DNA from: an uncultured virus (IMG/VR IMGVR_UViG_3300050508_000301)
Taxonomy: Duplodnaviria; Heunggongvirae; Uroviricota; Caudoviricetes
Virus record (IMG/VR): IMGVR_UViG_3300050508_000301
Length of the DNA: 64,000 bases
Reading direction: 5' to 3' (one strand)
Shown here: positions 1 through 64,000 of the stretch, in pieces
How the letters are laid out: each line of letters starts with the position of its first letter
How positions within the stretch are numbered: position 1 is the first letter of the stretch
Notes under the pieces: model-generated
Database searches by the model: none
What the model was told of the DNA's origin: nothing
Seen by the model: the letters and a program-made list of their open reading frames with translations, nothing else
Position numbers and translations under genes: made by a program

Positions 1-845
1 GCGAACTGCCAGGCTTCGGCGTCCATGCCTCCGGGCAGCCAGCTCGAGAGCTGCTCCCAAGTGAGACCCGACGCAGCGAGGAAGTTCATACCCCAGGTGC
101 GCAGCGCCTGTCGACGATCGCCCTCGGGGATGTCGTTCAGGACTCGCCGGTTCAGGTGAGCCGGGAGCGCATCTCGATCGAACCGGAAGTGACCGGGATC
201 AACCGTCCGCTGCTCGTCCTCGGCGTTCGAATCGATCGCCCACGCCTCGTTGCCTCGGTGGCGGACGTCGAGCAGGTACCGGTACAGGGTCGCCTGTTCG
301 GTGTTCTCGGGCTTGATATGGCACAGCTCGAGCACGTCGCCCATGCGAACGGCACGATCCTTGCTGTCCCACTTCATGGCGTTGTGCTCGATGTACAGCT
401 TGTGCACGGCATCGCCGAGACCGAGCTTCACGCCTCGAGGGATGCGCTTGCCGAAGCGCTGCATCCAGTGGGCGAGGAACTCACCCGGCTCGTCGGCACG
501 CCAGCAGGCATTCGCCACTGCCTCTCGGGTGCGGTGGCTCGGGAAGAACGACACGAACTCGACGGCGATCACGATGGCCGCAGCTCGGATCTTGTACTCC
601 CGACGGATGGTGCGGATCAGGTCGACCACCTCATCGGGGTGGGTCTTGCCTGCCTCCCGAGTGAGGAGGAGGATGCGCTGCATGCGCTCGTCGCCGGTCT
701 CGTAGAACGTGTCCTGGCCGATAAACGTACAGGCTGCGGTGAAAGCAAGGTTGACCAGTGCCGACGGAACAACTGCTTCGCCGCCTTCAAACGTGCGGGT
801 CCGCTCGGGACGGGACGTCCCGGTACCCTTGTTGAAGGTCGTCAT
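1..845 (-). CDS. TROVE-domain Ro60/Rsr-like RNA-binding protein (3' end outside window)
   Basis: Manual translation from ATG at 845 (GGAGG upstream), open to the window edge: MTTFNKG..TFEGGEA..GQDTFYE..RADEPGEFLAHW..GKRIPRGVKLGLGDAVHKLY..KWDS..RMGDVLELCH..TWEQLSSWLPGGMDAEAW; these motifs match actinobacterial TROVE proteins. Confidence 0.88.
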   Translation of the reverse strand, partial: MTTFNKGTGTSRPERTRTFEGGEAVVPSALVNLAFTAACTFIGQDTFYETGDERMQRILLLTREAGKTHPDEVVDLIRTIRREYKIRAAAIVIAVEFVSFFPSHRTREAVANACWRADEPGEFLAHWMQRFGKRIPRGVKLGLGDAVHKLYIEHNAMKWDSKDRAVRMGDVLELCHIKPENTEQATLYRYLLDVRHRGNEAWAIDSNAEDEQRTVDPGHFRFDRDALPAHLNRRVLNDIPEGDRRQALRTWGMNFLAASGLTWEQLSSWLPGGMDAEAWQF

Positions 846-889
846 GAGGGGAAATACCTCCGAGTGGTTGACTGCTCTTCGTCCTAACC

Positions 890-923
890 ACTCTATACTA
901 CGGTTTGCCCAGCTGTCAAGTAC
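890..923 (-). promoter_or_regulatory. sigma70-type promoter of the TROVE gene
   Basis: TTGACA-N18-TAGAGT; 901-923 is 22/23 identical to 3957-3979. Confidence 0.75.
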
Positions 924-1257
924 CGTCTTCCTGCCGGCAAGCAGACGCCTCCGGGAATGCCTCACACAGGATGGCTTTGATCCGAGGAACTTCGTTCACC
1001 GCCCGAGTGATCGCATCGTTCCGCTCCTGCTCCTCCGGCGAGTTGGCCTCCAGCTGCTCGACAAACTCTTCCAGGTGGCGGGTTGAACGCTTAATCTCGT
1101 CGACCGACTCTTCTAGGGTGTTCACCGAGTCGGTGAGATCTTCTGTGTTGTGACTGTTCCGTTGCGTCACCCAGGCGGCAGTGATCACCACAACCAGCAT
1201 GATCATTATCAGAAGCCCGAGCCACTTGATGTAAGCTTGTTTGACTTGAACCATCAC
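916..1257 (-). CDS. membrane-anchored coiled-coil protein
   Basis: N-terminal TM helix then heptad-like region; overlaps the stop of the upstream gene. Confidence 0.7.
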   Translation of the reverse strand: MMVQVKQAYIKWLGLLIMIMLVVVITAAWVTQRNSHNTEDLTDSVNTLEESVDEIKRSTRHLEEFVEQLEANSPEEQERNDAITRAVNEVPRIKAILCEAFPEASACRQEDGT

Positions 1258-1481
1258 GTCACCGCTTCCTCCTCCTCGGCCTTACCGGCATCTCCGTCCC
1301 TGCGCTTCATCATGTCAGCGCCGAACAACCAGCCCGCCACTCCGAGCATCAGAGGTGTTATGGTAGGGTTCTGCTTGTAGTGGGTGAAAACGTCACTGAG
1401 GAAGCTAATCGCCCAGATCGCAGTGATAACACTAGCAACAATCGGTGCTAGACGTTCCCGGGTCCATTCATTTACTGCCAT
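1254..1481 (-). CDS. small 2-TM membrane protein (holin-like)
   Basis: Two hydrophobic helices and a charged C-terminus. Confidence 0.6.
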   Translation of the reverse strand: MAVNEWTRERLAPIVASVITAIWAISFLSDVFTHYKQNPTITPLMLGVAGWLFGADMMKRRDGDAGKAEEEEAVT

Positions 1482-1575
1482 TTGGACGCCCGTCGTTTCC
1501 GAAAGGGAACGAGATCACTGCGGCGCCAAACCCTGTACCAAATGCTATGATTGCTATCACTAGCTCATGGACCAT
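1468..1575 (-). CDS. 35-aa membrane peptide, leaderless
   Basis: MVHELVIAIIAFGTGFGAAVISFPFGNDGRPNGSK; ATG 6 nt after TTGACG-N17-TAGACT (1582-1610). Confidence 0.55.
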   Translation of the reverse strand: MVHELVIAIIAFGTGFGAAVISFPFGNDGRPNGSK

Positions 1576-1623
1576 GGCCAGAGTCTACCACAGGAAACGG
1601 TAGCCGTCAAGCTTTAACTAGCC

Positions 1624-1992
1624 TTACCGCCCACGGTTCAGGATAATCTGCACCACGATGGGGGTCGCTACCGCCAGGATGCCCAACACAATTGCGTAGG
1701 CTGCTCGACGGCCTCGCTCCGCAATGGTGTCGTCCCGGAGCAGCCTGACGTCTTTCGATATGGCCTCGATCCTAGCCTCGAACACATCCACTCGAACGAA
1801 TTGAGAGCGGTCTTTGGTAACTTCATCACGCAATTCGTTCAGTGCGGCTAGACGACGGTCGATTTCTGACCTGGCCGCCGCCAAGGCGGTTTGGCTGGCT
1901 TCCCGCTCACTGACGTGCAGATGATTGTGTTCGACGATCAGTCGTTCAAAGTACTCTTGAAGACTGACAGTCTCCTGGTTCCGCCGAGCCAT
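1624..1992 (-). CDS. coiled-coil protein with C-terminal TM helix
   Basis: Start moved to MARRNQ, 6 nt after TTGACT-N16-TATACT (1999-2026). Confidence 0.7.
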   Translation of the reverse strand: MARRNQETVSLQEYFERLIVEHNHLHVSEREASQTALAAARSEIDRRLAALNELRDEVTKDRSQFVRVDVFEARIEAISKDVRLLRDDTIAERGRRAAYAIVLGILAVATPIVVQIILNRGR

Positions 1993-2033
1993 TGGCCTAG
2001 TATAGCAGCCGACCAGCACTAGTCAAAAGATGC

Positions 2034-2059
2034 AGTGGGGAGGATCCCGCCTCCCCACT
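2034..2059 (-). terminator. GC-rich hairpin, probable terminator of the RNA operon
   Basis: AGTGGGGAGG/CCTCCCCACT 10-bp stem with a short T tract downstream on the minus strand. Confidence 0.55.
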
Positions 2060-2126
2060 TCCTTACTTGGCAACGGGGATTCCGCATCCGAGGGTTTGAA
2101 GCTCGGCCGGCATTGCTTCCGCAGGT

Positions 2127-2375
2127 CTAGGCCCGGCTTCGGAGCCAGGTGGCGAACGGCGGATCGTAGGAGTCACCTATGTCCCGCAAATACCGTGCGT
2201 ATTCGCCTATAGTCAGGGCGTATGGGTCGGGCGGTAGCTCTTTGTGAGCTGCCATCCGGTCGTGGGTCAGTCGTCCGTAGACGTCCGGTCGATCAGCTCT
2301 GTTTGCGATTGGCTGGTAGTCTCTTGGTTGGTCTCCAGGCATGCGGCTCGCTGGATTTGCCTGCATGGTTCGCAT
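2127..2375 (-). CDS. hypothetical protein
   Basis: Protein-like ORF on the coding strand. Confidence 0.45.
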   Translation of the reverse strand: MRTMQANPASRMPGDQPRDYQPIANRADRPDVYGRLTHDRMAAHKELPPDPYALTIGEYARYLRDIGDSYDPPFATWLRSRA

Positions 2376-2589
2376 GGTGCCCCGTCGAGCGGCGAAACCC
2401 GAACCTATGACTCAGTTGCACTCGTGATGAGTGTACCCTCATCGTGCCTTCGCCATCGGTACCCACACAAGTCGCCATGTTGGGTACGGAGCTAGATGGG
2501 GAGCCTTCTACCTCCCCTGGACGCATCTTAACCAGGCCACGTCAGCCCGCTGGCAGTTTCATGCAGCTGCTGAGGCTACACCAGGGCCT

Positions 2590-2690
2590 CGTGGGGCAGG
2601 CAGGGATCGAACCTGCCGAGGTAGGTTGGCGACCCCGGTGGCCAACTCCAGAGCCGAGTCGACATTCCAACCATCTCCACCTAACACCCC
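2590..2690 (-). ncRNA. tRNA-like RNA (acceptor + T arm, non-canonical middle)
   Basis: GGGGTG..TGCCCC-A acceptor-like pairing; GGCAGG-TTCGATC-CCTGCC T arm; AGGTGG/CTACCT and GTTGGC/GCCAAC stems. Confidence 0.5.
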
Positions 2691-2691
2691 T

Positions 2692-2968
2692 TGGTGCCGG
2701 GACACCAGCGTCTCGCCTCCCGGCTTGGCCTCATCACATGGCTGGCTCACGCCTGCTCCGACTCCGTATAGGTCGCAGATGTATTTTCGTAACCGGGTTG
2801 GGTACCGGCCAGGGACGGAGAACACCGAATGTTTTGCGATGTGTGACGGGACTCCCACCCGCAACGCAGCCAAGCTAAGTGACTCCCTTCTGTTGGGGCA
2901 TGATGGGGGATCAGGCATGACAGGAAAGGGAGCGGAATCACCGCCCGGCTTGGCTCTGCATTTGGCCT
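2692..2968 (-). ncRNA. Ms1-like RNA (actinobacterial RNA-polymerase-binding sRNA), tentative
   Basis: Ordered motifs GCCAAG..CTTGGCTGCGTTGCGGG..CACACATCGC..TTCTCCGT..GAGTCGG..GGCCAAG + 3' hairpin, ~280 nt; resembles Ms1-family sequences from memory. Confidence 0.55.
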
Positions 2969-2983
2969 ACACACACTGCAAAT

Positions 2984-3056
2984 CGCTCGACTCCCCTCAG
3001 CGGCTGCGTATGCGCTTGTGCCGAGCATTACGTTTACGGTTGAGGGGAGTCGATCG
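2984..3056 (-). ncRNA. long hairpin RNA
   Basis: TCGACTCCCCTCA (2987-2999) pairs with TGAGGGGAGTCGA (3041-3053), and the helix extends further. Confidence 0.5.
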
Positions 3057-3060
3057 GGAT

Positions 3061-3199
3061 GATTCCTAGGTACTAAGCGGACGAGGTGACGTAAGTGCTC
3101 TGCCAACTGAGCTACAGCCCATTGGATGGGCTGACAGGACTTGAACCTGCGACCACTCGCTTAAGAGGCGAAGTAACCCCATTCCTGCGCAAAGGAATC
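3061..3199 (-). ncRNA. Y RNA unit A, YrlA-like (permuted tRNA-like domain)
   Basis: Closing stem GATTCCT/AGGAATC; conserved core; then CTCTTAA loop, T arm GCAGG-TTCAAGT-CCTGT, loop-closed acceptor CAGCCCA/TGGGCTG, D arm TAGCTCAGTTGGCAGAGC. Confidence 0.8.
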
Positions 3200-3212
3200 T
3201 ACCCTAGTATGT

Positions 3213-3375
3213 CGGGACCTAGGTACTAGTCGGACGAGGTGACCGGGCCGAAGCCCATTGCGGCTGGCGCTCTAAGCATCTGAGCTACGGCTCGACTAAG
3301 TCGAGACGACGGGTTGCTAATCCCACGACATCCAGCGCCCATGCGAAGTAACCCCGTTCCTACGCAAAGGTCCCG
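3213..3375 (-). ncRNA. Y RNA unit B (degenerate tRNA-like domain plus extra UUCG hairpin)
   Basis: Closing stem CGGGACCT/AGGTCCCG; conserved core; D-arm-like TAGCTCAGATGCTTAGAGC; CTCGAC/GTCGAG stem; GGGC-TTCG-GCCC. Confidence 0.72.
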
Positions 3376-3382
3376 TTAAACG

Positions 3383-3467
3383 GTGGATCCCAGGTACTGA
3401 TCGGACGAGGTGTTGTGCAGTCAACCAAAATGACGAAGTAACCCCGTATCCTACGCAAGGGACCCAT
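3383..3467 (-). ncRNA. Y RNA unit C (minimal: core plus small hairpin)
   Basis: Conserved core with only a GTCA/TGAC hairpin inside. Confidence 0.68.
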
Positions 3468-3475
3468 TAGAATGT

Positions 3476-3603
3476 TCTGGCCTAGGTACTGATCAGTCGA
3501 AGCTTGAGATTGCTTCCCGAATGCCAATCGGGACGCCCGGTTTCGAGGCGGACGTGGCGGATTCGAACCGTCGAAGTAGCTCCGATCTATCGCAAAGGCC
3601 AGA
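3476..3603 (-). ncRNA. Y RNA unit D (T-loop plus two hairpins)
   Basis: Closing stem TCTGGCCT/AGGCCAGA; core; CGG-TTCGAAT-CCG; TCCCGA-TTGGCAT-TCGGGA. Confidence 0.68.
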
Positions 3604-3607
3604 GAGT

Positions 3608-3730
3608 GGATCGGTCCGAGGTACTAAAGCGGCTGAGGCACTGGCGGCATTGCAACCGCCACAGAGGACTCGTAGATCCCCTTCGTCAACTGATGCGAAG
3701 TAGCCCCAATCCATCGCAACGGACCGATCC
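3608..3730 (-). ncRNA. Y RNA unit E (non-tRNA variable domain)
   Basis: 11-bp closing stem GGATCGGTCCG/CGGACCGATCC; core; TGGCGG/CCGCCA hairpin. Confidence 0.68.
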
Positions 3731-3754
3731 TGCGTATTCGGTTGTCAAAGAGCC

Positions 3755-3831
3755 TGGGTGCGGGGGTGGGATTCGAACCCACGACCTCCAGCTGATGAAG
3801 CTGACAAGCTACCTGACTGCTCCACCCCGCA
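3755..3831 (-). tRNA. tRNA-Met(CAT), fMet-like body, CCA encoded
   Basis: TGCGGGG TG GAGC AGTCAGGTA GCTT G TCAGC TTCATCA GCTGG AGGTC GTGGG TTCGAAT CCCAC CCCCGCA C CCA. Confidence 0.85.
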
Positions 3832-3945
3832 CGATTCAGTTGTAGCGACCGGGAAGGGGGAGCCGGGTCAACTCCCCCTCCCGGTTACCCGGCAGATGTG
3901 GTGCGACGGACGGAGGCGGGTGATCGTCCTCGCTACCACAACAAC

Positions 3946-3979
3946 AGCATAGCATGCGGTTTGCCCGGCTGTCAAGTAC
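3946..3979 (-). promoter_or_regulatory. sigma70-type promoter of the ncRNA operon
   Basis: TTGACA-N18-TATGCT with extended TG. Confidence 0.8.
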
Positions 3980-3982
3980 TGC

Positions 3983-4180
3983 CTACCACCGATTCGACGG
4001 CAGGCGTCGGAAATCCTCGTGAACCGAACATCGCTCAGTCGGATTGTACCGACTCAACCGGGTCTCGCACTCGTCATGCGAGCAGACACGGTCCGGCCCG
4101 AACTGCTTCGATGGCGCACTATTGGGCGCCACCAGGTTCTCGCCCTGGGTTGGTTGATCGCGTCGATGGGTTGGCATCAA
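3983..4180 (-). CDS. small Cys/His zinc-binding protein
   Basis: CSHDEC..RYNPTERCSVH. Confidence 0.6.
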   Translation of the reverse strand: MMPTHRRDQPTQGENLVAPNSAPSKQFGPDRVCSHDECETRLSRYNPTERCSVHEDFRRLPSNRW

Positions 4181-4410
4181 TTTTTCTCCGGATCACCTAG
4201 ATCCACGCTGACCCTGCCGACATTGAGAATAGTTCCGGGCATAGCGAAATCAGCACACATGCATCCTACACCATCCTCACTGTGAGCACAAGGCCACCAC
4301 GGGCCGCCCACAACCAGCCCGTTCGTTGCTGTCAGCTCGTCGGTCTCGGGATGCTCCGAGGACGGATGCCCACAATTACTGCACGCAGTATCCACCTGCA
4401 CATCAGTCAC
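4177..4410 (-). CDS. small Cys-rich hypothetical protein
   Basis: CSNCGH..CGCMC-like motif; translational coupling. Confidence 0.55.
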   Translation of the reverse strand: MTDVQVDTACSNCGHPSSEHPETDELTATNGLVVGGPWWPCAHSEDGVGCMCADFAMPGTILNVGRVSVDLGDPEKN

Positions 4411-4556
4411 GGCCGAACCTCCGCTCGAAGCGCCAAGCCGCTAGTTTGGACACCGCATGCCGGGGGCGGTACCACCGGTATGGGACCACCTCGTAAGTCC
4501 TACGGCCACAGAGCCGGCGACGACGGATCACAACAACCCGCTGTTCCGCCCAGATC

Positions 4557-5180
4557 CTAGCGGCCAGAGCTGCCGAATCCTGCTGTGCCTCTTTCGGAAG
4601 GTCCCAACTCATTAACTTCCACCATTCGATAGGAATCCGCTAACAATGGCAACGGCACCACCTGCGCTACCCGATCCTGTGGGGCCACAGTCACCCAGCC
4701 AGTACTCACATTACGAACATAGGCTCCGAGAGTACCCCGGAACCCAGCATCGATCACAGTCGGGTTGACCAGCAACCCCTTCTCGAAAGACGATGAACGG
4801 CCGATGATCAAACCCCACACTCCGGGCGGCCATTCGATCGCCACCTTGCTTGGGATCCACGCCACCTCGCCCGGCCGGATCTGCATGTCCTGGGTGCCAG
4901 TGTAGTACAGGTCGTAGCCTGCATCGCCAGGGTAGGCTCGAGTGGGCAGGGTAGCCAACGGATCGGTTCGCACCACCTTAGGCTCGTTCTGAGCTGCCTC
5001 AGCTTCGTAGATAGCTCGAGCCGCTGTGTACTTAAGATCCGGATCGCCGGGTTGAGAAACAGCCGATGCGCCCGTATTGGTCATTACTCGCAGACCGGGT
5101 GGTGCCTGGGACGGGTGAGCATTGGGACCATGCAGGCCCTCCAAGAACGACTCTCTGAACTCCCGCCAGCGCCTACCCAC
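4557..5180 (-). CDS. dut: trimeric dUTPase with N-terminal extension
   Basis: Five motifs: GDAGYDL, GRSS, VIDAGFRG, DRVAQ, RGTAGFGSSG. Confidence 0.93.
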   Translation of the reverse strand: MGRRWREFRESFLEGLHGPNAHPSQAPPGLRVMTNTGASAVSQPGDPDLKYTAARAIYEAEAAQNEPKVVRTDPLATLPTRAYPGDAGYDLYYTGTQDMQIRPGEVAWIPSKVAIEWPPGVWGLIIGRSSSFEKGLLVNPTVIDAGFRGTLGAYVRNVSTGWVTVAPQDRVAQVVPLPLLADSYRMVEVNELGPSERGTAGFGSSGR

Positions 5181-5427
5181 GCCGAGGCACCTCGGATTTC
5201 AGACCGTAAGCCTCACACGCTGGATTGCAATTCTCGCCCTGCAGGTGATGATGCACTACCTGCCACTTGCCAGTGGTGTGGTACGCCTTCTCACCTTTGC
5301 GGCGTGAATCGGTGAGCTGCCCTGAGCTAAGCACGTAGATATGTCCGCCGCAGTCCTCAGGATGGAACGGACCCAGTGTCCAGGGCTGCCAATATGGGTA
5401 GGCGGGATCGTACTCGACGTCCATCAT
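5173..5427 (-). CDS. hypothetical protein
   Basis: Coupled ORF within the operon. Confidence 0.55.
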   Translation of the reverse strand: MMDVEYDPAYPYWQPWTLGPFHPEDCGGHIYVLSSGQLTDSRRKGEKAYHTTGKWQVVHHHLQGENCNPACEAYGLKSEVPRRG

Positions 5428-5762
5428 AGGATCATCGATTGCAGGGCAATGGCCGGCAGACGCCTATGACAATCCTCGATGTGGTTCATCAGGATCGCCG
5501 CAAAGAGATGCGGGGTACCCTGCGACCATGCTCGTTTGGCTGCCCACACTACGAGCGGTGCAGGGATCCCGTAACGCTCATAAGCTCGGATAGCTCGATC
5601 GAAGAGCCGGCTATCGAGGGTCTGCAGCTCCAACAGCTCACTGACCACCTGCCCCGGCTCGTTCACCTTCCACCGGGGTTGGGCTTCGGGTTGACTTATG
5701 GCCAATTGCCGACCTCCTGGACCCGCTGGGCCATCATGGCATAAACCTCCAGATCCCGCCAC
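5424..5762 (-). CDS. hypothetical protein (true start probably downstream of 5696)
   Basis: Stop overlaps the start of the next gene. Confidence 0.45.
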   Translation of the reverse strand: MAGSGGLCHDGPAGPGGRQLAISQPEAQPRWKVNEPGQVVSELLELQTLDSRLFDRAIRAYERYGIPAPLVVWAAKRAWSQGTPHLFAAILMNHIEDCHRRLPAIALQSMIL

Positions 5763-6109
5763 GAGTCAGTTGGTGCCGGACGCCCCTCCTTGAATGACGA
5801 CAGCACCCGGGACAGCTTGCCGAGTGCGTAGAAAGCGATGGCTGCTTGGGTGCCGTCCTCAGGGCTAATTCCTGGGAACATCTCGTGCATGGCGCCCGCC
5901 ATGATCCGCAGATCGGTCGAGCCGTACTCGAACGCCTTAGCATCCGCCAACTCTCGCAACTCCAGCTGGTGCTGATCCATCCACTGGAACAGCTCGGGCA
6001 GCTTCGGGGTGTAAATATGCAAATTCGGGAAAGGGGTGCTCTTCGGCCCCTTCTCGACCACTGCTTCGACCTGGTCCTTCACGATGTCCTCATTGGGGGT
6101 AACAGCCAC
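5696..6109 (-). CDS. nucleotide-modification-associated all-alpha protein (DUF1599/dNTP pyrophosphohydrolase-like)
   Basis: KxxEYG..KLSR..DSWRDLEVYA pattern; adjacent to purZ. Confidence 0.65.
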   Translation of the reverse strand: MAVTPNEDIVKDQVEAVVEKGPKSTPFPNLHIYTPKLPELFQWMDQHQLELRELADAKAFEYGSTDLRIMAGAMHEMFPGISPEDGTQAAIAFYALGKLSRVLSSFKEGRPAPTDSWRDLEVYAMMAQRVQEVGNWP

Positions 6110-6117
6110 ACATCCTC

Positions 6118-7212
6118 CTAGCGTAGGGGCACCAGTGTATCAGGCCCAGTGGTAAACGCTGCAAGTCGGGCCGGGTGGTTCATCGTACCGAGGTCGGTTT
6201 CGATGCGCTGCAAAAACGGCCACAGCCCCTCGTGGTGGTCCAGCACCCCTCGGTCATCTGTGTCTGCCAGCTCGGGGAACACGTAGTCGACGAAGGTCAG
6301 TACCGGATGGATGCGGTCCGATGGCCACCCGTTCGCAACCATCGCTCGGTAGGCTAGGGTGGCGTCCCACTCGCCAATTCTGCGGATTTTCTTGGTGACT
6401 GTAGTCCGCTCCGGCTTGATGTAGCCATTGGTGCGGGTCGCCAATTCTTCCCAGGTCAACTCCCGATACATCGGACCGCTGTTGCCCGCTACCCGGATCG
6501 GGTAGGTGCGAAACACCGGCCACACCTGCAGCTCGATGTTGGGCGCCCAGGGGCTGAGTCCTGTCATCGCCAGGAAGTCGATCGCCCTACAGTCCGAGGA
6601 GGTGCAGTACGGGTATTCGCCTGCGTGCAGGCCCAGGCCGAACCCCTGGGTGCCTTCGATGATGACGTCCTTGTCGCTGGAGAAGGCCGAGTACAGCATC
6701 GGGGTCGTCGGCACCATGTTGATGGACATATCGTCCATGTCGCCATCCCGGGGGAGAGATTTGTACCATTCCTCCCAGGTCATCGCAGTGCGCATCAGTC
6801 GATCGGACCGGGCAGCGCCAATACCTTTGGCAGTCGACCCGATCCGGCCGGTCAGCTTGGCCTCGGCCTGTTTGTGGTCGTCAGTGATGACCGTGGCTTC
6901 AGGGTCGACCCACAGCCGGTCTCGCACTGGGATGCCGGCAGCCTCGAGCTGGTTGATCTCGCCGTACAATACATCGGGGTCGATCTCGGAGCCGGCGGCG
7001 ATCACAAGCCGACAGTCCCGGTTGGTGACTGCTGCGCAGGGGATCTGCCTCAAAGCGAACCCGACTCCATCCTGGTATGCGGTGTGACCTGCGTTCGGAC
7101 CCGCCACCCTGACCACAGCGCCCACATGGGGCGATTTGGCTAGCCATCCGGTTACGTGACCTTTGGCCTCGGACCCTGTTTGACCACCGACCACAACATG
7201 CAGATTAGCCAT
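6118..7212 (-). CDS. purZ: PurA paralog of PurZ type (probably GTP-using PurZ0)
   Basis: GGQTGSEAKG (Ser in place of the PurA Asp), GPNAGHT, IGSTAKGIG, EGTQG, YPYCTS, RVAGNSGP, TTVTKKIRR, TFVD. Confidence 0.8.
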   Translation of the reverse strand: MANLHVVVGGQTGSEAKGHVTGWLAKSPHVGAVVRVAGPNAGHTAYQDGVGFALRQIPCAAVTNRDCRLVIAAGSEIDPDVLYGEINQLEAAGIPVRDRLWVDPEATVITDDHKQAEAKLTGRIGSTAKGIGAARSDRLMRTAMTWEEWYKSLPRDGDMDDMSINMVPTTPMLYSAFSSDKDVIIEGTQGFGLGLHAGEYPYCTSSDCRAIDFLAMTGLSPWAPNIELQVWPVFRTYPIRVAGNSGPMYRELTWEELATRTNGYIKPERTTVTKKIRRIGEWDATLAYRAMVANGWPSDRIHPVLTFVDYVFPELADTDDRGVLDHHEGLWPFLQRIETDLGTMNHPARLAAFTTGPDTLVPLR

Positions 7213-7213
7213 A

Positions 7214-7522
7214 TCAGCCCTTCCTAGAGGGTATAATGCTTCCGGTTCGACTCTGACTCTGCCGAAGCCGAGTACAAAGATACTCGTAACGGATCCGGTG
7301 CAAGGCGGTCAACACCATGTCGAGCGCCCTAAGATCCTCCATGGTCATGTGCTGAAACACCGGATGTGGAAGCTCTGCCCACTTTGCCAGCTCCCGGATC
7401 ATTTGTCGATGCCAGTCCCGCTCCTCTGGGTTGCGACCTCCGTCATCGTCGTCGTAAGCCCCCGACACCAAGTCGAAAACCTCTTTGCGATCAGCTGGAC
7501 TCAGCTTATACGAGCTTTGCAT
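7214..7522 (-). CDS. hypothetical protein, leaderless
   Basis: ATG 7 nt after TTGACC-N18-TAGGCT. Confidence 0.65.
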   Translation of the reverse strand: MQSSYKLSPADRKEVFDLVSGAYDDDDGGRNPEERDWHRQMIRELAKWAELPHPVFQHMTMEDLRALDMVLTALHRIRYEYLCTRLRQSQSRTGSIIPSRKG

Positions 7523-7562
7523 GCCACGCAGCCTACGCTAGCCCTTGCCAAGCGGTCAAGTA

Positions 7563-8549
7563 CTAGACTGGCCCGCCCGAATCGCCTTCATCCATCGTTG
7601 CGCTCGGCTGTGCACTCACCCAGGCTTCGATCTTGCCGACCCGATTCTGCAGGTCAATCAGCCGCAGGGTCTGCTGGTCTTCCTTGGCGAAATGGCCGTC
7701 CATGAATCGCTGCCAGTCGTCGACCTCGGCGAAAGGCACGGATTTGCGCTGATAGCCAGCCTTATCGAAGGCAGCCATGTACTCGTTCAGTTCGGTAGCG
7801 TTAGGGAACCCTACCAACGCTCCGTCGACGAACACACGGGGCGGCTTGTTGGGAGCTGAATACACGGTGTAGTACGGCACGTCGTCTCCTAGGGGGGAGT
7901 GCAGGGCCTGCAATCGGGGGATGATAATGCCCTTGATTTGTAGAATCCGAGCATCAGTCGGACATGTCTTGCCAGTCGCTTTGGACCACTGCACACCACC
8001 GGACACCAAGTGATCCGGATAGTTACCGATAATCCCTTGCCGGTGATAGCCGATCCCCCGGTTGCTGCGCAAGGTATTGGGGATCAACACCCGAGGGATA
8101 CCGACCTGATGGCAACGCCAAGTGGACGGACAAGCAGCATGAGCCGGGACGCTGCACAGCCAGTCGACCAGCTTCACAATGGCGTCAAGCTGTTTGGGTG
8201 TCCACGGCTGGATCGGTTCGAAGCCGTTATCGGCTGTCTCAATCGAGATCACATAGGGGTTGCCGTCAAGGTTGGCGTCAGCTTGGAAGTGCAGGTCCTG
8301 CCACTGAAACACGACGCCATCGAACCCGCCGACGTCCGGTCCCCATTTGCCGCCGACCCCGAAATGGGACTCCAATCCTGCGTAACCATCTGGACGCCAC
8401 GCCCGATCGACGCTGAGCAGATAGCCAACCATGGTGTGTAGGCACACAACGTCGTGACCCACCATCGCAGATTCGGTCTGGTTGGTCGACAGCGGCACCC
8501 ATCGTGAGATACTAGGTGGAGCTACCTGCATCGGCCCTCCTACGGACAA
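7563..8549 (-). CDS. endolysin, N-acetylmuramoyl-L-alanine amidase (Amidase_2)
   Basis: CLHTMVG, SHFGV, ANLDGN, ISIET, IGYH, KTCP. Confidence 0.88.
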   Translation of the reverse strand: MSVGGPMQVAPPSISRWVPLSTNQTESAMVGHDVVCLHTMVGYLLSVDRAWRPDGYAGLESHFGVGGKWGPDVGGFDGVVFQWQDLHFQADANLDGNPYVISIETADNGFEPIQPWTPKQLDAIVKLVDWLCSVPAHAACPSTWRCHQVGIPRVLIPNTLRSNRGIGYHRQGIIGNYPDHLVSGGVQWSKATGKTCPTDARILQIKGIIIPRLQALHSPLGDDVPYYTVYSAPNKPPRVFVDGALVGFPNATELNEYMAAFDKAGYQRKSVPFAEVDDWQRFMDGHFAKEDQQTLRLIDLQNRVGKIEAWVSAQPSATMDEGDSGGPV

Positions 8550-8739
8550 ACTGTTCGCCCCGCCTGCGAGCTAACTTACACTGCAGATCATCGAATCGAT
8601 CGCCGACCCAACCGAAAAGCCCACTCTCGGACCTGGCCCAAAACCACAACATCAGCCGATGGGCTAGACGCTCGACCCGACCAGCCTTGGTGAAGATAAC
8701 ACCCACCATGACCTCGATGCGGTGGTCGTCTAACGCCAT
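8512..8739 (-). CDS. hypothetical protein
   Basis: Packed operon ORF. Confidence 0.5.
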   Translation of the reverse strand: MALDDHRIEVMVGVIFTKAGRVERLAHRLMLWFWARSESGLFGWVGDRFDDLQCKLARRRGEQFVRRRADAGSST

Positions 8740-8927
8740 TTAGCGCCACCTCTGCCTGAGTGAAGGTGAGGCCAATGGCCCGGTTGGAGCTGACAACGCC
8801 CGAAGTTCCTATGTACGGCAGAACATTGAGTCGACGTCCGACCCCAGCAGTACATGCCGTAGACAATCAAAGCTGCGATGATCACACCGGGCCACCACAT
8901 CAGAGGTCCGCCCTCGGTGGGAGCCAC
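8730..8927 (-). CDS. small membrane protein
   Basis: TM helix followed by C..C..GH..H. Confidence 0.5.
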   Translation of the reverse strand: MAPTEGGPLMWWPGVIIAALIVYGMYCWGRTSTQCSAVHRNFGRCQLQPGHWPHLHSGRGGAKWR

Positions 8928-9050
8928 CGACGAGAACCACGCTTCCCAGCGAGCACAGCCAGCTCATCAGCCTCTTGCAGGAGCCGCATCTTGCCCTCGA
9001 GACCCTGCAGCTCTTTACGGGCGAGCGGGTACCAGTCCACCGGGATCTCG

Positions 9051-9419
9051 TCAGGCATGGCCACCCCCTGGCATCAGCTCGAGTGGTCCGCTCGTCAGTT
9101 CCGGCACTACCTCGAGCCGGCGAGGCTGCGGCGCATACTCCTGCGACCACTGGTTGAACAGGTCATTCAGCTGCGTGAAGGCGGTCGCATAATTCGGAGC
9201 TTTGATCCAAACATAGTCCCGCATGACCGCGCTCACCTCAATATACGACGGTCCCCGACTTCGTATGCCGGCGTCAAACTGCCCGGCAAAAAACAGATCG
9301 TCGTCGAATTGGTGCTCGATCTCGACCCGACTCAGCGTCTTACTAGCATACAGGCAAACACCTTCATCGACTTGGATACCGAAGATAATCCAGTCCGGTT
9401 GCCAGTGATGCCCAGTCAT
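9051..9419 (-). CDS. hypothetical protein
   Basis: Protein-like composition. Confidence 0.6.
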   Translation of the reverse strand: MTGHHWQPDWIIFGIQVDEGVCLYASKTLSRVEIEHQFDDDLFFAGQFDAGIRSRGPSYIEVSAVMRDYVWIKAPNYATAFTQLNDLFNQWSQEYAPQPRRLEVVPELTSGPLELMPGGGHA

Positions 9420-9420
9420 A

Positions 9421-9741
9421 CGAGGACAGTCCTGAGACGTTGCAGTCTGTCAAAGGGCTTGGATAAGGAAAGGGATACGGGTGTGCACCGTGCCCCGATC
9501 ACGTAGGACCGGAGTGATAACCACTTCCCTGCTCTAGGCTCAATAGTTGACCCAAAACGGTTCACAAGACTGTCCTCGAAGGTTGGGTAGTCCGACCGGG
9601 AGGAGGACATGACATCCGACACTGAGGTGTTAGCCGGACCACCCAACGTGCAGCACCATGTCGAAGTAGGAGTGAGGAGTGGGCACGCCTCGTCCCCATG
9701 ATGCCACACGTTCGATTGTCCGACCTATCCCCCGCTGCCAT
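9421..9741 (-). ncRNA. candidate structured ncRNA
   Basis: Promoter TTGCCC-N18-TAGAGT (9748-9777); 14-bp stem 9421-9434/9565-9578 and 15-bp stem 9582-9596/9633-9647, whose wobbles are G-U only on the minus strand. Confidence 0.5.
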
Positions 9742-9745
9742 AGCC

Positions 9746-10261
9746 CTACTCTAGCACACGCTTTGACACCGGGGCAAGCGGGCTATCAGCAGTAGCCAGA
9801 TGATGTTCAGCCAGTCCAGGAGACGGATGCTTCTGCTCCAACAGCCACCAATAACCATGTACCACCGCATCCCGGGCATGCCCCCGCTGATCAGTCGGAA
9901 TGTGTGACATGTCCGGCATCTCAAACCCGTGCGCCCGCATACGTGCGAAACCAGGCCGTTTTATCAGCGCAGGCTGCTTAACGCAAGGAATCTTACGATG
10001 CAAGCATTTGTGTTTGACAGCACCAATAACCTCAACTGTGGTACATTCCGACCACGTAACCTGTTCGCCATAGTTACGCCACTGCTCGATGACCACATGG
10101 TCAAGCTGGGCGTTATCGAGCATAGACCAGAACCATTGCACCGCTGGGTCTGGCTCCAACACGTTCACCTCGATCACGGCGAAGCCCCACATGATCACAT
10201 AACCGACGTGGCGCTCACCTGGATCAATAGCCAACACCCTCGTGGTTTCGAGGAGCCTCAT
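9746..10261 (-). CDS. RuvC-like Holliday junction resolvase
   Basis: VLAIDPG, VVIE, HARDAVVHG. Confidence 0.78.
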   Translation of the reverse strand: MRLLETTRVLAIDPGERHVGYVIMWGFAVIEVNVLEPDPAVQWFWSMLDNAQLDHVVIEQWRNYGEQVTWSECTTVEVIGAVKHKCLHRKIPCVKQPALIKRPGFARMRAHGFEMPDMSHIPTDQRGHARDAVVHGYWWLLEQKHPSPGLAEHHLATADSPLAPVSKRVLE

Positions 10262-10569
10262 AGCTTATCGTGGTTCCGAGCCACGGCTGCGTTAGCGTGC
10301 GCCATGGCCTCGTCGATCAACTTAGTCAGAGCTAGCGATAATTCTCGACCCTCTGGGCAGATCTCCACGTAGATGTGCGCCAGATTGGCAGTCGCTACCC
10401 GGATCCGATTGTGCAGCTCGACAGCCTTCTCACCGGGCGGGTAATACCGGACATCTCGATCGATCCGGTCATGTAGCTCTTGCTTAGCCATCCGTACCTC
10501 TCTCGCTATAGGGAAATGCAAACCCACCAGAGCGGGCGTATTCGGATTCCACGCATTCATGCGGCCCAC
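10258..10569 (-). CDS. Acb2/Tad1-like helical hairpin protein
   Basis: YYPP..CPEGRELSLALTKL..EAMAHANAAVAR. Confidence 0.6.
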   Translation of the reverse strand: MGRMNAWNPNTPALVGLHFPIAREVRMAKQELHDRIDRDVRYYPPGEKAVELHNRIRVATANLAHIYVEICPEGRELSLALTKLIDEAMAHANAAVARNHDKL

Positions 10570-12461
10570 GGCTTCGCATCAACCTTCCATGGGATGACAT
10601 GGCTTTTGTCCCACCCACCGAACAGCTCCATCAGCCACTCCTCCATGAGAGCAACTACGAGCTTGACCAACGCCATCCCCTCCTCGCCGGCAGGCACCTC
10701 CAACATCAACGAGTCGTGGATCTCGTTAAGCATCAGGCCTGGGTACTCGTACTCGACCTCGACCTTGATGATCTTCATCACCTCGGCCACATTGCACTGG
10801 ATCAGCTGGTTCATCGCCTTGTACGGATGGAAACTGCGTTCCATATCCGAGAACCAACGGCGACGGCCAGTCACCAACTGCACATAGCCGAACCGCTTAA
10901 CCCGGTACTCCTGGTCCCGATACAGCTTTACGAACTGGGGGAACGTAGCCCGGTAATCGTCGAGCCACTCTCTGGCCTGGGATTCCGGGACGACGATATC
11001 CCCCTGCTCCTTAAGCGTCTGTCGAAACTTTCTCGGGCCAGCGCCATAAAGCGTGGCGAAGGTAAGCCTCTTCGCCAGGGTACGCCATTTCGACCAATCT
11101 CCGTCATCAGGGGAGACCCCGAACACTCGTATGGCAGTTTGACCGTGAACATCGTCACCTGCTAAGAGGACCTGCCGCATCGGCTCACATTCAGCACAAT
11201 GCGTCGCCACACGGACTTCCGCCTGGGAGATGTCGACCTCCCAGAGTTCGTGATCCGGTTTGGCCTTGAAGAAACTTCGTATAGAAGGCACACCAGCTGG
11301 GAGTCTGAAATCGTGCGGGATCGCCTGTAGCTGTACCCGCTCCACGGAGAGTCGTCCAGAGATCGTCCCCCGACCGCTCCCTTGCTGACCATCAGCTTTG
11401 GTTTGGTGGTAGGATGGCCGGAGTCGCCCATCTGGACCACATAGCTCAGGCCAGTTCTCGTACCATTTCGTTAACGCCGAGCTGAGGTTGCTGAGCTGCT
11501 CATATTCGGCTGCTCCCGGGATATTGCGTGCACGCAGCTCCCGCACCGCATCCTGATCAACCGACGGAACCGGGTTTTTGCCTTCGGTCCAGCTAACAGG
11601 CTCCGCAGCCTGTTTGGTAAAGAACCACCACCTGGCTCCTGCCGGGGTCGGATCACGCCGCCACTCTCGTTTGAGCTGGAGCCGCAGGAAGTCCCGTTCC
11701 CGCCGGAGCTTGGCCGCAGCCTCCCTACAGGCCTCGACGTCGAATCCGACGCCTCGGGTTTCCATCCGATACAGGCAGATCGCAAGGTCGATCTCTCGGT
11801 CAATCAACTCGAACGGCTCACCTACTGAACCTTCGTCGATCAGCGACCTCTGGTGGTGGTAGAGCCGCAGACATTGTTCGACGTCTTTGGTGGCGTAGGG
11901 AGCAACCAGGTCCCAGGGTGCGAGGTCGTAGCGGGGGTTCCCTCGAGCGTCCTTGTGTTTCTTGAGCCATTGGGCGAGGCGGCGCTCTGCGTCTCGCTCG
12001 GTCTCGCCCCACAACCGCTCACAGGTCGGTTTCAATCCGGTCGGATAACCCGGGAAGATGATCGGGCACACGACTTGCGTATCCCACATCACATTATTCG
12101 ACAGGTCAACGCCCTGCTCGTATTTCCGGTGCCCAGCCCGCATCATCAAAAGATCGAACTTGACGTTGTGGGCCATGAGCCGCTGGCGTCTCAACCACTG
12201 ACACAGCTCGACCCACTCGGCCTCACTCAGGTTCGGAGCGTCGTCGAAAAAACTGGCTTGCAGGCCCTTCGCATCCGGCTTGTCAAGCACGCCCTGATCG
12301 AAAGCAAAACACCGGGTCTGGATCGCTCCCGGATCGCCCCAAGCTACGGTTACGATCGCTGGTCGTGCGCCTTCATCCGTGAATAGGCCCGAGGTTTCAG
12401 TATCGAACGCTACGATCAGACCGCTACGGTCGGGGAGCTGATCGGTGATAGCGGTCGGCAC
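10557..12461 (-). CDS. family A DNA polymerase with 3'-5' exonuclease
   Basis: DTETSG, HNVKFD, YATKD; TISGRLS, DISQAEVR, RTLAKRLTFATLYG, IHDSL. Confidence 0.95.
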   Translation of the reverse strand: MPTAITDQLPDRSGLIVAFDTETSGLFTDEGARPAIVTVAWGDPGAIQTRCFAFDQGVLDKPDAKGLQASFFDDAPNLSEAEWVELCQWLRRQRLMAHNVKFDLLMMRAGHRKYEQGVDLSNNVMWDTQVVCPIIFPGYPTGLKPTCERLWGETERDAERRLAQWLKKHKDARGNPRYDLAPWDLVAPYATKDVEQCLRLYHHQRSLIDEGSVGEPFELIDREIDLAICLYRMETRGVGFDVEACREAAAKLRRERDFLRLQLKREWRRDPTPAGARWWFFTKQAAEPVSWTEGKNPVPSVDQDAVRELRARNIPGAAEYEQLSNLSSALTKWYENWPELCGPDGRLRPSYHQTKADGQQGSGRGTISGRLSVERVQLQAIPHDFRLPAGVPSIRSFFKAKPDHELWEVDISQAEVRVATHCAECEPMRQVLLAGDDVHGQTAIRVFGVSPDDGDWSKWRTLAKRLTFATLYGAGPRKFRQTLKEQGDIVVPESQAREWLDDYRATFPQFVKLYRDQEYRVKRFGYVQLVTGRRRWFSDMERSFHPYKAMNQLIQCNVAEVMKIIKVEVEYEYPGLMLNEIHDSLMLEVPAGEEGMALVKLVVALMEEWLMELFGGWDKSHVIPWKVDAKPWAA

Positions 12462-12500
12462 GCCCCGCAGTCTAGCACACAGCCGCTAAACACGCCAGAA

Positions 12501-14120
12501 CTAGGCGGTCTTGCGGAACTCGCAGTCGACGAAATGCGCAGCCCCAGCGTTCAAACCGGTCTTGCGGAGGGTGACTGAGTAGGGACCAGGCGTATCGATG
12601 GTGATGGTGCTCGAGAGCGCAGTACCAACGATGTTACCAGTCGTGCCAGTCGATGCACCGGTCGTACCCAAGCTGGTACCGTTGACGAGCACCTGCCATT
12701 CGCCGCCCAGCGTGGTGACTTCGCCATACCGCAGTGCGGGAGTGTAGACCCCTCGGTTGAACCACTTGCGGTGACGCCGTTCAGCTACGGTCGAGGATGC
12801 CGGAGTTGCATCCCGCCATGTGCCGTTCGCAGCGGACACCAGAGCGAGGGATTGGGCGTAGTTGAGCCGAAAGTCGGGCGGATCCAGCGCATTGATGTAG
12901 ACGTTGCCTTTGGAGTCCCACAGACCGGGTTGTGGAACATCAGGGATCACGAATCCCTCGATAAAGGCGGCGACGATATTGGCCACCCACTGCTGGCCTG
13001 CATCGTTCATATGGCTAGCGTTGAGGAAGATGTCCCAATCGACACCCTTGCGAGCCATGAACCGACGCAGATCCAGAACCGCCACCCTGTCTGGGTTGTA
13101 TCGATTCCGCACCGACCACATCTGATCGACATAGGCGTCAGACTGGGTGGGGAATGCGAGCAACAGGAACCCAGGATCAGTCGTGATCCCTAGCGCATCC
13201 AAACCGAGGTCGATGGTGGTGATGATCGACAGCAGGTTATTAGCATAAACCCCTGGATCGACCGCACCAACTTGGTCGTTAGCACCAAGCCCGATGATGA
13301 ACAGACTGGGATAGGTTCCGGTCGGTTGGTTGGCGACCACGTTTAGCAGCGAGGTCGACCAGTTCGGCCGGATGATGTAGTCATTGGTCTGGAACCCAGC
13401 GTGACCGAACGCCATGGTCCGGACGATCCGACCCGGAACACCCAACGAGAAGATCTCGTTATCAGTGACAACTGCGCCCTCGAGCAGCAACGTACCAGAC
13501 GTGCTCGTGATAACCAGGGTATGGAATCCGTACCCATCCGCCAGGTAGGTTTGGATCCTGCCTGGCAGCTCAGTGCCGTTCGCAGCTATAGCGGTTTGAG
13601 CTGCGCCGTCGAGAGTGACCGCTGCGGCTGCTGGCCCGCCCGGAGTCCGAGTATAAACGACATTGATGGATTCACCAACGAATGTGATCGTCGCCGTCGA
13701 CCCGCTGACCATGGTCACAGCATGGAGATCGCCACCATGCGTCACATCCGCCGCCGGAGCAACTGAATACACCCAAGGAGCCTGCCCACCAGGCCACGAC
13801 CCCGCTACCGTGTCTGAGAACGTACCGGTCGCTGCCGGGATGTACTGGGTCCCGCCCATCCGCTGTCGGTTCAATCGACGAGCCAGATAGCGAGTCCACA
13901 TGAACTCACGTTTGGTGGGAGCAAACGCTTCGGTCAGGCTGTCGCCTGGGCCGATCACCACCGTCGCAGATCGAGCTTCCAGGTCGGTCGGGTGGTCGGT
14001 CCGTGCTCGAGCCGCATCAGTACGGTATCGAGACAACGCACCCGCTGCCAAACCCTCCATCGCTGCCTGTTGAAGCAGCTCTGGCAACCCCAGCGTGTAG
14101 ACCGGTATGGTGGGTGCCAT
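12501..14120 (-). CDS. SGNH/GDSL hydrolase-domain protein, possibly virion-associated
   Basis: GDSLT, GHAG, GAND, NASHMN; beta-rich inserts. Confidence 0.72.
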   Translation of the reverse strand: MAPTIPVYTLGLPELLQQAAMEGLAAGALSRYRTDAARARTDHPTDLEARSATVVIGPGDSLTEAFAPTKREFMWTRYLARRLNRQRMGGTQYIPAATGTFSDTVAGSWPGGQAPWVYSVAPAADVTHGGDLHAVTMVSGSTATITFVGESINVVYTRTPGGPAAAAVTLDGAAQTAIAANGTELPGRIQTYLADGYGFHTLVITSTSGTLLLEGAVVTDNEIFSLGVPGRIVRTMAFGHAGFQTNDYIIRPNWSTSLLNVVANQPTGTYPSLFIIGLGANDQVGAVDPGVYANNLLSIITTIDLGLDALGITTDPGFLLLAFPTQSDAYVDQMWSVRNRYNPDRVAVLDLRRFMARKGVDWDIFLNASHMNDAGQQWVANIVAAFIEGFVIPDVPQPGLWDSKGNVYINALDPPDFRLNYAQSLALVSAANGTWRDATPASSTVAERRHRKWFNRGVYTPALRYGEVTTLGGEWQVLVNGTSLGTTGASTGTTGNIVGTALSSTITIDTPGPYSVTLRKTGLNAGAAHFVDCEFRKTA

Positions 14121-14191
14121 CAGGCCTCACACAGTTCGGGTCGCTGCCGCACGGCCGAAGCCTAGCACGGCCAGCGACCCGCTGTCAAGAC

Positions 14192-14716
14192 CTAAACGTC
14201 AGGGGTGACCTCGGTCGGTTCACCGGCAACGACGTTGACCCGCTCGGCCAGACCCGCCACGACGTTGAGCTGAAGATCGCCCGTGAGCACACCATCAGCC
14301 GTGGTGACGTCGACATGCACGTTGGCCAGGCCCAGCGCACCCACCGCAGCGGCATTGCCCGTGCCATCACCGTTGTCCGTGAGGTTGATCAGATCGGGGC
14401 GGTCGGTCGAGTACACCACCGAGCCAGGGTCAGGCACATCGCCGGTTGGGTTGCCAACCTCGTCGGTGAACTGGACGGACAGCGATACCTGCTTGTCAGC
14501 GGCGAGATCCATGGTGATTCCGGGCCTTCCTGGGCAGCGAAGCGGACCGCTGGGCTTAACGATCCGATCGGCGGGTGTCGTATCGGTCGGCACCCCCACG
14601 TGGATACGAAACCCGATCCTGCGGGTGCCGGGGATCCGCAGGTTAATCTGAAGGGTTGCGTCGCCGAGCGGGATGTCGATGGATCGATCATACCAGCCAT
14701 CCCGCCCGGCCGTCAA
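14192..14716 (-). CDS. Ig-like beta-sandwich protein (start uncertain)
   Basis: V/T/D/G-rich alternating strands in the C-terminal ~105 aa. Confidence 0.55.
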   Translation of the reverse strand: MTAGRDGWYDRSIDIPLGDATLQINLRIPGTRRIGFRIHVGVPTDTTPADRIVKPSGPLRCPGRPGITMDLAADKQVSLSVQFTDEVGNPTGDVPDPGSVVYSTDRPDLINLTDNGDGTGNAAAVGALGLANVHVDVTTADGVLTGDLQLNVVAGLAERVNVVAGEPTEVTPDV

Positions 14717-14725
14717 GACGCTATG

Positions 14726-14977
14726 TTAGCCCTGTGCTCGCTCCCAAGCCAGCTTATCGGCCTCAGACATCGCCCGCCAGCCCAAAATCTCGGTGGAGTG
14801 ACCCTCGCAAGCAAACGCCACCCGCTCCGGCCCAGTGTCGCCGTATCGGGGATCGGCAGGCACGGTGACCTCGACGATAGGGGCCATGCAGCGTCCCGTC
14901 ACAGGCCCATCCTCGGTTGGCACCCAAACCAGCTCCGGGCATTTGCCTTCTTCAATCAACTGCTGTTCGTAACCCAT
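14726..14977 (-). CDS. hypothetical protein, leaderless
   Basis: ATG 6 nt after TTGACA-N17-TAAAAT. Confidence 0.7.
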   Translation of the reverse strand: MGYEQQLIEEGKCPELVWVPTEDGPVTGRCMAPIVEVTVPADPRYGDTGPERVAFACEGHSTEILGWRAMSEADKLAWERAQG

Positions 14978-15008
14978 GCGCCCATTTTAGCACGTCCTTG
15001 ACTCTCTG

Positions 15009-15170
15009 TCAACTGCGCCAACGCTCGACGATCTTACGAGATTCTTTCAGCTCCTCGGCGATCCCGATAAGAGCGTGCAATATTCCGTTGAGCATCAAAA
15101 CCTGTGGAGTGTTCCCATCAGCCTGTCCGAACTCCTGCGAGAATCGGCGTGCTTGTTCAATATGGTCCAT
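15009..15170 (-). CDS. 53-aa hypothetical protein
   Basis: MDHIEQARRFSQEFGQ..; TGCTAGACT -10 box just upstream. Confidence 0.5.
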   Translation of the reverse strand: MDHIEQARRFSQEFGQADGNTPQVLMLNGILHALIGIAEELKESRKIVERWRS

Positions 15171-15189
15171 GACTCGGAGTCTAGCACGC

Positions 15190-15498
15190 TAGCCGTGAGA
15201 CTGCTGGGCCCCCGGAGCACCCCCTGCTCACGGAGCGACTTGCCTCCGAGACAAGCCCCCGGATATCTTTTTTTCAAAAAGCCAGAGAGCAGTCTCACCA
15301 GTCTCCCCCGGTCAGAAGCAGTCTCAGGGGCAGTCTCATAGCAGTCTCGTAGGTCCAAGAGCCAGTCTCAGAGCTATATTTAATAAACAACATTCACTAC
15401 GAGACGTAGTGGTCTCACTACGAGACTGCGTGTTATGCGGCGTGAGACTGCCCGAGACTACGGGGGTAGTCTCGCCCCCGGCAACACCGCAGTCTCAG
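15190..15498. repeat. probable replication origin: AGTCTC/GAGACT iterons around an AT-rich core
   Basis: About 15 GTCTC/GAGAC copies, mostly AGTCTC left and GAGAC right of TATATTTAATAAACAA (~15375-15390); directly downstream of the primase-helicase gene. Confidence 0.65.
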
Positions 15499-18014
15499 CC
15501 CTGAGCCTGCTCGATGATGCGAGCAGATATCGCCAGAGGAATCGGATAATAGTTCTGCTGAGTACGCTTCTGCGCTTCACGCTGGTTCACAGCGAACTTT
15601 TTCCGGTCGGCGTAGCTCACGCCCATAGCGTCCCTGTGCCGCAGGAGAGTGGTGGGGTCAGCGAATCCCTTGGTACGGGCATCAGCGCCACGGTACTCTT
15701 TAGCCCACCAGTCAGCGACGTAGTTGGGGTGCCACCACACCTGTCCGTCTCCGTCGACGAAGACTGGCATGTGGCCATGCGCACTTTCCGGGTACAGCAG
15801 CTTTCGCCACAGCTCAGGCAGGATCCGATTCACCAAGTAATCATCTTGTGGAGCGTCCTGCTTGCTACACCATTCGTCGACGATCTCGGCGTGCCACCCA
15901 TCCCCGGTGATGAGGTCGAGCAGCCTCGCTCCTGCCCGCAGGACTGTGAGTTTGTCGGCATGCCTACCGGCAGCGGATGGCCGCAAACCCTTCCACTGCT
16001 TCTCCACGGCAGGCCAGTGGTGTAGCGCTTTCTGGACGTACCAACCGGCGATTCGCCACATCTCGGGGTAGCGCTGCTTCAGCTCGAGGATGTCGTCCCA
16101 CTGCGGGTAGTTGCCTTTACGGGATTGCCGGTCTTTGGCTGGTGGGACGTCGAGCCGTATGAGTCGGTCCATGAGCGCCATCTGGTCCGACAGCCCGGGT
16201 AGGCTTTCGCCGGTGAGCAGGACTGGCGCTACGAGCTGTACGCTAACCGACCCGAAGTTGTCGATCCCTTTCTTGGAACGGGAGCTTTCGTTGGTCGCTG
16301 TACGGATGTCTTGGTACAGTCGGGTAGCGTCGTCCAGGTCGTCGATCCAGACGATCCCTGACCGGTTGGCGGCCATGCTGTCTCGGAAGCTGGCTGCGGT
16401 TTGGTGGCTGCCGAGCTTGGTGGCTCCGTTCAGCTTGACCATTAGGGCGAAGAATCCTTCGCTCTTACCGGTACCGGACATCGCCTCGATGGCTATGAAG
16501 GGGAATCCGGCGATCCTGGGCATGAGCTGTGCTTTCACCAAACATGCGGCCCACCACGCTCCGAACACCGAGCATACGGTGTCGTCCTGGAACGTCAGCG
16601 TTTCTTTAAGCACCATCTGGGCGTCGGACCATTTGCCCTCGAACCCGTATTGGTGCAGCATCGGTTCACGCTTGCGGATCGCTGGGTCGGGCATCCAACC
16701 GCCCTGCGGGTTTAACCCCTGATCGGTGATCACGCCTTCGTCGCATACGAACCCTTCGGCTGCGTCGTGCCATCCCATGAATGGTACGATCTGCAGCCTC
16801 GGGGCGTCCTGGACCGACAGGTAGTGGCCAAGCCTGCCAGCCGGGTTGCGGGCCTGCAGGTGCCCGAGGTCGCCTGCCACTGGCCAGGTGTTCAGCTCGA
16901 GCGCTCGCAGGCGTGGACCCAGCGCTCGACTGTTGCCGAACAGCGATGCCGGTTCGACCACATATCTGGTGTCTTGCAACGCACTCTCGATCTGCAACCG
17001 GTAGTACGTGTTGAAGTCCTCATCCGAGTACTTGCCCAGCACATGCATATCGAAGTCGCTGCACGGCTTGATCACCTGCGATTTGGCGTCTTTGGTACCG
17101 ACCTCGCACAGGCACATCAGCTTGTCGCCACCGCCTGCAAGCCAACCGGTCGCCTGGGTGGGCAGGTCCTCGATCCCGGCTGCTGCTTGCTGTTCAGACT
17201 CCCAGATTGAGTTGGCTGTCTTTATTACCTCGTCGGAGCCAAGCGGATCGTCAAGCGACTGGTTGATCGCCTCCACCAGCAACAGGAACCCATCCTGGTG
17301 CAGCTTGCCTTTGGCCAGGTGCCCAGCGACCCTCGTCAACCAGTTGTTTCGTCCTCCCTGGGCAGGTGGCGCTCCCAGGAGTTGCGCTAGCGTAGAGCGG
17401 GTACCGGTGCCGCCCCCAGCCCCGCTCTGTAAATCCCCGCTTGACGGAGCGGCCTCCCGCAACGCTTGGTACCAGCCATCCGGTAGCTCCGCCAGCTCCG
17501 TAGGTTGCGGGACCCGCTCGAGAAGCTCTCCGTCGGGACCGTACCACATATAGGTGGTACCCAGTTTGTCGTGGACACTGGGCCACACTAGCCCGTAGCG
17601 GTGGTGGAACTGCACCACCTCGATTCCGGGACCCAGCTCGGTGATCAGTTCGGCGTCGCCGGAGACCCGAAACCAGCGGATCCCGGAGATCCGGTCTGCG
17701 ATCCGAGCCGAGGAGCGGTAGGTCCTCGGTAGCTGCCCTAAACGCTGTTCCCAGTCGTCGAGGGTGGCTGCGCCCTGTTTATCGTCGTAGGCGTCGACGT
17801 CGATTCCGATGATCCAGCTCGGTGTGCGGAGAGCTACGTTGGAATCCGAGAACTGGATCGCCCATTTACGGTAGTCGCTGTCGTCGGGCGTGACGCCACG
17901 GCGTCCGGTGTAGCCCGAAACAGCCAGCTCTTTGCTGTTGCGCTTGGTTGGCAGGACGTTCGGCCAGCCAGCGGCACGGTATTGCAGGTAAGCCCGCTCG
18001 TAGATCTCTGTCAT
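15495..18014 (-). CDS. bifunctional primase-polymerase / helicase
   Basis: NVALRTP..GIDVD prim-pol N-terminus, GGRNNWL PriCT-like region, AMSGTGKS Walker A, WIDD Walker B. Confidence 0.85.
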   Translation of the reverse strand: MTEIYERAYLQYRAAGWPNVLPTKRNSKELAVSGYTGRRGVTPDDSDYRKWAIQFSDSNVALRTPSWIIGIDVDAYDDKQGAATLDDWEQRLGQLPRTYRSSARIADRISGIRWFRVSGDAELITELGPGIEVVQFHHRYGLVWPSVHDKLGTTYMWYGPDGELLERVPQPTELAELPDGWYQALREAAPSSGDLQSGAGGGTGTRSTLAQLLGAPPAQGGRNNWLTRVAGHLAKGKLHQDGFLLLVEAINQSLDDPLGSDEVIKTANSIWESEQQAAAGIEDLPTQATGWLAGGGDKLMCLCEVGTKDAKSQVIKPCSDFDMHVLGKYSDEDFNTYYRLQIESALQDTRYVVEPASLFGNSRALGPRLRALELNTWPVAGDLGHLQARNPAGRLGHYLSVQDAPRLQIVPFMGWHDAAEGFVCDEGVITDQGLNPQGGWMPDPAIRKREPMLHQYGFEGKWSDAQMVLKETLTFQDDTVCSVFGAWWAACLVKAQLMPRIAGFPFIAIEAMSGTGKSEGFFALMVKLNGATKLGSHQTAASFRDSMAANRSGIVWIDDLDDATRLYQDIRTATNESSRSKKGIDNFGSVSVQLVAPVLLTGESLPGLSDQMALMDRLIRLDVPPAKDRQSRKGNYPQWDDILELKQRYPEMWRIAGWYVQKALHHWPAVEKQWKGLRPSAAGRHADKLTVLRAGARLLDLITGDGWHAEIVDEWCSKQDAPQDDYLVNRILPELWRKLLYPESAHGHMPVFVDGDGQVWWHPNYVADWWAKEYRGADARTKGFADPTTLLRHRDAMGVSYADRKKFAVNQREAQKRTQQNYYPIPLAISARIIEQAQG

Positions 18015-18217
18015 CCGCCAGAGACCTTGACCAGGGCCTCTAGCGGAGTCTTGTACACAGTCGCCAAGCGGATGGCGACCTGGAATCCAGGCTGCCGGCG
18101 ACCTCGTTCGATGTCACGCAGGTGGTGCGTGGAGATCTTGATCTTCCTGGCCGCTTCGGGGCGAGTCATGCAACCTCTCGCCTTCCGTAGGGCCTCTGGG
18201 TCCGCCACAATGTTCAA
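18011..18217 (-). CDS. XRE-family HTH protein
   Basis: LRKAR..TRPEAARKIKIS..LRDIERGRRQP. Confidence 0.85.
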   Translation of the reverse strand: MNIVADPEALRKARGCMTRPEAARKIKISTHHLRDIERGRRQPGFQVAIRLATVYKTPLEALVKVSGG

Positions 18218-18286
18218 CCGCCGACCTCCCCGGGGGTGGTGCTGAGAGCACCCCCTAGCCTAGCATAGCAGTCAAGACCCCCGCTG

Positions 18287-18544
18287 TTAGGGCTGTGTGA
18301 AGGCTCGCAGGAACTCAATCCCGCTCTGCTGCTCGAGGTCGGCTATGACCTGGCTCTGGATAGCTTGTCCAACGAACTCGATGAGCACCTCCATCGGGAT
18401 GACCCATGTGTCGACATGTAGCGGATTGTGAATCGTTACACCGCCGCTGTGATCTCCGTCATGCTGGAAGACCCACTCGCTGCTGTGCTTACGGATGGTT
18501 GTGGTGTGCATTTTTAGTCCTTTAGCCGTAGACCCAGGGTCCAT
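18287..18544 (-). CDS. hypothetical protein
   Basis: Operon ORF. Confidence 0.55.
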   Translation of the reverse strand: MDPGSTAKGLKMHTTTIRKHSSEWVFQHDGDHSGGVTIHNPLHVDTWVIPMEVLIEFVGQAIQSQVIADLEQQSGIEFLRAFTQP

Positions 18545-18866
18545 AGTGCCGCAGCAGCGCCATCCGCTCGAGTGCCTCTTCCAGGGTGAACCGCCACACT
18601 GTGTCCTCGTCGAGCTGGGCCATCTTGTAGAACTCGACCTGAGTCATGGCCGCTGACTGTCCATTGGAACGATCGACCGCTAGGGTGAAGTCGTAGTCCG
18701 GGTGCTCCATCTCGACCCAGGCGTGCCAGTGGCGAATACCAGCGATCGGTCCTTGACCCGCAGGCACGCCGTGCGCGATGTAGACCGTAACACCACCCCC
18801 GGCAGCAGCGCATTCGATCGCGGTCTGCACTGCTACTGGGAAGCAGTTGCCGCCTTCAACGGCCAC
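18522..18866 (-). CDS. hypothetical protein (possible Cys-His-Asp papain/transglutaminase-like triad)
   Basis: GNCF..HAWVE..D. Confidence 0.55.
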   Translation of the reverse strand: MAVEGGNCFPVAVQTAIECAAAGGGVTVYIAHGVPAGQGPIAGIRHWHAWVEMEHPDYDFTLAVDRSNGQSAAMTQVEFYKMAQLDEDTVWRFTLEEALERMALLRHYGPWVYG

Positions 18867-19032
18867 GAGGCTGCTCCTTCACGAACTGCAGAGCTTCGTG
18901 CAGGGCTTCGGGGTCGTAGCCGGCGAGGAAGTTGAGCGCCGTGTGAGCTTGCTTCTCGGTTAGCTGGTAGGATTGCTCGATCAGCTCGTCCATGGTCGGG
19001 ACGGGGGTGGTGGTCTCGGTGTCGGTTGTCAT
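18856..19032 (-). CDS. hypothetical protein, leaderless
   Basis: ATG 6 nt after TTGACA-N18-TATGAT. Confidence 0.65.
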   Translation of the reverse strand: MTTDTETTTPVPTMDELIEQSYQLTEKQAHTALNFLAGYDPEALHEALQFVKEQPRGR

Positions 19033-19106
19033 GCTGTCATCATAACACATCGCTTGTCTCCGTGTCAAGTATGGCGATGCCCCCGACCGGAGCCAGGGGC
19101 ACCACC

Positions 19107-19295
19107 TCATTCGCCGAGTTTGCGGTAGATTCGGGGAGTCGGGCCTACGGTCGCTTGGACTCGAAGGAATCCGCTCCACAGACGGTTCGCCTCATCAATG
19201 CTCATGCCGTCCTTGTACGCAGGCCCGGTGAGCTTGGGCCAGGATGCGGGGATGACGGTCTGGCATTTCTTGGGCGTCTTGGAGGGTGCAGCCAT
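19107..19295 (-). CDS. hypothetical protein
   Basis: Strong SD GAGGAGGTG. Confidence 0.6.
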   Translation of the reverse strand: MAAPSKTPKKCQTVIPASWPKLTGPAYKDGMSIDEANRLWSGFLRVQATVGPTPRIYRKLGE

Positions 19296-19431
19296 GCAAA
19301 ATCACCTCCTCTCGGAAGCTGCTTACCTAAGCATGACTGCCCTCCTGTGGTTTCATCGTTCGTGGCGACCTCAGCCCTCTAGTCGCCGTGCCTGGCCCTC
19401 CAGATTCGCCCAGATCCCATCCCCTGGGGAG

Positions 19432-19611
19432 CTAGTCGAACTCCCCGTCTTTCAAACCCTTCACAAAGGCCTCCCACTCCTCGGTGGTAAACCTGAGGAT
19501 AGGGCCTGTCGGGTCTCCGGAGTGTCTAACTAGTACCGTGTCCCCGACATTAACCTCAACGCAGTTGCTTTCGCCGCTATAGCTTGATTTGTGCCATACT
19601 GACTGCTTCAC
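19432..19611 (-). CDS. DUF397 protein
   Basis: Manual translation WHKSSYSGESNCVEV..VLVRHSGDPTGPILRFTTEEWEAFVKGLKDGEFD. Confidence 0.9.
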   Translation of the reverse strand: MKQSVWHKSSYSGESNCVEVNVGDTVLVRHSGDPTGPILRFTTEEWEAFVKGLKDGEFD

Positions 19612-19772
19612 AGCACCTCGACCTTGATCACGGCGTCGTGGAACTGCCCGTCTTCCAGCTCGATCGAGATGAACAGCTCGCCGGATACGTCGTCGAGGTT
19701 GGAGTCCGCCACCTCCTCCGGCAGGTTGTTTCCCAGCTTGTAGAGGATGGCCAGTTCCTCAGCGGAAGCCAT
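19608..19772 (-). CDS. 54-aa acidic protein
   Basis: MASAEELAILYKLG..; coupled at both ends. Confidence 0.55.
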   Translation of the reverse strand: MASAEELAILYKLGNNLPEEVADSNLDDVSGELFISIELEDGQFHDAVIKVEVL

Positions 19773-20233
19773 CAGAAATCCTCGTCAGGCGAGACCGTGT
19801 TGCGATCGCCGTCGAGCGGAGTGTTCTCCGAACCCTCCTCGTAGGGCATGGCGTACTGGACGTTGTTGCCCATCTCGCCTGCTCGAGGACCCTTGGCGAT
19901 CACCTGCTGGTTGACCTTGAGGTAGGCCAGTCGGCCGAGCAGTTCGTCGGTGTGGGTGTCGGCCGGCACACCGAACGCCTTGAACATGCCACCGACGGCG
20001 AAGGCTGCCTTGGGCGAGAGCGAGGTGTTGGTCCACTGCTCACGACCCTTGTAGCCTTCCTCCTCGATCCGGAACTTCCAGATCCAGTAGTGGTAGCCCG
20101 AATCACCCGCCTTGTCCGACACCTCGACTTCGAACAGCCGAGCGAGGTAGATGCCTTCCGGGATTGGCTGTGGGCCTCCCTTTTCGGCTTCCTCCTCGAC
20201 CTGGCGGGCGACGTCACTGGAGAGCTTCGGCAT
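19772..20233 (-). CDS. DUF669-like ssDNA-binding protein
   Basis: PIPEGIYLARL..YKGR..; acidic tail ending in F. Confidence 0.75.
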   Translation of the reverse strand: MPKLSSDVARQVEEEAEKGGPQPIPEGIYLARLFEVEVSDKAGDSGYHYWIWKFRIEEEGYKGREQWTNTSLSPKAAFAVGGMFKAFGVPADTHTDELLGRLAYLKVNQQVIAKGPRAGEMGNNVQYAMPYEEGSENTPLDGDRNTVSPDEDF

Positions 20234-20622
20234 TCGATTCCTGCTTTCGTTTGGTTTGACTAGACGCTTGCGATGGCGATGACGCCAATGACCACAACAA
20301 CCACAACGAGGACCAGCGCCAACACCATCGTCACGTACAGACCGTAGTAGTTGTCGCCCATCAGATACCCGTCGCAATATCGAAGAGGAGCACTGCTCCC
20401 GCCACCACGATGATGTAGATTACCCATATTACGACGGCCATACAGACTGCCAACACCACGTCCCCAAACTGGTTGCCGGTATACCGGGTATCGTCCATCA
20501 GAGACCCGTCCCCGCTCGGAACAGATAGGCTGCCCCGGCTAGTAGGACCAGCGACAGAGCTAGGCATATCGCCCACAGCAGTATCTTGACGGGCGAGGCC
20601 AGGTTCTCCCAGTTCGGGTCCA

Positions 20623-20994
20623 TCAGCAGCCCGCTTCGGCGCAGTTGGGCAGGACGGGGCAGCGACCGCAGATGGCGCAGGTGGGGTCGAGCGTCTGCTT
20701 GCAGAAGTCGCCCAGGTCGAGGGGTGCGTACAGCCCGAGTGCGTGCAGGGCCTGGGCGTCTTCGGTCCGCTGCTCGAGGCGTAGCTCGGTCAGGGTCTCT
20801 TCGAGCCGACCGATCTCCATAATAGTGTCAATCTCGGTCGTGCTGGCGTCTTCGAGCACTTCGTCGATGTCGTCGAGCAGCTCATCAATGCCATCGAGGG
20901 TGGCGTCTCGGTCGGTGTCGGCCTGGACGTGTTCCGCCTCTTCGACTTGCTGCTCACGCTCGGTGGTGTGCCGGGTTTTGTGCGTGCGCTCCAT
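20623..20994 (-). CDS. Pup-like protein fused to a Cys-rich tail
   Basis: IDELLDDIDEVLE resembles the Pup Mpa/ARC-binding helix; no terminal GGE/GGQ. Confidence 0.6.
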   Translation of the reverse strand: MERTHKTRHTTEREQQVEEAEHVQADTDRDATLDGIDELLDDIDEVLEDASTTEIDTIMEIGRLEETLTELRLEQRTEDAQALHALGLYAPLDLGDFCKQTLDPTCAICGRCPVLPNCAEAGC

Positions 20995-21252
20995 AGGGTC
21001 CCCACCCTAGCACACAGTTTGCCTAGGTGTCAAGTTGCCCGCTGAGCCTACGCTTCGCTTCTTCATGTTCCTTCGCTATTGCCACCTCGAAAGCATCATG
21101 AAATCCGCCGAGTCTTCTGGTCGCTGCAGCGGCAGCGACCCCCAACCCGCCCATGCGTTGGCCTATGCGTCGGAATCCGAGTCTAGCTCGGATGACCCGC
21201 ATGTCCCGTTCGGCGAGCTGTTTGGCTCGCCAGATGGCAGCGTATTCGACCG

Positions 21253-21711
21253 TCATCTCAATCGATCCATCTGCTGTAATGCGTCCATCCGCCGTTGGAT
21301 CTCGGCGTCTGCTTCCTGCGCTGCTGTAGCCATTGCTGGAATCCACACGGTAAGCCAGTTCGCCAGCTGGTCTATCCCCTGATGGAACGAGGTGCTGTTG
21401 GCGTACAGCTCTCGGTGGTGGATGGTGAGTGCTCCACGGAACACGGCCACACGGGTGCCCGCAGGTGCCTCGATGCAGAAGGACGCCATGCTGTAGACGG
21501 TGGGTATGGCGACGGCCTCGGACGTCACGCCTTCGGCGAGCACCTTCGGTTGCGTCTCGGCGAGCACCCGGGCGATGAGCGGCGAGATCTCGGACATGAG
21601 GTCGGTGACCCAGTCGTTCGTCTCGTCGGACTGGCCGTCGTTGCCGATGTGGCGGTCGACGACCGACCGAATGTCTTCGTACAGGTCCTCGGGGATGCCG
21701 TCAGCCGTCAT
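21253..21711 (-). CDS. hypothetical protein
   Basis: From MTADGIPE; operon ORF. Confidence 0.55.
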   Translation of the reverse strand: MTADGIPEDLYEDIRSVVDRHIGNDGQSDETNDWVTDLMSEISPLIARVLAETQPKVLAEGVTSEAVAIPTVYSMASFCIEAPAGTRVAVFRGALTIHHRELYANSTSFHQGIDQLANWLTVWIPAMATAAQEADAEIQRRMDALQQMDRLR

Positions 21712-22258
21712 GGTCCGTCTCCGGGGTCCCAGCCGGCGAGGGGCCGGCGACGGGCTCAGGGTCGTCCTCGGCCTCCCAGCCGCACCAGTGGCAGCAATCG
21801 TGCGTCCACGAGTGATTGCAGTGATGGCCACAGGGTCGCTGAGACTCCGGACACTCGCCTTCTAGGCCCTCTTCTTCGCCGCAGGTGGCGCACTCGTCAT
21901 CAAGCTCGGAGGTCGGGGCGGGGGTGGGGCTGTCGGTGGAATTGCTCGGCACGTTGAGCCCACCCCCACCGCCTTCGGCGTGGATGTCCTCCATGGCAAC
22001 GGTGGCTTCGCCTGCCTTGGCTGGCCAGATGCCGACAACCATCCCGGCGTCGTTGCGGGGTAGACGGGGGTAGTCCTCAGTGACGTCCGGGGTGACGTCG
22101 GCGAGGGTGAAGCGGCCGGGCTCGTAGCGCTGGAGGCAGCGGACCACCGTCGAACGCAGCCGGGGTGGCATCGGCTTCAGATGCAGGTCCGGGACCAGGT
22201 TCGCCAGATGGCCTACCAGCCAGGTCAGATCCTCAACATCCAGGTCAACGGAGTCCAA
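21701..22258 (-). CDS. hypothetical protein with Cys/His-rich C-terminus
   Basis: CPESQRPCGHHCNHSWTHDCCHWCG. Confidence 0.6.
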   Translation of the reverse strand: MDSVDLDVEDLTWLVGHLANLVPDLHLKPMPPRLRSTVVRCLQRYEPGRFTLADVTPDVTEDYPRLPRNDAGMVVGIWPAKAGEATVAMEDIHAEGGGGGLNVPSNSTDSPTPAPTSELDDECATCGEEEGLEGECPESQRPCGHHCNHSWTHDCCHWCGWEAEDDPEPVAGPSPAGTPETDHDG

Positions 22259-22644
22259 TGGGTCGCCTTCCCGTGTCGAAGATCTGCGGCTTGCCGACGC
22301 GCAGGCGTTGGCCGAGCGCGCGGGCTTCCCGAGCTCGTTCGATGCGGTCGGCCGTGTCGCCGCCGAGCGGCAGCAGGGCTTCCTCGGCGATGTCCCGGCC
22401 GACTTCCTCCGCGGTCATGTGCTCGCGCCTGCGGCGCTTGGCCTCTTCGGGTAGGTAGCGCTCGAGGAATTCCTGATAAGAATGCATAGCGTCGTCGTCT
22501 GCGGTTTGACCAGTGAGAGCTTCGATTAGTTGAGCAGCTTCGGTGTAGAGGTTGATCGCATCGCAAGCAGCGTCGAACCCGACCACCACATCGGGCAGGT
22601 CTTCGGTGATCTGTTCAGCTCGAGCACGTAACCGTGCGACAACA

Positions 22645-23061
22645 TCAGCTGGATCTGGAAGCGGCATCTGAGTCCTTCCATCGGTACCAGACCGGCCGTA
22701 GTCCCTTCTCGGGAATGTGGGTGATCTGGCCGTTGTCCCGCAGCGCACGCAACATCCGAGCTGCGTTGTGGTAGTCCCGAGGGTACCGGGAGATCCGGGT
22801 GATAGAGACCGAGCTGAACTCGGCTTGACCCAGGGCGATGCGATACAGACGCTCGAAGTTGCGCCTAGTGCCGTCATGCATGGGTTTGTCAAACAGGGAC
22901 GGGGCGGCTTCCTCTAGCGGTAGGCCCATCGCATCCATCGACAGTCGGGTCCGTGGCGCCAGGGGGTCAGGTGCCACACGATTTTGCGAACCTGCATGAA
23001 CAGGATGTTTCCCTCGATGGGACCACCCTCTTTCGGTGCACCGTTGGACTTGTAGTTCCAT
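22645..23061 (-). CDS. hypothetical protein, winged-helix-like C-terminus
   Basis: AARMLRALRDNGQI..WYRW. Confidence 0.55.
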   Translation of the reverse strand: MELQVQRCTERGWSHRGKHPVHAGSQNRVAPDPLAPRTRLSMDAMGLPLEEAAPSLFDKPMHDGTRRNFERLYRIALGQAEFSSVSITRISRYPRDYHNAARMLRALRDNGQITHIPEKGLRPVWYRWKDSDAASRSS

Positions 23062-23298
23062 TCACACATCGGATTCCTCCATTAGCCGTATCATGATTTC
23101 GACGATGCGCTCCAGTGTCTCCTGCACCACGCCCTCCGAGATGGGGGTGGTATTGAGCCGGATCAATGTCTCGCCCTCCTGGACCAAGTCAGGTCGTGCT
23201 GCGATCGGTACTGCATCGATCAACAAATCGATGTTGATCAGCGCCTTGTGGCCGGAGACCAGGGTTAGGATAATAAAGTTGGTCATAGGTCGTTCCAC
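23062..23298 (-). CDS. hypothetical protein
   Basis: FIILT..LINIDLL..VQETLERI. Confidence 0.6.
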   Translation of the reverse strand: MERPMTNFIILTLVSGHKALINIDLLIDAVPIAARPDLVQEGETLIRLNTTPISEGVVQETLERIVEIMIRLMEESDV

Positions 23299-23421
23299 GC
23301 CCAGTGAATCAGCGCATCCGCTCCGGCTAGAACTCCAGCCACCAGAAACAGCTGGGCATCCCGAAAGTCGCTCCGCCGACAGTAGCGATCGTCGCCCAGA
23401 TGAGCAATATCGAGATGCGCA

Positions 23422-24333
23422 TCAGGCGTCGGCCTCCTCAGGCGCATCGGTGTCTGGTTCGTCGACGACGGGATCCGCCACCTTGGCGATATTGCGCCTA
23501 CGGGCGATTGCGGCTAGCTGCAACGAGTCCTTGCCTTTGACGATCTTCCCGTCGAGGTAGCCCAACACCCGATCGAACCCGGGGTTGATCATCCGCTTGG
23601 GGAGGACACCGAACCGGTCCTTGGCTGTGAACCGACCAGTGGGTCGGGTCAGGCCCATGAACTCTTCGCCTTCCCACTCGATCAGATCGGGATCGTTCTC
23701 GAAGCTTTCGGTTTGGCAGTAGATGATCCAGTCCATCCAGCCGGCGAAGCTGGCGTTGACCGACGGGGATAGCGCAGGATTGACCTGGATGGCGCCATCT
23801 TCGTCCTTGTCCCGTCGAGAGTGGGCACCCAACAGCAGGTGGCACCCCAACCCGTGATACAGCCGCAGGAGTTTCTTCATCATCTCGACGACCTCGCCAC
23901 GGTCCTCGAGGTAGACCTCAAAGTCGGAGCGTTCGTTGTCGGCGCCAGTGCGCATGGCTTTGCGTTCGGTCTTGGCCAGCGATCGAGGCATGACCTCGTC
24001 GAGGAACCCCTCCTGGCTCTTGGTGGTCGTGTCCCAGGCGACCGCAAAGATCGGTTCTCCGTCAGCCAGCCGAAGCAACAGCTCTTGGTGCATGTCGATC
24101 ATCTCGGCGTAGCTGAGTGCCGGGTATGGCTCGATGTTCTTGGTCGGGATGCCATGCCGGCGGAGCGCTGCGGCTTTCAGGCCGTTGTCGGCGTCGAGGT
24201 AGACGACTTTCCCGAGCTTGGCGGCGGCGGCGATGGCTGTGCTCTTGCCTTTGCCGGGGTTGCCGTAGTACATGGCCCGGTGGTGTACTTGGACGTCGTC
24301 GAGCGTGGGTCGCTTCACTGCACTAAGCGTCAT
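23422..24333 (-). CDS. AAA_24 / Sak4-like ATPase (recombination)
   Basis: YGNPGKGKST, YLDAD, WDTTT, AH, AKDR. Confidence 0.8.
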   Translation of the reverse strand: MTLSAVKRPTLDDVQVHHRAMYYGNPGKGKSTAIAAAAKLGKVVYLDADNGLKAAALRRHGIPTKNIEPYPALSYAEMIDMHQELLLRLADGEPIFAVAWDTTTKSQEGFLDEVMPRSLAKTERKAMRTGADNERSDFEVYLEDRGEVVEMMKKLLRLYHGLGCHLLLGAHSRRDKDEDGAIQVNPALSPSVNASFAGWMDWIIYCQTESFENDPDLIEWEGEEFMGLTRPTGRFTAKDRFGVLPKRMINPGFDRVLGYLDGKIVKGKDSLQLAAIARRRNIAKVADPVVDEPDTDAPEEADA

Positions 24334-24550
24334 AGAGTTTCCCTGTCCTCAGGTTGGGTGGTGGTGGTCGTGGTCTCAGAGTGCCAAGTCGTTGGGCTAT
24401 CTCGACGCCACCAGGGTTCGGGTGCTTCGTTGTAGGCAGCCTTTCCCCAGCGAAACCAGGCGTACACGCAGATGGTGATGCACACGAACAGTACTGATAG
24501 AACCGTAGCTGCTGCCCAGCTCCCGTCGGTTTCAGCGGCAATCAGCAACA

Positions 24551-24826
24551 TCAGCTGCAGCCCTGCGGGTCGTCTTCCCGCCATTTGTCGCCGTTATCGC
24601 AGTTGTTGAACTGTGTGTGGCTGACCGGTTGCCACCCATGCACCTCGCCTTGATGCGGAACGACGTTGGACAGCTGCAGCCACCATCCGCCGTTGACGTA
24701 CCGCCGGTCGACGACCTGCCCGGTGGGGTAAGGGAAGGTATCCTTGGTCGGGGTACCGCTCCCGCCGCCGTCGCAGGCGAACAAAAACAAGATGGCGATC
24801 CCGAGGATGAGCACTAGCCTTTTCAT
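24551..24826 (-). CDS. putative lipoprotein
   Basis: MKRLVLILGIAILFLFAC lipobox; leaderless promoter. Confidence 0.65.
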   Translation of the reverse strand: MKRLVLILGIAILFLFACDGGGSGTPTKDTFPYPTGQVVDRRYVNGGWWLQLSNVVPHQGEVHGWQPVSHTQFNNCDNGDKWREDDPQGCS

Positions 24827-24907
24827 GCCGCCCATCCTATCACACCCTTTGACAACTAGACAAGGACGTACCGGTTCCCACATCCGGTACGCCCCAGAGG
24901 TATTAGC

Positions 24908-25243
24908 TTATCGATGCCAGCAAAGCCATTCCTGGCCGTTGCATCGCTGGTAGTCCCAAGGACGCCAAGAATTGTTGGAGTTCAAGGGGAGATTGACGAC
25001 GACCCAGTACTGCTCGTAGACGTCGTAGCCGTACTGCTGCTTGCACCAATAACGCACCTGAGTCGTACTCAGGTAATCGGGAGCGGAATGGATGACGAAC
25101 CATCCATTACCCTCATGCTTGGTGCAGTAGAAGTAGCTGTAGTTGTCGTAGTTGTCAGCCGAGGCCGGGGAGGCATTCCAGCCCACGAAGGCAGCGACAA
25201 CCAGCGCCACGATAGCGCCGATCAATAGCAGTTTACGTTTCAA
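24908..25243 (-). CDS. secreted Tyr/Trp/Cys-rich protein
   Basis: Signal peptide ending ASPASA. Confidence 0.65.
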   Translation of the reverse strand: MKRKLLLIGAIVALVVAAFVGWNASPASADNYDNYSYFYCTKHEGNGWFVIHSAPDYLSTTQVRYWCKQQYGYDVYEQYWVVVNLPLNSNNSWRPWDYQRCNGQEWLCWHR

Positions 25244-25371
25244 AGGCTATTCCTTTCGTTAGTCTTTGGCGGCGATCTCGGTCCCAGCGGGCGGTGTTGC
25301 TCGGATCACGACGGAAGGCCCTGTCGGTTGTCCGGAGTTGTCCAGCTTGACGTGTTGCCGGAGCTGCTCGT

Positions 25372-25578
25372 TCATGTCGACCGGGCTGGGTTGGGTCGGA
25401 CCACACCACCCTCGGCCAGCTTGGGCTTCTCGGAATGTGCGGTCAGCAGCAGGTGGAGCACCCTGAAGGCGTCAGTCTCATTACCACTGATCATGATACC
25501 TTCATATTCGGCTCCGGGCGTCACGAGCTTCTCGACGGTGATCTCGAGTCGGACGGGCTGCGGTGTGTTCTTTCTCAT
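25372..25578 (-). CDS. hypothetical protein, leaderless
   Basis: ATG 6 nt after TTGACA-N18-TAGGAT. Confidence 0.65.
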   Translation of the reverse strand: MRKNTPQPVRLEITVEKLVTPGAEYEGIMISGNETDAFRVLHLLLTAHSEKPKLAEGGVVRPNPARST

Positions 25579-25725
25579 TTTGTTATCCTAACACGTAGGT
25601 TGACTGGGTGTCAAGTGGCTAATCGGAGTTCCGGTCGATCCAGAACATCACTCCTAGTAGCACAAATCCTGCGACAGCCACAAGGACCCCCAGAATCGAT
25701 AGTCAGCATAGTGCTCTCCTCTCAG

Positions 25726-25799
25726 TGCGCCCGGTGGGACTCGAACCCACAGTCGCCCGATTAAAAGTCGGGTGCCGTATCCAATTGGGCTACAGGCGC
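25726..25799 (-). tRNA. tRNA-Lys(TTT)
   Basis: GCGCCTG..CCCGA CTTTTAA TCGGG..GTGGG TTCGAGT CCCAC CGGGCGC A. Confidence 0.88.
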
Positions 25800-26291
25800 T
25801 CATACTTGATATCCCCTAATCCGCAACAGCCACTGGATGAACCGAGGGACTTTATGCAGCTTGGTATGCTCACGAATATCGCCCACCGTTCGGGGTGGAT
25901 CAAGATGACTAACCACATTGGCATCGTCAAGGTGCACATACAGCAACATCGTGCGGTGGACCCGCCCTCGGCACCAACGCAGGAAGGCATCCGCAGCGGG
26001 GGTGTAACGGAACCGAAAACGATCGCCGCAATCGAGGCAGGTGGCGTCGACCCCCGAACTTTCGTAATATTCAGCCATAGTGCTGACTGGCCCTAAAGAA
26101 CCGTCACCCTGGAGAGATTGAATGTTTTCTGCGATGCCGGGACGTCGAGCAAGCACCCATTCACGGCCGGATGAATTGCTCTTGATCATGCCCGGATATC
26201 CGTCGTTCTCATCCAGCTCGATAGCGCTAATCCTGTCGCAGCCGTCCAGCCCGATAATGACCACGTCACGAATCATCGAGATCATCCCCAA
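25800..26291 (-). CDS. hypothetical protein
   Basis: Operon ORF with CxxC. Confidence 0.55.
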   Translation of the reverse strand: MGMISMIRDVVIIGLDGCDRISAIELDENDGYPGMIKSNSSGREWVLARRPGIAENIQSLQGDGSLGPVSTMAEYYESSGVDATCLDCGDRFRFRYTPAADAFLRWCRGRVHRTMLLYVHLDDANVVSHLDPPRTVGDIREHTKLHKVPRFIQWLLRIRGYQV

Positions 26292-26551
26292 TCAACAGTG
26301 ATCTGACACCATGGGTCGTTCCGGATCTGGTCGAGCAGCTGCCTGGACTCGATGAACGACTCCCCGAAGACCACTTCTAGCCAGTTGATCAACCTAGCTA
26401 CCTCGAGCCACCGCTTGTTCTTGACCTCGGTGGTGTGAAACAGCCCGCCACTGGCCTGGAACCCGCCGACGAGATCTCGTACGCCTGCCTGGATCAGGGC
26501 GGCGATATCTACGGGAGGTAGGTCGTCGCCGGAGGCTACGATGGTGATCAT
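26282..26551 (-). CDS. hypothetical protein
   Basis: Coupled ORF. Confidence 0.55.
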   Translation of the reverse strand: MITIVASGDDLPPVDIAALIQAGVRDLVGGFQASGGLFHTTEVKNKRWLEVARLINWLEVVFGESFIESRQLLDQIRNDPWCQITVDWG

Positions 26552-27150
26552 AGCGTCGAATCGATCGCTAACTGGATTCGCCGGTCACTGATAGGCCGAA
26601 AGTCCCAGAGGTCGACCCCCACGTCAACCTGTCGTCCGTGGACGGGGTTGCGTTGTCCCGGAGGTTGGCCTCGTCCATGAGTGTGGCCATGCAATAACCA
26701 GTGGCCGTCGTCCTTGGGACGGTATTCATCATACTCGATCCGACCGAGATCATCTTCGTCGTACGGGAAATGGCAGGCGTGGACCAACCTGCCTCCTAGC
26801 CGTACGGCGATGTGACAGGGTAGGATTTGCACACCAGCCTCGAAGTACATCCTTGACCACACGAGCCGCTTGTGTGCTCGTCGATCGTTGTAGACCGGAT
26901 GCACTCGATCGTGGTTCCCTGGCACCAAGTACTTGTAGCCATTGAGCTGCGAGACTAGCTCGAGGCTGGCTTCGAAGCGGCCCATAGCGAGGTCGCCCAG
27001 TACGATCACGACATCCTCGGGGGTGACGGTCTCGTTCCATCGCTTGACCAGCTCGGCGTTCATCTCGTCGACCGAATCGAAGGGGCGTTCTGCTAGCTCG
27101 CAGATGCGGGCATGGCCTAAGTGGAGATCGGACGTCCAGAACCGAGTCAT
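26548..27150 (-). CDS. calcineurin-like metallophosphoesterase
   Basis: SDLHLGH, LGD, GNHD, HFP, HGHTH, DVGVD. Confidence 0.92.
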   Translation of the reverse strand: MTRFWTSDLHLGHARICELAERPFDSVDEMNAELVKRWNETVTPEDVVIVLGDLAMGRFEASLELVSQLNGYKYLVPGNHDRVHPVYNDRRAHKRLVWSRMYFEAGVQILPCHIAVRLGGRLVHACHFPYDEDDLGRIEYDEYRPKDDGHWLLHGHTHGRGQPPGQRNPVHGRQVDVGVDLWDFRPISDRRIQLAIDSTL

Positions 27151-27560
27151 AGGTACGATCCCACTTGGATATGACACTCTGGCCAAGCCGGCTTGGACCC
27201 AGCGTCATACAGAGTCAACGCTCGTATGCTGCCGAAACTGATATGCAACACCCCGTCGAGGTGCTCTGCCTCTATGACGTTATCGAGGTCCACTCCACAG
27301 GGTAACATAGCATCTACGATATAATCGGGGATGAGCCACCCCACGCCATAGACGATGTTGTTGTGAACATGTAGATCCGATATGTGACCGACGGGCTTTC
27401 GTTCCCGCTCGGATATAACCAGGTTGTGGCGGATATCGGTTCGAACTACGTCATGGACTACCCGATGATCGGTTGTTTCAACGCCGAGCATGGCTATAAC
27501 GCCCATCCAGGGAATCACTTCAACCCCCTGAACGGGTTGTAGCCGTATTCTTCGTCCCAC
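27147..27560 (-). CDS. hypothetical protein (start uncertain)
   Basis: Operon ORF. Confidence 0.5.
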   Translation of the reverse strand: MGRRIRLQPVQGVEVIPWMGVIAMLGVETTDHRVVHDVVRTDIRHNLVISERERKPVGHISDLHVHNNIVYGVGWLIPDYIVDAMLPCGVDLDNVIEAEHLDGVLHISFGSIRALTLYDAGSKPAWPECHIQVGSYL

Positions 27561-27799
27561 CGGCCGACGAACACCACCGGGATCTGCTCGAGCCGAGCTT
27601 CGGGGTAGAGCTGCCGTCGCAGATCTTCAGCGATCGCTCGGTTGCCATTGCATTGCGGCGCTACCGCTCGGCTCTTGGGAGTGCGACTCCACCAGTAAAG
27701 GCCTTCGTCGTCGACGATCCACCACCGGTCCGTGAGGACGCCACCATCCCGGGGTGTGGTGGCTTGCTCCAGCGTGAGCTTCCGGATGGTGCCGTACAT
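27515..27799 (-). CDS. hypothetical protein
   Basis: Coupled ORF. Confidence 0.55.
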   Translation of the reverse strand: MYGTIRKLTLEQATTPRDGGVLTDRWWIVDDEGLYWWSRTPKSRAVAPQCNGNRAIAEDLRRQLYPEARLEQIPVVFVGRWDEEYGYNPFRGLK

Positions 27800-28095
27800 C
27801 AGACTTCCAGCTGCTGGATCATCACAGAGACCCGCCCTCGAAGAAGCTCAACCCTCTCTGAGAAGTCGACCACCCGCTCTACGACAGGCGCAGAGGCTCG
27901 ACGCTCAGTCACTCGGCTATCCCGATCGGACTCCTCCAATACAGAACGGCTCACCGGCTCCAGCCGTGCTTGCAGATCTGCGAGGTTCGAGCCGAGTGCG
28001 CTGATCTCCTCGCTCAGGGCATCGAGCGCCTCATCTAGTGGCGAAACCGACCGGACTGCTTCGACCCTAACCGGATAGTCATCTTCTCTATGCAT
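27799..28095 (-). CDS. coiled-coil hypothetical protein
   Basis: From MHREDD, immediately after tRNA-Arg. Confidence 0.55.
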   Translation of the reverse strand: MHREDDYPVRVEAVRSVSPLDEALDALSEEISALGSNLADLQARLEPVSRSVLEESDRDSRVTERRASAPVVERVVDFSERVELLRGRVSVMIQQLEV

Positions 28096-28097
28096 AG

Positions 28098-28169
28098 CAC
28101 ACCCAGCAGGATTCGAACCCGCATCCTCGGCTCCGTAGGCCGCTGCTCTCTCCATTGAGCTATGGGTGC
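28098..28169 (-). tRNA. tRNA-Arg(ACG)
   Basis: GCACCCA TA GCTC AATGGAGA GAGC A GCGGC CTACGGA GCCGA GGAT GCGGG TTCGAAT CCTGC TGGGTGT G. Confidence 0.88.
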
Positions 28170-28174
28170 TTAAA

Positions 28175-28299
28175 CGAGTGGCGGATGGCCTTACTGGGCC
28201 TCGCATGTCCATGCCATGGGGTCTCAACGCCCCATCCCAAGCTTAACGCCCGAAGGCGCAGGCCATCCTTCACCTGTTGGAGCGCAGGTTAGCCACTCG
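28175..28299 (-). ncRNA. candidate multibranch ncRNA
   Basis: CGAGTGGC/GCCACTCG, GGATGGCCT/AGGCCATCC and four hairpins including C-UUCG-G; starts just after TTGACA-N18-TAAGCT. Confidence 0.6.
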
Positions 28300-28521
28300 C
28301 TGTTAGCTTACCATATCCTTTGACTAGGTGTCAATACCGGTTGGTTGGGGCCGGTCCCGGTCCAGATCGGCTTGAAGCCGGCCGATCAGCAGGGGTCTTG
28401 GTGTTCTTGTGTGGTCCAGACCAGCCGAGGTACCGCAGCTCTCGAGGAACGTCGATCCGCTTCCAGACCTTGGCGGTAGCCACTCCGGCCAGGAAAGCCA
28501 CCAGCAGCTTGAACAGCCGAG

Positions 28522-29130
28522 TCACTTGGCCTTCTCCTCCTCGGTGAACTTGAACGTGATCTCGTCGACCCTTGCCCGCTTGTCTGCGGGCAGATTCTCG
28601 ACGACTCCGCCGATCCAGCGGACGTTGGCCTCGTCATACATGCCGAAGACTGTGCCGTTGTCGTCCAGGCACTTGACCCAGGTCGCTGCGCTGTCGCCGG
28701 TGTAGACCCCGGTTGCTTCCGGACGGCCGGTGACCGCGCTACCGCCGCCGCCTTGGCCCCACGAGTTCCACTCGGTCTCCCACGGGTCCGTCAACTGGTA
28801 AGTCGACGGAACTGGTGCTCCAGCGGTCGGACACCACCACAGCAGCTCGCCGGAGATCGTGGTCACGACAGCGGTGCCGTGGGTGCCCTCGGCTCGGATG
28901 GTCTCGGCGTCGATCAGGGTCTGGCGCTCTTCCGAGTAGTCGAACACCGGGACTGGCTGGGACTGCGACATCCGGTTCATGCCGGTCTTGGTGGCCTCGG
29001 CCTCCCGCTTCTCGTTGTCCTTGCTGTCCTGCTTATCGCCCTCATCGAGGCTGCAAGCCCCCACCAGGGTTGCGCAAGCCAAGAGCATGCCGGCGATCGC
29101 CAACACTCGCTTGCTGATGTTAATCTGCAT
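28522..29130 (-). CDS. putative lipoprotein
   Basis: Signal peptide with LVGAC lipobox. Confidence 0.7.
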   Translation of the reverse strand: MQINISKRVLAIAGMLLACATLVGACSLDEGDKQDSKDNEKREAEATKTGMNRMSQSQPVPVFDYSEERQTLIDAETIRAEGTHGTAVVTTISGELLWWCPTAGAPVPSTYQLTDPWETEWNSWGQGGGGSAVTGRPEATGVYTGDSAATWVKCLDDNGTVFGMYDEANVRWIGGVVENLPADKRARVDEITFKFTEEEKAK

Positions 29131-29143
29131 TATTGCCTTTCTT

Positions 29144-29461
29144 CTAGCAGTTCACCGACTCGAAGTCAGTGAGCTGGTCGGTCAGGTAGTGCTTGTTGAG
29201 CCGGTCGATGTAGCCACAGGCTTCGTCGACCAGGGCGAGACGCTGAGGCGCACCCTCGGGCAGCAGGTTGGCTTGGCGGACGAGCTTGCGGGCTTGGTCA
29301 CGCCACGCCGTCTGGGTGCCACGGTTGTTGTTCTCGAGGCTGACCTGGCGGTCGACGTTCTTGCCGGCGAGCCACCAGTCGAACTGCCAGCCGGCAACAC
29401 CGATTCCAACCATGACACCGATGACGAGCAGACCCGCCAAGATTACTTTCACGGTACTCAT
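29144..29461 (-). CDS. membrane-anchored protein
   Basis: N-terminal TM helix. Confidence 0.65.
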   Translation of the reverse strand: MSTVKVILAGLLVIGVMVGIGVAGWQFDWWLAGKNVDRQVSLENNNRGTQTAWRDQARKLVRQANLLPEGAPQRLALVDEACGYIDRLNKHYLTDQLTDFESVNC

Positions 29462-32240
29462 AGGGATTGCATGTCCTCTCTTGGGATGGGGATGGGACCC
29501 TCCGGGATGAGCAGTTCAGCATCAACCCAGTAGACGTCGAAAAAGCCGTTATGGTGTTCGACGTAGAACAGTCGCATATACGGGTACGGACGGATGAACT
29601 CCTGCCGATGCTTCACAGGGCCTCGTGCGCCGACGCCTGGCCCTTTCGCATGGTAGCGCTGCATCACATAGCTAGGGCGTTCCGGCATCGAAAGCCTGCT
29701 CCTGCTCGATCCGGTCTACGACGTAGCGCCACACCCGTCGGCGTTGGTCCTTGCTGACGCATCGCTCCAAGTAGGTGGCACAGAACTTGTGCATGGCGGC
29801 CATGACGTTTAGTTCGGCGTCATCAAACGGATCAACGTGGATCTCGAATTTCATAGGTGTCACCTCCATCAGTTGCGCCTTTCTGCGACACCGATCAACA
29901 CCGGCAGCTCGAACTGCTCGTCGAGCGACTGCGTTTCGTCATCCTCCGGTGGGCGGGGTTCGACACCGTACGCCACCCTTGTCCAGAACTCGATCCTGCG
30001 CTGGAGAGCGTTGACCAACGCATCCTGCTCGATGGCCTCGACTCGTTTCTTCGCCAGCTCGACTGCCATCTGAGCATTCGATCGCTTGACGCCCCGCAGT
30101 TCCGCTTTGAGTTGTGATTTACGCAATGAGCACTCCAAGTCCCAGGCATACCCGCACGCCACAAGCGAAAGAGCGATGCCGGCGGCAACGAGTCCGAGCC
30201 AGCGCCACCCGATGTCGCTCGCCATCCAGACGAGACTACAAGTCATAACGGTTGCCGCCATCCGGATCCTGGCTACAGTCTGCGCCATAATCCACCGTAT
30301 GTAAGTCACTGACCAGCCTGTCTATGTGTTCGAGGTGTAGTTGAGCTGTTTGGTCGGGATTGGTAATGTGGTTCTTGGTGATGATGTCGAGCAATCCCGC
30401 CACCTCGCTCACCACCAAACTGAGATCGTAGTCCTCTCGGATTTGGTCCCTGGCTGCGTACGCCATCTTGGCGCCCTGGGTCAGGAATCGCACTACGAGG
30501 TTAACGGTGGGATCTGCCATTCGTCGTCCTCCCCGTCCGCCGTAAGCATAACACACACCTTGACTACCTGTCAAGTGACGCCGGTAAGCATCTTCCACAC
30601 CCGATCGGCTGCTTCGTTAGTCGAATAGCCAATCGCCTTACGAACATCGTCTTGGGTGAACTCCCTAGACCAGTCGTTGCCCCGAGTGACCGTAACAGTC
30701 ATGACGACCGGACGGGTTTGGTACAGGCCTCCGGATAGCACGGGAGGTGGGCTAGCAAACCAGCAAGCACTTCGGCTGGCCCGTCGTTCCCAGCCCTCAG
30801 GGATGTGCTCACCGAAGCCGAACCAGGTTGGGCGGCCATCGACTTCAGGGCCAGGGTAGAGGTTGGGATACTCATCCATCGGCTGGCATCTCCGTTGTAG
30901 TGGGCATTGCGGGCGGGCGTTTGATCTCCCGTACGTGGACGTTGTGGGCATGGATCGAGGCGATCACACACAGGAATCCGACGATGAAGATGAGGATGCG
31001 GGTACTGGTGCGCTCCACGGCCTCAATGGTTTCGGTGTAGGTTTGCATCAGACTTTCTTATTATAGGTCACGGCGGTCACTTGCTCACACACTACTGTGT
31101 GGCCTGTCCGGCGAGCGTGCAGGCTAGCATTAGCCAATGCGTTCTTGTAGGAGTCAGTCTTCCAATCGCAGTCATTACATTCGGCCATCGCTGCGACGAT
31201 CCCGGAGTATCGGTTCTTAAGCGATGGGATCTTAGGCATGGTGGCACTTCCCATATTTAGGACACCAGTGGGACCGCTCTTTGGTGAAGCAATCGATGCA
31301 CCTGACTGGGGTTGACCCCCAAGGTCCTTCGGTGACCTCGATACCGCAGAACGACCGCTCACCGAGCTTGAAGTCGCAGCAAATAACGTGGGTAATGTCA
31401 TCGTCGAAGCACCCGTCAGGATCTTCGACCTCCGGTTCAACGATCGTCATTCAGGACACCCTTCACTGCTGCCGCCTCGAAGACTGACTGAGCTATCGAG
31501 GCTGACATCATCCGAATCGCTCGGACTTCAACTGCACCTCGATCCTTGACCAGCTGCGGTAACTCAAAAATATCGTCGATGACCTCGTGCGTAACGTATG
31601 TACCAGGGTCTCGTTGACCACCACTAATGACGAGCGCCACTGCCCAACCAGTCACGATTCCTCCACGGGATCGAGTGCGGTAAGCGGTACGACGCAAGAC
31701 CACACCTCACCGTTAGTCAGAGTGAACGGCTGGAGCATCGCCATCGGGTCCTCATCGATGCGTACGATCACCTCATTCGACCCGAGACCATGAACGGGAT
31801 ATTCGTTCTCCGCTCCCTCAGTGTTGACCACAACAGCCAGCACGCCTCGTCTTAGCGGCCACGGGCAGTGGCGGTTTAGGCGGACAGTGGTTCCCGGCTT
31901 CATGACCATTCCGCCCAGTAGACACCATCTCTGATTTCGACGTGGCGCCGCAAGCTGGTCGCAAGCCGGACTAGGTCATCAGCGCCGTCACCGTGACCCT
32001 TCGGCCGGTTACACGTGGCGATTGGTTGGTCGTTTTCGTCAAGTGCGCTCTCTTCCGCCCCGCACAGCTCGACCTCCTGGCAACCCTCGACCACTTGGAT
32101 CGGCAGGGTGGCGGAAGCTATTGTCATGTGAGGATTCGGCCGATAAGCGCCGTTGATACCGACCTGCCAGCGCCGCATATCCTCAGCAGCTTGCTCGACA
32201 GAACCGTAGGTGTATTCGAGGAGTCTTACGACCCGGATCA
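29458..32240 (-). other. run of about 10 small hypothetical early genes (e.g. 29458-29688, 29672-29854, 29869-30309, 30236-30520, 30571-30880, 31048-31239, 31232-31450, 31437-31703, 31652-31909, 31900-32241)
   Basis: Tightly overlapping minus-strand ORFs, several with CxxC/H motifs; promoter at 30545-30574. Confidence 0.55.
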
Positions 32241-33092
32241 TGGTTTTGCTCCACTCAGTGCTGCGTCGGCGGCCAAGAACAGACCTGGTAACGCCACTCT
32301 CCGTACGGCAGACGTCGAGACGTCGCCTTCGTTCCATTGGTCGCCCGAGTAACTGGCGATCATGCTCATGTACCCGTTGATGATGGTCAGCCAGGGTGTT
32401 TTGTTGTCGCTCTCCTGGACGGCCATGGCGACGGCCGATGCGACCATGAGGTCGAGCGATCGGGGGTACACTTGACCGACCGACCCAAGCACCTCCTCGA
32501 AGCCCCACTCATCTGCCAAGTAACGATCGAGGTCGGCGCAGGTTTCCGCACTGCCCAGGATGTCGAGCATGTCTTGCTGGGTGCCGACTGGGCCTCGAAT
32601 ACCTCGTAATGGCAACCGATCTTGGGCCTCGAGCAGGATTCTCTTGACCACTTGATCTTTGCCGTAACGAGCCGGGATCTCGATCAGATGGTCCATGGCT
32701 CTGCGCATCCGGATAAGCGAGATGTTGTCGACCACATCGGCGGAGGTCATGCCCCAGTGGATCAGCTCAGGCTCGAAGGTTTGGCCATGCGTAGCACCCA
32801 AATATAGTGCCAAACCAGCCCGCCAGTTGAACTCCTCGATCCTGGCCTTCACGTCGTGGTGAGTGAACTCCTCCCGCTGCCGGATGGAGTCGAGGTCGAC
32901 ATCGTCTGCGACGCTCAGGTAGGCAGCGAACACGTCTTCGAACCGGGGGACGTGGTCATACAGGCGGGTATGGTCCCGCATGTAGCGGACGATATCGAGC
33001 CACCACAATCGTTCGGTGCGGGCATTCCATTCGGGTGTCCACAGCTCGATCATCTCGGGGGTGGCGTATTCACTCAGTGGGTGCGAGATCAT
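32238..33092 (-). CDS. shortened adenylosuccinate-lyase (PurB)-like protein
   Basis: HDVKARIEEFN, IHWGMTSAD, LRGIRGPVGT, SVGQVYPRSLD, QWNEGDVSTSAVRRVALP; no SSxMPxKxN motif. Confidence 0.82.
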   Translation of the reverse strand: MISHPLSEYATPEMIELWTPEWNARTERLWWLDIVRYMRDHTRLYDHVPRFEDVFAAYLSVADDVDLDSIRQREEFTHHDVKARIEEFNWRAGLALYLGATHGQTFEPELIHWGMTSADVVDNISLIRMRRAMDHLIEIPARYGKDQVVKRILLEAQDRLPLRGIRGPVGTQQDMLDILGSAETCADLDRYLADEWGFEEVLGSVGQVYPRSLDLMVASAVAMAVQESDNKTPWLTIINGYMSMIASYSGDQWNEGDVSTSAVRRVALPGLFLAADAALSGAKP

Positions 33093-33534
33093 CGATCGCC
33101 TCCAGCCATTGGCGTGCGAACCCGGTCGGAGCCAGTTTGCGCCAGCCAACTCCATCGTTGGTGTCATCGATCCGGACTCGTCGCTCGGTGGCGTAGGCGA
33201 TCTCGTCGGCGATGGTCTCGAAGCTCTCGCCGCCATCGTTCATCCGTATGAGTGGCCCTTGTTCACCTTCGTCCATGCTCAGGACCAACCCCTCCTCGCC
33301 CAGATCGATGCCTATCGAAAAGATGACGTTGGACGACGACCTCATCAGAAGATGCGAATCGGGGTCGATGTGTTCGAGAGCCACGCCGAGACAGCAGTGG
33401 CTGCAGGTGCCGTCAGCGTGAAATAGCTTCAAGGACGAACAGCCTTGGGTGTATTCGCCGGACACCAGGTCTCGTACCCATTGGATCCGGTGCAGCATCT
33501 GGTCGTAACTGAGTTCCATGATTCCGTCTTTCAT
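33070..33534 (-). CDS. hypothetical protein
   Basis: QG..L..HCCLGV..MNDGGESFETIAD, a recurrent phage motif. Confidence 0.65.
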   Translation of the reverse strand: MKDGIMELSYDQMLHRIQWVRDLVSGEYTQGCSSLKLFHADGTCSHCCLGVALEHIDPDSHLLMRSSSNVIFSIGIDLGEEGLVLSMDEGEQGPLIRMNDGGESFETIADEIAYATERRVRIDDTNDGVGWRKLAPTGFARQWLEAIDDLAPTE

Positions 33535-34463
33535 CGTGCCACGGGGAATGGTTCAGGACGCTTGCCACCGGCACGCCAGGCCAGGTTTTCGATCCGCTTG
33601 CCGTCTCGGTAGGCGTTCCACGCCTTGATGGTGACAGCAAGGACCATGTCCGGACTGGGCTTGTCCCGCTTGAGTGACCGGTGAGCTGTGCGGTTTTCGT
33701 TACCGCCAGTGCGACCGCTACCGCTGTTGATCAGCCAGCGTCGCAGGACGAAGATCGGGTTATCCTCCTCCAACGAAGCTCCGAGACCGAGCTTGTGGAA
33801 GAAATCCTGGCAGTCCTCCCAGTTCAGCTCGTGGAAGATGAACCAACCAACACCGCTCGTGGCAGCGGGTGCATCTGGAAACTTCCGGCGAACCCGATCC
33901 CCCTCGGAGGTGGCGATCGCCAACCGACTCTTGTGGTCGGCATGGAACGCCAACAGCTGCTGCAGAGTAGGCGTCATATAGCGATTGTCCATCGGTGCGT
34001 CAGTGTTGATGTAGCGGTCGTACAGGAACGCCCACCGGATCACCGAAGCCAGGCGGTGAACGTTCGACTCTCCCCGCAGGCTGAGCTGATCAGAGAGGGT
34101 TCGACGATTGCCGGTGTCCATGACCTCCTGGGTCTCGGGGTCGAGGTTCCGTCCCACCAAGAACTGGGCGGGCAGTCCGGCTTCCACCACTGCCTGCAGA
34201 CGGTTCTGTCCGTTGATCAGTACGCCGTTGTAGTCGAAGCCGATAGCGTCGTTGCTGAGCTTCCACTCGCCTCGCTTGATGGCTGCAGCGTATATCTGAA
34301 CCGACCGTTTCTTGATCGGCCGGTTGTGGGTGTTGGACAGCAGCCACTCCCGTGCCATCTCGGGAGTGACAAGCACCACCTCGAACTCTGGCTCGGGCGT
34401 GCGTCCGTTTCTGGTTGAGGGAGCGCCTTTGACGATCCCAGGTCGCTTTGTGATGTCCTCCAT
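33531..34463 (-). CDS. ParB-N/DGQHR-like domain protein
   Basis: VTPEMAREWL..HNR..INGQNRLQAV..MDTG; leaderless promoter. Confidence 0.7.
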   Translation of the reverse strand: MEDITKRPGIVKGAPSTRNGRTPEPEFEVVLVTPEMAREWLLSNTHNRPIKKRSVQIYAAAIKRGEWKLSNDAIGFDYNGVLINGQNRLQAVVEAGLPAQFLVGRNLDPETQEVMDTGNRRTLSDQLSLRGESNVHRLASVIRWAFLYDRYINTDAPMDNRYMTPTLQQLLAFHADHKSRLAIATSEGDRVRRKFPDAPAATSGVGWFIFHELNWEDCQDFFHKLGLGASLEEDNPIFVLRRWLINSGSGRTGGNENRTAHRSLKRDKPSPDMVLAVTIKAWNAYRDGKRIENLAWRAGGKRPEPFPVAR

Positions 34464-34513
34464 AGGAGCACCGTAGCACACGCCTTGACCGGTTGTCAAG
34501 CCCTGGGTTCGGG

Positions 34514-35379
34514 TCATAGGAATAGGTCCTTACCGTATAGCCGCTCGATGCGGTCCGGAGCATAGGCCAGCCGTAAATGCAAAGGAAGGGTCACTGTCTG
34601 ACCACGGTAGACCCGAAAGGCGTTACCCAGGTTGTCTCTGGGACAGTATGGTTCAGAATCCTCCGGCTCTCGGCCGCCTGTGGCGACACGGCAGCCACAT
34701 TCGACGGCCTGACTTCGAGTGAGGTGGGGGTGCGTCGTAGCAATAGCGGTTTTCAAGACTCGATCGACCGCAGCTCGAGTGCGCTCCTGATCATAGCCCA
34801 CCACCGCCTCAGTGATGTCAGCTATGAGTCGACGGGATTCCTCGGAGCTGGTCGATGATTTCATGGCTTTTGCGACCATCACGACCCCCGGAAGTTGTTG
34901 TGGGTCCGACGATGGTAGATCTGGTCGCACTCAGCTCGACCCTTCATCATCGTGACAGCGATGGCGATGGTCTCGCTCGAGGGATGGGGAACTCCCGCCA
35001 GCCAGGCGATATCGTCCCACTGCTGGCAGGTCATCTGCTCCGCCACCTGGGCCTCGACCGTACGATCCTCGCTGAGCTTGAAGCTGGTCAGGACTGCAAC
35101 CATCTTCTGGGCTTTGCGGACCTGATTTGCCCGCTTGTTGGGGTTCTGCGGTTCGCCCATTCACTGGCCCCACAGGTTCTCGACTGCCGCCCAGAAGGCG
35201 GACAGGAGGCTGTCGTCGTCGAAGGGGTCGACGTAGTAACGACCCCGGATCTGGTTGGCGATGTCCGGCCGCTCGCTGGCTAGAGCGTTGAAAGCGTGCT
35301 GGCCTTCCCGCATTCCCGGTCGCCGCCTCAGGCAGGCGACCTTATCGGCGAACTGGCTAAAGCTGAGGGTGGTCTCCAT
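34514..35379 (-). other. three small hypothetical genes (34514-~34864, 34879-35160, 35161-35379)
   Basis: Operon behind TTGACA-N17-TATACT (35387-35414). Confidence 0.55.
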
Positions 35380-35410
35380 AGGAACAGTATAACACAGCCT
35401 TGACTCCGTG

Positions 35411-36280
35411 TCAAGTCTCCACGATTTGCAGCTTTGGTTGCGGTCGAGTGAACCCCAACCCCTTCAGCAGCTCGACCTCGAGGTGCGGTTCCTTCCGACC
35501 ACCGATGCAGGGTTCGAGGTACGGGCACCGCCACTTGCACATCTGCGGGTCGGGATGGCGTTCATGCGCCTGCTCAGGATGGTAAGCCATGTTGATCGAG
35601 GCTGTCGCTTCCCGCACGACCGTATCGATCTCCTCGGGGGTGCGGTAGATCCAGTCCCGGCTGTATCGTTCCTCTGAGAACATGTGGCGCTTGAGCTGCT
35701 GAGTTCGTGTATGGGAAAGGATCGCTCCACGAACCGGATAACCGAATTGCCGCATCGCCCAGATGTACAGCGGGGTCTGATCATCCAGGTCGAGTTCCTT
35801 GCCGTTCGGCAGGTTACGGACCGCTTTGTGGTCGATAACCCACAAATGACCCCGGAACTCAATGACCAAATCGATCCGGCCGACCAGAACGATCTCGCTG
35901 TTCGGTAGCTGGACCTCGAACTCTACCTCGACCTCCCGGATCGTCCACCCTAGATCGACCTGCTTCGCCCATTCACGATAGCCATTGTACATCCAAAGGC
36001 AGGTGGCGCCGATCTCGTGAGCTTTGCCGTCGGGGTTCTTGGCATCGTTCGCATTAAGCAGTTCGACTATTTGGAGCAATGCCCCTTTGCCAGGATCGGT
36101 GACGTCGCCTGTGTTTCTGACACCACTGTAGTGGCAGTCGAGGATCTCGTGCCACAGGATCCCGATCGACAGAGGCTTGTTGAGCTTGGGCGCCTTCCAT
36201 CGATCGAAATACTGCAGCTTGTGTTTGTGCGGACATGTCCTGAACGTATTGATTTCAGTCCAACTAGTGGTTTGAGTCAT
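35411..36280 (-). CDS. PD-(D/E)XK / Cas4-like exonuclease
   Basis: CPHK, GILWH, E, GRIDLV, IDHK, QTPLY, CKWRCPYLEPC. Confidence 0.87.
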   Translation of the reverse strand: MTQTTSWTEINTFRTCPHKHKLQYFDRWKAPKLNKPLSIGILWHEILDCHYSGVRNTGDVTDPGKGALLQIVELLNANDAKNPDGKAHEIGATCLWMYNGYREWAKQVDLGWTIREVEVEFEVQLPNSEIVLVGRIDLVIEFRGHLWVIDHKAVRNLPNGKELDLDDQTPLYIWAMRQFGYPVRGAILSHTRTQQLKRHMFSEERYSRDWIYRTPEEIDTVVREATASINMAYHPEQAHERHPDPQMCKWRCPYLEPCIGGRKEPHLEVELLKGLGFTRPQPKLQIVET

Positions 36281-36672
36281 TTACCACTCCGCCGAACGGC
36301 CCAGCACTGCCGGCACTGACGCCACCCCGTACGCGGTGCAACGTAGGTGTTTGCAGAGGTGTATTCGTGGCCTCGCAAACAGTGTGTCGTGGTACGATGT
36401 AAACGACTATGTACCGAGCGGGGCAATAACAGTAAGTGATTCAAGGTGACACATAGCTTACTCGAGCACGACGGTTCGTGATGCAAAGTAAGATGAGGAT
36501 CGAGCAATAAGCCGTTGGCTTCCATCCATACGGCTCGATGCGCAAGTGTCCTATGTCGCTTGCCATCCTGATAGAGATGTCCAACCTCAGCGATCCCATA
36601 GCCGTCTCTAGTCTGTGGGCCGGACCACAGAACACAAGGTTCCCGACTGGGCAGATCCATTTGGGCTAGCAT
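36277..36672 (-). CDS. HNH endonuclease
   Basis: CVLWSG..GYG..AHR..HH..C..CV..HL..THCLRGHEY..CRQC. Confidence 0.85.
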   Translation of the reverse strand: MLAQMDLPSREPCVLWSGPQTRDGYGIAEVGHLYQDGKRHRTLAHRAVWMEANGLLLDPHLTLHHEPSCSSKLCVTLNHLLLLPRSVHSRLHRTTTHCLRGHEYTSANTYVAPRTGWRQCRQCWAVRRSGK

Positions 36673-36705
36673 CTGCCCAGTCTAGTGCCGAGCTTGCCGA
36701 GCTGG

Positions 36706-37314
36706 CTAGCAGCGGTCGGCGGCCTCCCACACCATGTTCATGAACGCCTGGGCCGGTGCTTGCGGAGCGATGCCCTCTTCCCAGGGCGGCACGTTTAGGT
36801 GGACGCGATCGGCGGCCAGGTACTCCGGGTGCACGGCCACGACGAGCGACCAGTCAGCAACTTGGGTATGCGCTCGAGTGGCAGCGATGGTCTGAAGGTC
36901 CTTGCGCACCTGGGCGACGTGAGTTGAGTTGCGGGTATTGTCTGGCAGCACCACGACCACGCATGAGTTGGCGTGCGGAGCGTAGAGCAGGCGGAACAGG
37001 TCGGCCTTCTGGGTCTCGCCGTAGGGGTTGGGTTCGGCGTAGTTCTGCCCGTAGGCGAACACCCAGGTTGAAGCCGAGGTGGTAGCCCCGGCGACATCCT
37101 GCTCGACTCGGGGAAGTGAGTTGGCGGCCACGGTACCCGGGGCAACCTTGTTCTCGACATCGGCGTTTCGTAACTCGCCTCCGTACAGGATGCCTTGCCA
37201 GATCACGGAGTCGCCAGCGATGGCGTTTCGGTTGGGGACGGGTGGGGCCTTGACGGTCTGGCAGGCGGTAACGACTGCGAGAACCAGGCCCAGCATGATG
37301 GTTAGTTTCCTCAT
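36706..37314 (-). CDS. lipoprotein with SGNH-like esterase fold
   Basis: VTAC lipobox, GDSV, GQN, DRVH. Confidence 0.65.
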   Translation of the reverse strand: MRKLTIMLGLVLAVVTACQTVKAPPVPNRNAIAGDSVIWQGILYGGELRNADVENKVAPGTVAANSLPRVEQDVAGATTSASTWVFAYGQNYAEPNPYGETQKADLFRLLYAPHANSCVVVVLPDNTRNSTHVAQVRKDLQTIAATRAHTQVADWSLVVAVHPEYLAADRVHLNVPPWEEGIAPQAPAQAFMNMVWEAADRC

Positions 37315-37353
37315 GCCGACATTATAACACACAACATGACTACGTGTCAAGTA

Positions 37354-37620
37354 TCAGTAGTACCAGCCTGTTTCACCAAGCCACTTCGGGAAGCCTCGAC
37401 CAGGCGGGTTGGGCACTTCGTAAACAGTGAACAGCAGCTCAACTTGGATCTGCCTAGGTTTCATGTTCCGATATTGCGGGTACCGTCGACGCACCTGCTT
37501 GATCAGCAAGCCCTCCATGCGTTCGACGTCGTCAACACCACAAAACCGGATCCCGAGGCAAACCCCGGGGTCCTCCTCCGAACCCCGGGTGGTCGCCGCA
37601 ATCATCAGTAGTGTGTTCAT
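37354..37620 (-). CDS. hypothetical protein
   Basis: Operon ORF. Confidence 0.5.
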   Translation of the reverse strand: MNTLLMIAATTRGSEEDPGVCLGIRFCGVDDVERMEGLLIKQVRRRYPQYRNMKPRQIQVELLFTVYEVPNPPGRGFPKWLGETGWYY

Positions 37621-37623
37621 CCC

Positions 37624-38388
37624 TCATGCTCCCCACGGCAACCCGTGCTTGGAAGCACAGACCGGGCCGTAGCCAACTTCGGTGCTCTCGGGTGTATCGA
37701 TTGGAGTGGAGCAGAAGCAGCACCGCTCGAACATGTGACCGAACTCGGCTGCCTGCTCGGCAGTGATCTTGTTGTCGGGGTTCAGCTTGCTGATGGCGCC
37801 ACGGTCGTAATCGAATCGGGTGCCGTCCCACTTGCAAGCGTAGAGGTTGCCGCTGCCCTGGGCTTGATGGACCCGGTAGTACTCGCCATTCACGACGTGG
37901 ACGTCGCCCTTGACCAGCTCCGGCTTCGTGGGTTCGATGTGCGAGACCTTGACGGCGTTCGGCTGCTGCTTGAGGATGTCGATCATCGAGCTGGCGCCAC
38001 TGGCCGGATTGGGCAGGGTGTTCAGCGTGGCGACAATCTCGTCAGCATCGGCGTCGGGCGTCTTCTGCGCCAGCAGCGACCGCAGGAACGATTCCTGTCG
38101 CTCGCTCATCGGAGGCGGACCTTGCGCCTTGAGCAGCCGGTCGATGGTTTCGCTGGCGGTCGACTTGCTCATCGCCTCAGCATCGGCCTCGGCCACGCCC
38201 AGGCGGACCAGGAACGCCACCTGCTTGTCGGTGGCCCGGGGGCCTCGAGCGAGCGGGCTGGCCTCACGTTCCATCGTGTGGCGAGCGGCGAAGCCAACGC
38301 AGTCGTGGCTGAACACTTCGGCGAGGGTGTCGAACGCTCGGCCGCACTCACCGCAGGTTTCCTTCTCAGTGTCGGTGGTTGATGTCAT
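37624..38388 (-). CDS. DUF6011-like Zn-finger protein
   Basis: CCFC..S.EVGYGPVC; ATDKQ/MSERQ repeats; leaderless TTGACA-N18-TATAAT. Confidence 0.75.
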   Translation of the reverse strand: MTSTTDTEKETCGECGRAFDTLAEVFSHDCVGFAARHTMEREASPLARGPRATDKQVAFLVRLGVAEADAEAMSKSTASETIDRLLKAQGPPPMSERQESFLRSLLAQKTPDADADEIVATLNTLPNPASGASSMIDILKQQPNAVKVSHIEPTKPELVKGDVHVVNGEYYRVHQAQGSGNLYACKWDGTRFDYDRGAISKLNPDNKITAEQAAEFGHMFERCCFCSTPIDTPESTEVGYGPVCASKHGLPWGA

Positions 38389-38528
38389 ACCGACATTATA
38401 ACACGGTAGTTGACCCCGTGTCAAGGTACGCAGAAGCCGCCCCGCCGGTACACCCTGTCAACCCCACGTCAGACGTGTGCCCGGTTTATTCCGGAAGTGT
38501 GCCGACGGGACGGCTTACGTCCCAACAA

Positions 38529-38837
38529 TCAGAGATCGTCGGGAGTGACCTCGCCCGTGTCAGCCTCGGCCTCGCCGTTGGTTGCAGCCGGCTTGGCTTT
38601 CTTGGCTTTCTTGGGAGCGGGCTGCGGCCACTCGAACCCGTCGATCGTGTCCCGTGCGAGCTGGCGAGCTTCGTCGTCCAGCTGCTCATCTCGAACCGTG
38701 GCGTACAGCCTCGCCTTGAGCTGCGCATCGTGGCCCGGCATGAATCGGGATTTCTTGTGCTTCGGCGTGTTGCCGCAGCCGCAAAGGCAAGCTGCCCTCG
38801 GCTCCGCCTCAGCCTCAGCTGTCTTGGTGTCGGTCAC
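38529..38837 (-). CDS. CxCGC-PGHD Zn-finger protein 1
   Basis: CLCGCG..FMPGHDAQLK. Confidence 0.75.
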   Translation of the reverse strand: MTDTKTAEAEAEPRAACLCGCGNTPKHKKSRFMPGHDAQLKARLYATVRDEQLDDEARQLARDTIDGFEWPQPAPKKAKKAKPAATNGEAEADTGEVTPDDL

Positions 38838-38878
38838 TGATTACCTTCTCCTAGCTTGACGGGAGTTCGCCTCCCAGT

Positions 38879-39352
38879 CTAGCAGATTCGTTGCAAGTCC
38901 GCAAGTGCTGTTTCAACCGCATCCAGTTCTCGATCGGTGAACGGCTCATGCGTCGTATCGGTCCGGAGCCGCAGATCGGGATGCTTCAGCGTGGCGATTT
39001 TGAGAGCGTTCTCGGGCGTGATCGCAATCGCCCAGACCGTGCCTCTTCGGTACTGGTTAGTCCACTTCAGGACCTTGGCCGCCGCCTTCATAAGCTGTAG
39101 CAGCTCACCCGCCTTGATCTCAGGCTCTTTCGGTTTGCTCGGTTGCTTGGGCGGCCGAGCTGCGATCTCCCTTGCCTTGTCGAGAAACTTGGTCCAGCCT
39201 CGCTCCTCGAGGATTGCCTCCGCTTCCGGATTGCCGCCTGCTAGTGCTTCCTTGACCAGGTGACTCTTGTATTTGGCATCGTGCCCTGGTCGAAACTTCC
39301 CGCCTTTGGTGGTTTCACCGCATCCGCATATGCACTGTGGTTGATCTGCCAT
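38879..39352 (-). CDS. CxCGC-PGHD Zn-finger protein 2
   Basis: CICGCG..FRPGHDAKYK. Confidence 0.75.
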   Translation of the reverse strand: MADQPQCICGCGETTKGGKFRPGHDAKYKSHLVKEALAGGNPEAEAILEERGWTKFLDKAREIAARPPKQPSKPKEPEIKAGELLQLMKAAAKVLKWTNQYRRGTVWAIAITPENALKIATLKHPDLRLRTDTTHEPFTDRELDAVETALADLQRIC

Positions 39353-39354
39353 GC

Positions 39355-40637
39355 TCACATCCTAGCACACGTGTCAAGTCGTTTCCCAGGCTTGCGTGCG
39401 CCGTTGTATGCGTAGTCATGCCAGGACGCATAGAACGGTTGGACAGTTGCTAGACATTGAGGGTGGTACCCTGGTGGGTACTCCGAGAGGGTTTCTACGG
39501 GGTAGCTGACTCGCTCACCGCAGTAGCACACCAGCTCAAAGGTTGTCAACATCGATCCACCCGAACGCCAGGCCGGCGATCACGATCACGCACACGACCA
39601 GAACGATCAGCAGACCCGCTTCACGCCACATCAGCCGGAATCTCTGCGTCGACCACCGGGTGTTCCCCCGTGTAGCGCTTGATGAGCTTCTGATCGTGCG
39701 GACGGTCAACAAACCAATACCGCAGGCTCAATCGTCGACGGACAGCACGCCACCCCCGCAGGAAACCGACGAACGAGTCAGGAAGTTCGTTGAACCCCTT
39801 AATGGTCATCTCCTGGGTGAAATGCCAACACTTGACGCAGACCGTGGTTGCATTCGGAAGCACCACGTGGTGGACCGCATCGCCCATCTCTTTGTGGCAC
39901 AGCGGGCAATGAGTCGGGATATTGATGGCAATGCTCATGACTTGGATCCCCTCCGGCGACCTCGAGTGGGTCGACCTCGCTTGCGATGCTTGGTAGCCGT
40001 CTTGCCGGTGTATACCCTACACCCAGGCCCTTCGCACCGATTGCCTTTCTGGCACTTTGCGTGGAAATCCGCAGCGTGGTAGTCGTTGTACGGATTCCCC
40101 GCCATCGGGCCTGGCACTACACCCGCCCCCGGAGAGTAGCGATCTCGGCTTGCGCCTGCGCAATCACCCGCTCCTGGTCCTGCTCACGAACCTTCATAGG
40201 GCTGAAATCGCCGAACTGATAGCGGATCAGCTGCTGTTCCCGTCGCCGTAGAGCTGCGAGCTGACGACGGTGACGACCGTGCCGGACACCGTAGCGCTCT
40301 CGAGCTGCCTCGTTGGGTCCGCTCGTCTCGTGTCGACGAGAAAACCACCCCTTCGGCTTAGTGGGCGCCTTGCCTTGGCCACCCATATGCCCGGTCATTC
40401 GTCCTCCTCCTCCGCCAACACGGCGACCACGTAATTGTGCAGCCGTTCGGCTCCTCGTCGGATATCTTGAACTGCCTGGATCGGATTCCGGGTCATCCCG
40501 GCCACCAACCCTTCGTGAATGCTGCGCAAGGTGGGCGCCAGGATGTCGTCCACTTCCTCGTTGCTATATGCCATAGATTGCGACCTCATCAGCGTGGCCC
40601 GGAGCCGCCTCACTCCGGGAACGCTGGGAGACCACAC
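39355..40637 (-). other. five small hypothetical genes (39355-39552, 39621-39938, 39935-40117, 40117-40398, 40395-~40572)
   Basis: Coupled minus-strand ORFs. Confidence 0.55.
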
Positions 40638-41210
40638 TCACCCGATCTCGAGCTTGTTGCTGTCTCGAGGGAAGGTGTAGTCCTTCGGTTGGGTGTTCTT
40701 GCCGATGACCCGAACCGTGACCTCGGCGTCAGTCTCGCTGACGATGTGGCCTTCCTTCCACCAGCGGCCGACCTTGACCTTGGCGGGATGGAACCCGGCG
40801 ACCTCGGTCGGCTGCAGGGTCTCGGGGTCGAGTTCGCCCCGATCCCCGGCGAAGACCTCTCGTGGATCGGTTGACTCGGGATCCTCGTCGGGCTTGTTGA
40901 CGTCCTTGACCTTAGGCGCCTTCGGCTTGGCAGCGGTCATGAAGTGACCCCAGCCCCGTTCCTTGGCGAGCGCCACCGGGTCCTTGGTGACCAGCGAGCC
41001 GCCGTCATCGAAGGTGAAGCCCTCGCCCGCACGGAACGCCTTCAGCAGGGCGGACTTGAACTTGGCGTCGTGGCCCGGCTTGAAGGTCCGCCGCTTCGGG
41101 ATCGTCAAGCCGCACGAGCGGTGGATCTTCAGCTCGCTGCCTTCGTCATCCGTGGTGACCTCGACGACGGAGTAGCACTTGCACTGGTTGAAAACTGGAG
41201 TGTCGGTCAT
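40638..41210 (-). CDS. PGHD Zn-finger protein 3 (frame stays open upstream to 41468)
   Basis: CKC..CG..FKPGHDAKFK; promoter TTGACA-N17-TATAAT at 41242-41270. Confidence 0.72.
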   Translation of the reverse strand: MTDTPVFNQCKCYSVVEVTTDDEGSELKIHRSCGLTIPKRRTFKPGHDAKFKSALLKAFRAGEGFTFDDGGSLVTKDPVALAKERGWGHFMTAAKPKAPKVKDVNKPDEDPESTDPREVFAGDRGELDPETLQPTEVAGFHPAKVKVGRWWKEGHIVSETDAEVTVRVIGKNTQPKDYTFPRDSNKLEIG

Positions 41211-41467
41211 GGCTGACTTCCTTTCGTTGTCCTCCATGACCATTATATCATGTCCGTGACTTGGTGTCAAGTCCCCATTCCTAAGATCTTCATCCGTCCA
41301 GGCCAGACCGAGCGCCTCCTCGAGCGTGCCGGCGAAACCCACCGTTTCGACAGGTATAGTCCGATGAACTACCTTCCATCGACCATGCTCCGAGGAGGAG
41401 ACAGCCGATACAAGGTAGTTCCCGGACCTGTAGAGCCAGCGGCTTACTTTCTCGAACTCTTCTGCCA

Positions 41468-41926
41468 TCAGCCTGCCTTGGCGGTCTCGATGACCCGACG
41501 GAAACCGACTTGCTCGGTCAGGTCGTGGGTGTGGATGCAGGTACCGCACAGCCAACCAGCGTCGCTGGCGTCGATCCACCGGCCCTGGCCGACGGCCTCG
41601 GGGCAGCTCCAATGGCTGTGGCTGACGCTAGCCTCGTCGGTGACCACACCGATCAGGCTGTCGGCGTGGCGAGTCTCGACGAAGCGCCCGCGGTGTCGGC
41701 TACGGACGGGGACGCTGGCGACGATCTCCATCGGCAGGAAATGGCCCCAACCCTTCTCGACCATCGTGACCACGGCGAATTCACGGACCCACCAGCGGGA
41801 ATCCCGGGCCTGGCTCAACAGACGACCCTTGAGCCGACCGTCGTGACCAGGACGAAACCGTCGGGCGACTCGCTCGCCGCAGCCGCATTCGCACTGCTTG
41901 ACTTGCTGGGTCCCGGTCTCTTGCAT
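41468..41926 (-). CDS. CxCGC-PGHD Zn-finger protein 4
   Basis: CECGCG..FRPGHDGRLK; leaderless promoter. Confidence 0.75.
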   Translation of the reverse strand: MQETGTQQVKQCECGCGERVARRFRPGHDGRLKGRLLSQARDSRWWVREFAVVTMVEKGWGHFLPMEIVASVPVRSRHRGRFVETRHADSLIGVVTDEASVSHSHWSCPEAVGQGRWIDASDAGWLCGTCIHTHDLTEQVGFRRVIETAKAG

Positions 41927-41957
41927 GTTTCCATCGTAACACGTCCTTGTCTCGGAG

Positions 41958-43307
41958 TCAAGGTTTAAACCCCCTCCGAGCTGCAAGCTGGAACCCTGTG
42001 ATCGCTAAATCGGTGTCCTCGGTCTTGGCCTTCAACAACTCTACGAGTTCGGCGTCCACCGTATTCTTCGTAACCAAGTCAATAGCCAGTGTCGGGCGAT
42101 CCTGACCAAACCGTCGAACACGCCTGCGAGCCTGACTATTAACAAAAGGACGGGGGCTTCTCTCAACAAATATGCAACAATCGGCCCTGGTAAGTGTAAC
42201 ACCCTCAGATAGTGTACCAACGGTCCCCACCAGAACATCGTATTTGCCTTCCTTAAAACCTCGGATCGTGGCCTGACGATCGTTCATCGAATACGCTGAA
42301 GACACCACCCCGACCGAGCGTTTCATCGAGACCAGGAGACGTCCCAAGGCCTCGGCTGTGTTCTTGTAGGCGCAGAACATGATGGTAGGATGAGTGCGCT
42401 CCGCCATCAACTCCCGGACCACATCGAGCTTACACGAGCCGGTCTCATCCAGATCGAGGGTCGACAACCCGGTCGAACACTGCAGCAGCTTCTGGTATTT
42501 GCCGCCGTCGTTCCAAGACACCACCTCCGTGCCCGTCTCCTGAAGGACAGCGAACCAGTCTTCCTCGAGCCGCCGGTATACCGACATTTGCTTAGGCACC
42601 ATGTCCAGCTCGATGGTCTGGCTAGTCATCGGAGGCAGGTCCGGCAGTACCTCGTCAAACGTACGCCTTAGCCAGCGGTCGGCTAGGCCCCACTCCTGCG
42701 CTGCCTGCTCCCAGGTAAATCCCCGCTGCAACCCGGTAATCTTCGTGCCGCCCCATGGCGGTTTCCAGGTACGGAAGTACTCGTAGACCCAGTTCCAGTA
42801 GTTGGTGAATCGCTTGTCCCCGGGGTGGATCAAGCGCAGGAACATGAAGATCTCGTGCGCCCAGTTAGGAAGTGGCGTCCCAGTTGCTAAATAGATCCGG
42901 TCGCTCTTAAGCTTGGTCGAAACTACCTTGGTCCAAACAGTGCCTCGAGCCTTCAGGTAGTGGGCCTCGTCGCAGATGATCGTATCCCACCGACGAGCCA
43001 GATCCTCCCGTGGAGCCGCCACGACGTTGTAGATCGGGTTGCCGGTCTTGGATACCTCACCGGTAGGGACCCGCTTACACACACTAGAATAGGACCCCCA
43101 GGTGATCTCAGCGTCGGGATGCCACAGCTCGATCTCTTCGTCCCACACGTCCGAAAGAGCGGCCGGCGATAGGACTAGGGTTCGACCTTGGGCGGCCAAC
43201 AGAAGCTGATTGGTCTTACCAACACCTGGCTCATCAGCCAGCACTGCTCGTCCTGCGTCTAGCAGGAATCGGCTACCGGCAGCCTGGTATGGTCGTTGTA
43301 CGGGCAC
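41958..43307 (-). CDS. SNF2-like SF2 helicase
   Basis: RPYQ, LADEPGVGKT, DEAH, TGTP, EGVTL, QARRRVRRFGQ. Confidence 0.9.
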   Translation of the reverse strand: MPVQRPYQAAGSRFLLDAGRAVLADEPGVGKTNQLLLAAQGRTLVLSPAALSDVWDEEIELWHPDAEITWGSYSSVCKRVPTGEVSKTGNPIYNVVAAPREDLARRWDTIICDEAHYLKARGTVWTKVVSTKLKSDRIYLATGTPLPNWAHEIFMFLRLIHPGDKRFTNYWNWVYEYFRTWKPPWGGTKITGLQRGFTWEQAAQEWGLADRWLRRTFDEVLPDLPPMTSQTIELDMVPKQMSVYRRLEEDWFAVLQETGTEVVSWNDGGKYQKLLQCSTGLSTLDLDETGSCKLDVVRELMAERTHPTIMFCAYKNTAEALGRLLVSMKRSVGVVSSAYSMNDRQATIRGFKEGKYDVLVGTVGTLSEGVTLTRADCCIFVERSPRPFVNSQARRRVRRFGQDRPTLAIDLVTKNTVDAELVELLKAKTEDTDLAITGFQLAARRGFKP

Positions 43308-43311
43308 GAGA

Positions 43312-43557
43312 TCACGAAGCGACTGGTTCGACCGACCTAGAGAAGATATTCTTCTGCAACCATTGGCCCGACGCATGAGCGCTGCGCTCGATCGCACTCA
43401 GCCAATCGAGGATCTCGTCGCAACTCAAATCATAGGCTCGGATAGTAGCAATAACGGTAGACAGCCCTGGTTTTCGCTCACCGTTGCGAAGCCGGGATGC
43501 CATGGTGAAGTGCAGTCCAACGGAGTCTGCAAAGTCGGAGTTGGTTATCGTGGTCAT
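43312..43557 (-). CDS. HTH DNA-binding protein
   Basis: NSDFADSVGLHFTMASRLRNGERKP. Confidence 0.8.
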   Translation of the reverse strand: MTTITNSDFADSVGLHFTMASRLRNGERKPGLSTVIATIRAYDLSCDEILDWLSAIERSAHASGQWLQKNIFSRSVEPVAS

Positions 43558-43595
43558 TTGCTAAGTACCAGTGTACTATAGCGTTTGCCTCTCGG

Positions 43596-44663
43596 TCAAG
43601 AGGCTACTGCTGGTAACCCTTGGTTCAGGCGCCATGCGCCTTCCCAGGTTTCCCACCACCGCCAGGCATGTTCCTCGATTGTGAACTGTGCCGCCATCGC
43701 CCTCGCAGCTTCCGAATGTTCCGTACGGAAGGCATCATTTACCAGCAGTCGGCGGACCACAGAAGTCCAAGCTCGACTCTTGTTCGGGACCACAAACCCA
43801 CCGCCAAGCTCCTGCAAACTGCGATACTCCGAGGTGTTGGAAGCTACGAATGGGACGCCTACCGCTGCGTACTCGAGCGGCTTAAGCCATGATTTGGACC
43901 GGTTAAAGGCAGTGTCCGCCAGGGGAGCTGCACCTACCGCCAAGGTGGCGACGTGGTCCATCCAGTCATCGAACTCGACCGTACCGGGACCTTCGGGGTC
44001 ACGATCCAAACCCAAGGCTCGGCCTGTGCCGTCGGGAGGTCCAATGATCCGGAAGGGAAAGCCTTCCTTCTGGAGGATGCTAGCGGTAACGCCGAGGAGA
44101 GGGAGGTCATCAGGGTGCGACTGCAAAGCGCCTGCCCAACCCCAGTGCGGCTCGAGGTCATCCGGCCGTTCGATCTTCAAGAATCGTTCGGGGACACAGT
44201 TCCGTAGGATTCGGGCGTTGTTATATTTGCTGTAGCGTTCCATCAGCTGCGGTGTCGACACTGTTACCAAGGTCGCAAGCTTACAGGCCTCGGTGGCGAT
44301 CCGCCAGTTGTTGCTTGGTGACCACTTCGGGTGCAGCATCCGGAAAGCAGCGTTCGAGGGATGAATGCAGGTGAGGTCGTCGTCCATGTCGACCACCACC
44401 GCCTTACCACGCCCACGCAACAGTCGGATGAGGTCGTACGCCAGGATGTTGGTGGGTCGCTGGAACACGAAGACATCGACATCATCGGTCTGGTCAGTGA
44501 TGGTAGCGATCCGGCCACTGAGAATCACGCCACCGATGCCTGACGCTTCGCCTGGTAGGATGACCTCGCTGTCGTATCCCTGGTCGGTGAGCGCCTGGCC
44601 AGGCCAGATCATCCGGTAATGCCCACAGCCCCATTTATCTGCTGGGTAGACCTTTACTCTCAT
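43596..44663 (-). CDS. GT-B glycosyltransferase
   Basis: GCGHYR, DMDDD, VSTPQL, GWAG, FNRSKSWLKPLEY. Confidence 0.85.
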   Translation of the reverse strand: MRVKVYPADKWGCGHYRMIWPGQALTDQGYDSEVILPGEASGIGGVILSGRIATITDQTDDVDVFVFQRPTNILAYDLIRLLRGRGKAVVVDMDDDLTCIHPSNAAFRMLHPKWSPSNNWRIATEACKLATLVTVSTPQLMERYSKYNNARILRNCVPERFLKIERPDDLEPHWGWAGALQSHPDDLPLLGVTASILQKEGFPFRIIGPPDGTGRALGLDRDPEGPGTVEFDDWMDHVATLAVGAAPLADTAFNRSKSWLKPLEYAAVGVPFVASNTSEYRSLQELGGGFVVPNKSRAWTSVVRRLLVNDAFRTEHSEAARAMAAQFTIEEHAWRWWETWEGAWRLNQGLPAVAS

Positions 44664-45358
44664 GCGCCTAGCTCCGGTAGGATGCCTTTATCGAAAACAG
44701 TCAGGGTGCGTCGGTGATCAGCGCCGCCCAGCAGCTGAATGTCCATGCCGTTGACCACCTCAGTTACTTGAACCTGTAGATCGTAGTCATCGGTCGTGGC
44801 TGGCACGTAGTAAACTGTGCTGTCGATGACCTGCTGTGCCGTGCCGACGACACCAGGACTTAGCTGCCATATCCGATCCCAGTTCGAACCATTCACGTTT
44901 AGGCGGACCTCCCATCGTGCGCCCGCCACTACACTAGCTGTGTTGACCAGAGCGTGTGTGTGGATGCCATATGTGTGGCTGCCAACTAACGGCACATCGA
45001 GCAGCTGCATATCTGTGATGTTAGACACAGTGCGTAGCGAATCATCCACCTCGAGGATTTGTTGGCGGATCGGCCCCTGCGGCTCGATCACCCCGACGAT
45101 CAACGCCTGGTGGGGTGGTGCAAAAAATACAGTGACTCGAGAACCAGCGTTCAACGCAATACCGCTGGTAACATCGTGGCACGGGATGCTGAAAGCATCG
45201 CCGTCCATAACCACATCGTGGATACTGGGCGCCGATAGCGGAGTTACAATAGTGCCATGACGAACGAGCGGCTGCACCATCGAGGCTAGTGCCCTCTGAA
45301 CCGCCACCTCCGCAGCGGTTTCAATAAGACTAACCAGGCTCGAATCGACTACACTCAC
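44660..45358 (-). CDS. minor tail protein
   Basis: Position at the end of the tail module; beta-rich. Confidence 0.6.
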   Translation of the reverse strand: MSVVDSSLVSLIETAAEVAVQRALASMVQPLVRHGTIVTPLSAPSIHDVVMDGDAFSIPCHDVTSGIALNAGSRVTVFFAPPHQALIVGVIEPQGPIRQQILEVDDSLRTVSNITDMQLLDVPLVGSHTYGIHTHALVNTASVVAGARWEVRLNVNGSNWDRIWQLSPGVVGTAQQVIDSTVYYVPATTDDYDLQVQVTEVVNGMDIQLLGGADHRRTLTVFDKGILPELGA

Positions 45359-46467
45359 GGCGAGAACACCTCGCCTGGCTCAGCTTCATAGGTGCGTCGC
45401 ACGTTGTGCTGCATGGGCATGCCGTCCCGACAGGCCATAGACCACGACAATTCGAGGTATCGGGTACCCTCGTAGTCAATCACGTTGTAGGTGTCGTGGC
45501 GGGGATCGGGTGGGCCGGAGAATTGAACGGTTTCGTAGGGGAATTGCCAGCTACGGGCGAGCGCTCGAGCTGCCAGAGCGGCATCATCATTCGTATCGAT
45601 CCCCTGCATCTGCTCGACGTGCGCACGAACGTAGCCTCGGTTTGCGGCCGAGTGAGGCGCTGAATCCGGTATGTCGTAGACTCCGTAGACTGAAGCTTGA
45701 GTCGCACCGTTGTTGACGACCACGAAACGATTGGGCAAGTCGAGTAAGTTGGTGGTCTTGGTGGTCAATCCGAGGTAGGTGCGACCACCCATCGGGTAAT
45801 CGATCACCACGTCCTCGGCAGCCGTCTCCGGGTTGGGCATCAAGTGCAACTGGGCTACGCCTGCGTTATCGAAATAAAGTTCGTGGTAGCCGATCATCGC
45901 TGCTAGCTCGTTGACGATGCGAAGGCGGCTAGTGCCAGCGGGCCAAGCGATCGCTTCCTGCGATGACGAGATAACGGCACCAGAACTATCAACCACGAAT
46001 TGAATCGGCAGTTCACTCAGCAGCTCGATAATGGCGTCGGTGATTCGTTTACCGGGACTATAGGCGATTGTCCGGTCAGTCTGCTGGTCAACGATTAAGG
46101 ATTGGTCGACGAGGTTCAGCGCAGGGACTGACAGAACGGTATCATCCATCGAGCTGAGGATAACCGCCGTAACCTCGGAGAACAGGAAAACGCCCTGGGG
46201 CTTCTCAGTACCATCGTGAAACAGCATGGTCAACCCGAGACGATCCTGAATAACATCGATGTCGTTGATGACGTCGGGGGTCAGCTGCAGTCCGGTGAGA
46301 GTCCGTTTGGTGGCTTTCGACGTATCAACCGACAGCTGCGGGGGTTGATCCCGGTTTACCTGGAGAGACGCCTGAATGACCTGGCGGCTCTGGTCGAGTA
46401 GATCAAAGCGCCAGGATGCCGCACGTTGCGACACCGCCAACATGTCCAGCAGGACATCAGACACCAA
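45355..46467 (-). CDS. minor tail / tail-tip hub protein
   Basis: Position; FDNAG, PNRFVVV, PDPRHD. Confidence 0.7.
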   Translation of the reverse strand: MVSDVLLDMLAVSQRAASWRFDLLDQSRQVIQASLQVNRDQPPQLSVDTSKATKRTLTGLQLTPDVINDIDVIQDRLGLTMLFHDGTEKPQGVFLFSEVTAVILSSMDDTVLSVPALNLVDQSLIVDQQTDRTIAYSPGKRITDAIIELLSELPIQFVVDSSGAVISSSQEAIAWPAGTSRLRIVNELAAMIGYHELYFDNAGVAQLHLMPNPETAAEDVVIDYPMGGRTYLGLTTKTTNLLDLPNRFVVVNNGATQASVYGVYDIPDSAPHSAANRGYVRAHVEQMQGIDTNDDAALAARALARSWQFPYETVQFSGPPDPRHDTYNVIDYEGTRYLELSWSMACRDGMPMQHNVRRTYEAEPGEVFSP

Positions 46468-48988
46468 TCGTCTCCGGCGAGATAACTGGAGTGGCTAGCT
46501 CCGTCACAACCACATCCACTAACCAAATATCGCCCAGGTCGGGATCGTGGAGACTGGTAAAGCTGGGCATGCTTATGGTGGCATAGAATCGATTCCCGCA
46601 GTTATCACGAACCACGAGGAAACCGACGTGAGCGTGGCAGATTTCGTGAATACCTTCGATCACGTCGAGGCAGGGCGTTTCTGGCGTACACAATGCAGCC
46701 ACCAGCAATCGACGCTGGAACCGGAAACCTAGCCGCTCGAGCGGCCGGAAAGAGATATGTTTGTCCCTACCATACACCGCCTGGATGATGTGCGAGTCGG
46801 CGTCGAGGTTGGTCCAGTCCTTACTGATCGGCAACTGGGACCCGTAGGCCTCGGGGAAAGCCACGTTGAAGCTCGGATCATCCGGTGCCGTAATGATCAT
46901 ATCAGCGCCTACCGGCGAGGCAGTGGTACGACACACCTCTTCCACGAAATCGGAAAGCGAGCCGTCAACTCTCGCCTGCCGGATCCGGTAGCACACCTCG
47001 CTGTCATAAACATGGCTGTAATCATCCCAACAGAAAGGCACAGTACCGCTAGCTGGCACTCCCGTAACCGGCGATCCCGTAGGCGCTATGATCGCAACGG
47101 TAGCCCAGTCTGCAGCCATCTGCGCAGATTCCATGCGCTGGATCTCATAATAGCCGAACTTGTCCTGGGTCAACGTAGTGGGCGACCAGCACAGTCGGTT
47201 ATACGGGATCCCCGTGACCGCACATTCGGGTCTCGTAAACGGCGGACATGGGTCGCACACCCCACCAGTCACCGACTGGGTGAGTACGGTAACCGAAGCA
47301 CCGGTAATCGCCGGTGGCTGCGACAGTATCGACACCTGGAGGTCGCTAAGCCGTGCGGCAGTGTCCTCGAGGGGGAGGAATGGGTTGGTAGGGGCTATGA
47401 ATGCGTGGCCTGTTGCTGCTCCCGCCGCCGTCTGATCACCGGTACCGGTGACATACACCTCAGCGACCAGGGCGCCGATACGCCACACATTGTTGGTCTT
47501 GCCCGGTTCACCGTAGTCCGCCGCTAGGGTGAAGCGTGCCCGGACCCCCGCCGCCTCGTTAATATCGATACCGACACCAAACGGGACCGTGACCTCGTGA
47601 TAGGGATCACCATAACGGTCGTTGCCCACTAGTGGCGCCGCCAACACCATCGCTTCGGTGATACGGAAGGGTCCGGCGATCAGAGTATCCGCATTGTTGA
47701 CCAGATCGAGGTCAACATATTTCCGGTCGGATGGTGCTGTGGGGGAGGTCAGCACGGCCATATTCACTCGAGCTTTGCCGTATACCGTACTGCCGGCAGG
47801 CACAGCTAACTGCTGGCGTGGTCGCTTGGCGCTGCCGCCATCGGATTTTTGAGGGAGTGTGCCGCTGTTACTGCCGGAATAGGGTTGGGTATCCACCACC
47901 TGGGCACCAGCACTCAGCATCCGCAACGCTGGTAGGCCGTCCAACTGCGTACCTAAGGATCGGTGGACGTCCTTCTCCCACAGAACCATATCGTGCAGAT
48001 CCCAGTCCAAGTAGGTGTAATGCTGGAATCCAGTTCCCGGGTTTTTGTCCCGGAGCGAACGCCAATCGAACGACCCCGAACCGCCATAGTCGTCCGAGCT
48101 GCCGGGACAACGCACAAGCACAATATACTCTTGACCCGCTATAACCGTAGCAGGCGAGCCAGTGGCGTTTGGTTGGAACATCGTACCCGAAACCCACTGG
48201 TAGGTTCCGGGCGGTTCGATGATCGCCACTCCTGCTCGACCCTCGGGGATCGAATCGACGTGGATCCGCATAAGATCCATGATGTTGCTTTGGGTATTGA
48301 GTGCTCGAAGCTGGAGTCGCCGGTTACCGATGCTGCTAGCAAACTGACGAACAGCCTGAGGGGTCCACAGCCGGAACGGCGTTGTCCCGTGCTCAATAAA
48401 CGCCTCGGCCATGTGCCAGTTCGAGTATCCCGCCGGGAATAACCTCACCCACGAATATGCGCCGTCCTGATCGATGCGTCGCACATTCATGCTCTTTAGA
48501 CCGTTATACTCAATAGCGACGCTTAGAACATGCCGATCGAGGGGGAAGGCACTCGCCCCTGGCATGTGAACCGTAACCTGTGACGGCGTAGCTCCCGAGT
48601 TAAACAGGAACTTCCCATCATCAGCAACTGCCAGCTCGTCACCAGTTACCGCACCACCGCCCTCGTCGACCACGTTCGAGGAGGCAGTGATTGTCGAGGT
48701 ATAGCTGGTAACTGAATGCCCAGCACCTGGGTCGAACCCGCTTGCCGGATATAGCTCGACCAGGAACGGCTTGCGGTGGCCACCCCAATAGGAGGCTGAC
48801 AGAACGGGGTTGTTGGTCGACGCACCCGAATACAACGCCACCTGGTCAACGGGACCGGTCCGTTGGGGTTTGAACCGCAAGGCCCGCATGGTGAGACCGG
48901 TCTGGATGATATTAGTCGCAACCCCGACGCCCAGGAACTCGACACCGACGACATCCGGCAGGTTCGGATTCCAGTTTGATCTCGGCAT
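46457..48988 (-). CDS. large minor tail protein
   Basis: Follows tape measure; FN3-like YEIQR..YRIR. Confidence 0.7.
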   Translation of the reverse strand: MPRSNWNPNLPDVVGVEFLGVGVATNIIQTGLTMRALRFKPQRTGPVDQVALYSGASTNNPVLSASYWGGHRKPFLVELYPASGFDPGAGHSVTSYTSTITASSNVVDEGGGAVTGDELAVADDGKFLFNSGATPSQVTVHMPGASAFPLDRHVLSVAIEYNGLKSMNVRRIDQDGAYSWVRLFPAGYSNWHMAEAFIEHGTTPFRLWTPQAVRQFASSIGNRRLQLRALNTQSNIMDLMRIHVDSIPEGRAGVAIIEPPGTYQWVSGTMFQPNATGSPATVIAGQEYIVLVRCPGSSDDYGGSGSFDWRSLRDKNPGTGFQHYTYLDWDLHDMVLWEKDVHRSLGTQLDGLPALRMLSAGAQVVDTQPYSGSNSGTLPQKSDGGSAKRPRQQLAVPAGSTVYGKARVNMAVLTSPTAPSDRKYVDLDLVNNADTLIAGPFRITEAMVLAAPLVGNDRYGDPYHEVTVPFGVGIDINEAAGVRARFTLAADYGEPGKTNNVWRIGALVAEVYVTGTGDQTAAGAATGHAFIAPTNPFLPLEDTAARLSDLQVSILSQPPAITGASVTVLTQSVTGGVCDPCPPFTRPECAVTGIPYNRLCWSPTTLTQDKFGYYEIQRMESAQMAADWATVAIIAPTGSPVTGVPASGTVPFCWDDYSHVYDSEVCYRIRQARVDGSLSDFVEEVCRTTASPVGADMIITAPDDPSFNVAFPEAYGSQLPISKDWTNLDADSHIIQAVYGRDKHISFRPLERLGFRFQRRLLVAALCTPETPCLDVIEGIHEICHAHVGFLVVRDNCGNRFYATISMPSFTSLHDPDLGDIWLVDVVVTELATPVISPETIGV

Positions 48989-51900
48989 CAGGTCGTCCCA
49001 ACTGCGAACTGAATCTTCTTACGTGCCAAGGCCACCTGGATGGCGTCCGACAACCGATCGGCAGTGGCGGTCGCTTCCTCTTGGGAGATCGGCCCATTCA
49101 CGTTGACGTTCAACTCCTGGATGACTACGCCCGAACCTGAGAAGGTCGATCCCCCCAGCGTAGCATGGCCAATGTTATCGGTGCTAGGGGTGGCCTGACC
49201 GATCAGCTGGTCGAGCAACCCGGATTCCTGTGCGAGAGCTGCCGCCCGTGCCGGCTCGTTAAGTGGGATAACGACCTCGGGGGCGTGAAGCGCTGCGAGC
49301 TGATCTTTATCGATGATACCGCCGTGCTGAAGACTGCCCAGGACATCTCCAACTACGCCCACGCCCGGAATGTTCTTCAACTTACTAATCAGGTCGCCCG
49401 CTTTGTCGATCGCACTCTTAATGACGTCAATGATGCTCTTGATGACGTTCCGGGCAGTACGAACTGCGCTGGTAACGCCATCCCATGCTGCCTCGAAGGT
49501 GGAGATTATCGGCGAAGCCGTCGCCTTGATAAAGTTGATAACGGGCTGAATGGCCTTATCTTTGACCGCCAGAACCGCGGACTTAACTACGTCAACTGCA
49601 GCTTTGAAGGCATTCCATGCCGCCGTCCCAACACCGACTGCAGCTTTGAATGTACTCTGCAGGAATCTGCCGATCGGAACCAGTACGTTTTGCCATAGGA
49701 AGGTTGCCACCGTGGTCACCGCTACCACCGCAACCTTAAACACTGTCTGCAGAACGCTAGCCACCGTCCGGATGACGGGAGTCAGCACTGTCGCAATGAA
49801 GGATGCCAACGGGACCAGGACCGCGTTCCACAGTACCTTGAGGATCTCGATTGCCGACGCTACGGCGATGATCAGCGGGCCGATCATAATAGCAATCCAC
49901 ACCTTCAGTGCTACTATGAACACCTGAGTGAGGAAGTTAACTATCGGCTCGAGGACCGTATGCCAGATCGTGAGGAATACGTTGGCTACCGCCTGGACAG
50001 CTGGCACTATCACCTGCGTAAACAGCGTCCCGAGAGCAATAAAAGGCGTAATGAACGCTGCGGCGATGAACAGACCGAGAGGTACTAAGATGTCTTGCCA
50101 CAGAGACCGGAACAAATCAGCAGCGAGCGACAGCGTAGGCTGGATGTTGGTCGAGATGATAGTCGCCAGCTTGGCCAAGCCAGTCGCCAAAATCGCAACC
50201 GCTTTGGCCAGCGCTACCAGAACCGGCGCACCGATTTCCGAAAGCAGTAGCGCAGCCAGCTTGATAAGCGGAACCAGCAACGGAACCACCGCCACCAGCA
50301 GCTCCGCCAAGGCAATGGCGATCTGACCCAATGCCTCAGCCAGCTCGGGTAGAGCAGGCGCCAAGGCCTCGAGCACCTTCTGCAGCCCGTCTACGAGCGC
50401 CTTACCGACCTCTTTCAGGGCGGGCCGCAATACCTCGAGGACTTGAAGTAACGCGCCACCGAGGATCTCCGCCACCTGAGCCAGGATGGGACCCAAAGTC
50501 TTAGCGGCATCGACGAGTAGGTCGCCCAGCAAACTTGCGATGTCGGTCAGCACAGGAGCTAACGATTGAGCAACCTCACCGACCACCCGCAGGATATCCG
50601 CAAACGCAGGGCCTAGGGCATCGAGTAGAGCCGACCCAACCTCAACCATGACGTTGATCAGGGGAGTCAGCGCTCGGACCAACAGATCCAGCGCCGCAAT
50701 GATTGGCGGTAGCACAGCGCCAAGAGCATCGCCCAACAGAGTAATGACCGGGGCAGCTGCTTCACCCAGCGCAGAAAACAGCGGCATCAAGCTCTTCAAC
50801 GCCGGTTTCAGCGAAACGAAGGCGTCGACCAGCGCACCAGCAATGGGAGTGAGACCCTCCGCCACTCCCTGTAGTGCCGTCCCGAAGGCAGGTCCCAGCT
50901 CGCCAACGATCCCACCCAGAATCGTAATGAGGTTGGTCGTGATTCCTGACAGCGCAGGAGCTATGGTGCCTAAAGCACCCTGGATCGCCGGGACCGCTAG
51001 TCCAAGCTGCTCTTTGATGGTCGGAACCAGGGGCTGAAAGGCCTCAGTCAACGAAAGCGAGACCGTATCTTTGAAGGTACTAAACAAACCGGTCAGCGTT
51101 TGAGACTGCTTGGCCATCGCACCGGCCGCACCCGGAAACTCTTGCATCCCCTTGACCAGAGCAGCGATGCCTTCCTTCGCTGGCACAGCGCCCTTTTGCA
51201 ACTGCTCCTGTAGAGCCTGGGTGGTGATCCCCAAACCATCTGCCATGGCCTGGAAGACAGGGAACCCAGGCACCGCTTCAGCAATCTGCAGCAGTTCCTC
51301 GGAAGAGATCTTACCTTTGCTGGACATCTGGGATAGTGCACGCACCACCCGATCGATGGCCTCGGGCGGTTGGCCCAGAACGGAGGTTAGGTCACCGATG
51401 GTGGTGAGTAACGGCAGGACATCCTTTTGCGTGAAGCCTGCGGCTTGACCCATCGCCAAAATCTGGCGGGCGTTATTGGCTAATCCCTGGAACTCGAACG
51501 GGGTGGTCGCAGCAAATTTCTGCAGATCCTTGATGAAGGCACCAGCTGCTTCGGCAGAACCTAGCAGCGACTCGAACCCGATCTGGGTTTGTTCCAAGTT
51601 AGCGGCCGACTTGAGACCGAAGCCGACTATAGCCGCACCACCAATAGCCAGCGACGCTGCAAACAGCTTTGCCCCAGTGGCCAACGAACTAAACAGGGTA
51701 CGAGTCCGACCGAATGACCGCTCGACCGACGAACTAGCAGCTGCCGCCGATGCTTCGACCGAAGCAAACGCATCCACGCCACCAATGCCACGCAATGCCT
51801 GGTCTGACTGACGTTGCGCTTCCTGGAACGAATTCTGGATCGATTCTCCGGCGGCCTCAGCTTCCGCCACCACGGGAGAGAAGGAACTGATACCGCCTAT

Positions 51901-52332
51901 CTCTCGCAGTGCTGCATCGGATTGACGCTGGGCCTCCTGGAACGAGTTTTGGATGTCCTCGCCCGTGGATTCCGCCTCGGACTCGACGAGCGCAAACAGC
52001 TCCGGTCCGCCGATATCCCGAAGGATCGAGTCGACCTGGCGCTGAGCCTCGTTGAATGAATCTTGGATGTCCTCTCCAGCAGATTCGGCCTGAGTTTCCA
52101 GCGGCTTGAACAAGCCCGCCTTACCGATGTTCTGCAATGCCTCTCGGGCGTCTCGAGCCGCTTCCTCGAAAGCAGCCTGGATCTCCTCGCCACTGGCCTC
52201 AGCCGCTTTAGCCGTCTTGCCCTCGAGGGTAGAAAGGAATGAACCAACTTGTTTATCGGCTTTGGAGGTGTCTAGCTCGACCTCCACGAAAGCGGTGGCG
52301 ATGGGTCCGCCAGCTGGCGACGACAGCGACAT
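48988..52332 (-). CDS. tape measure protein
   Basis: FAATTPFE, SKGKISSEEL, long Ala/Leu amphipathic repeats. Confidence 0.95.
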   Translation of the reverse strand: MSLSSPAGGPIATAFVEVELDTSKADKQVGSFLSTLEGKTAKAAEASGEEIQAAFEEAARDAREALQNIGKAGLFKPLETQAESAGEDIQDSFNEAQRQVDSILRDIGGPELFALVESEAESTGEDIQNSFQEAQRQSDAALREIGGISSFSPVVAEAEAAGESIQNSFQEAQRQSDQALRGIGGVDAFASVEASAAAASSSVERSFGRTRTLFSSLATGAKLFAASLAIGGAAIVGFGLKSAANLEQTQIGFESLLGSAEAAGAFIKDLQKFAATTPFEFQGLANNARQILAMGQAAGFTQKDVLPLLTTIGDLTSVLGQPPEAIDRVVRALSQMSSKGKISSEELLQIAEAVPGFPVFQAMADGLGITTQALQEQLQKGAVPAKEGIAALVKGMQEFPGAAGAMAKQSQTLTGLFSTFKDTVSLSLTEAFQPLVPTIKEQLGLAVPAIQGALGTIAPALSGITTNLITILGGIVGELGPAFGTALQGVAEGLTPIAGALVDAFVSLKPALKSLMPLFSALGEAAAPVITLLGDALGAVLPPIIAALDLLVRALTPLINVMVEVGSALLDALGPAFADILRVVGEVAQSLAPVLTDIASLLGDLLVDAAKTLGPILAQVAEILGGALLQVLEVLRPALKEVGKALVDGLQKVLEALAPALPELAEALGQIAIALAELLVAVVPLLVPLIKLAALLLSEIGAPVLVALAKAVAILATGLAKLATIISTNIQPTLSLAADLFRSLWQDILVPLGLFIAAAFITPFIALGTLFTQVIVPAVQAVANVFLTIWHTVLEPIVNFLTQVFIVALKVWIAIMIGPLIIAVASAIEILKVLWNAVLVPLASFIATVLTPVIRTVASVLQTVFKVAVVAVTTVATFLWQNVLVPIGRFLQSTFKAAVGVGTAAWNAFKAAVDVVKSAVLAVKDKAIQPVINFIKATASPIISTFEAAWDGVTSAVRTARNVIKSIIDVIKSAIDKAGDLISKLKNIPGVGVVGDVLGSLQHGGIIDKDQLAALHAPEVVIPLNEPARAAALAQESGLLDQLIGQATPSTDNIGHATLGGSTFSGSGVVIQELNVNVNGPISQEEATATADRLSDAIQVALARKKIQFAVGTT

Positions 52333-52670
52333 CAGCCGACCTGTCCTATGGCGTAACCCATCGCACGAGCCGCTTCGAGGTTATCCCTGGTGATCGCTTC
52401 CTCACTCGGCCACCACGAAGGCATGCGTTTACCCGACTTATCGAGAGTCTTAGGTTCAGCCGATCGGCTCGCATCCGCAAGCATTTGGTCGAACTTCTCC
52501 CGTTCCTCTTTGTCGAGATGCTGGACCTTCAAGAAATAGATGAGATTGAGGAAGCGGCTATAGGGCAGAACCTCCGGGTCTATTCCCCGGTCGACGCAGT
52601 AGCCGTCGAACTCCGCTTGGAACCGCCTCGCCCATTGGTGGAGGACGATGGCGGTCCCGTAGGGTGGGGC
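52332..52670 (-). CDS. tail assembly chaperone, frameshift extension
   Basis: -1 frame open 52670-52332 (PYGTAIVLHQWA..FDGYC..RFLNLIYF..). Confidence 0.65.
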   Translation of the reverse strand, partial: APPYGTAIVLHQWARRFQAEFDGYCVDRGIDPEVLPYSRFLNLIYFLKVQHLDKEEREKFDQMLADASRSAEPKTLDKSGKRMPSWWPSEEAITRDNLEAARAMGYAIGQVG

Positions 52671-53029
52671 TTACTGTATTCCTCGATCAGGAACCGAATA
52701 ACCCCCTGCGACTGCCAACGTTCGATCGATTTGGGTCCTGCCAGGCGCAAACGGCTTGCGTACAGCTCAGCCGATTCAGGCGACAACACCAGATCGAGGA
52801 AGTTAGCTAGCCGGACGTTATAGGTATGCTGGGCCTTGGCCAGCTTGGTGAGATCCTCAGCAGTCGCCGTATCCGGATCCTTGTCGAGCAGATCACCGAA
52901 CTCGGTCAGGTCCATCAGGTCATCGATCAGACCAGCGCCGACATTGGGATACGCATGGAACACGTCGCCATCGAGGGTGAACTTGATTAGCGTCGGTTCC
53001 TTGATTACCGGCTTACTAAAGTCACGCAC
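52580..53029 (-). CDS. tail assembly chaperone
   Basis: Position upstream of tape measure; HPTGPPSSS tail. Confidence 0.75.
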   Translation of the reverse strand: MRDFSKPVIKEPTLIKFTLDGDVFHAYPNVGAGLIDDLMDLTEFGDLLDKDPDTATAEDLTKLAKAQHTYNVRLANFLDLVLSPESAELYASRLRLAGPKSIERWQSQGVIRFLIEEYSKPHPTGPPSSSTNGRGGSKRSSTATASTGE

Positions 53030-53337
53030 TATTGCATCTCCTGTTCTAGGGCAGGCCGTAGGTATGGCCTCGCCCTCATGAACCGGGTGCCTCGCTCGAC
53101 GAATCCTGCGTATTTGACATTACTGCCGATCGTCACCACCAGTCGCCTACCCCGCCGGAAGGGGGACGACGTCTGGATGGACGCACGCAGCCTGCCAGTA
53201 TCAACTGGACACTGCCGTTTAGCTCGAGTCTGCACGTTGATGCCTGTAACCATCAACCGAGCACCAAGAGGACTCACTGTTCCTCCTGGCGGACGCAGGA
53301 ACCGCTCGAGAGCGCTAGTGTGCACTTTCACAGTCAT
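53029..53337 (-). CDS. HK97 gp10-like tail component
   Basis: AKRQCPVDTGRLRASI..YAGFVERGT..ARPYLRPA. Confidence 0.88.
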   Translation of the reverse strand: MTVKVHTSALERFLRPPGGTVSPLGARLMVTGINVQTRAKRQCPVDTGRLRASIQTSSPFRRGRRLVVTIGSNVKYAGFVERGTRFMRARPYLRPALEQEMQ

Positions 53338-53867
53338 TCGCACTCCCAACAGGTCGGGATCCCAACCAAGACCGTGAGATTGGTTCCCACACATCCGCCT
53401 TCGGGGCCAACCGATGCGTGATCACCGAGACCCCAAGTATAGCCATCGCCCAGGATTGGAGAAACCGTATCGATATCCCGAAGACAACACGCCACCCCCG
53501 CCCGGACTGCGGCCATATCCGACATTACTGTGAAAGCAGTATCGTCAAGCTGATCACAGGTGGGAGGATGGTGTCTATCGCCCGTCGGCATGCAGCGGAA
53601 CACTACCACGTTGAAAGTGACCACGTCCCATGGCACGGCGCAGTTAACAGGCACGCCGAGATCCGGAACAGGGAACTTACGGGATGGGTAGGATCGTGCG
53701 ACATTGACCGTGAGCTGACCCTCTCCCTCGCAGCAGTTAGCGGCTTCAGGCTCAATGCCTGGCACCAAACATCGACGAGCTGGGCACCCAGCTTCCGTCA
53801 ACTGGAGTTTAGCACAGGCGCAGTCGAGTAGCAAGCCCCCGACCCGGTAGATCTTGGTGAAGTCCAT
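53334..53867 (-). CDS. tail terminator-like protein
   Basis: Position; GPEGGCVG. Confidence 0.6.
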   Translation of the reverse strand: MDFTKIYRVGGLLLDCACAKLQLTEAGCPARRCLVPGIEPEAANCCEGEGQLTVNVARSYPSRKFPVPDLGVPVNCAVPWDVVTFNVVVFRCMPTGDRHHPPTCDQLDDTAFTVMSDMAAVRAGVACCLRDIDTVSPILGDGYTWGLGDHASVGPEGGCVGTNLTVLVGIPTCWECE

Positions 53868-53870
53868 GCT

Positions 53871-54671
53871 TCACCCCTGAAGCCTTGCTGGCATGTGGTC
53901 GGGCGAATAGGCTCGTGCCCGGTCCTGGATGGCCCGTGGGTTCATCTGCCTGATGAAGAGATCGGCCAAGAAAACCCCGGTCAGGTTATCCACTAGAACA
54001 TCCTCAGCCCGGATCCGCTCCATGGTCACACCTTGACGGACCACCTTCTGCACCTCGAAGGAAAGCCCACATTCCATCCCGCTGCAGGCCTTAGCAATCT
54101 CGAGAGCCAGCGCTCCGACGCCCATCTTGCCGGATTCGGGCACTGGCGCACCGATGGAAGTCTCGATGATCCACGAACCGGGACCGCCCGTTACCGTGAA
54201 ATCCTGACACAGGGGCCATTCGTGGCCACCCATCCGGACCAGGCGCTGACCATCGTAAACCAGATAGTCGACGTTGGGAAGCAGAGCAACTCCGTCGACT
54301 GTTACTGAGGTAATTTCGTTGATCGTCTCAGACAGCAATACTTCAGATACTGCTGAGCACGAGCAGTTGTCTCCGCATTGGCCGCAGGCGAGGTTAAGCC
54401 AGATCCCGTTTACGAGGGAAGGGTACGGCCAACCCCAATAGCTGCCTCGGGTCAGGACACCGTCCGACCAGATGGTATCCTGGGGCCATTGGGTATTGCA
54501 GTCCTTACGGCAGGGCCGAATCTTGACAGCGCAGTTACCGAACCGTCGACCTGTTGCTGACCATAGGATCTCTGAAGCAGCCATGACCGCTGATCCGGTG
54601 ACCGCAGGGTTCACCCCTGCGAGATCACCGCACCAGATGTAAGGCCATGGCTGACACAGATCCGAATACAT
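53871..54671 (-). CDS. head-to-tail adaptor
   Basis: ILWSATGRRF, WPLCQD, RQGV, ADLFI..NP. Confidence 0.7.
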   Translation of the reverse strand: MYSDLCQPWPYIWCGDLAGVNPAVTGSAVMAASEILWSATGRRFGNCAVKIRPCRKDCNTQWPQDTIWSDGVLTRGSYWGWPYPSLVNGIWLNLACGQCGDNCSCSAVSEVLLSETINEITSVTVDGVALLPNVDYLVYDGQRLVRMGGHEWPLCQDFTVTGGPGSWIIETSIGAPVPESGKMGVGALALEIAKACSGMECGLSFEVQKVVRQGVTMERIRAEDVLVDNLTGVFLADLFIRQMNPRAIQDRARAYSPDHMPARLQG

Positions 54672-55336
54672 CAGGCCAAGGCCGCAGCACCGCAGCCCGT
54701 GAGTGCCGGCAACGGCAGAGGTGCCAGGTTGAACCCGTAGTGCGCTAGTGGTGGCACCGACGAGATCCAGTCAGGCGATGCCCCTGGACCTGTTCCCCAG
54801 CCGGTATTGGCTGCAGCGGTCTTAGCAGACAGCTGCCACTCGAGCGTGCCGTCCTCGATGGTGAAGTCATTGAACCTCCCCGCAAAGAGGTTGGGCCAAG
54901 CCCAGTAGGCCCGCAGAGGGTTGGCACCGACGCAGGCCGTCCCTGCTACCGCCTGCCAAACCTCCAGGCTGAACCGCTGCTCCACGCTGCCCTCGAGAAC
55001 CCAGAAACCGGTACCAGTCACTGGCGCACCGGTCGTAATGACCAGCGCTCCCGTGATCAAGTTCACGACATCCGGATCGATGGCACAGAACTGAATGGTG
55101 AGGTTCGATCGGCGGAACTGGTCGGGACCAACCTCGTTCACGCAGAAGGCGCCTTGGGCGTTGCGCAGCGAGTAGTCGGTACCATCCTCGTACTCCTGCG
55201 AGACCTCGACCTGCACGAAGCCGTCGGTGACCACCAGACCACCAGCACCCGTGACCGGCAGACCACACGAGTCGAGCCGAATGATCCGCATGCGGGTACC
55301 ACGGATCGGGGCAGCGCACAAAGTAGGTTGTGCCAT
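54671..55336 (-). CDS. major tail protein
   Basis: RIIRLDSCG..EDG..NAQGAFCV..FCAIDP..FSLEVW. Confidence 0.75.
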   Translation of the reverse strand: MAQPTLCAAPIRGTRMRIIRLDSCGLPVTGAGGLVVTDGFVQVEVSQEYEDGTDYSLRNAQGAFCVNEVGPDQFRRSNLTIQFCAIDPDVVNLITGALVITTGAPVTGTGFWVLEGSVEQRFSLEVWQAVAGTACVGANPLRAYWAWPNLFAGRFNDFTIEDGTLEWQLSAKTAAANTGWGTGPGASPDWISSVPPLAHYGFNLAPLPLPALTGCGAAALA

Positions 55337-55344
55337 GTTCCCTC

Positions 55345-56232
55345 CTAAGTTCCGAGCGTACCCGTTGTAACGCCCGTGATACTGATCGGTATTGCGAAAT
55401 GACAGCAATCCCAGCCGATGACGTAAGTGCGTTCAGCGACCAGAATCACATCGTTCTTGCTGCGGCTCAAAACATCAGCCGGTCGAGCCGCCGGGACTTC
55501 GATCCCTGACCTTCGGATGGTCACGGCACCAGTCCCGTAAATCCAGCGCAGACCCGCACCAGGGCTTCCGGTTGGTGCGACGGGACTGGATCCCGGGTAA
55601 CCGGCACCAGCCGCAATCAGGTGACCCGACGGACTCCGGAGCTTGGCGCCGTCCTTAGTGACCAAGTTCCACGCCGTCATGTGCGTAAGCACACTACGGG
55701 GAACGTGCAGGACGCCCTCGTTGCCGTAGCAAGACGACAGGGCTTCCTCGAGCAACGCCACGCCTTCGACGACGTCCACAGCACCTGAGACCAGCACTGT
55801 TGCTGCGGTCTGCTCGATGGTGCCATCAGAGCCGGTAATGGGGGTGCTGGCTGCCAGATGGGGAGTTGTGCCAGCCGCACCGGTCCAGAACTCGCCCTCG
55901 ACCGTCCGAGCCTCGCCGGAGGTCAGGGCTGCGATTGCTCGACGCTCCGCCTCCCCAATATACCCGATGGGACTACAAACCGGCATCGAGTAAACGGTGA
56001 ACGGGTTGCTGCCTCGAAGACCCATCGTCTCGGTGGGCATTTTGTCCGCAGGTGGTGCCGGACAGTCCATTGTGGTGATATTGGCCTGAGTGCAAGTATC
56101 CGGCTCGAACCGTACACCAAGCTGCCAATGACTATCAGAATCCTCGATCGGTTGAGCGACCGACATCAAGCCGTATGGCAGGAGTGTACGGACAGGCGAC
56201 GCAACAAGCTTTCTCGCTGCTGTCAGAACCAC
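55345..56232 (-). CDS. second capsid protein (pentamer/cement-like)
   Basis: Directly follows the major capsid gene; PFTVY..C, GAGY, WIYGTG, AERTY. Confidence 0.65.
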   Translation of the reverse strand: MVLTAARKLVASPVRTLLPYGLMSVAQPIEDSDSHWQLGVRFEPDTCTQANITTMDCPAPPADKMPTETMGLRGSNPFTVYSMPVCSPIGYIGEAERRAIAALTSGEARTVEGEFWTGAAGTTPHLAASTPITGSDGTIEQTAATVLVSGAVDVVEGVALLEEALSSCYGNEGVLHVPRSVLTHMTAWNLVTKDGAKLRSPSGHLIAAGAGYPGSSPVAPTGSPGAGLRWIYGTGAVTIRRSGIEVPAARPADVLSRSKNDVILVAERTYVIGWDCCHFAIPISITGVTTGTLGT

Positions 56233-56269
56233 TGTCCGTACACCTCCTTTCCGTTAGGTTCGAGTGCTA

Positions 56270-58027
56270 TCAGACCAACGTGCAGCTGGTCTGGTCGGCA
56301 GCACCCGTCCGGCCATTCACGCAGAACGGAACCGTGACGTTGCGGGAGTCGTGACCGATCTTGGCGACGAGCTTGCATTCCTCAGTCCAAGCGGCCGTGT
56401 GATCGTTCTTGGCGTTGAGGGTGCTGTCTCGTACCACACCGAGTTCCAGATCGAGACCGTTGCCGACCACGAAGGTACCAGCAGCCATGATCAGGAAGCT
56501 GACGGTCGCCGGCCATGCGGTCGCCGGGGTGGTGAAGCCCGGAGTCCCTGAGGCGCCGACCTGCCAGTCGGTAACGAACTGGACTCGCACATCTCGGACG
56601 TCGAAGTAGTTGCCGATCTGGGCATCGGAGATCGCCAGGAAGTTCTCGACGCCACTGCGTCGAGCGAGATCCGAGCGGATGGCGTTCCGTGCCCAACGGG
56701 GCAGAACCACTTCGAGCACGTCGTTGTCGCACATGCGATACCGTTCACGGTAGTCCGCAACCTGCAGGTCGATGGCACCCAGCAAGCTCGTGGTGATCGG
56801 GTTGCCAGTAGCGCCGATCGAAACCGCAGTGGACTGCGACACGATGTCGGCGATGATCCGCTGGTTGATGACGTGCCGGTGCGCCGCCATCACGAGCCGC
56901 AAATAGTTGCGGATGACCTCGGGATAGGCCGACTCGGTCAGGTTGCCTGCAGTGATACACAGACCGTGGCAGTCGAGCCGCTCCTCCGAGAAGGTCGGGC
57001 AGGGGACTCGAACGCAGGGCTTGGTGCCAGCACCAGTCGCAGCCGAGATGTCGTCGGTCTCGGTCCAGAGCCAGATGTCGTCGAGCGCATCAGCGATCGA
57101 AGGCGACACCGGGAACCGGATACCGCCACGCTCGATGCCGACCGTGGGGACGTCCAGGATGCCGTCATCGCAGACGATGTTGAAGAAGTCGTAGATGATG
57201 GACGATGGGGCACACCACCCGCCCGCAGCGACGAGGTTCGCCGGATCGGCTGCCCGTCGCATGATGTCCCAGATCTTCTCAGGAGCTGCCTCCCGATCGA
57301 GGACGATGTCGAATTCCTTGCGGATGGTGGCGACGGTCGCCGGACCGCTCGGGTTGCCTAGCGCCTTGGCCCGGCGATGGACGGCCTCGGTAAGCTTGTC
57401 GAGGTCGTCGAGCGGACGGCCAGCCGAGAAGCTCGGCACGTCCGGTGCGACCAGGACCATGGCGCTGGATCGTGCGCCAAGCTCGGGATCCGGGGCACGC
57501 CTACGCACCTCGGAGAGCGGAACGTTCAGCCGAGGTCGCCGGATGACCAGGGGTGCGGTGGGGGCCGACGCTGTGACCGCAGGTGCGGGGGTCGTCGGAG
57601 TGATCACCGCATCGGGGGTGACGACCTCTTCGGTCTCGGTACCAGCGGTGACCGTCTCGGCAGCGGCCGTTTCGGTCGTAGCGGCTTCCTCGGTCTCTTC
57701 CTCGGTCTCGCCCGCCAATTCGGCGGCGAGAGCTTCGGCTCGTGCGTCCAGCTCCTGGCGTTCGGCTGCACGCCGCTTGACCTCAGCACGCACACGCTGC
57801 ACAGCGAGCTTGATGGTCTCAAGCTCAGCGATGTTGTCAGCGTTGAGCTGCTGGGTGCCCGTGCGGATAGCATCGAAGGTGGCGAGAAGCTCACCCTCCA
57901 TCGACTCCAGCTCAGGATCGGGCGTCTCGGTGAGATCCTGAGGGATCTCAACGCTATCTTCGGCTTCCTCTTCGGCCTGGTGCTCTTCGAAATAGAAGAT
58001 CCACGACCGACTCGTCAGGCCCTTCAT
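56270..58027 (-). CDS. major capsid protein with N-terminal scaffold-like region
   Basis: Coiled-coil acidic N-terminus, LVAAGGWCAPS, RGGI, KPC..CP, VRDSTLN. Confidence 0.85.
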   Translation of the reverse strand: MKGLTSRSWIFYFEEHQAEEEAEDSVEIPQDLTETPDPELESMEGELLATFDAIRTGTQQLNADNIAELETIKLAVQRVRAEVKRRAAERQELDARAEALAAELAGETEEETEEAATTETAAAETVTAGTETEEVVTPDAVITPTTPAPAVTASAPTAPLVIRRPRLNVPLSEVRRRAPDPELGARSSAMVLVAPDVPSFSAGRPLDDLDKLTEAVHRRAKALGNPSGPATVATIRKEFDIVLDREAAPEKIWDIMRRAADPANLVAAGGWCAPSSIIYDFFNIVCDDGILDVPTVGIERGGIRFPVSPSIADALDDIWLWTETDDISAATGAGTKPCVRVPCPTFSEERLDCHGLCITAGNLTESAYPEVIRNYLRLVMAAHRHVINQRIIADIVSQSTAVSIGATGNPITTSLLGAIDLQVADYRERYRMCDNDVLEVVLPRWARNAIRSDLARRSGVENFLAISDAQIGNYFDVRDVRVQFVTDWQVGASGTPGFTTPATAWPATVSFLIMAAGTFVVGNGLDLELGVVRDSTLNAKNDHTAAWTEECKLVAKIGHDSRNVTVPFCVNGRTGAADQTSCTLV

Positions 58028-58166
58028 GCGGTAGTGACCTCCGTCGGGGTGTGAGAACTAAAACCACGACTGGAGGGTTCACACCGCTCCGCTTAGCGCA
58101 TGAGCCTTGAGCTGCACGCCCGGAGTCGCTACTCCGTAAGCCTACCTATGGAAAAGCCTGGCAGTA

Positions 58167-58234
58167 GTATAGCACAGCGCCGCCTCGATCGTCAAGCACT
58201 TGACAAAAAGGCAAGGATGTGTTAAAATTAATAT
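58167..58234. promoter_or_regulatory. back-to-back divergent sigma70 promoters
   Basis: Minus: TTGACG-N18-TATACT (capsid operon); plus: TTGACA-N17-TAAAAT, 6 nt before ATG 58235. Confidence 0.75.
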
Positions 58235-58507
58235 ATGAGGAACACCGAGACCGCCCGAAAGATCGCCAACGAGACCCTGACCGCCGACGGTTGGACTTAC
58301 AACGCAGAGACGGCCGAGTACACCCACACCGACGGTCGCCGTGGCCGCCTGGCCTTCATCCCCGCAGACGCCACCTCCGCTGTCGACGCCCGCAACTTCG
58401 AAGTCGGTCGGGTCGAGCTGCACCAGCCGGGTCGCCGCCCCACCATCGAAGACCTCCGGAACCGGGTCAACACCGCTCCGGCACCCATCGTCGTCGTCGA
58501 GTTCTGA
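58235..58507 (+). CDS. hypothetical protein (plus strand, leaderless)
   Basis: Own promoter; strong third-position C/G bias. Confidence 0.75.
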   Translation: MRNTETARKIANETLTADGWTYNAETAEYTHTDGRRGRLAFIPADATSAVDARNFEVGRVELHQPGRRPTIEDLRNRVNTAPAPIVVVEF

Positions 58508-58510
58508 AGG

Positions 58511-58654
58511 ATGATCACCGACCGCAATTGGTCGATCGGGGAGACCTACGTCGACCAAGCAGGTAACACCTGGAAGGTCACCCGACTCGAGACCCTCCCT
58601 ATCGGCACCATTCCCTGGGTGATCTGCATCGAACGAGCGAAGGGGCGGGGATAA
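58511..58654 (+). CDS. 47-aa hypothetical protein
   Basis: MITDRNWSIGETYVDQAGNTWKV.. Confidence 0.55.
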   Translation: MITDRNWSIGETYVDQAGNTWKVTRLETLPIGTIPWVICIERAKGRG

Positions 58655-58672
58655 CCCCGCCCCTTCAGTTTT
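58639..58672 (+). terminator. intrinsic terminator between convergent units
   Basis: GAAGGGGCGGGG-ATAA-CCCCGCCCCTTC then AGTTTT. Confidence 0.75.
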
Positions 58673-59030
58673 ACCTGACGGGCCTAGGAACAGGCGCAGG
58701 TGCCGGTTCGTTGGGCGCCAGCCAAACCCCCGCAGCGACAAACGCTGCGATAGCCACGTTCAACCACAGCGACCCTGCCATCTTCTGACCATTGGCCAGA
58801 TACCCGGCCAGCAGCCCCAAACCACCGAGAGCGGCTGCTGTGATCGATTTGCTGTAGCTCCACAGGGGCAGCCCCAGGTTGGCAGTGATGTACACCTGGA
58901 ACGCTGTGAAGCCTGCAATCGCCACCTGAACCCACTCGGGGTTGGTGATCTTGTCGTCGGTCCATGCGGCGGCGATAGCCATCACAACTGCGCCGACCAC
59001 GGCGACGACACCTTTCATGTATGCACTCAC
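58671..59030 (-). CDS. holin-like 4-TM protein
   Basis: Internally duplicated K(A/G/S)xxA..W..(A)PN pattern of actinophage holins. Confidence 0.7.
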   Translation of the reverse strand: MSAYMKGVVAVVGAVVMAIAAAWTDDKITNPEWVQVAIAGFTAFQVYITANLGLPLWSYSKSITAAALGGLGLLAGYLANGQKMAGSLWLNVAIAAFVAAGVWLAPNEPAPAPVPRPVR

Positions 59031-59722
59031 GCAGGCACCTCCTTGGTGCTTCGCTTCCACGGCTTACCTGCAGTACTGTCGAGTGGCGAATCCCCAACCG
59101 AATAATGACAACGCCACGTCCGCTCCGGCACGTGGACAAACTTAGCTCCGATATCCAGCAGACGGAGCCAGCCGCCCCAGTCCTCGCAATCCTCCCGTGG
59201 CCACTCCTTTGACCCGGGAGTTGGAAAGCCGCCGGAGCGCTCTAGAGCCGCCCGCCGTACGACCGCTGTAATCGGGATGAATGCATGCCGACGCATGTGC
59301 CGTGCTTGCTCGGGTCCGAACGGGACCCCTAGCGGGTGAACCAACTGACCGTTGTGCATGACTGCTAGAGCGTCAGGTCGTTCGGGTGTGGCCTCGGGCC
59401 AGCCAACCAGCTCGAACCACGAGTACACTACATCGGCGTTCGTAGCCTTCGCTGCGCTCATGCATCGAGCGAGATGCTGCGGTAGGAACTCATCATCATC
59501 ATCGAGGAAAGCAACATAGTCGGTTGAGGCATTCCGCCAGGATTTGTTGCGAGTAGGCCCGGCACCATCTCCGTCCTCATCCACTATAACATGGATCTGG
59601 TCGGGGAATCGGGTCTGCTGGTTGACCGATGCTAACGCCCGATCGAGTAGCGCTTTACGAGGCGGAATCGTAGGAATGCAAACCGCTACGGTAAGCGGCT
59701 TGCGAGCCTTGGCCTGTCCCAT
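59027..59722 (-). CDS. GT2 glycosyltransferase
   Basis: IPT, RN, FLDDDD, EDW. Confidence 0.9.
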   Translation of the reverse strand: MGQAKARKPLTVAVCIPTIPPRKALLDRALASVNQQTRFPDQIHVIVDEDGDGAGPTRNKSWRNASTDYVAFLDDDDEFLPQHLARCMSAAKATNADVVYSWFELVGWPEATPERPDALAVMHNGQLVHPLGVPFGPEQARHMRRHAFIPITAVVRRAALERSGGFPTPGSKEWPREDCEDWGGWLRLLDIGAKFVHVPERTWRCHYSVGDSPLDSTAGKPWKRSTKEVPA

Positions 59723-59955
59723 TCCACTCTCCAGCGTAGTTGCCTAGAATCACACCCGTGCCTCGAAACCAGGGTATGCTGTGCCTGTTCGAGCTGATGC
59801 CGAGTCACCTCCGGGTATTGGACTATTGCATCTGGTAGTGCGAACGCAAGCCCATGCACTATGCTACGCCGACTGCCACCATCGCAATCGATGAACACAG
59901 TTACCATCGCTCCGGCCGCCCTGAGGTGTTCTTGCTGTCGTGATGCCAGAACCAC
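59686..59955 (-). CDS. hypothetical protein
   Basis: Fills the gap between GT genes. Confidence 0.4.
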   Translation of the reverse strand: MVLASRQQEHLRAAGAMVTVFIDCDGGSRRSIVHGLAFALPDAIVQYPEVTRHQLEQAQHTLVSRHGCDSRQLRWRVEWDRPRLASRLP

Positions 59956-60467
59956 GTCACCTCATCAACATGACGGAACCGAGCACCCAGCGCATCGAGT
60001 TGCATCCAGAACGCCCAGTCCTCGCCCGAGTTGTCAGCATTCGGGATCGGCTCCGGGAACGCACACTGCTGCGCTAGCTCATTGCGCACCAGCGTAGTCA
60101 TTGGGAACGTGAACGGACTGGCGGAGTCCCATTGCCGGCCTCGGTTCATCGGTACCGGGTCGGTACCGCCCACTACCTGGAACCACGGCCAAACTACATC
60201 AGCTTCGAACTCCAAAGCGGTGTCCAGTAGCGTCGACAGGTGGTGGCCCATCAGCTCGTCGTCATCGTCGAGAAACGCCACCCACTCCGTGGTAGCTGCC
60301 TTCAGCGCTCGAGTACGGGTCGGCCCAGCACCCAATTTGCAATGATCCACGGCAATGGAATACGCATCGGGTTGACATACCTGGGCTGTTGCTGAATGGA
60401 CAGCTCGAGCCAGCAGCTGACCACGCACGGGGATCGAAGGAATCACCAGTGTGATTTCGTCAGCCAC
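59901..60467 (-). CDS. GT2 glycosyltransferase
   Basis: IPS, FLDDDD, EDWAFW. Confidence 0.9.
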   Translation of the reverse strand: MADEITLVIPSIPVRGQLLARAVHSATAQVCQPDAYSIAVDHCKLGAGPTRTRALKAATTEWVAFLDDDDELMGHHLSTLLDTALEFEADVVWPWFQVVGGTDPVPMNRGRQWDSASPFTFPMTTLVRNELAQQCAFPEPIPNADNSGEDWAFWMQLDALGARFRHVDEVTWFWHHDSKNTSGRPERW

Positions 60468-60729
60468 CAGCCGCTTCCTTTCGTAACTCTGCGGCGATAG
60501 CTTGCGCATGGTCTGCACATCGACGTTGCAGAAGACCGTCCAACCGATCCATAGTCATCGTTATGATTTCGACCATCTCAGGTTCAGAAATCGGATGGGT
60601 CTCCGTAACCCTCGCCTCATCGCCCTCGCCGACCACCAGCCCCTGCATCCTGGTTACCTGCACATGGTGAATCCGTACGCCGTTATCCTGGATGATCGTG
60701 ACAATCTCAGCGAAGTCAATCACTATCAA
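60460..60729 (-). CDS. hypothetical protein
   Basis: Coupled ORF. Confidence 0.5.
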   Translation of the reverse strand: MIVIDFAEIVTIIQDNGVRIHHVQVTRMQGLVVGEGDEARVTETHPISEPEMVEIITMTMDRLDGLLQRRCADHAQAIAAELRKEAAGG

Positions 60730-61367
60730 TGCTCCTGCGCCCAGATCAAGCCGTCCTGACCGGCTGCTTCATTAACCCACGGGGTCTGGCTTATCGTGGT
60801 GGAAGTATAGTGCACGGCTCCCACGCCCTGCAATACTCCCACCAAATGCCCGGCTGCATTCATCTTCCAGATGAGATCGTCGTCACCGTACCAGATCCGG
60901 TAACGGGGGTCGACGTCCTGCCACATCGAGACCCGGACCATAAAGCACCATTGCAGGAAGCTCCTGCGATTACCGATCTGATGACTGACCGCCGTGACCT
61001 GACCCGGGGCTACACCAAAATGAGTCTCACCCACGCTCATAGCGCCGAACTGAGGGTTGGCGTCCAGGGCGTCCGCCAGCGCTCGAGCTGTGCCAGGGTA
61101 GATCTCAATGTCGTCATTGCACAGGACTAGGTAGTCAGCTTCAGCTGTTTTAGCTGCCTTAGCGGCTCGATTCCATTCTTCGTAGATGGAAAGACCCGGT
61201 AAATGCTGCATACCCCACATTAGCCTGGGGTCGATATCCAACTCGAAAAGCTGCTCCGAATTGACGTATACCCTAACATCAACATCGTCATCGATCAAGC
61301 GCTCGATCAGCGCCGACAACCATGGCGATTTACCGATACTTGGAATACAAGCGTGAATCACGCTCAT
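60726..61367 (-). CDS. GT2 glycosyltransferase
   Basis: IPS, WN, CNDDI, WYGDDD. Confidence 0.82.
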   Translation of the reverse strand: MSVIHACIPSIGKSPWLSALIERLIDDDVDVRVYVNSEQLFELDIDPRLMWGMQHLPGLSIYEEWNRAAKAAKTAEADYLVLCNDDIEIYPGTARALADALDANPQFGAMSVGETHFGVAPGQVTAVSHQIGNRRSFLQWCFMVRVSMWQDVDPRYRIWYGDDDLIWKMNAAGHLVGVLQGVGAVHYTSTTISQTPWVNEAAGQDGLIWAQEH

Positions 61368-62572
61368 AGCACAATGGGTGCCGGGATCGGCAGAATCCAG
61401 GCGCCATCAAAGTCCGGATGGTTGCGCATGATGGTTGGAGCGTAGTTCCAAGCCAACAGGAGCACCGTACGAGCATCCAAGTGCTTGGTGGACGGAGGGG
61501 CGATCCGAATCCCAGTACCCGGGATGAAACGACCCTGCTTGGCTCGGGTGGTGTCGATTACATGATCGATCAACGTGTAGTCCAGTCCGGCAAAGGTGAG
61601 CAGGGTGGTCGCCTTTGCGGGTGCACCGTAGCCGATGATCGGCAACTCAGCTTCATTGATCGTCTCCATTAGCCGATCAACGATCCGATCCACCCGACCC
61701 TGGAACCCCCGATAAGCCTCGATACCACCTAGCCAGTGTTCGGAGTCTGAAAACCACCGATCAGTGCGATGACCCCTTATGTCCATCGTTGGAGCCTTAC
61801 TGCGCCGCAGCTCGACCCGCAGTGAACCGCCCTGCCTGCTAGTCAGTTCCGCTTCGGACACCCATAGGCCCCAGCGTTCGATGGCGTGCCTGAGGCTGGT
61901 CATCGAGAAAAAGTTGCGATGTTCGTGGTACACCAGATCGAAGGCGTTATTGACCAACAGATCGGGCAGATATTGAACCTCGATGTAGGCGACGCCGTCC
62001 TCCGACAACAAATGTTGTACTCCATCGAGGGTATCGGCAACATCCTCCACGTGCGCCAGTACATGGTTAGCGATCACCACCCCCGCTGGGCCATGCTCGT
62101 CCCGGATCTGTTCAGCGATCGAACGGCTGAATGGCTCTTGTAGGACTCGACCGACTCGCTGCATGGCGACCTGAACTGGCCCGCCTGCAGGGTCCACTCC
62201 GAGGGTGGCGCACCCGGCCTCCTCGAAGTGCCGAAGCATGTCGCCGTCGTTGCACCCGATCTCGACCGTCAACCGCTTCGCTAAGTCGAGGTGCCGCTGC
62301 AAGATGTCCCTTGCATATTCGGCATGGTAGTCCGACAGCGGAGCTGAGGCTGACGAGTAAAACGAATAGCCGGTCCCGAACAGGATGTTGTGGTCTACCA
62401 CCTCAAGCAGCTGAACCAGCCAACAGCCGGTACATACGACAAGCTGCAGTGGATAGTAAGCGACAGTCTCGTCAGCGGTTGCTGTGTAGGCATCAGCGAT
62501 CGGTGTGTGGCCGAGATCGAGAAACATCTCCAGATCATCATAGCCACACGCACTACAGACCCGTCGCTTCAT
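61364..62572 (-). CDS. NDP-sugar C-methyltransferase-like SAM enzyme
   Basis: CSAC..LDLG..P.AD..CTGC.LVQ, EIGCNDG, NHVLAH, YHEH, GYGAPAK, LLLAWNY. Confidence 0.88.
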   Translation of the reverse strand: MKRRVCSACGYDDLEMFLDLGHTPIADAYTATADETVAYYPLQLVVCTGCWLVQLLEVVDHNILFGTGYSFYSSASAPLSDYHAEYARDILQRHLDLAKRLTVEIGCNDGDMLRHFEEAGCATLGVDPAGGPVQVAMQRVGRVLQEPFSRSIAEQIRDEHGPAGVVIANHVLAHVEDVADTLDGVQHLLSEDGVAYIEVQYLPDLLVNNAFDLVYHEHRNFFSMTSLRHAIERWGLWVSEAELTSRQGGSLRVELRRSKAPTMDIRGHRTDRWFSDSEHWLGGIEAYRGFQGRVDRIVDRLMETINEAELPIIGYGAPAKATTLLTFAGLDYTLIDHVIDTTRAKQGRFIPGTGIRIAPPSTKHLDARTVLLLAWNYAPTIMRNHPDFDGAWILPIPAPIVL

Positions 62573-63249
62573 AGAACTTCGCCTCCGTGAAGCGGATGGC
62601 GCAGATCCCGACCACACCTGCGGCAAAACCCATCCGATACGTTTTTTCCTAAATACTCACCCGGATGTGGCTGATAACGGGTCCCATCAGGATCCACTAC
62701 CACATCGTTCACGAGCGGGTCTACCGGGCCAATCCAGGATCGAACTGCGTACTGCCAAAGCTGGGTCGGATCCGCCACTGGCCACCCGCCCTCGAGTTGG
62801 TTGATCGTCATGGCGTGCACCACTGGCCACCCGGCATCCCTGATGATCTTGGCGACTGCTGGACCAGTGGTTTCCCACATATGCTCGTCGCCTGACCATC
62901 GGCCGGCTCCGTGTCGTAGCGTATCGAGCGAATGGTAGGTGAAATCGAAGGTCCCGTCCTTGACCATCTGCTCAGCGACTGCGATATCCGGCCCGACAGC
63001 CACAAACACACAGCCATCGGTATGTGCGCAAACTATCAAACCCGAAGCCAAGCGTTCGCACTCATACGGCGTCAAATGCTCGAACAAATGACCAGCATAG
63101 ATGTGGGTTACCTGACCCGCCCATTCTTCCGGGATCCCCTTCCGCAGATCACGACGCTGGTCGATCCGGTGGGGAGTCTCGTTGTCGACATTCACCCAAC
63201 CGTCGACGTATCGGTCCCCACACCCCAAGTTGAGCTTCACAGGCCCCAC
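62569..63249 (-). CDS. class I SAM methyltransferase
   Basis: LNLGCG..GWVNVD..HLFEHL. Confidence 0.8.
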   Translation of the reverse strand: MGPVKLNLGCGDRYVDGWVNVDNETPHRIDQRRDLRKGIPEEWAGQVTHIYAGHLFEHLTPYECERLASGLIVCAHTDGCVFVAVGPDIAVAEQMVKDGTFDFTYHSLDTLRHGAGRWSGDEHMWETTGPAVAKIIRDAGWPVVHAMTINQLEGGWPVADPTQLWQYAVRSWIGPVDPLVNDVVVDPDGTRYQPHPGEYLGKNVSDGFCRRCGRDLRHPLHGGEVL

Positions 63250-63851
63250 TTCTCCCGGAACATCTGGTCAGCCTGCACCCAGGCTTGCTCGGATTCTGGC
63301 GTCTTGAACCCAGCCACAGTGTGGTGGTGCGTATCGAGGTCAATGACTACGACCTTGAAGCCTTGCGAACCTGCTTCTAGGCCGATGTCATCATACCCGT
63401 GGAAGCCTGTATAGCGTTCATCGAATCGGAGTTTATCGACCGCCCTAGGCGAGAACACCATGAAGCTGCCTTCGATCGATTTCACCTGACCAGCCCGAAC
63501 GCCGAAGTCGATCAACCCAGTGTCGATCATCTGGTGGCCGACCGGATTAGCACTCCACCAGGCCAAGCCGTTCCGGGCCTCTCCGCCCGCCACCCCGACC
63601 AAACCGACATCGGGGTCATCCAAAGCGTACAGAATCTTCGCCTCAGCATCCGGGTCAGTGACCTCGAGGTCGTCGTGTAGCAGAACCACAGCATCGTACG
63701 GCTCGCCCACGTAATTGTTAAGTATGTAGTTGTACGAACGGGTCAGCGAGATCGACCCTGTCACCTCAACGCAGGGGCGATCTCCAACGAAAGGCCGCAC
63801 CCAGGCGGCCACCTTCGCTTCAGAACTAACGCAACAACCAAAAGCCAGCAT
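63237..63851 (-). CDS. GT2-like glycosyltransferase
   Basis: YN, LLHDD, GLVGVAG, FDE..FHGYD; start at MLAFG after TGCTAGACT. Confidence 0.8.
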   Translation of the reverse strand: MLAFGCCVSSEAKVAAWVRPFVGDRPCVEVTGSISLTRSYNYILNNYVGEPYDAVVLLHDDLEVTDPDAEAKILYALDDPDVGLVGVAGGEARNGLAWWSANPVGHQMIDTGLIDFGVRAGQVKSIEGSFMVFSPRAVDKLRFDERYTGFHGYDDIGLEAGSQGFKVVVIDLDTHHHTVAGFKTPESEQAWVQADQMFREKWGL

Positions 63852-64000
63852 GACAGCCAGTCTAGCACACTGTTTGGGGAGCAAGCCAGGACTTGACTCG
63901 GAGGCAAAAATGTGATTTAATGGAGGTATGGCAGCCCCCAAGATCGTCGATCCCGTCAAGACCATCGAACGATGCTTCGAACGAAAGCAGGAGGCACTGA

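Follow-up and report, generated by a model that had tools for sequence, protein, structure and literature searches.

The Pup-like gene and its promoter

The window (the whole stretch of viral DNA analyzed here, 64,000 nucleotides) contains on its minus strand, at 20623..20994 (stop codon included), an open reading frame (ORF) for a non-conjugatable Pup-like protein of 123 amino acids. Pup is known as a tag that is made by the cell and conjugated. The phage protein starts with a basic and then acidic stretch (MERTHKTRHTTEREQQVEEAEH...), has the sequence LDGIDELLDDIDEVLED at residues 33 to 49 (with IDELLDDIDEVLE at residues 36 to 48), and ends in ...CKQTLDPTCAICGRCPVLPNCAEAGC (i.e., ...LHALGLYAPLDLGDFCKQTLDPTCAICGRCPVLPNCAEAGC, the last residues being CAEAGC). 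Neither GGQ nor GGE occurs anywhere in its 123 residues, a GG[EQ] terminus is found in none of the eight members of its family (0/8), and the overlapping minus-strand frames contain no Pup-like end that could act as a cryptic tail. The features of the gene, together with examples of further promoter sites, are as follows.

20914..20994, minus strand: counterpart of the Pup threader, residues 1 to 27, basic then acidic (MERTHKTR...), aligned to the Pup N terminus
20842..20913, minus strand: counterpart of the Mpa/ARC-binding helix, residues 28 to 51, DRDATLDGIDELLDDIDEVLEDAS, corresponding to Mtb Pup 21-51
20740..20841, minus strand: helix continuation or linker, residues 52 to 85, standing where the second helix and the GGQ/E of Pup were
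20713..20751, minus strand: conserved element, residues 82 to 94, ALHALGLYAPLDL, family consensus LGLY[AG]PxDL
20641..20679, minus strand: Cys knuckle, residues 106 to 118, CAICGRCPVLPNC, C-x2-C-x2-C-P-x4-C (Cys spacing C-x2-C-x2-C-x5-C)
21004..21033, minus strand: promoter, -35 element TTGACA, 18-nt spacer with TGn, -10 element TAGGGT
41242-41270, 38395-38424, 37321-37350, and 34470-34499, minus strand: examples of other promoter sites with the pattern TTGACA-N16-19-TANNNT
25585-25614, 19039-19068, and 14984-15012, minus strand: further examples with the same pattern

A reading made from the sequence alone (here the sequence-only reading) had proposed that a Cys-rich module takes the place of the GGE/GGQ end and that the gene has its own promoter, and both proposals hold. 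Where Pup carries GG[EQ], the phage protein has a long predicted helix, the LGLYAPxDL element, and the knuckle, and the sequence TTGACA-N18-TAGGGT at 21033-21004(-) ends 9 nt 5' of the ATG. This site belongs to a family: the pattern TTGACA-N16-19-TANNNT was matched 16 times in the window, compared with 0.47 matches expected, and none of 100 shuffles attained 16 (0/100). Fifteen of the 16 pattern rows lie on the minus strand, where they represent 14 distinct sites; an ATG follows the -10 element after 4 to 9 nt at 9 of these 14 sites, and after exactly 6 nt at 7 of them. The consensus of the promoter family is TTGACAc..aGTCAA....GTGnTAnnnT. A simple sigma-70 scanner did not list the site at 21033-21004(-), because its rule for the -10 element requires four of six matches to TATAAT and TAGGGT has three. 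The pattern and its spacing support a strong promoter belonging to the Pup-like gene itself, which would be of a near-leaderless type. Leaderless mRNAs are an actinobacterial habit, and the phage appears to make many of them. It follows from the promoter-to-ATG distances that several starts in the mechanical ORF list are too long (e.g., that of 18856-19179).

Downstream of the Pup-like gene lies a hydrophobic ORF of 41 codons, 20498-20623(-), whose ATG overlaps the TGA of the Pup-like gene, starting on its A; this overlap suggests that the two genes are translationally coupled. A second small hydrophobic ORF follows at 20361-20576(-) (71 amino acids). No family match was found for either ORF, and the two may encode translationally coupled membrane peptides.

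The window is a large part of the genome of an uncultured actinobacteriophage. Nearly all of its genes lie on the minus strand, and the Pup-like gene is located in an early/replication module, away from a structural region at 44-58 kb:

23422-24333: Sak4-like annealing protein, on one flank of the Pup-like gene
15495-18014: primase-polymerase, on the other flank
10557-12461: DNA polymerase A (PolA), in the same early/replication module
48988-52332: tape measure gene, in the structural region
56270-58027: capsid-like gene, in the structural region

The protein matches of the window among GenBank phages were all to actinophages, with identities of ≤47%, and a nucleotide search of the window against GenBank phages returned nothing. 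These actinophage-only protein matches and a DUF397 gene are the sole hints of the host; the DUF397 family is typical of Streptomyces-like actinomycetes. The sequencing runs listed as carrying this DNA are nine DNA runs, all labeled rhizosphere metagenome, and there is no RNA run among them.

Relationship to Pup, family, and C-terminal module

By profile comparison, residues ~3 to 51 of the protein are homologous to Pup, and this region comprises the N-terminal threader and the Mpa/ARC-binding helix. The sequence-only reading had seen Pup mirrored in the N-terminal half of the protein and had named a search with the Pup Pfam profile as its check, the absence of HMM similarity to count against it; the similarity was found. 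Pfam PF05639 (Pup) aligned residues 4 to 51 with profile positions 7 to 56 of 69 (E = 2e-4; 22.7 bits, the gathering score being 27), TIGR03687 gave E = 0.015 (15.2 bits versus a cutoff of 41.45), and 7 of the 8 family members matched the Pfam Pup profile at E ≤ 0.1, the best of them at 1.5e-5. When the eight-member family was compared with 30 Pups by hhalign, the probability was 97.5% (E = 5.4e-12, 48 columns), with family columns 4 to 51 paired with Pup columns 9 to 57 of 69. The six best matches of a PDB search with the family profile (E ≤ 10, 24 sequences) were Pup chains, including 3m9d (Mpa:Pup) and 7px9; phmmer with the single window sequence found no Pup in the PDB. A profile of the window protein and its relative P0002, searched against 1.84 billion representatives, matched seven proteins at E ≤ 0.001, namely, P0002 to P0007 and P0008, which is a genuine Pup of 71 amino acids ending in ...YVQKGGQ (E = 5e-4).

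As a control for composition, an HMM was built from the 30 Pups and the first 60 residues of the window protein were shuffled 2,000 times. The window protein scored 25.4 bits and the shuffles reached a maximum of 11.0; since none of the 2,000 composition-preserving shuffles attained the real score, the likeness to Pup goes beyond chance. The same control on the other seven members gave 0/500 for each. In every comparison the alignment ended at ...VLE(D/E)A, and the residues downstream had no counterpart in Pup.

Residue correspondences were counted on the PDB profile alignment and corrected for a two-residue insert seen in hhalign. The helix numbering coincides: residues 39 to 50 of the window protein (L39 L40 D41 D42 I43 D44 E45 V46 L47 E48 D49 A50) align without gaps to L39-N50 of Mtb Pup (L39 L40 D41 E42 I43 D44 D45 V46 L47 E48 E49 N50), and 8 of the 12 residues are identical. 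An in-cell NMR study lists as perturbed by Mpa the Pup residues K7, L39, E42, I43, D44, D45, L47, E49, A51, and 53-64 (PMC3769308); of these, the window protein shares L39, I43, D44, and L47 and has conservative replacements at E42, D45, and E49. At the sequence level, residues 28 to 51, aligned without gaps, thus have the amphipathic helix that joins Mpa/ARC (Mtb Pup 21-51), and residues 3 to 27, which align to the Pup N terminus and are of low confidence or non-helical in the models, have the threader feature. According to three reports, the disordered N terminus of Pup is the threader that is engaged by the pore loops, and Pup 21-51 forms one helix that lies antiparallel on the Mpa coiled coil (PMC8755798, PMC3511204, and PMC8223512).

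The second short helix of Pup (about Pup 51-58; EEFVRxYVQK) has no counterpart in any alignment of the window protein. This helix and the GGQ/E end serve PafA and Dop and by NMR also touch Mpa, the in-cell study describing contacts of Pup 52-64 (PMC3769308). With both elements missing, the phage protein should neither be ligated by PafA nor be processed by Dop. Retention of the threader and the Mpa helix, combined with loss of the second helix and GGE, makes Mpa/ARC a likelier partner than PafA/Dop.

The AF2 model of the window protein (eight-sequence alignment) predicted a single uninterrupted helix of 77 residues (9 to 85), with pLDDT values of 90-96 over residues 31 to 80 and 94-96 over residues 28 to 51, which are helical. 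The first two 10-residue blocks had mean pLDDT values of 53 and 61, and the Cys region was modeled with low confidence. In the model of the family member P0004, residues 1 to 19 were disordered and non-helical (pLDDT <50), the Pup-like helix spanned residues 20 to 58, the sequence LGLYGPSDL was flanked by two short helices, and the Cys knuckle contained small beta elements (pLDDT 73-78).

The phage protein and Pup have in common the basic/acidic disordered N terminus and the helix ...LDxIDELLDEIDxVLE. In contrast to Pup, which is a stand-alone protein of about 60-70 amino acids encoded in a dop-pup-prcBA locus, the phage protein has 123 amino acids with a C-terminal module, lacks the second helix (EEFVRxYVQK) and the GGQ/GGE, and is encoded among replication genes (Sak4-like, primase-polymerase, and PolA). 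Because the GGQ/E end, the second helix, the locus, and the size of Pup are all missing, we class the protein as an architectural/viral variant and not as Pup. In a word-limited search, 64 natural longer Pup proteins (≥126 amino acids) were found, nearly all of them single-sequence clusters and most of them with Pfam Pup-ligase plus Pup or Pup plus proteasome domains; presumably these are merged neighboring genes. No recurrent N-terminal Pup fusion like the phage protein was seen in that search.

The family to which the protein belongs is small. A word-indexed search of 5.8 billion proteins returned only the window protein itself and P0002 (53% identity), and an exhaustive profile search of 1.84 billion representatives added five representative clusters beyond P0002; P0003 to P0007 and P0012 are 30-43% identical to the window protein. 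P0002, P0007, and P0012 are encoded on contigs of 72,737-75,439 bp, the contig of the window protein itself having 73,354 bp, and a single phage lineage is suggested for these four proteins; the longest contigs of the remaining family members measure 1.2-5.7 kb. When metagenome contigs were searched with a degenerate DNA pattern, one contig was found that represents the same phage, with an identical protein and the same gene neighborhood. No match was found among GenBank phages (with the window gene as DNA and protein and with P0004 and P0012 as protein), no family member in IMG/VR (with the family alignment and then with P0004, P0012, and P0007), and none in GTDB genomes or in metagenome contigs searched with P0004. 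The nearest virus record, of 32 kb, lacks the Pup-like gene.

Three blocks are conserved in the family, with variable linkers between them: the N-terminal motif ME(R/Q)T.(K/R).R, the Pup helix, and LGLY[AG]PxDL together with (N)PxCxxCGxCPxxxGC. The N-terminal motif is conserved family-wide, even at overall identities of 30-43%, and variability within the family is greatest in the linker that follows residue 51, which is shorter in P0003 to P0005. The window protein and P0002 stop directly after the Cys knuckle and have no tail, whereas P0003, P0004, and P0005/P0012 continue with an extra acidic tail that contains DG(D/E)xF and whose last residue is aromatic (...PVLF, ...PYPF, or ...MWDY). To us, these acidic aromatic tails bring to mind docking tips at the C terminus, for example SSB tails.

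Within the C-terminal module, C106, C109, C112, and C118 are common to the window protein and P0002. An alignment of 11 sequences showed that in LGLY[AG]PxDL the D never varies and the G, L, Y, P, and L hardly do, and that in the knuckle a C, the G, and the P are invariant and two more Cys residues nearly so. Searches of Pfam with the whole protein and with C-terminal fragments of 46 and 75 amino acids returned no family for the module, the PDB sequences contained no match outside the Pup part, and the ESM Atlas offered no named neighbor, its best score of 0.78 falling short of the lead threshold. A Foldseek search with the P0004 model gave a best E value of 2.4, with weak rows that included zinc-binding ribosomal proteins and RING domains, none of them significant, and no paralogue was found within the window. 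From the arrangement of the Cys residues we infer that the knuckle binds metal, either Zn or Fe-S.

Membership in the WhiB-like family (PF02467) was considered and rejected. The sequence CGRCPVLPNC of the phage protein resembles part of the motif with which WhiB binds its cluster, C-x2-C-P-V-x3-C, and PHROG returned weak WhiB-like matches to the Cys motif (E = 0.25 and 5.1). WhiB-like proteins have the spacing C-x(14 or more)-C-x2-C-x5-C and, downstream of it, a G[VI]WGG turn; in the phage protein, the first Cys lies 2 rather than ≥14 residues upstream, there is neither a GVWGG turn nor a basic tail, and no Pfam match to the family was obtained at E ≤ 10 with the whole protein or its C-terminal fragments.

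Possible roles of the Pup-like protein

Our main reading, to which we assign a probability of roughly 0.45, is that the protein is a phage-borne, non-conjugatable descendant of Pup that would dock on ARC/Mpa without a ligase, with its Pup part serving as an inbuilt degron or as a handle for delivery. The architecture is that of engineered linear Pup-substrate fusions, in which an N-terminal Pup is peptide-bonded to a passenger and which, as reported for Pup-DHFR, were recruited and degraded without ligation (PMC8755798); ligation-independent docking and pulling in from the N terminus are proposed on the basis of this likeness. In contrast to the engineered fusions, the phage protein is natural, has only the Mpa-acting two thirds of Pup, and carries a tiny Cys-rich passenger. 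It would be produced early from its own leaderless promoter, dock directly on the host ARC/Mpa while unattached to any other protein, and be pulled in N terminus first. Through the Pup part, the Cys-rich module would have a degron or delivery handle encoded in its own gene, and it would either have a short, host-controlled lifetime or drag along and strip whatever it holds; competition with pupylated host substrates would be a side effect. The sequences themselves show the Pup homology over residues ~3 to 51, the loss of the tail, the three blocks conserved in a small phage family, and the promoter; we infer ARC/Mpa binding, translocation, metal binding, and a target for the C-terminal module.

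This reading is supported by the confinement of the Pup homology to the Mpa-acting parts, by the Mpa-perturbed Pup residues that are kept, by the AF2 models of two family members, in which a disordered N terminus leads into a helix predicted with confidence, and by the gene's own early promoter in the replication module. The degron or handle role is favored because family members of 30-43% identity still share the threader motif at the N terminus, which a passive coiled-coil decoy would not need; a protein that the ATPase itself pulls in would explain this conservation somewhat better. On the other side, the match to Pfam (22.7 bits) falls short of the cutoff of 27 and the single-sequence phmmer search of the PDB lacked Pup, none of arc, pafA, dop, and prcAB is located within the 64-kb window, and the predicted helix extends to residue 85 and could suit another coiled-coil partner. 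In addition, the missing Pup residues 52-64 are among those that contact Mpa, and free Pup-GGQ was not degraded according to the in-cell NMR study (PMC3769308), so that a Pup-like front end is no guarantee of tight binding or turnover. A complex prediction of residues 1 to 90 (with the family alignment) and two copies of ARC_RHOER 1-225 scored 0.16, the mark being 0.32; run without controls, it speaks neither for nor against binding.

The sequence-only reading had proposed as the role either a decoy inhibitor of the Pup-proteasome system or an adaptor that would deliver a bound host target for degradation. The main rival, which we consider rather unlikely, is such a decoy inhibitor, which would occupy the coiled coils of ARC/Mpa and maybe jam the pore, the metal-bound knuckle serving as a stall, with the consequence that recognition and degradation of pupylated proteins, perhaps also of those from the phage, would cease. 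The identical evidence for Pup homology applies to it, and phages are known to inhibit the host proteases Lon and FtsH, which counts in its favor. Without GGQ/E, such a decoy would not be consumed by PafA, its early expression from a putatively strong promoter would suit it, and the conflict between phages and the Pup-proteasome system is treated in a 2026 review as a "compelling but untested hypothesis" (PMC13696103). However, a pure coiled-coil blocker needs no conserved N-terminal threader, and a threaded protein is consumed unless it is stalled, for which a Cys knuckle of ~13 residues would not be an obvious unfolding barrier. The conserved LGLYAPxDL element is also left unexplained by a decoy.

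A repurposed helix is in our view unlikely. Residues 28 to 85 would here form a coiled coil with another host or phage protein or with themselves, without any link to ARC/Mpa, and the Cys module would be the functional core, for example, of a small regulator. The one uninterrupted helix of 77 residues predicted by AF2 would fit this reading, as would the weak WhiB-like matches of the Cys motif in PHROG and the loss of the C-terminal residues 52-64 with which Pup contacts Mpa by NMR (PMC3769308). It is opposed by the extent of the Pup similarity, which covers the basic threader motif at the N terminus besides the helix, and by the distribution of conservation, the Mpa-facing helix positions being best conserved and the region after residue 51 being the most variable of the family.

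Competitive inhibition of PafA and/or Dop, whereby the first helix would occupy the Pup groove and block pupylation or depupylation, is very improbable, as the protein has neither the second helix nor the GGE that inserts into the active site and the N terminus, which is conserved in the phage family, is irrelevant to these enzymes in Pup. For this inhibition speaks that, on residue ranges that we assume, DELLDDIDEVLE overlaps the first of the two short helices formed by Pup in the PafA/Dop groove. Two helices are described for Pup bound in this groove (PMC8223512). That the gene is non-functional or its Pup likeness a low-complexity acidic artifact, as the acidic, compositionally biased region and the Pfam score below the cutoff might suggest, has next to no probability and is effectively refuted by the protein-level conservation in six further clusters, the hhalign probability of 97.5%, and the shuffle control (0/2,000), with the identical copy on a second metagenome contig and the dedicated promoter also opposing it.

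Returning to ligase-independent docking on ARC/Mpa as the preferred reading, an extended form of it, which we regard as doubtful, is that the protein is a "degrader", in which the front two thirds of Pup are joined to a small metal-binding module for target recognition and would carry a specific host protein (e.g., a defense or regulatory factor) to the ARC/Mpa-proteasome. Eukaryotic shuttle proteins with UBL domains (Rad23/Dsk2 type) likewise combine a non-conjugatable copy of the tag with a second module and dock on the proteasome by themselves. The likeness would be a functional analogy only, with no relationship of sequence or fold, and in contrast to the UBL shuttles, Pup also supplies the initiation region, so that the Pup-like protein would itself be threaded.

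Searches of the literature turned up neither a relative of Pup encoded by a virus nor a natural Pup fusion that cannot be conjugated. The question of whether phages are in conflict with the Pup-proteasome system gains a concrete, cloneable handle from the present gene, which reproduces precisely the portion of Pup that acts on Mpa/ARC. Should the protein work in the proposed way, it would provide a compact natural degron for actinobacterial genetics, and if it is a degrader, it would represent the first case of a virus hijacking the Pup-proteasome system of bacteria and, among prokaryotes, a natural equivalent of UBL shuttle factors and PROTAC-like adaptors.

Other genes of the phage

Several small Cys-rich modules are present in the phage. 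Among the genes on the minus strand are those for a DUF397 protein (19432-19611; E = 2.5e-20), a Cys/His-rich ORF product of 185 amino acids (21701-22258), and a protein with a C-terminal DUF6011 (37624-38424). Between the polymerase and primase genes, 12501-14120(-) encodes a protein of 539 amino acids in which a GDSL lipase/acylhydrolase domain was matched slightly below the cutoff (E = 2e-7).

An adenylosuccinate-synthetase-like gene is located at 6118-7212(-) (Pfam E = 1e-43), and its product shows 46-47% identity to proteins of Microbacterium and Streptomyces phages annotated as "PurA-like / 2-aminooxy adenylosuccinate synthetase"; a dUTPase/dCTP-deaminase-like gene lies nearby at 4557-5180(-). 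We take these two genes to have the look of a PurZ-type module, in which case the phage DNA may carry 2-aminoadenine in place of adenine. The gene at 10258-10569(-) encodes a protein of 103 amino acids with an Acb2/Tad1 hairpin domain (PF24729; E = 1.8e-14) and is a candidate anti-defense gene, whose product would be a sponge for CBASS/Thoeris signaling nucleotides. An amidase-type lysin is encoded at 7563-8549, its best match being the lysin of a Brevibacterium phage (35% identity). Three or four glycosyltransferase genes and a C-methyltransferase gene adjoin the capsid genes at 59027-63965(-), and this cluster suggests that the virion may be glycosylated.

Follow-up and report, generated by a model that had tools for sequence, protein, structure and literature searches.

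The active site of PurB is formed from three subunits, and for the Staphylococcus aureus enzyme the accessible part of PMC2917274 assigns the residues of that site chain by chain; in the same text the RY motif is given as Arg4C and Tyr5C, and Thr95 makes a bond with adenine N1. In published accounts of the Z pathway, the PurB that carries out the second step comes from the host. Intact PurB is, however, also encoded by the cultured PurZ0 phages Hiyaa, Ghobes and Archimedes. A cut-down phage PurB family has no published description in the literature that was searched; a member of such a family is described here.

The gene lies in a 64,000-nucleotide stretch of DNA from an uncultured virus of the Caudoviricetes (the window), at 32238..33092 on the minus strand, and its 284 amino acids, followed by TGA, make up a protein (P0001, or mini-PurB) that comprises domain 1 and the proximal part of the domain-2 helical bundle. 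As the sequence-only reading had stated, the frame is intact, running from 33092 to 32238 with no internal stop, and it is well provided for translation, with a Shine-Dalgarno-like GGAGG (33099..33103, minus strand) 6 nt ahead of the ATG. P0001 has no match in Pfam. With phmmer it matches the mycobacterial PurBs 9oo0 (E 1e-47) and 4nle (E 8e-45) in three separate blocks, in agreement with the earlier claim that blocks of actinobacterial PurB are kept. The AlphaFold2 model of P0001 (pLDDT 89.8, pTM 0.90) folds like PurB, its bundle helices being shorter, its top Foldseek match is 9oo0 (TM by query 0.79), and domain 1 together with the helical bundle represents the fold of the fumarase/ASL superfamily.

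Alignment to full-length actinobacterial PurB, numbered as in P0053, defines the missing parts. Residues ~135-172, including R149-S150-H151, and ~256-295, including S280-S281-x-M283-P-x-K286-x-N288, E293 and R294, are absent, and both gaps are spanned by short linkers: around residues 140-150 of P0001 (32643..32675, minus strand) in place of the hairpin with the catalytic His, and around residues 226-233 (32394..32417, minus strand) in place of the SSxMPxKxN loop. Domain 3 (PF10397, 349-476) is also absent, the C-terminus of P0001 corresponding to host residue ~348. The sequence-only reading had reported all three losses and had allowed that an alignment might recover the catalytic residues; it did not, the segments being truly absent. 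The same is seen across 102 aligned short relatives: at E 0.01 no profile of a lost segment, for any of the three, matches one of them, and none carries the motif G/A-R-[ST]-H or G-S-[ST]-x-M; the segments bearing the catalytic acid His (R[ST]H) and the signature loop with the catalytic Ser (SSxMPxKxN) are deleted, each being found in 0/102.

The residues with which a PurB subunit binds substrate in its own site (HD, TS, the GxxG loop, Q, S and R) are kept in the mini-PurB family; all positions that follow are on the minus strand. H79-D80 (32853..32858), equivalent to S. aureus H68/D69, is conserved in 101/101 relatives having a residue there. Q207 (32472..32474), the counterpart of Gln212 that binds N6, is present in 102/102 relatives, and so is each of the phosphate-binding residues S261 and R264-R265 (32298..32312; Ser306/Arg310 in S. 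aureus). At T116-S117-A118 (32739..32747), where position 118 aligns by motif to S. aureus Thr95, short forms have T116 in 102/102, S117 in 98/102 and A118 in 92/102; the cellular counterpart of 117-118 is SR in all 66 cellular matches parsed, and four basal short forms retain the R at 118. At G240 (32373..32375), the centre of the predicted four-subunit core, 99% of the 71 short forms compared have G. The N-terminal RY donor motif, by comparison, has decayed to E8-Y9 in P0001 (33066..33071) with the arm itself kept, and R[YWF] is found in 7/87 short forms against 65/66 cellular PurBs. Across relatives at 33-68% identity the substrate pocket is invariant and both linkers are unconserved; the 15 invariant columns of the short family are all common to full-length PurB, with no new invariant polar residue. 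As judged from these alignments, the residues lent to neighbouring sites are all lost and those of the own site are near-invariant, a pattern of chain-A residues kept and chain-B and chain-C segments lost that matches the S. aureus assignments. Furthermore, in comparison with a 94%-identical strain, 26 of the 34 listed differences are synonymous, giving a pN/pS of about 0.09, with a ceiling of 0.18 if all 8 further differences are assumed to be non-synonymous; by this measure the family is under purifying selection.

A PurZ0-type synthetase, the enzyme that opens the pathway to 2-aminoadenine (Z) in DNA, is encoded 25 kb from mini-PurB (6118..7212, minus strand), with the motif GGQTGSEAKG and Ser at the PurA Asp position. 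It matches PF00709 and phrog_1211, its best phage matches are from PurZ0-type actinophages, and its best PDB match (E 1e-73) is 7vf6, which we take to be the PurZ0 of phage Archimedes. Directly after purZ0, as part of the Z cluster, lies an uncharacterised 137-aa gene (5696..6109, minus strand), for which DUF1599 is a lead only. By sequence family, the window also contains a family A DNA polymerase (10557..12461, minus strand), 33% identical to those of Ghobes and Archimedes, and a dUTPase-like gene (4557..5180, minus strand; PF00692) at the DutZ position, a candidate for the DutZ described in PMC12884076. Neither near neighbour proved to be a partner of mini-PurB. The 113-aa ORF with a start codon overlapping the stop of mini-PurB (ATGA; 31900..32241, minus strand) adjoins it in locus L005 too and is not adjacent in other mini loci, and was therefore rejected as an obligate or specific partner; the post-purZ0 gene was rejected since it is common in PurZ0 loci (63/80) and not specific to mini-PurB phages.

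PurZ0 was found in the window and in three of the four viral records with mini-PurB (G002, G003 and G004), the fourth (G001, 38% complete) beginning just past the gene and being uninformative; the background is 213 of 50,697 phage records with any PurZ0-type match. Mini-PurB is thus linked to purZ0 wherever this could be tested, in 4/4 informative genomes, and neither the decay nor the lack of a purZ link that the sequence-only reading had named as counter-evidence was observed. The only genes common to the window, G002, G003 and G004 are mini-PurB, purZ0, its downstream gene and the dUTPase. Intact PurB was present in 21/80 PurZ0 records and none of the 80 had both the intact and the short form, which is not significant alone (~0.8 expected among 80). 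The short form appears to fill the slot of intact PurB in PurZ0 phages. The assumption carried over from the literature, that host PurB performs the second Z step as the papers say, is therefore incomplete, since many of the phages with PurZ0 themselves encode a complete PurB.

Among 50,697 phage records P0001 had no cultured carrier and only four unannotated matches at 23-25% identity, and a search of a viral structure library returned only intact viral PurBs. The metagenome and GTDB scans, both dominated by cellular PurB and describing the matches listed rather than showing absence, gave at least two complete short forms (L005 and L006) among 80 loci kept and full-length match spans at 80/80 loci listed, respectively; plasmids gave full-length-span matches only. 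In the Streptomyces sample 371/401 genomes had one match each to the family profile, the places listed (all but 221) having full-length-sized frames, and P0270, sought in the 401 genomes by a search without a positive control, was not found. Longer PurB forms, just as devoid of the loops, were seen among Streptomyces genome records, and this layout therefore extends beyond Z phages. The tree places the short family as a derivative of cellular actinobacterial PurB, with five Hiyaa-type intact phage PurBs as a distant outgroup; its exact sister group differs between FastTree and IQ-TREE. The same three-part trimming is seen in P0267, which would derive from a eukaryote-like PurB; it is encoded on a contig of 35 kb, and its context search gave three full-length relatives. 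Going by tree placement alone, this trimming may have had more than one origin (P0267 and possibly P0166).

For four copies of the relative P0029 the prediction is a homotetramer, with a score of 0.72 against 0.03 for the best control, although likeness to solved PurB tetramers may contribute to this score. The mark used is attained by 20/30 solved homo-pairs and 1/23 monomers, and across runs at least 89% of contacts agree with pLDDT at least 85. In the model G212 contacts G212' of a neighbour; this residue maps to G240 of P0001, and the deletions end just short of the core around it. The RY arm still touches the neighbour's helix 5 and reaches the phosphate site. If P0029 does self-assemble as predicted, the host would be unnecessary for assembly. 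Interface columns equal the cellular consensus at 24/42 positions as compared with 155/246 overall, and by this comparison resemblance to the host enzyme is no higher at the interface than elsewhere in mini-PurB.

Our preferred explanation, held tentatively, is that mini-PurB is an acceptor-only subunit which co-assembles with host PurB, supplies a dSMP pocket and silences host-type sites. It keeps the nucleotide/succinyl-binding half-site along with the core at the centre of the tetramer, whereas the donor parts are gone, namely the catalytic His, the Ser loop with its Lys and Asn, the RY arm motif and the domain-3 lid. In a co-assembled tetramer a mini subunit facing two antiparallel host subunits would make a complete site, with the pocket from the phage and the acid and base from the host, that serves the dSMP-to-dZMP step of the PurZ0 phage; replacement of R by A next to adenine N1 may create the space that the 2-amino group needs. 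Host sites needing donation from mini-PurB would be dead. Arithmetic for random mixing at 50% mini leaves 25% host-type sites and an equal share of phage-type sites, and a single small gene would supply dZMP and also lower AMP/dATP. In favour of hybrid assembly, the RY motif has decayed with its arm still present and touching the neighbour in the model, the gene is under purifying selection, linked to PurZ0 and never found alongside intact PurB, a separately encoded missing half was not found, and the family comes from cellular actinobacterial PurB. Against it stand the P0029 homotetramer, interface columns no better matched to the cellular consensus than the protein overall, the R at 118 in four basal members, and the loop-less forms outside Z phages, with a linkage that rests on four genomes. 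Furthermore, exchange of preformed antiparallel dimers only would leave every hybrid site dead, and a silenced PurB would no longer cleave SAICAR, so that GMP supply would stop too unless SAICAR is also a substrate at hybrid sites. The hetero-oligomer proposed in the sequence-only reading is therefore favoured by the division between kept and lost residues, but the homotetramer model and the interface speak against it. That the virus has reduced a three-subunit enzyme to one specificity subunit, borrowing host His and Ser to turn it from AMP to the Z nucleotide, we consider possible but somewhat unlikely.

Alternatively, mini-PurB may be a non-catalytic homotetramer acting on its own, whose four open half-sites bind succinyl-purine nucleotides (dSMP, SAMP, SAICAR) or products; it would keep SAMP from host PurB, or hold dSMP and pass it on. 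The P0029 model, deletions that spare the core around G240, the invariant binding half-site and an interface not specially host-like all suit this explanation, yet it is unlikely: since the RY arm reaches the phosphate site in a homotetramer the R should persist, and it has decayed, while simple binding leaves unexplained why the short form replaces the active lyase of other PurZ0 phages. That replacement would be expected of a stand-alone lyase or related enzyme in which dSMP is cleaved by H79, H112 and S117 in place of the His/Ser pair, perhaps aided by the substrate. These three residues are near-invariant, self-assembly is seen in the model, and the accessible part of PMC2917274 mentions older models giving a catalytic role to His68 (H79 here). 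A remodelled site of this kind nevertheless seems quite doubtful, as each of the 15 invariant columns also occurs in full-length PurB, no polar residue is newly fixed and the linkers are unconserved; moreover, in the accessible text of the sources, human ADSL loses activity on His159 or Ser289 substitution (bioRxiv 2025.08.15.670494) and the catalytic loop is ordered by domain 3 (PMC6301967).

A purely dominant-negative protein would inactivate host PurB tetramers and cut AMP/dATP, while dZMP would be made by what is left of the host enzyme or by a DmtZ-like route. The tetramer core is kept, and any mode of mixing would kill host-type sites, dimer-level exchange killing all four; but an inhibitor needs no substrate pocket held invariant at 33-68% identity, and the phage itself would be starved of dZMP and GMP, which makes this role improbable. 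It is also conceivable that an unrecognised phage protein provides both missing loops (His and Ser) in trans, for ~9 kb of the ~73-kb genome lies beyond the window (contigs 72-73 kb) and a very divergent partner could evade profiles. However, tblastn, a motif scan and segment profiles found no missing half encoded elsewhere; the profiles match nothing in the window, G001-G004 or G084 (those for the His and Ser segments found both positive controls, that for domain 3 one of two and is weak there), PF00206 is absent in 5/5 records, and the shared gene set listed above holds only four members. Such a split enzyme is thus very improbable, and a decaying pseudogene or assembly artefact can hardly be credited in view of the same three losses in 102 relatives, the low pN/pS and the gene's appearance in several sequencing runs, among which none of those listed was of RNA.

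The second Z step would appear to be strongly selected in PurZ0 phages, with two solutions: some encode a complete PurB, others a half-enzyme that has no known chemistry by which to act unaided. If hybrid assembly is correct, the virus re-programmes a host enzyme by exchanging subunits, and not by inhibiting it or replacing it whole, and if the repeated origin and the Streptomyces forms fit, acceptor-only subunits would be a general means of re-programming shared-site oligomers. If mini-PurB works alone, then either the accepted need for the His/Ser pair is overturned or it is a new nucleotide-binding scaffold. The family is relevant to enzymatic dZTP production.

Cellular actinobacterial PurB (9OO0, 4NLE; PF00206 + PF10397) has the same fold, domain 1 and all of the own-site residues, with about 45-54% identity over aligned columns, and the mini family nests inside it in the tree; unlike it, the mini family is without the His hairpin, signature loop and domain 3, its RY motif is decayed, R105 has become mostly A, and the median length is 270 aa instead of about 475. 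The intact PurB-like lyases of Streptomyces phage Hiyaa (gp76) and Gordonia phages Ghobes (gp36) and Archimedes (gp38) are also encoded by phages with purZ0 and likely serve the same pathway step; intact PurBs of PurZ0 phages keep xTH and SSxMxxKxN (21/21), whereas mini-PurB lacks both, and the short family would have arisen separately, from the cellular and not the Hiyaa-type protein. Short 3-carboxy-cis,cis-muconate cycloisomerases (322-352 aa; the nearest named ESM Atlas clusters) are superfamily members shorter than PurB, but they carry PF00206 in 100% of members where mini-PurB escapes Pfam, and they probably lack the C-terminal domain only, their catalytic loops being kept. Mutants of Bacillus subtilis PurB reportedly form hybrid tetramers. 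In argininosuccinate lyase and fumarase, according to the accessible part of PMC12818424, each site is put together from three regions, every one from a different subunit, and complementation in mixed tetramers follows these regions, subunits with defects in different regions rebuilding active sites on mixing; those are mutant alleles of one gene, whereas mini-PurB is a natural viral gene and a candidate for complementation across genomes.

The mini-PurB gene (protein P0001) is an intact 284-aa open reading frame on the minus strand of the window (33092-32238), with GGAGG 6 nt 5' of its start and an ATGA overlap between its end and the start of the next gene; the sequence-only reading had described such an intact frame with a good Shine-Dalgarno sequence. 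No Pfam match was obtained for P0001. In sequence searches its similarity to mycobacterial PurB falls in three blocks, and alignment with full-length actinobacterial PurB leaves gaps at approximately host residues 135-172, 256-295 and 349-476. The segments absent are the catalytic His hairpin, the SSxMPxKxN loop and domain 3, all three as had been claimed. The AlphaFold2 model is of high confidence (pLDDT 89.8) and resembles PurB structures; P0001 is like part of a PurB, yet lacks four defining PurB features. In strain contigs of runs X3 and X4 around 470 bases (window 33054-33525) are skipped; there the upstream 154-aa gene is replaced and mini-PurB is kept.

Well over 100 short PurB homologs were retrieved by sequence searches. 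The family alignment holds 102 of them (233-381 aa, median 270, 32-68% identity to P0001), omitting near-duplicates, short fragments, truncated full-length proteins and the atypical P0154, P0168 and P0267, and profiles of the three missing segments give no match to any of the 102. A strain variant from another run aligns over 735 bases with 42 differences; 26 of the 34 listed differences are synonymous, giving a pN/pS of 0.09, or at most 0.18 if all 8 unlisted differences are counted as non-synonymous. The short PurBs are a conserved family and not a relic, and the decay of homologs raised earlier as an objection is not what is seen.

In the available portion of PMC2917274, chain A of S. aureus PurB contributes Arg67, Asp69, Thr95, Gln212, Ser306 and Arg310 to each site, while chain B gives His141 and chain C gives Arg4, Tyr5 and Asn276. 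The description also covers His68, Ser94 and the GAVG loop, and puts Ser262 on the mobile loop. The positions a subunit uses in its own site are fixed or nearly so in the 102 short relatives: H79 and D80 in 101 of 101, H112, T116, G167, G170, Q207, S261, R264 and R265 each in 102 of 102, and S117 in 98 of 102. The elements donated to neighbouring subunits are all gone from the 102. The donated phosphate-binding RY motif (E8-Y9 in P0001) is kept as R[YWF] in 7 of the 87 short forms whose N-terminus is long enough, against 65 of 66 cellular hits parsed; this loss is informative because the N-terminal arm that carries the motif was not deleted. Position 118, corresponding to S. aureus Thr95, which bonds adenine N1 (PMC2917274, same portion), is arginine in 66 of 66 cellular hits; in the 102 short forms it is alanine in 92 and arginine in 4, a change that may make room for a 2-amino group. 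Both linkers bridging the internal gaps are unconserved, and no new invariant polar residue was seen in the 102-row alignment.

Four copies of the homolog P0029 (residues 3-252, alignment of 100 rows) were predicted to form a tetramer with a score of 0.72, compared with 0.03 for the best control, although resemblance to solved PurB tetramers may contribute; 20 of 30 solved homo-pairs but only 1 of 23 monomers attain the mark used, counts that carry over only roughly to four copies. Runs agreed in at least 89% of contacts, with partner pLDDT of at least 85. In the model the helix around G212 (G240 in P0001) forms the middle of the interface and the N-terminal arm contacts the neighbour's last helix, so the deletions appear to spare the tetramer core. 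Of 42 interface columns, 24 carry the cellular consensus residue, against 155 of 246 columns overall, which gives no sign of extra host mimicry.

The window also encodes a PurZ0-type synthetase (6118-7212). A short purB gene occurs in four IMG/VR records, and G002, G003 and G004 carry PurZ0; with the window, mini-PurB is thus linked to purZ0 in four genomes, and the lack of linkage considered earlier does not hold there. Any match to the window synthetase is found in 213 of 50,697 phage records. The linkage rests on these four, the other roughly 100 relatives being without genome context; eight of these relatives lie on 59-91 kb contigs, and the metagenome contigs L005 and L006 do not extend far enough to judge. 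In the fourth record, G084 (61% complete), PurZ0 was not found in the incomplete sequence, which terminates about 2 kb from a nuclease gene lying about 10 kb from purZ0 in G004. Among the best 80 of 186 PurZ0 records, 24 carry a PurB homolog, 3 short and 21 longer; 3 of 80 is not a frequency, since the query was built in part from the three short-form records. All 21 longer forms, a lower bound, retain the His and the signature loop. None of these 80 carries both kinds, but chance alone predicts about 0.8 double carriers, and mutual exclusion is therefore no more than suggested. PurB-like genes are also annotated in the cultured phages Hiyaa, Spocter, Keanu, Galactica, Ghobes, Archimedes, Sapo and Frizzle, with catalytic motifs intact in Hiyaa, Ghobes and Archimedes. 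The earlier statement that Z pathways use host PurB agrees with the available parts of bioRxiv 2025.10.22.683976 and PMC12884076, which credit the step to the host, but does not extend to the at least 21 PurZ0 records with an intact PurB.

Directly 3' of purZ0 lies an uncharacterised 137-aa gene (5696-6109, minus strand) with no Pfam or PHROG match and a weak DUF1599 lead; in 63 of the best 80 of 186 PurZ0 loci a homolog is located no more than 3 kb from purZ0, and the gene may be a core member of the Z cluster that has gone unrecognised. Full-length phage PurBs of divergent sequence, with their motifs intact and in some cases long insertions, were found at L004:9989-11455, L185:1498-2940, L224:6247-7743 and L229:66-1880. 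PurZ-like genes accompany such PurBs in records G006, G015, G019 and G085; that of G006 (L087:1486-2556) has GQFGSSGKG for GSEAKG and ECSQG for EGTQG.

The window is part of a phage genome and encodes a family A polymerase and a primase-polymerase as well as tape measure and major head proteins; proteins identical to P0001 were found on 72-73 kb contigs. Just 3' of the polymerase is an Acb2/Tad1 hairpin-domain protein (10258-10569, minus strand, E 2e-14), a putative sponge for immune signalling nucleotides. Among the structural genes, a glycosyltransferase cluster with a sugar C-methyltransferase-like gene (43596-44663 and 59027-63965, minus strand) suggests virion glycosylation. Several adjacent ORFs (38529-41986, minus strand) share a CxCGC...F.PGHD..K-like motif, and G004 and G084 also encode proteins of this sort. 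The minus strand carries tRNA genes at three scattered sites: Met (3755-3831), Lys (25725-25799) and Arg (28097-28169).

In an IQ-TREE analysis (quick mode, 91 of 162 rows) based on 243 shared columns, 31 of the 32 short forms sampled fall in a single clade (SH-aLRT 94). This clade joins two longer loop-less forms from Streptomyces genome records (support 96), nested among the cellular PurBs of actinobacteria and away from the intact PurBs of phages; P0166 groups separately. FastTree on all 162 rows likewise gave a single clade of 71 short forms, with weaker placement. P0154, P0270 and P0271, PurB homologs of 332-348 aa in Streptomyces genome records, are without the same His hairpin tip, Ser loop and domain 3, and two strains list two locus tags each for such proteins. 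P0267 (282 aa, 35-kb contig) derives from the eukaryote-like PurB subfamily and lacks the same three segments, possibly a case of convergent origin.

The reading we favour, tentatively, is that mini-PurB is an acceptor-only subunit: it would enter tetramers with host PurB, forming mixed sites with a phage-made pocket and host-supplied catalytic residues, while silencing host-type sites. The anatomy, the conservation pattern, the selection and the purZ0 linkage in four genomes were observed, whereas host binding, catalysis and substrate preference are what we infer. By arithmetic only, random mixing at 50% mini would give 0.25 sites of host type and 0.25 of phage type for each host subunit. The apparently spared tetramer core is needed for such a hybrid, yet also permits a tetramer without the host; that mini-PurB is a stand-alone nucleotide binder is unlikely, but is the strongest of the alternatives. 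A stand-alone enzyme with new chemistry is rather doubtful: human ADSL loses activity on substitution of His159 or Ser289 (bioRxiv 2025.08.15.670494, available part), and domain 3 has a role in that enzyme (PMC6301967, available part).

A pure inhibitor is less probable still. That a separate partner supplies the missing parts is improbable; tblastn, motif scans and segment profiles did not find them in the window, G001-G004 or G084; the genome extends about 9 kb beyond the window, and G001 covers about 2 kb of that. The genes common to the window, G002, G003 and G004 are only short purB, purZ0, its downstream gene and a dUTPase. A decay product is scarcely credible given the 102 aligned relatives with the same losses and the low pN/pS.

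Searches of open-access literature on phage PurZ and PurB listed no paper about a truncated phage PurB, though the supplements of PMC12884076 and bioRxiv 2025.10.22.683976 could list phage purB genes. The rebuilding of sites in mixed tetramers has a precedent in argininosuccinate lyase and fumarase (PMC12818424, available part), and mini-PurB has a real chance of being a new kind of viral enzyme take-over.
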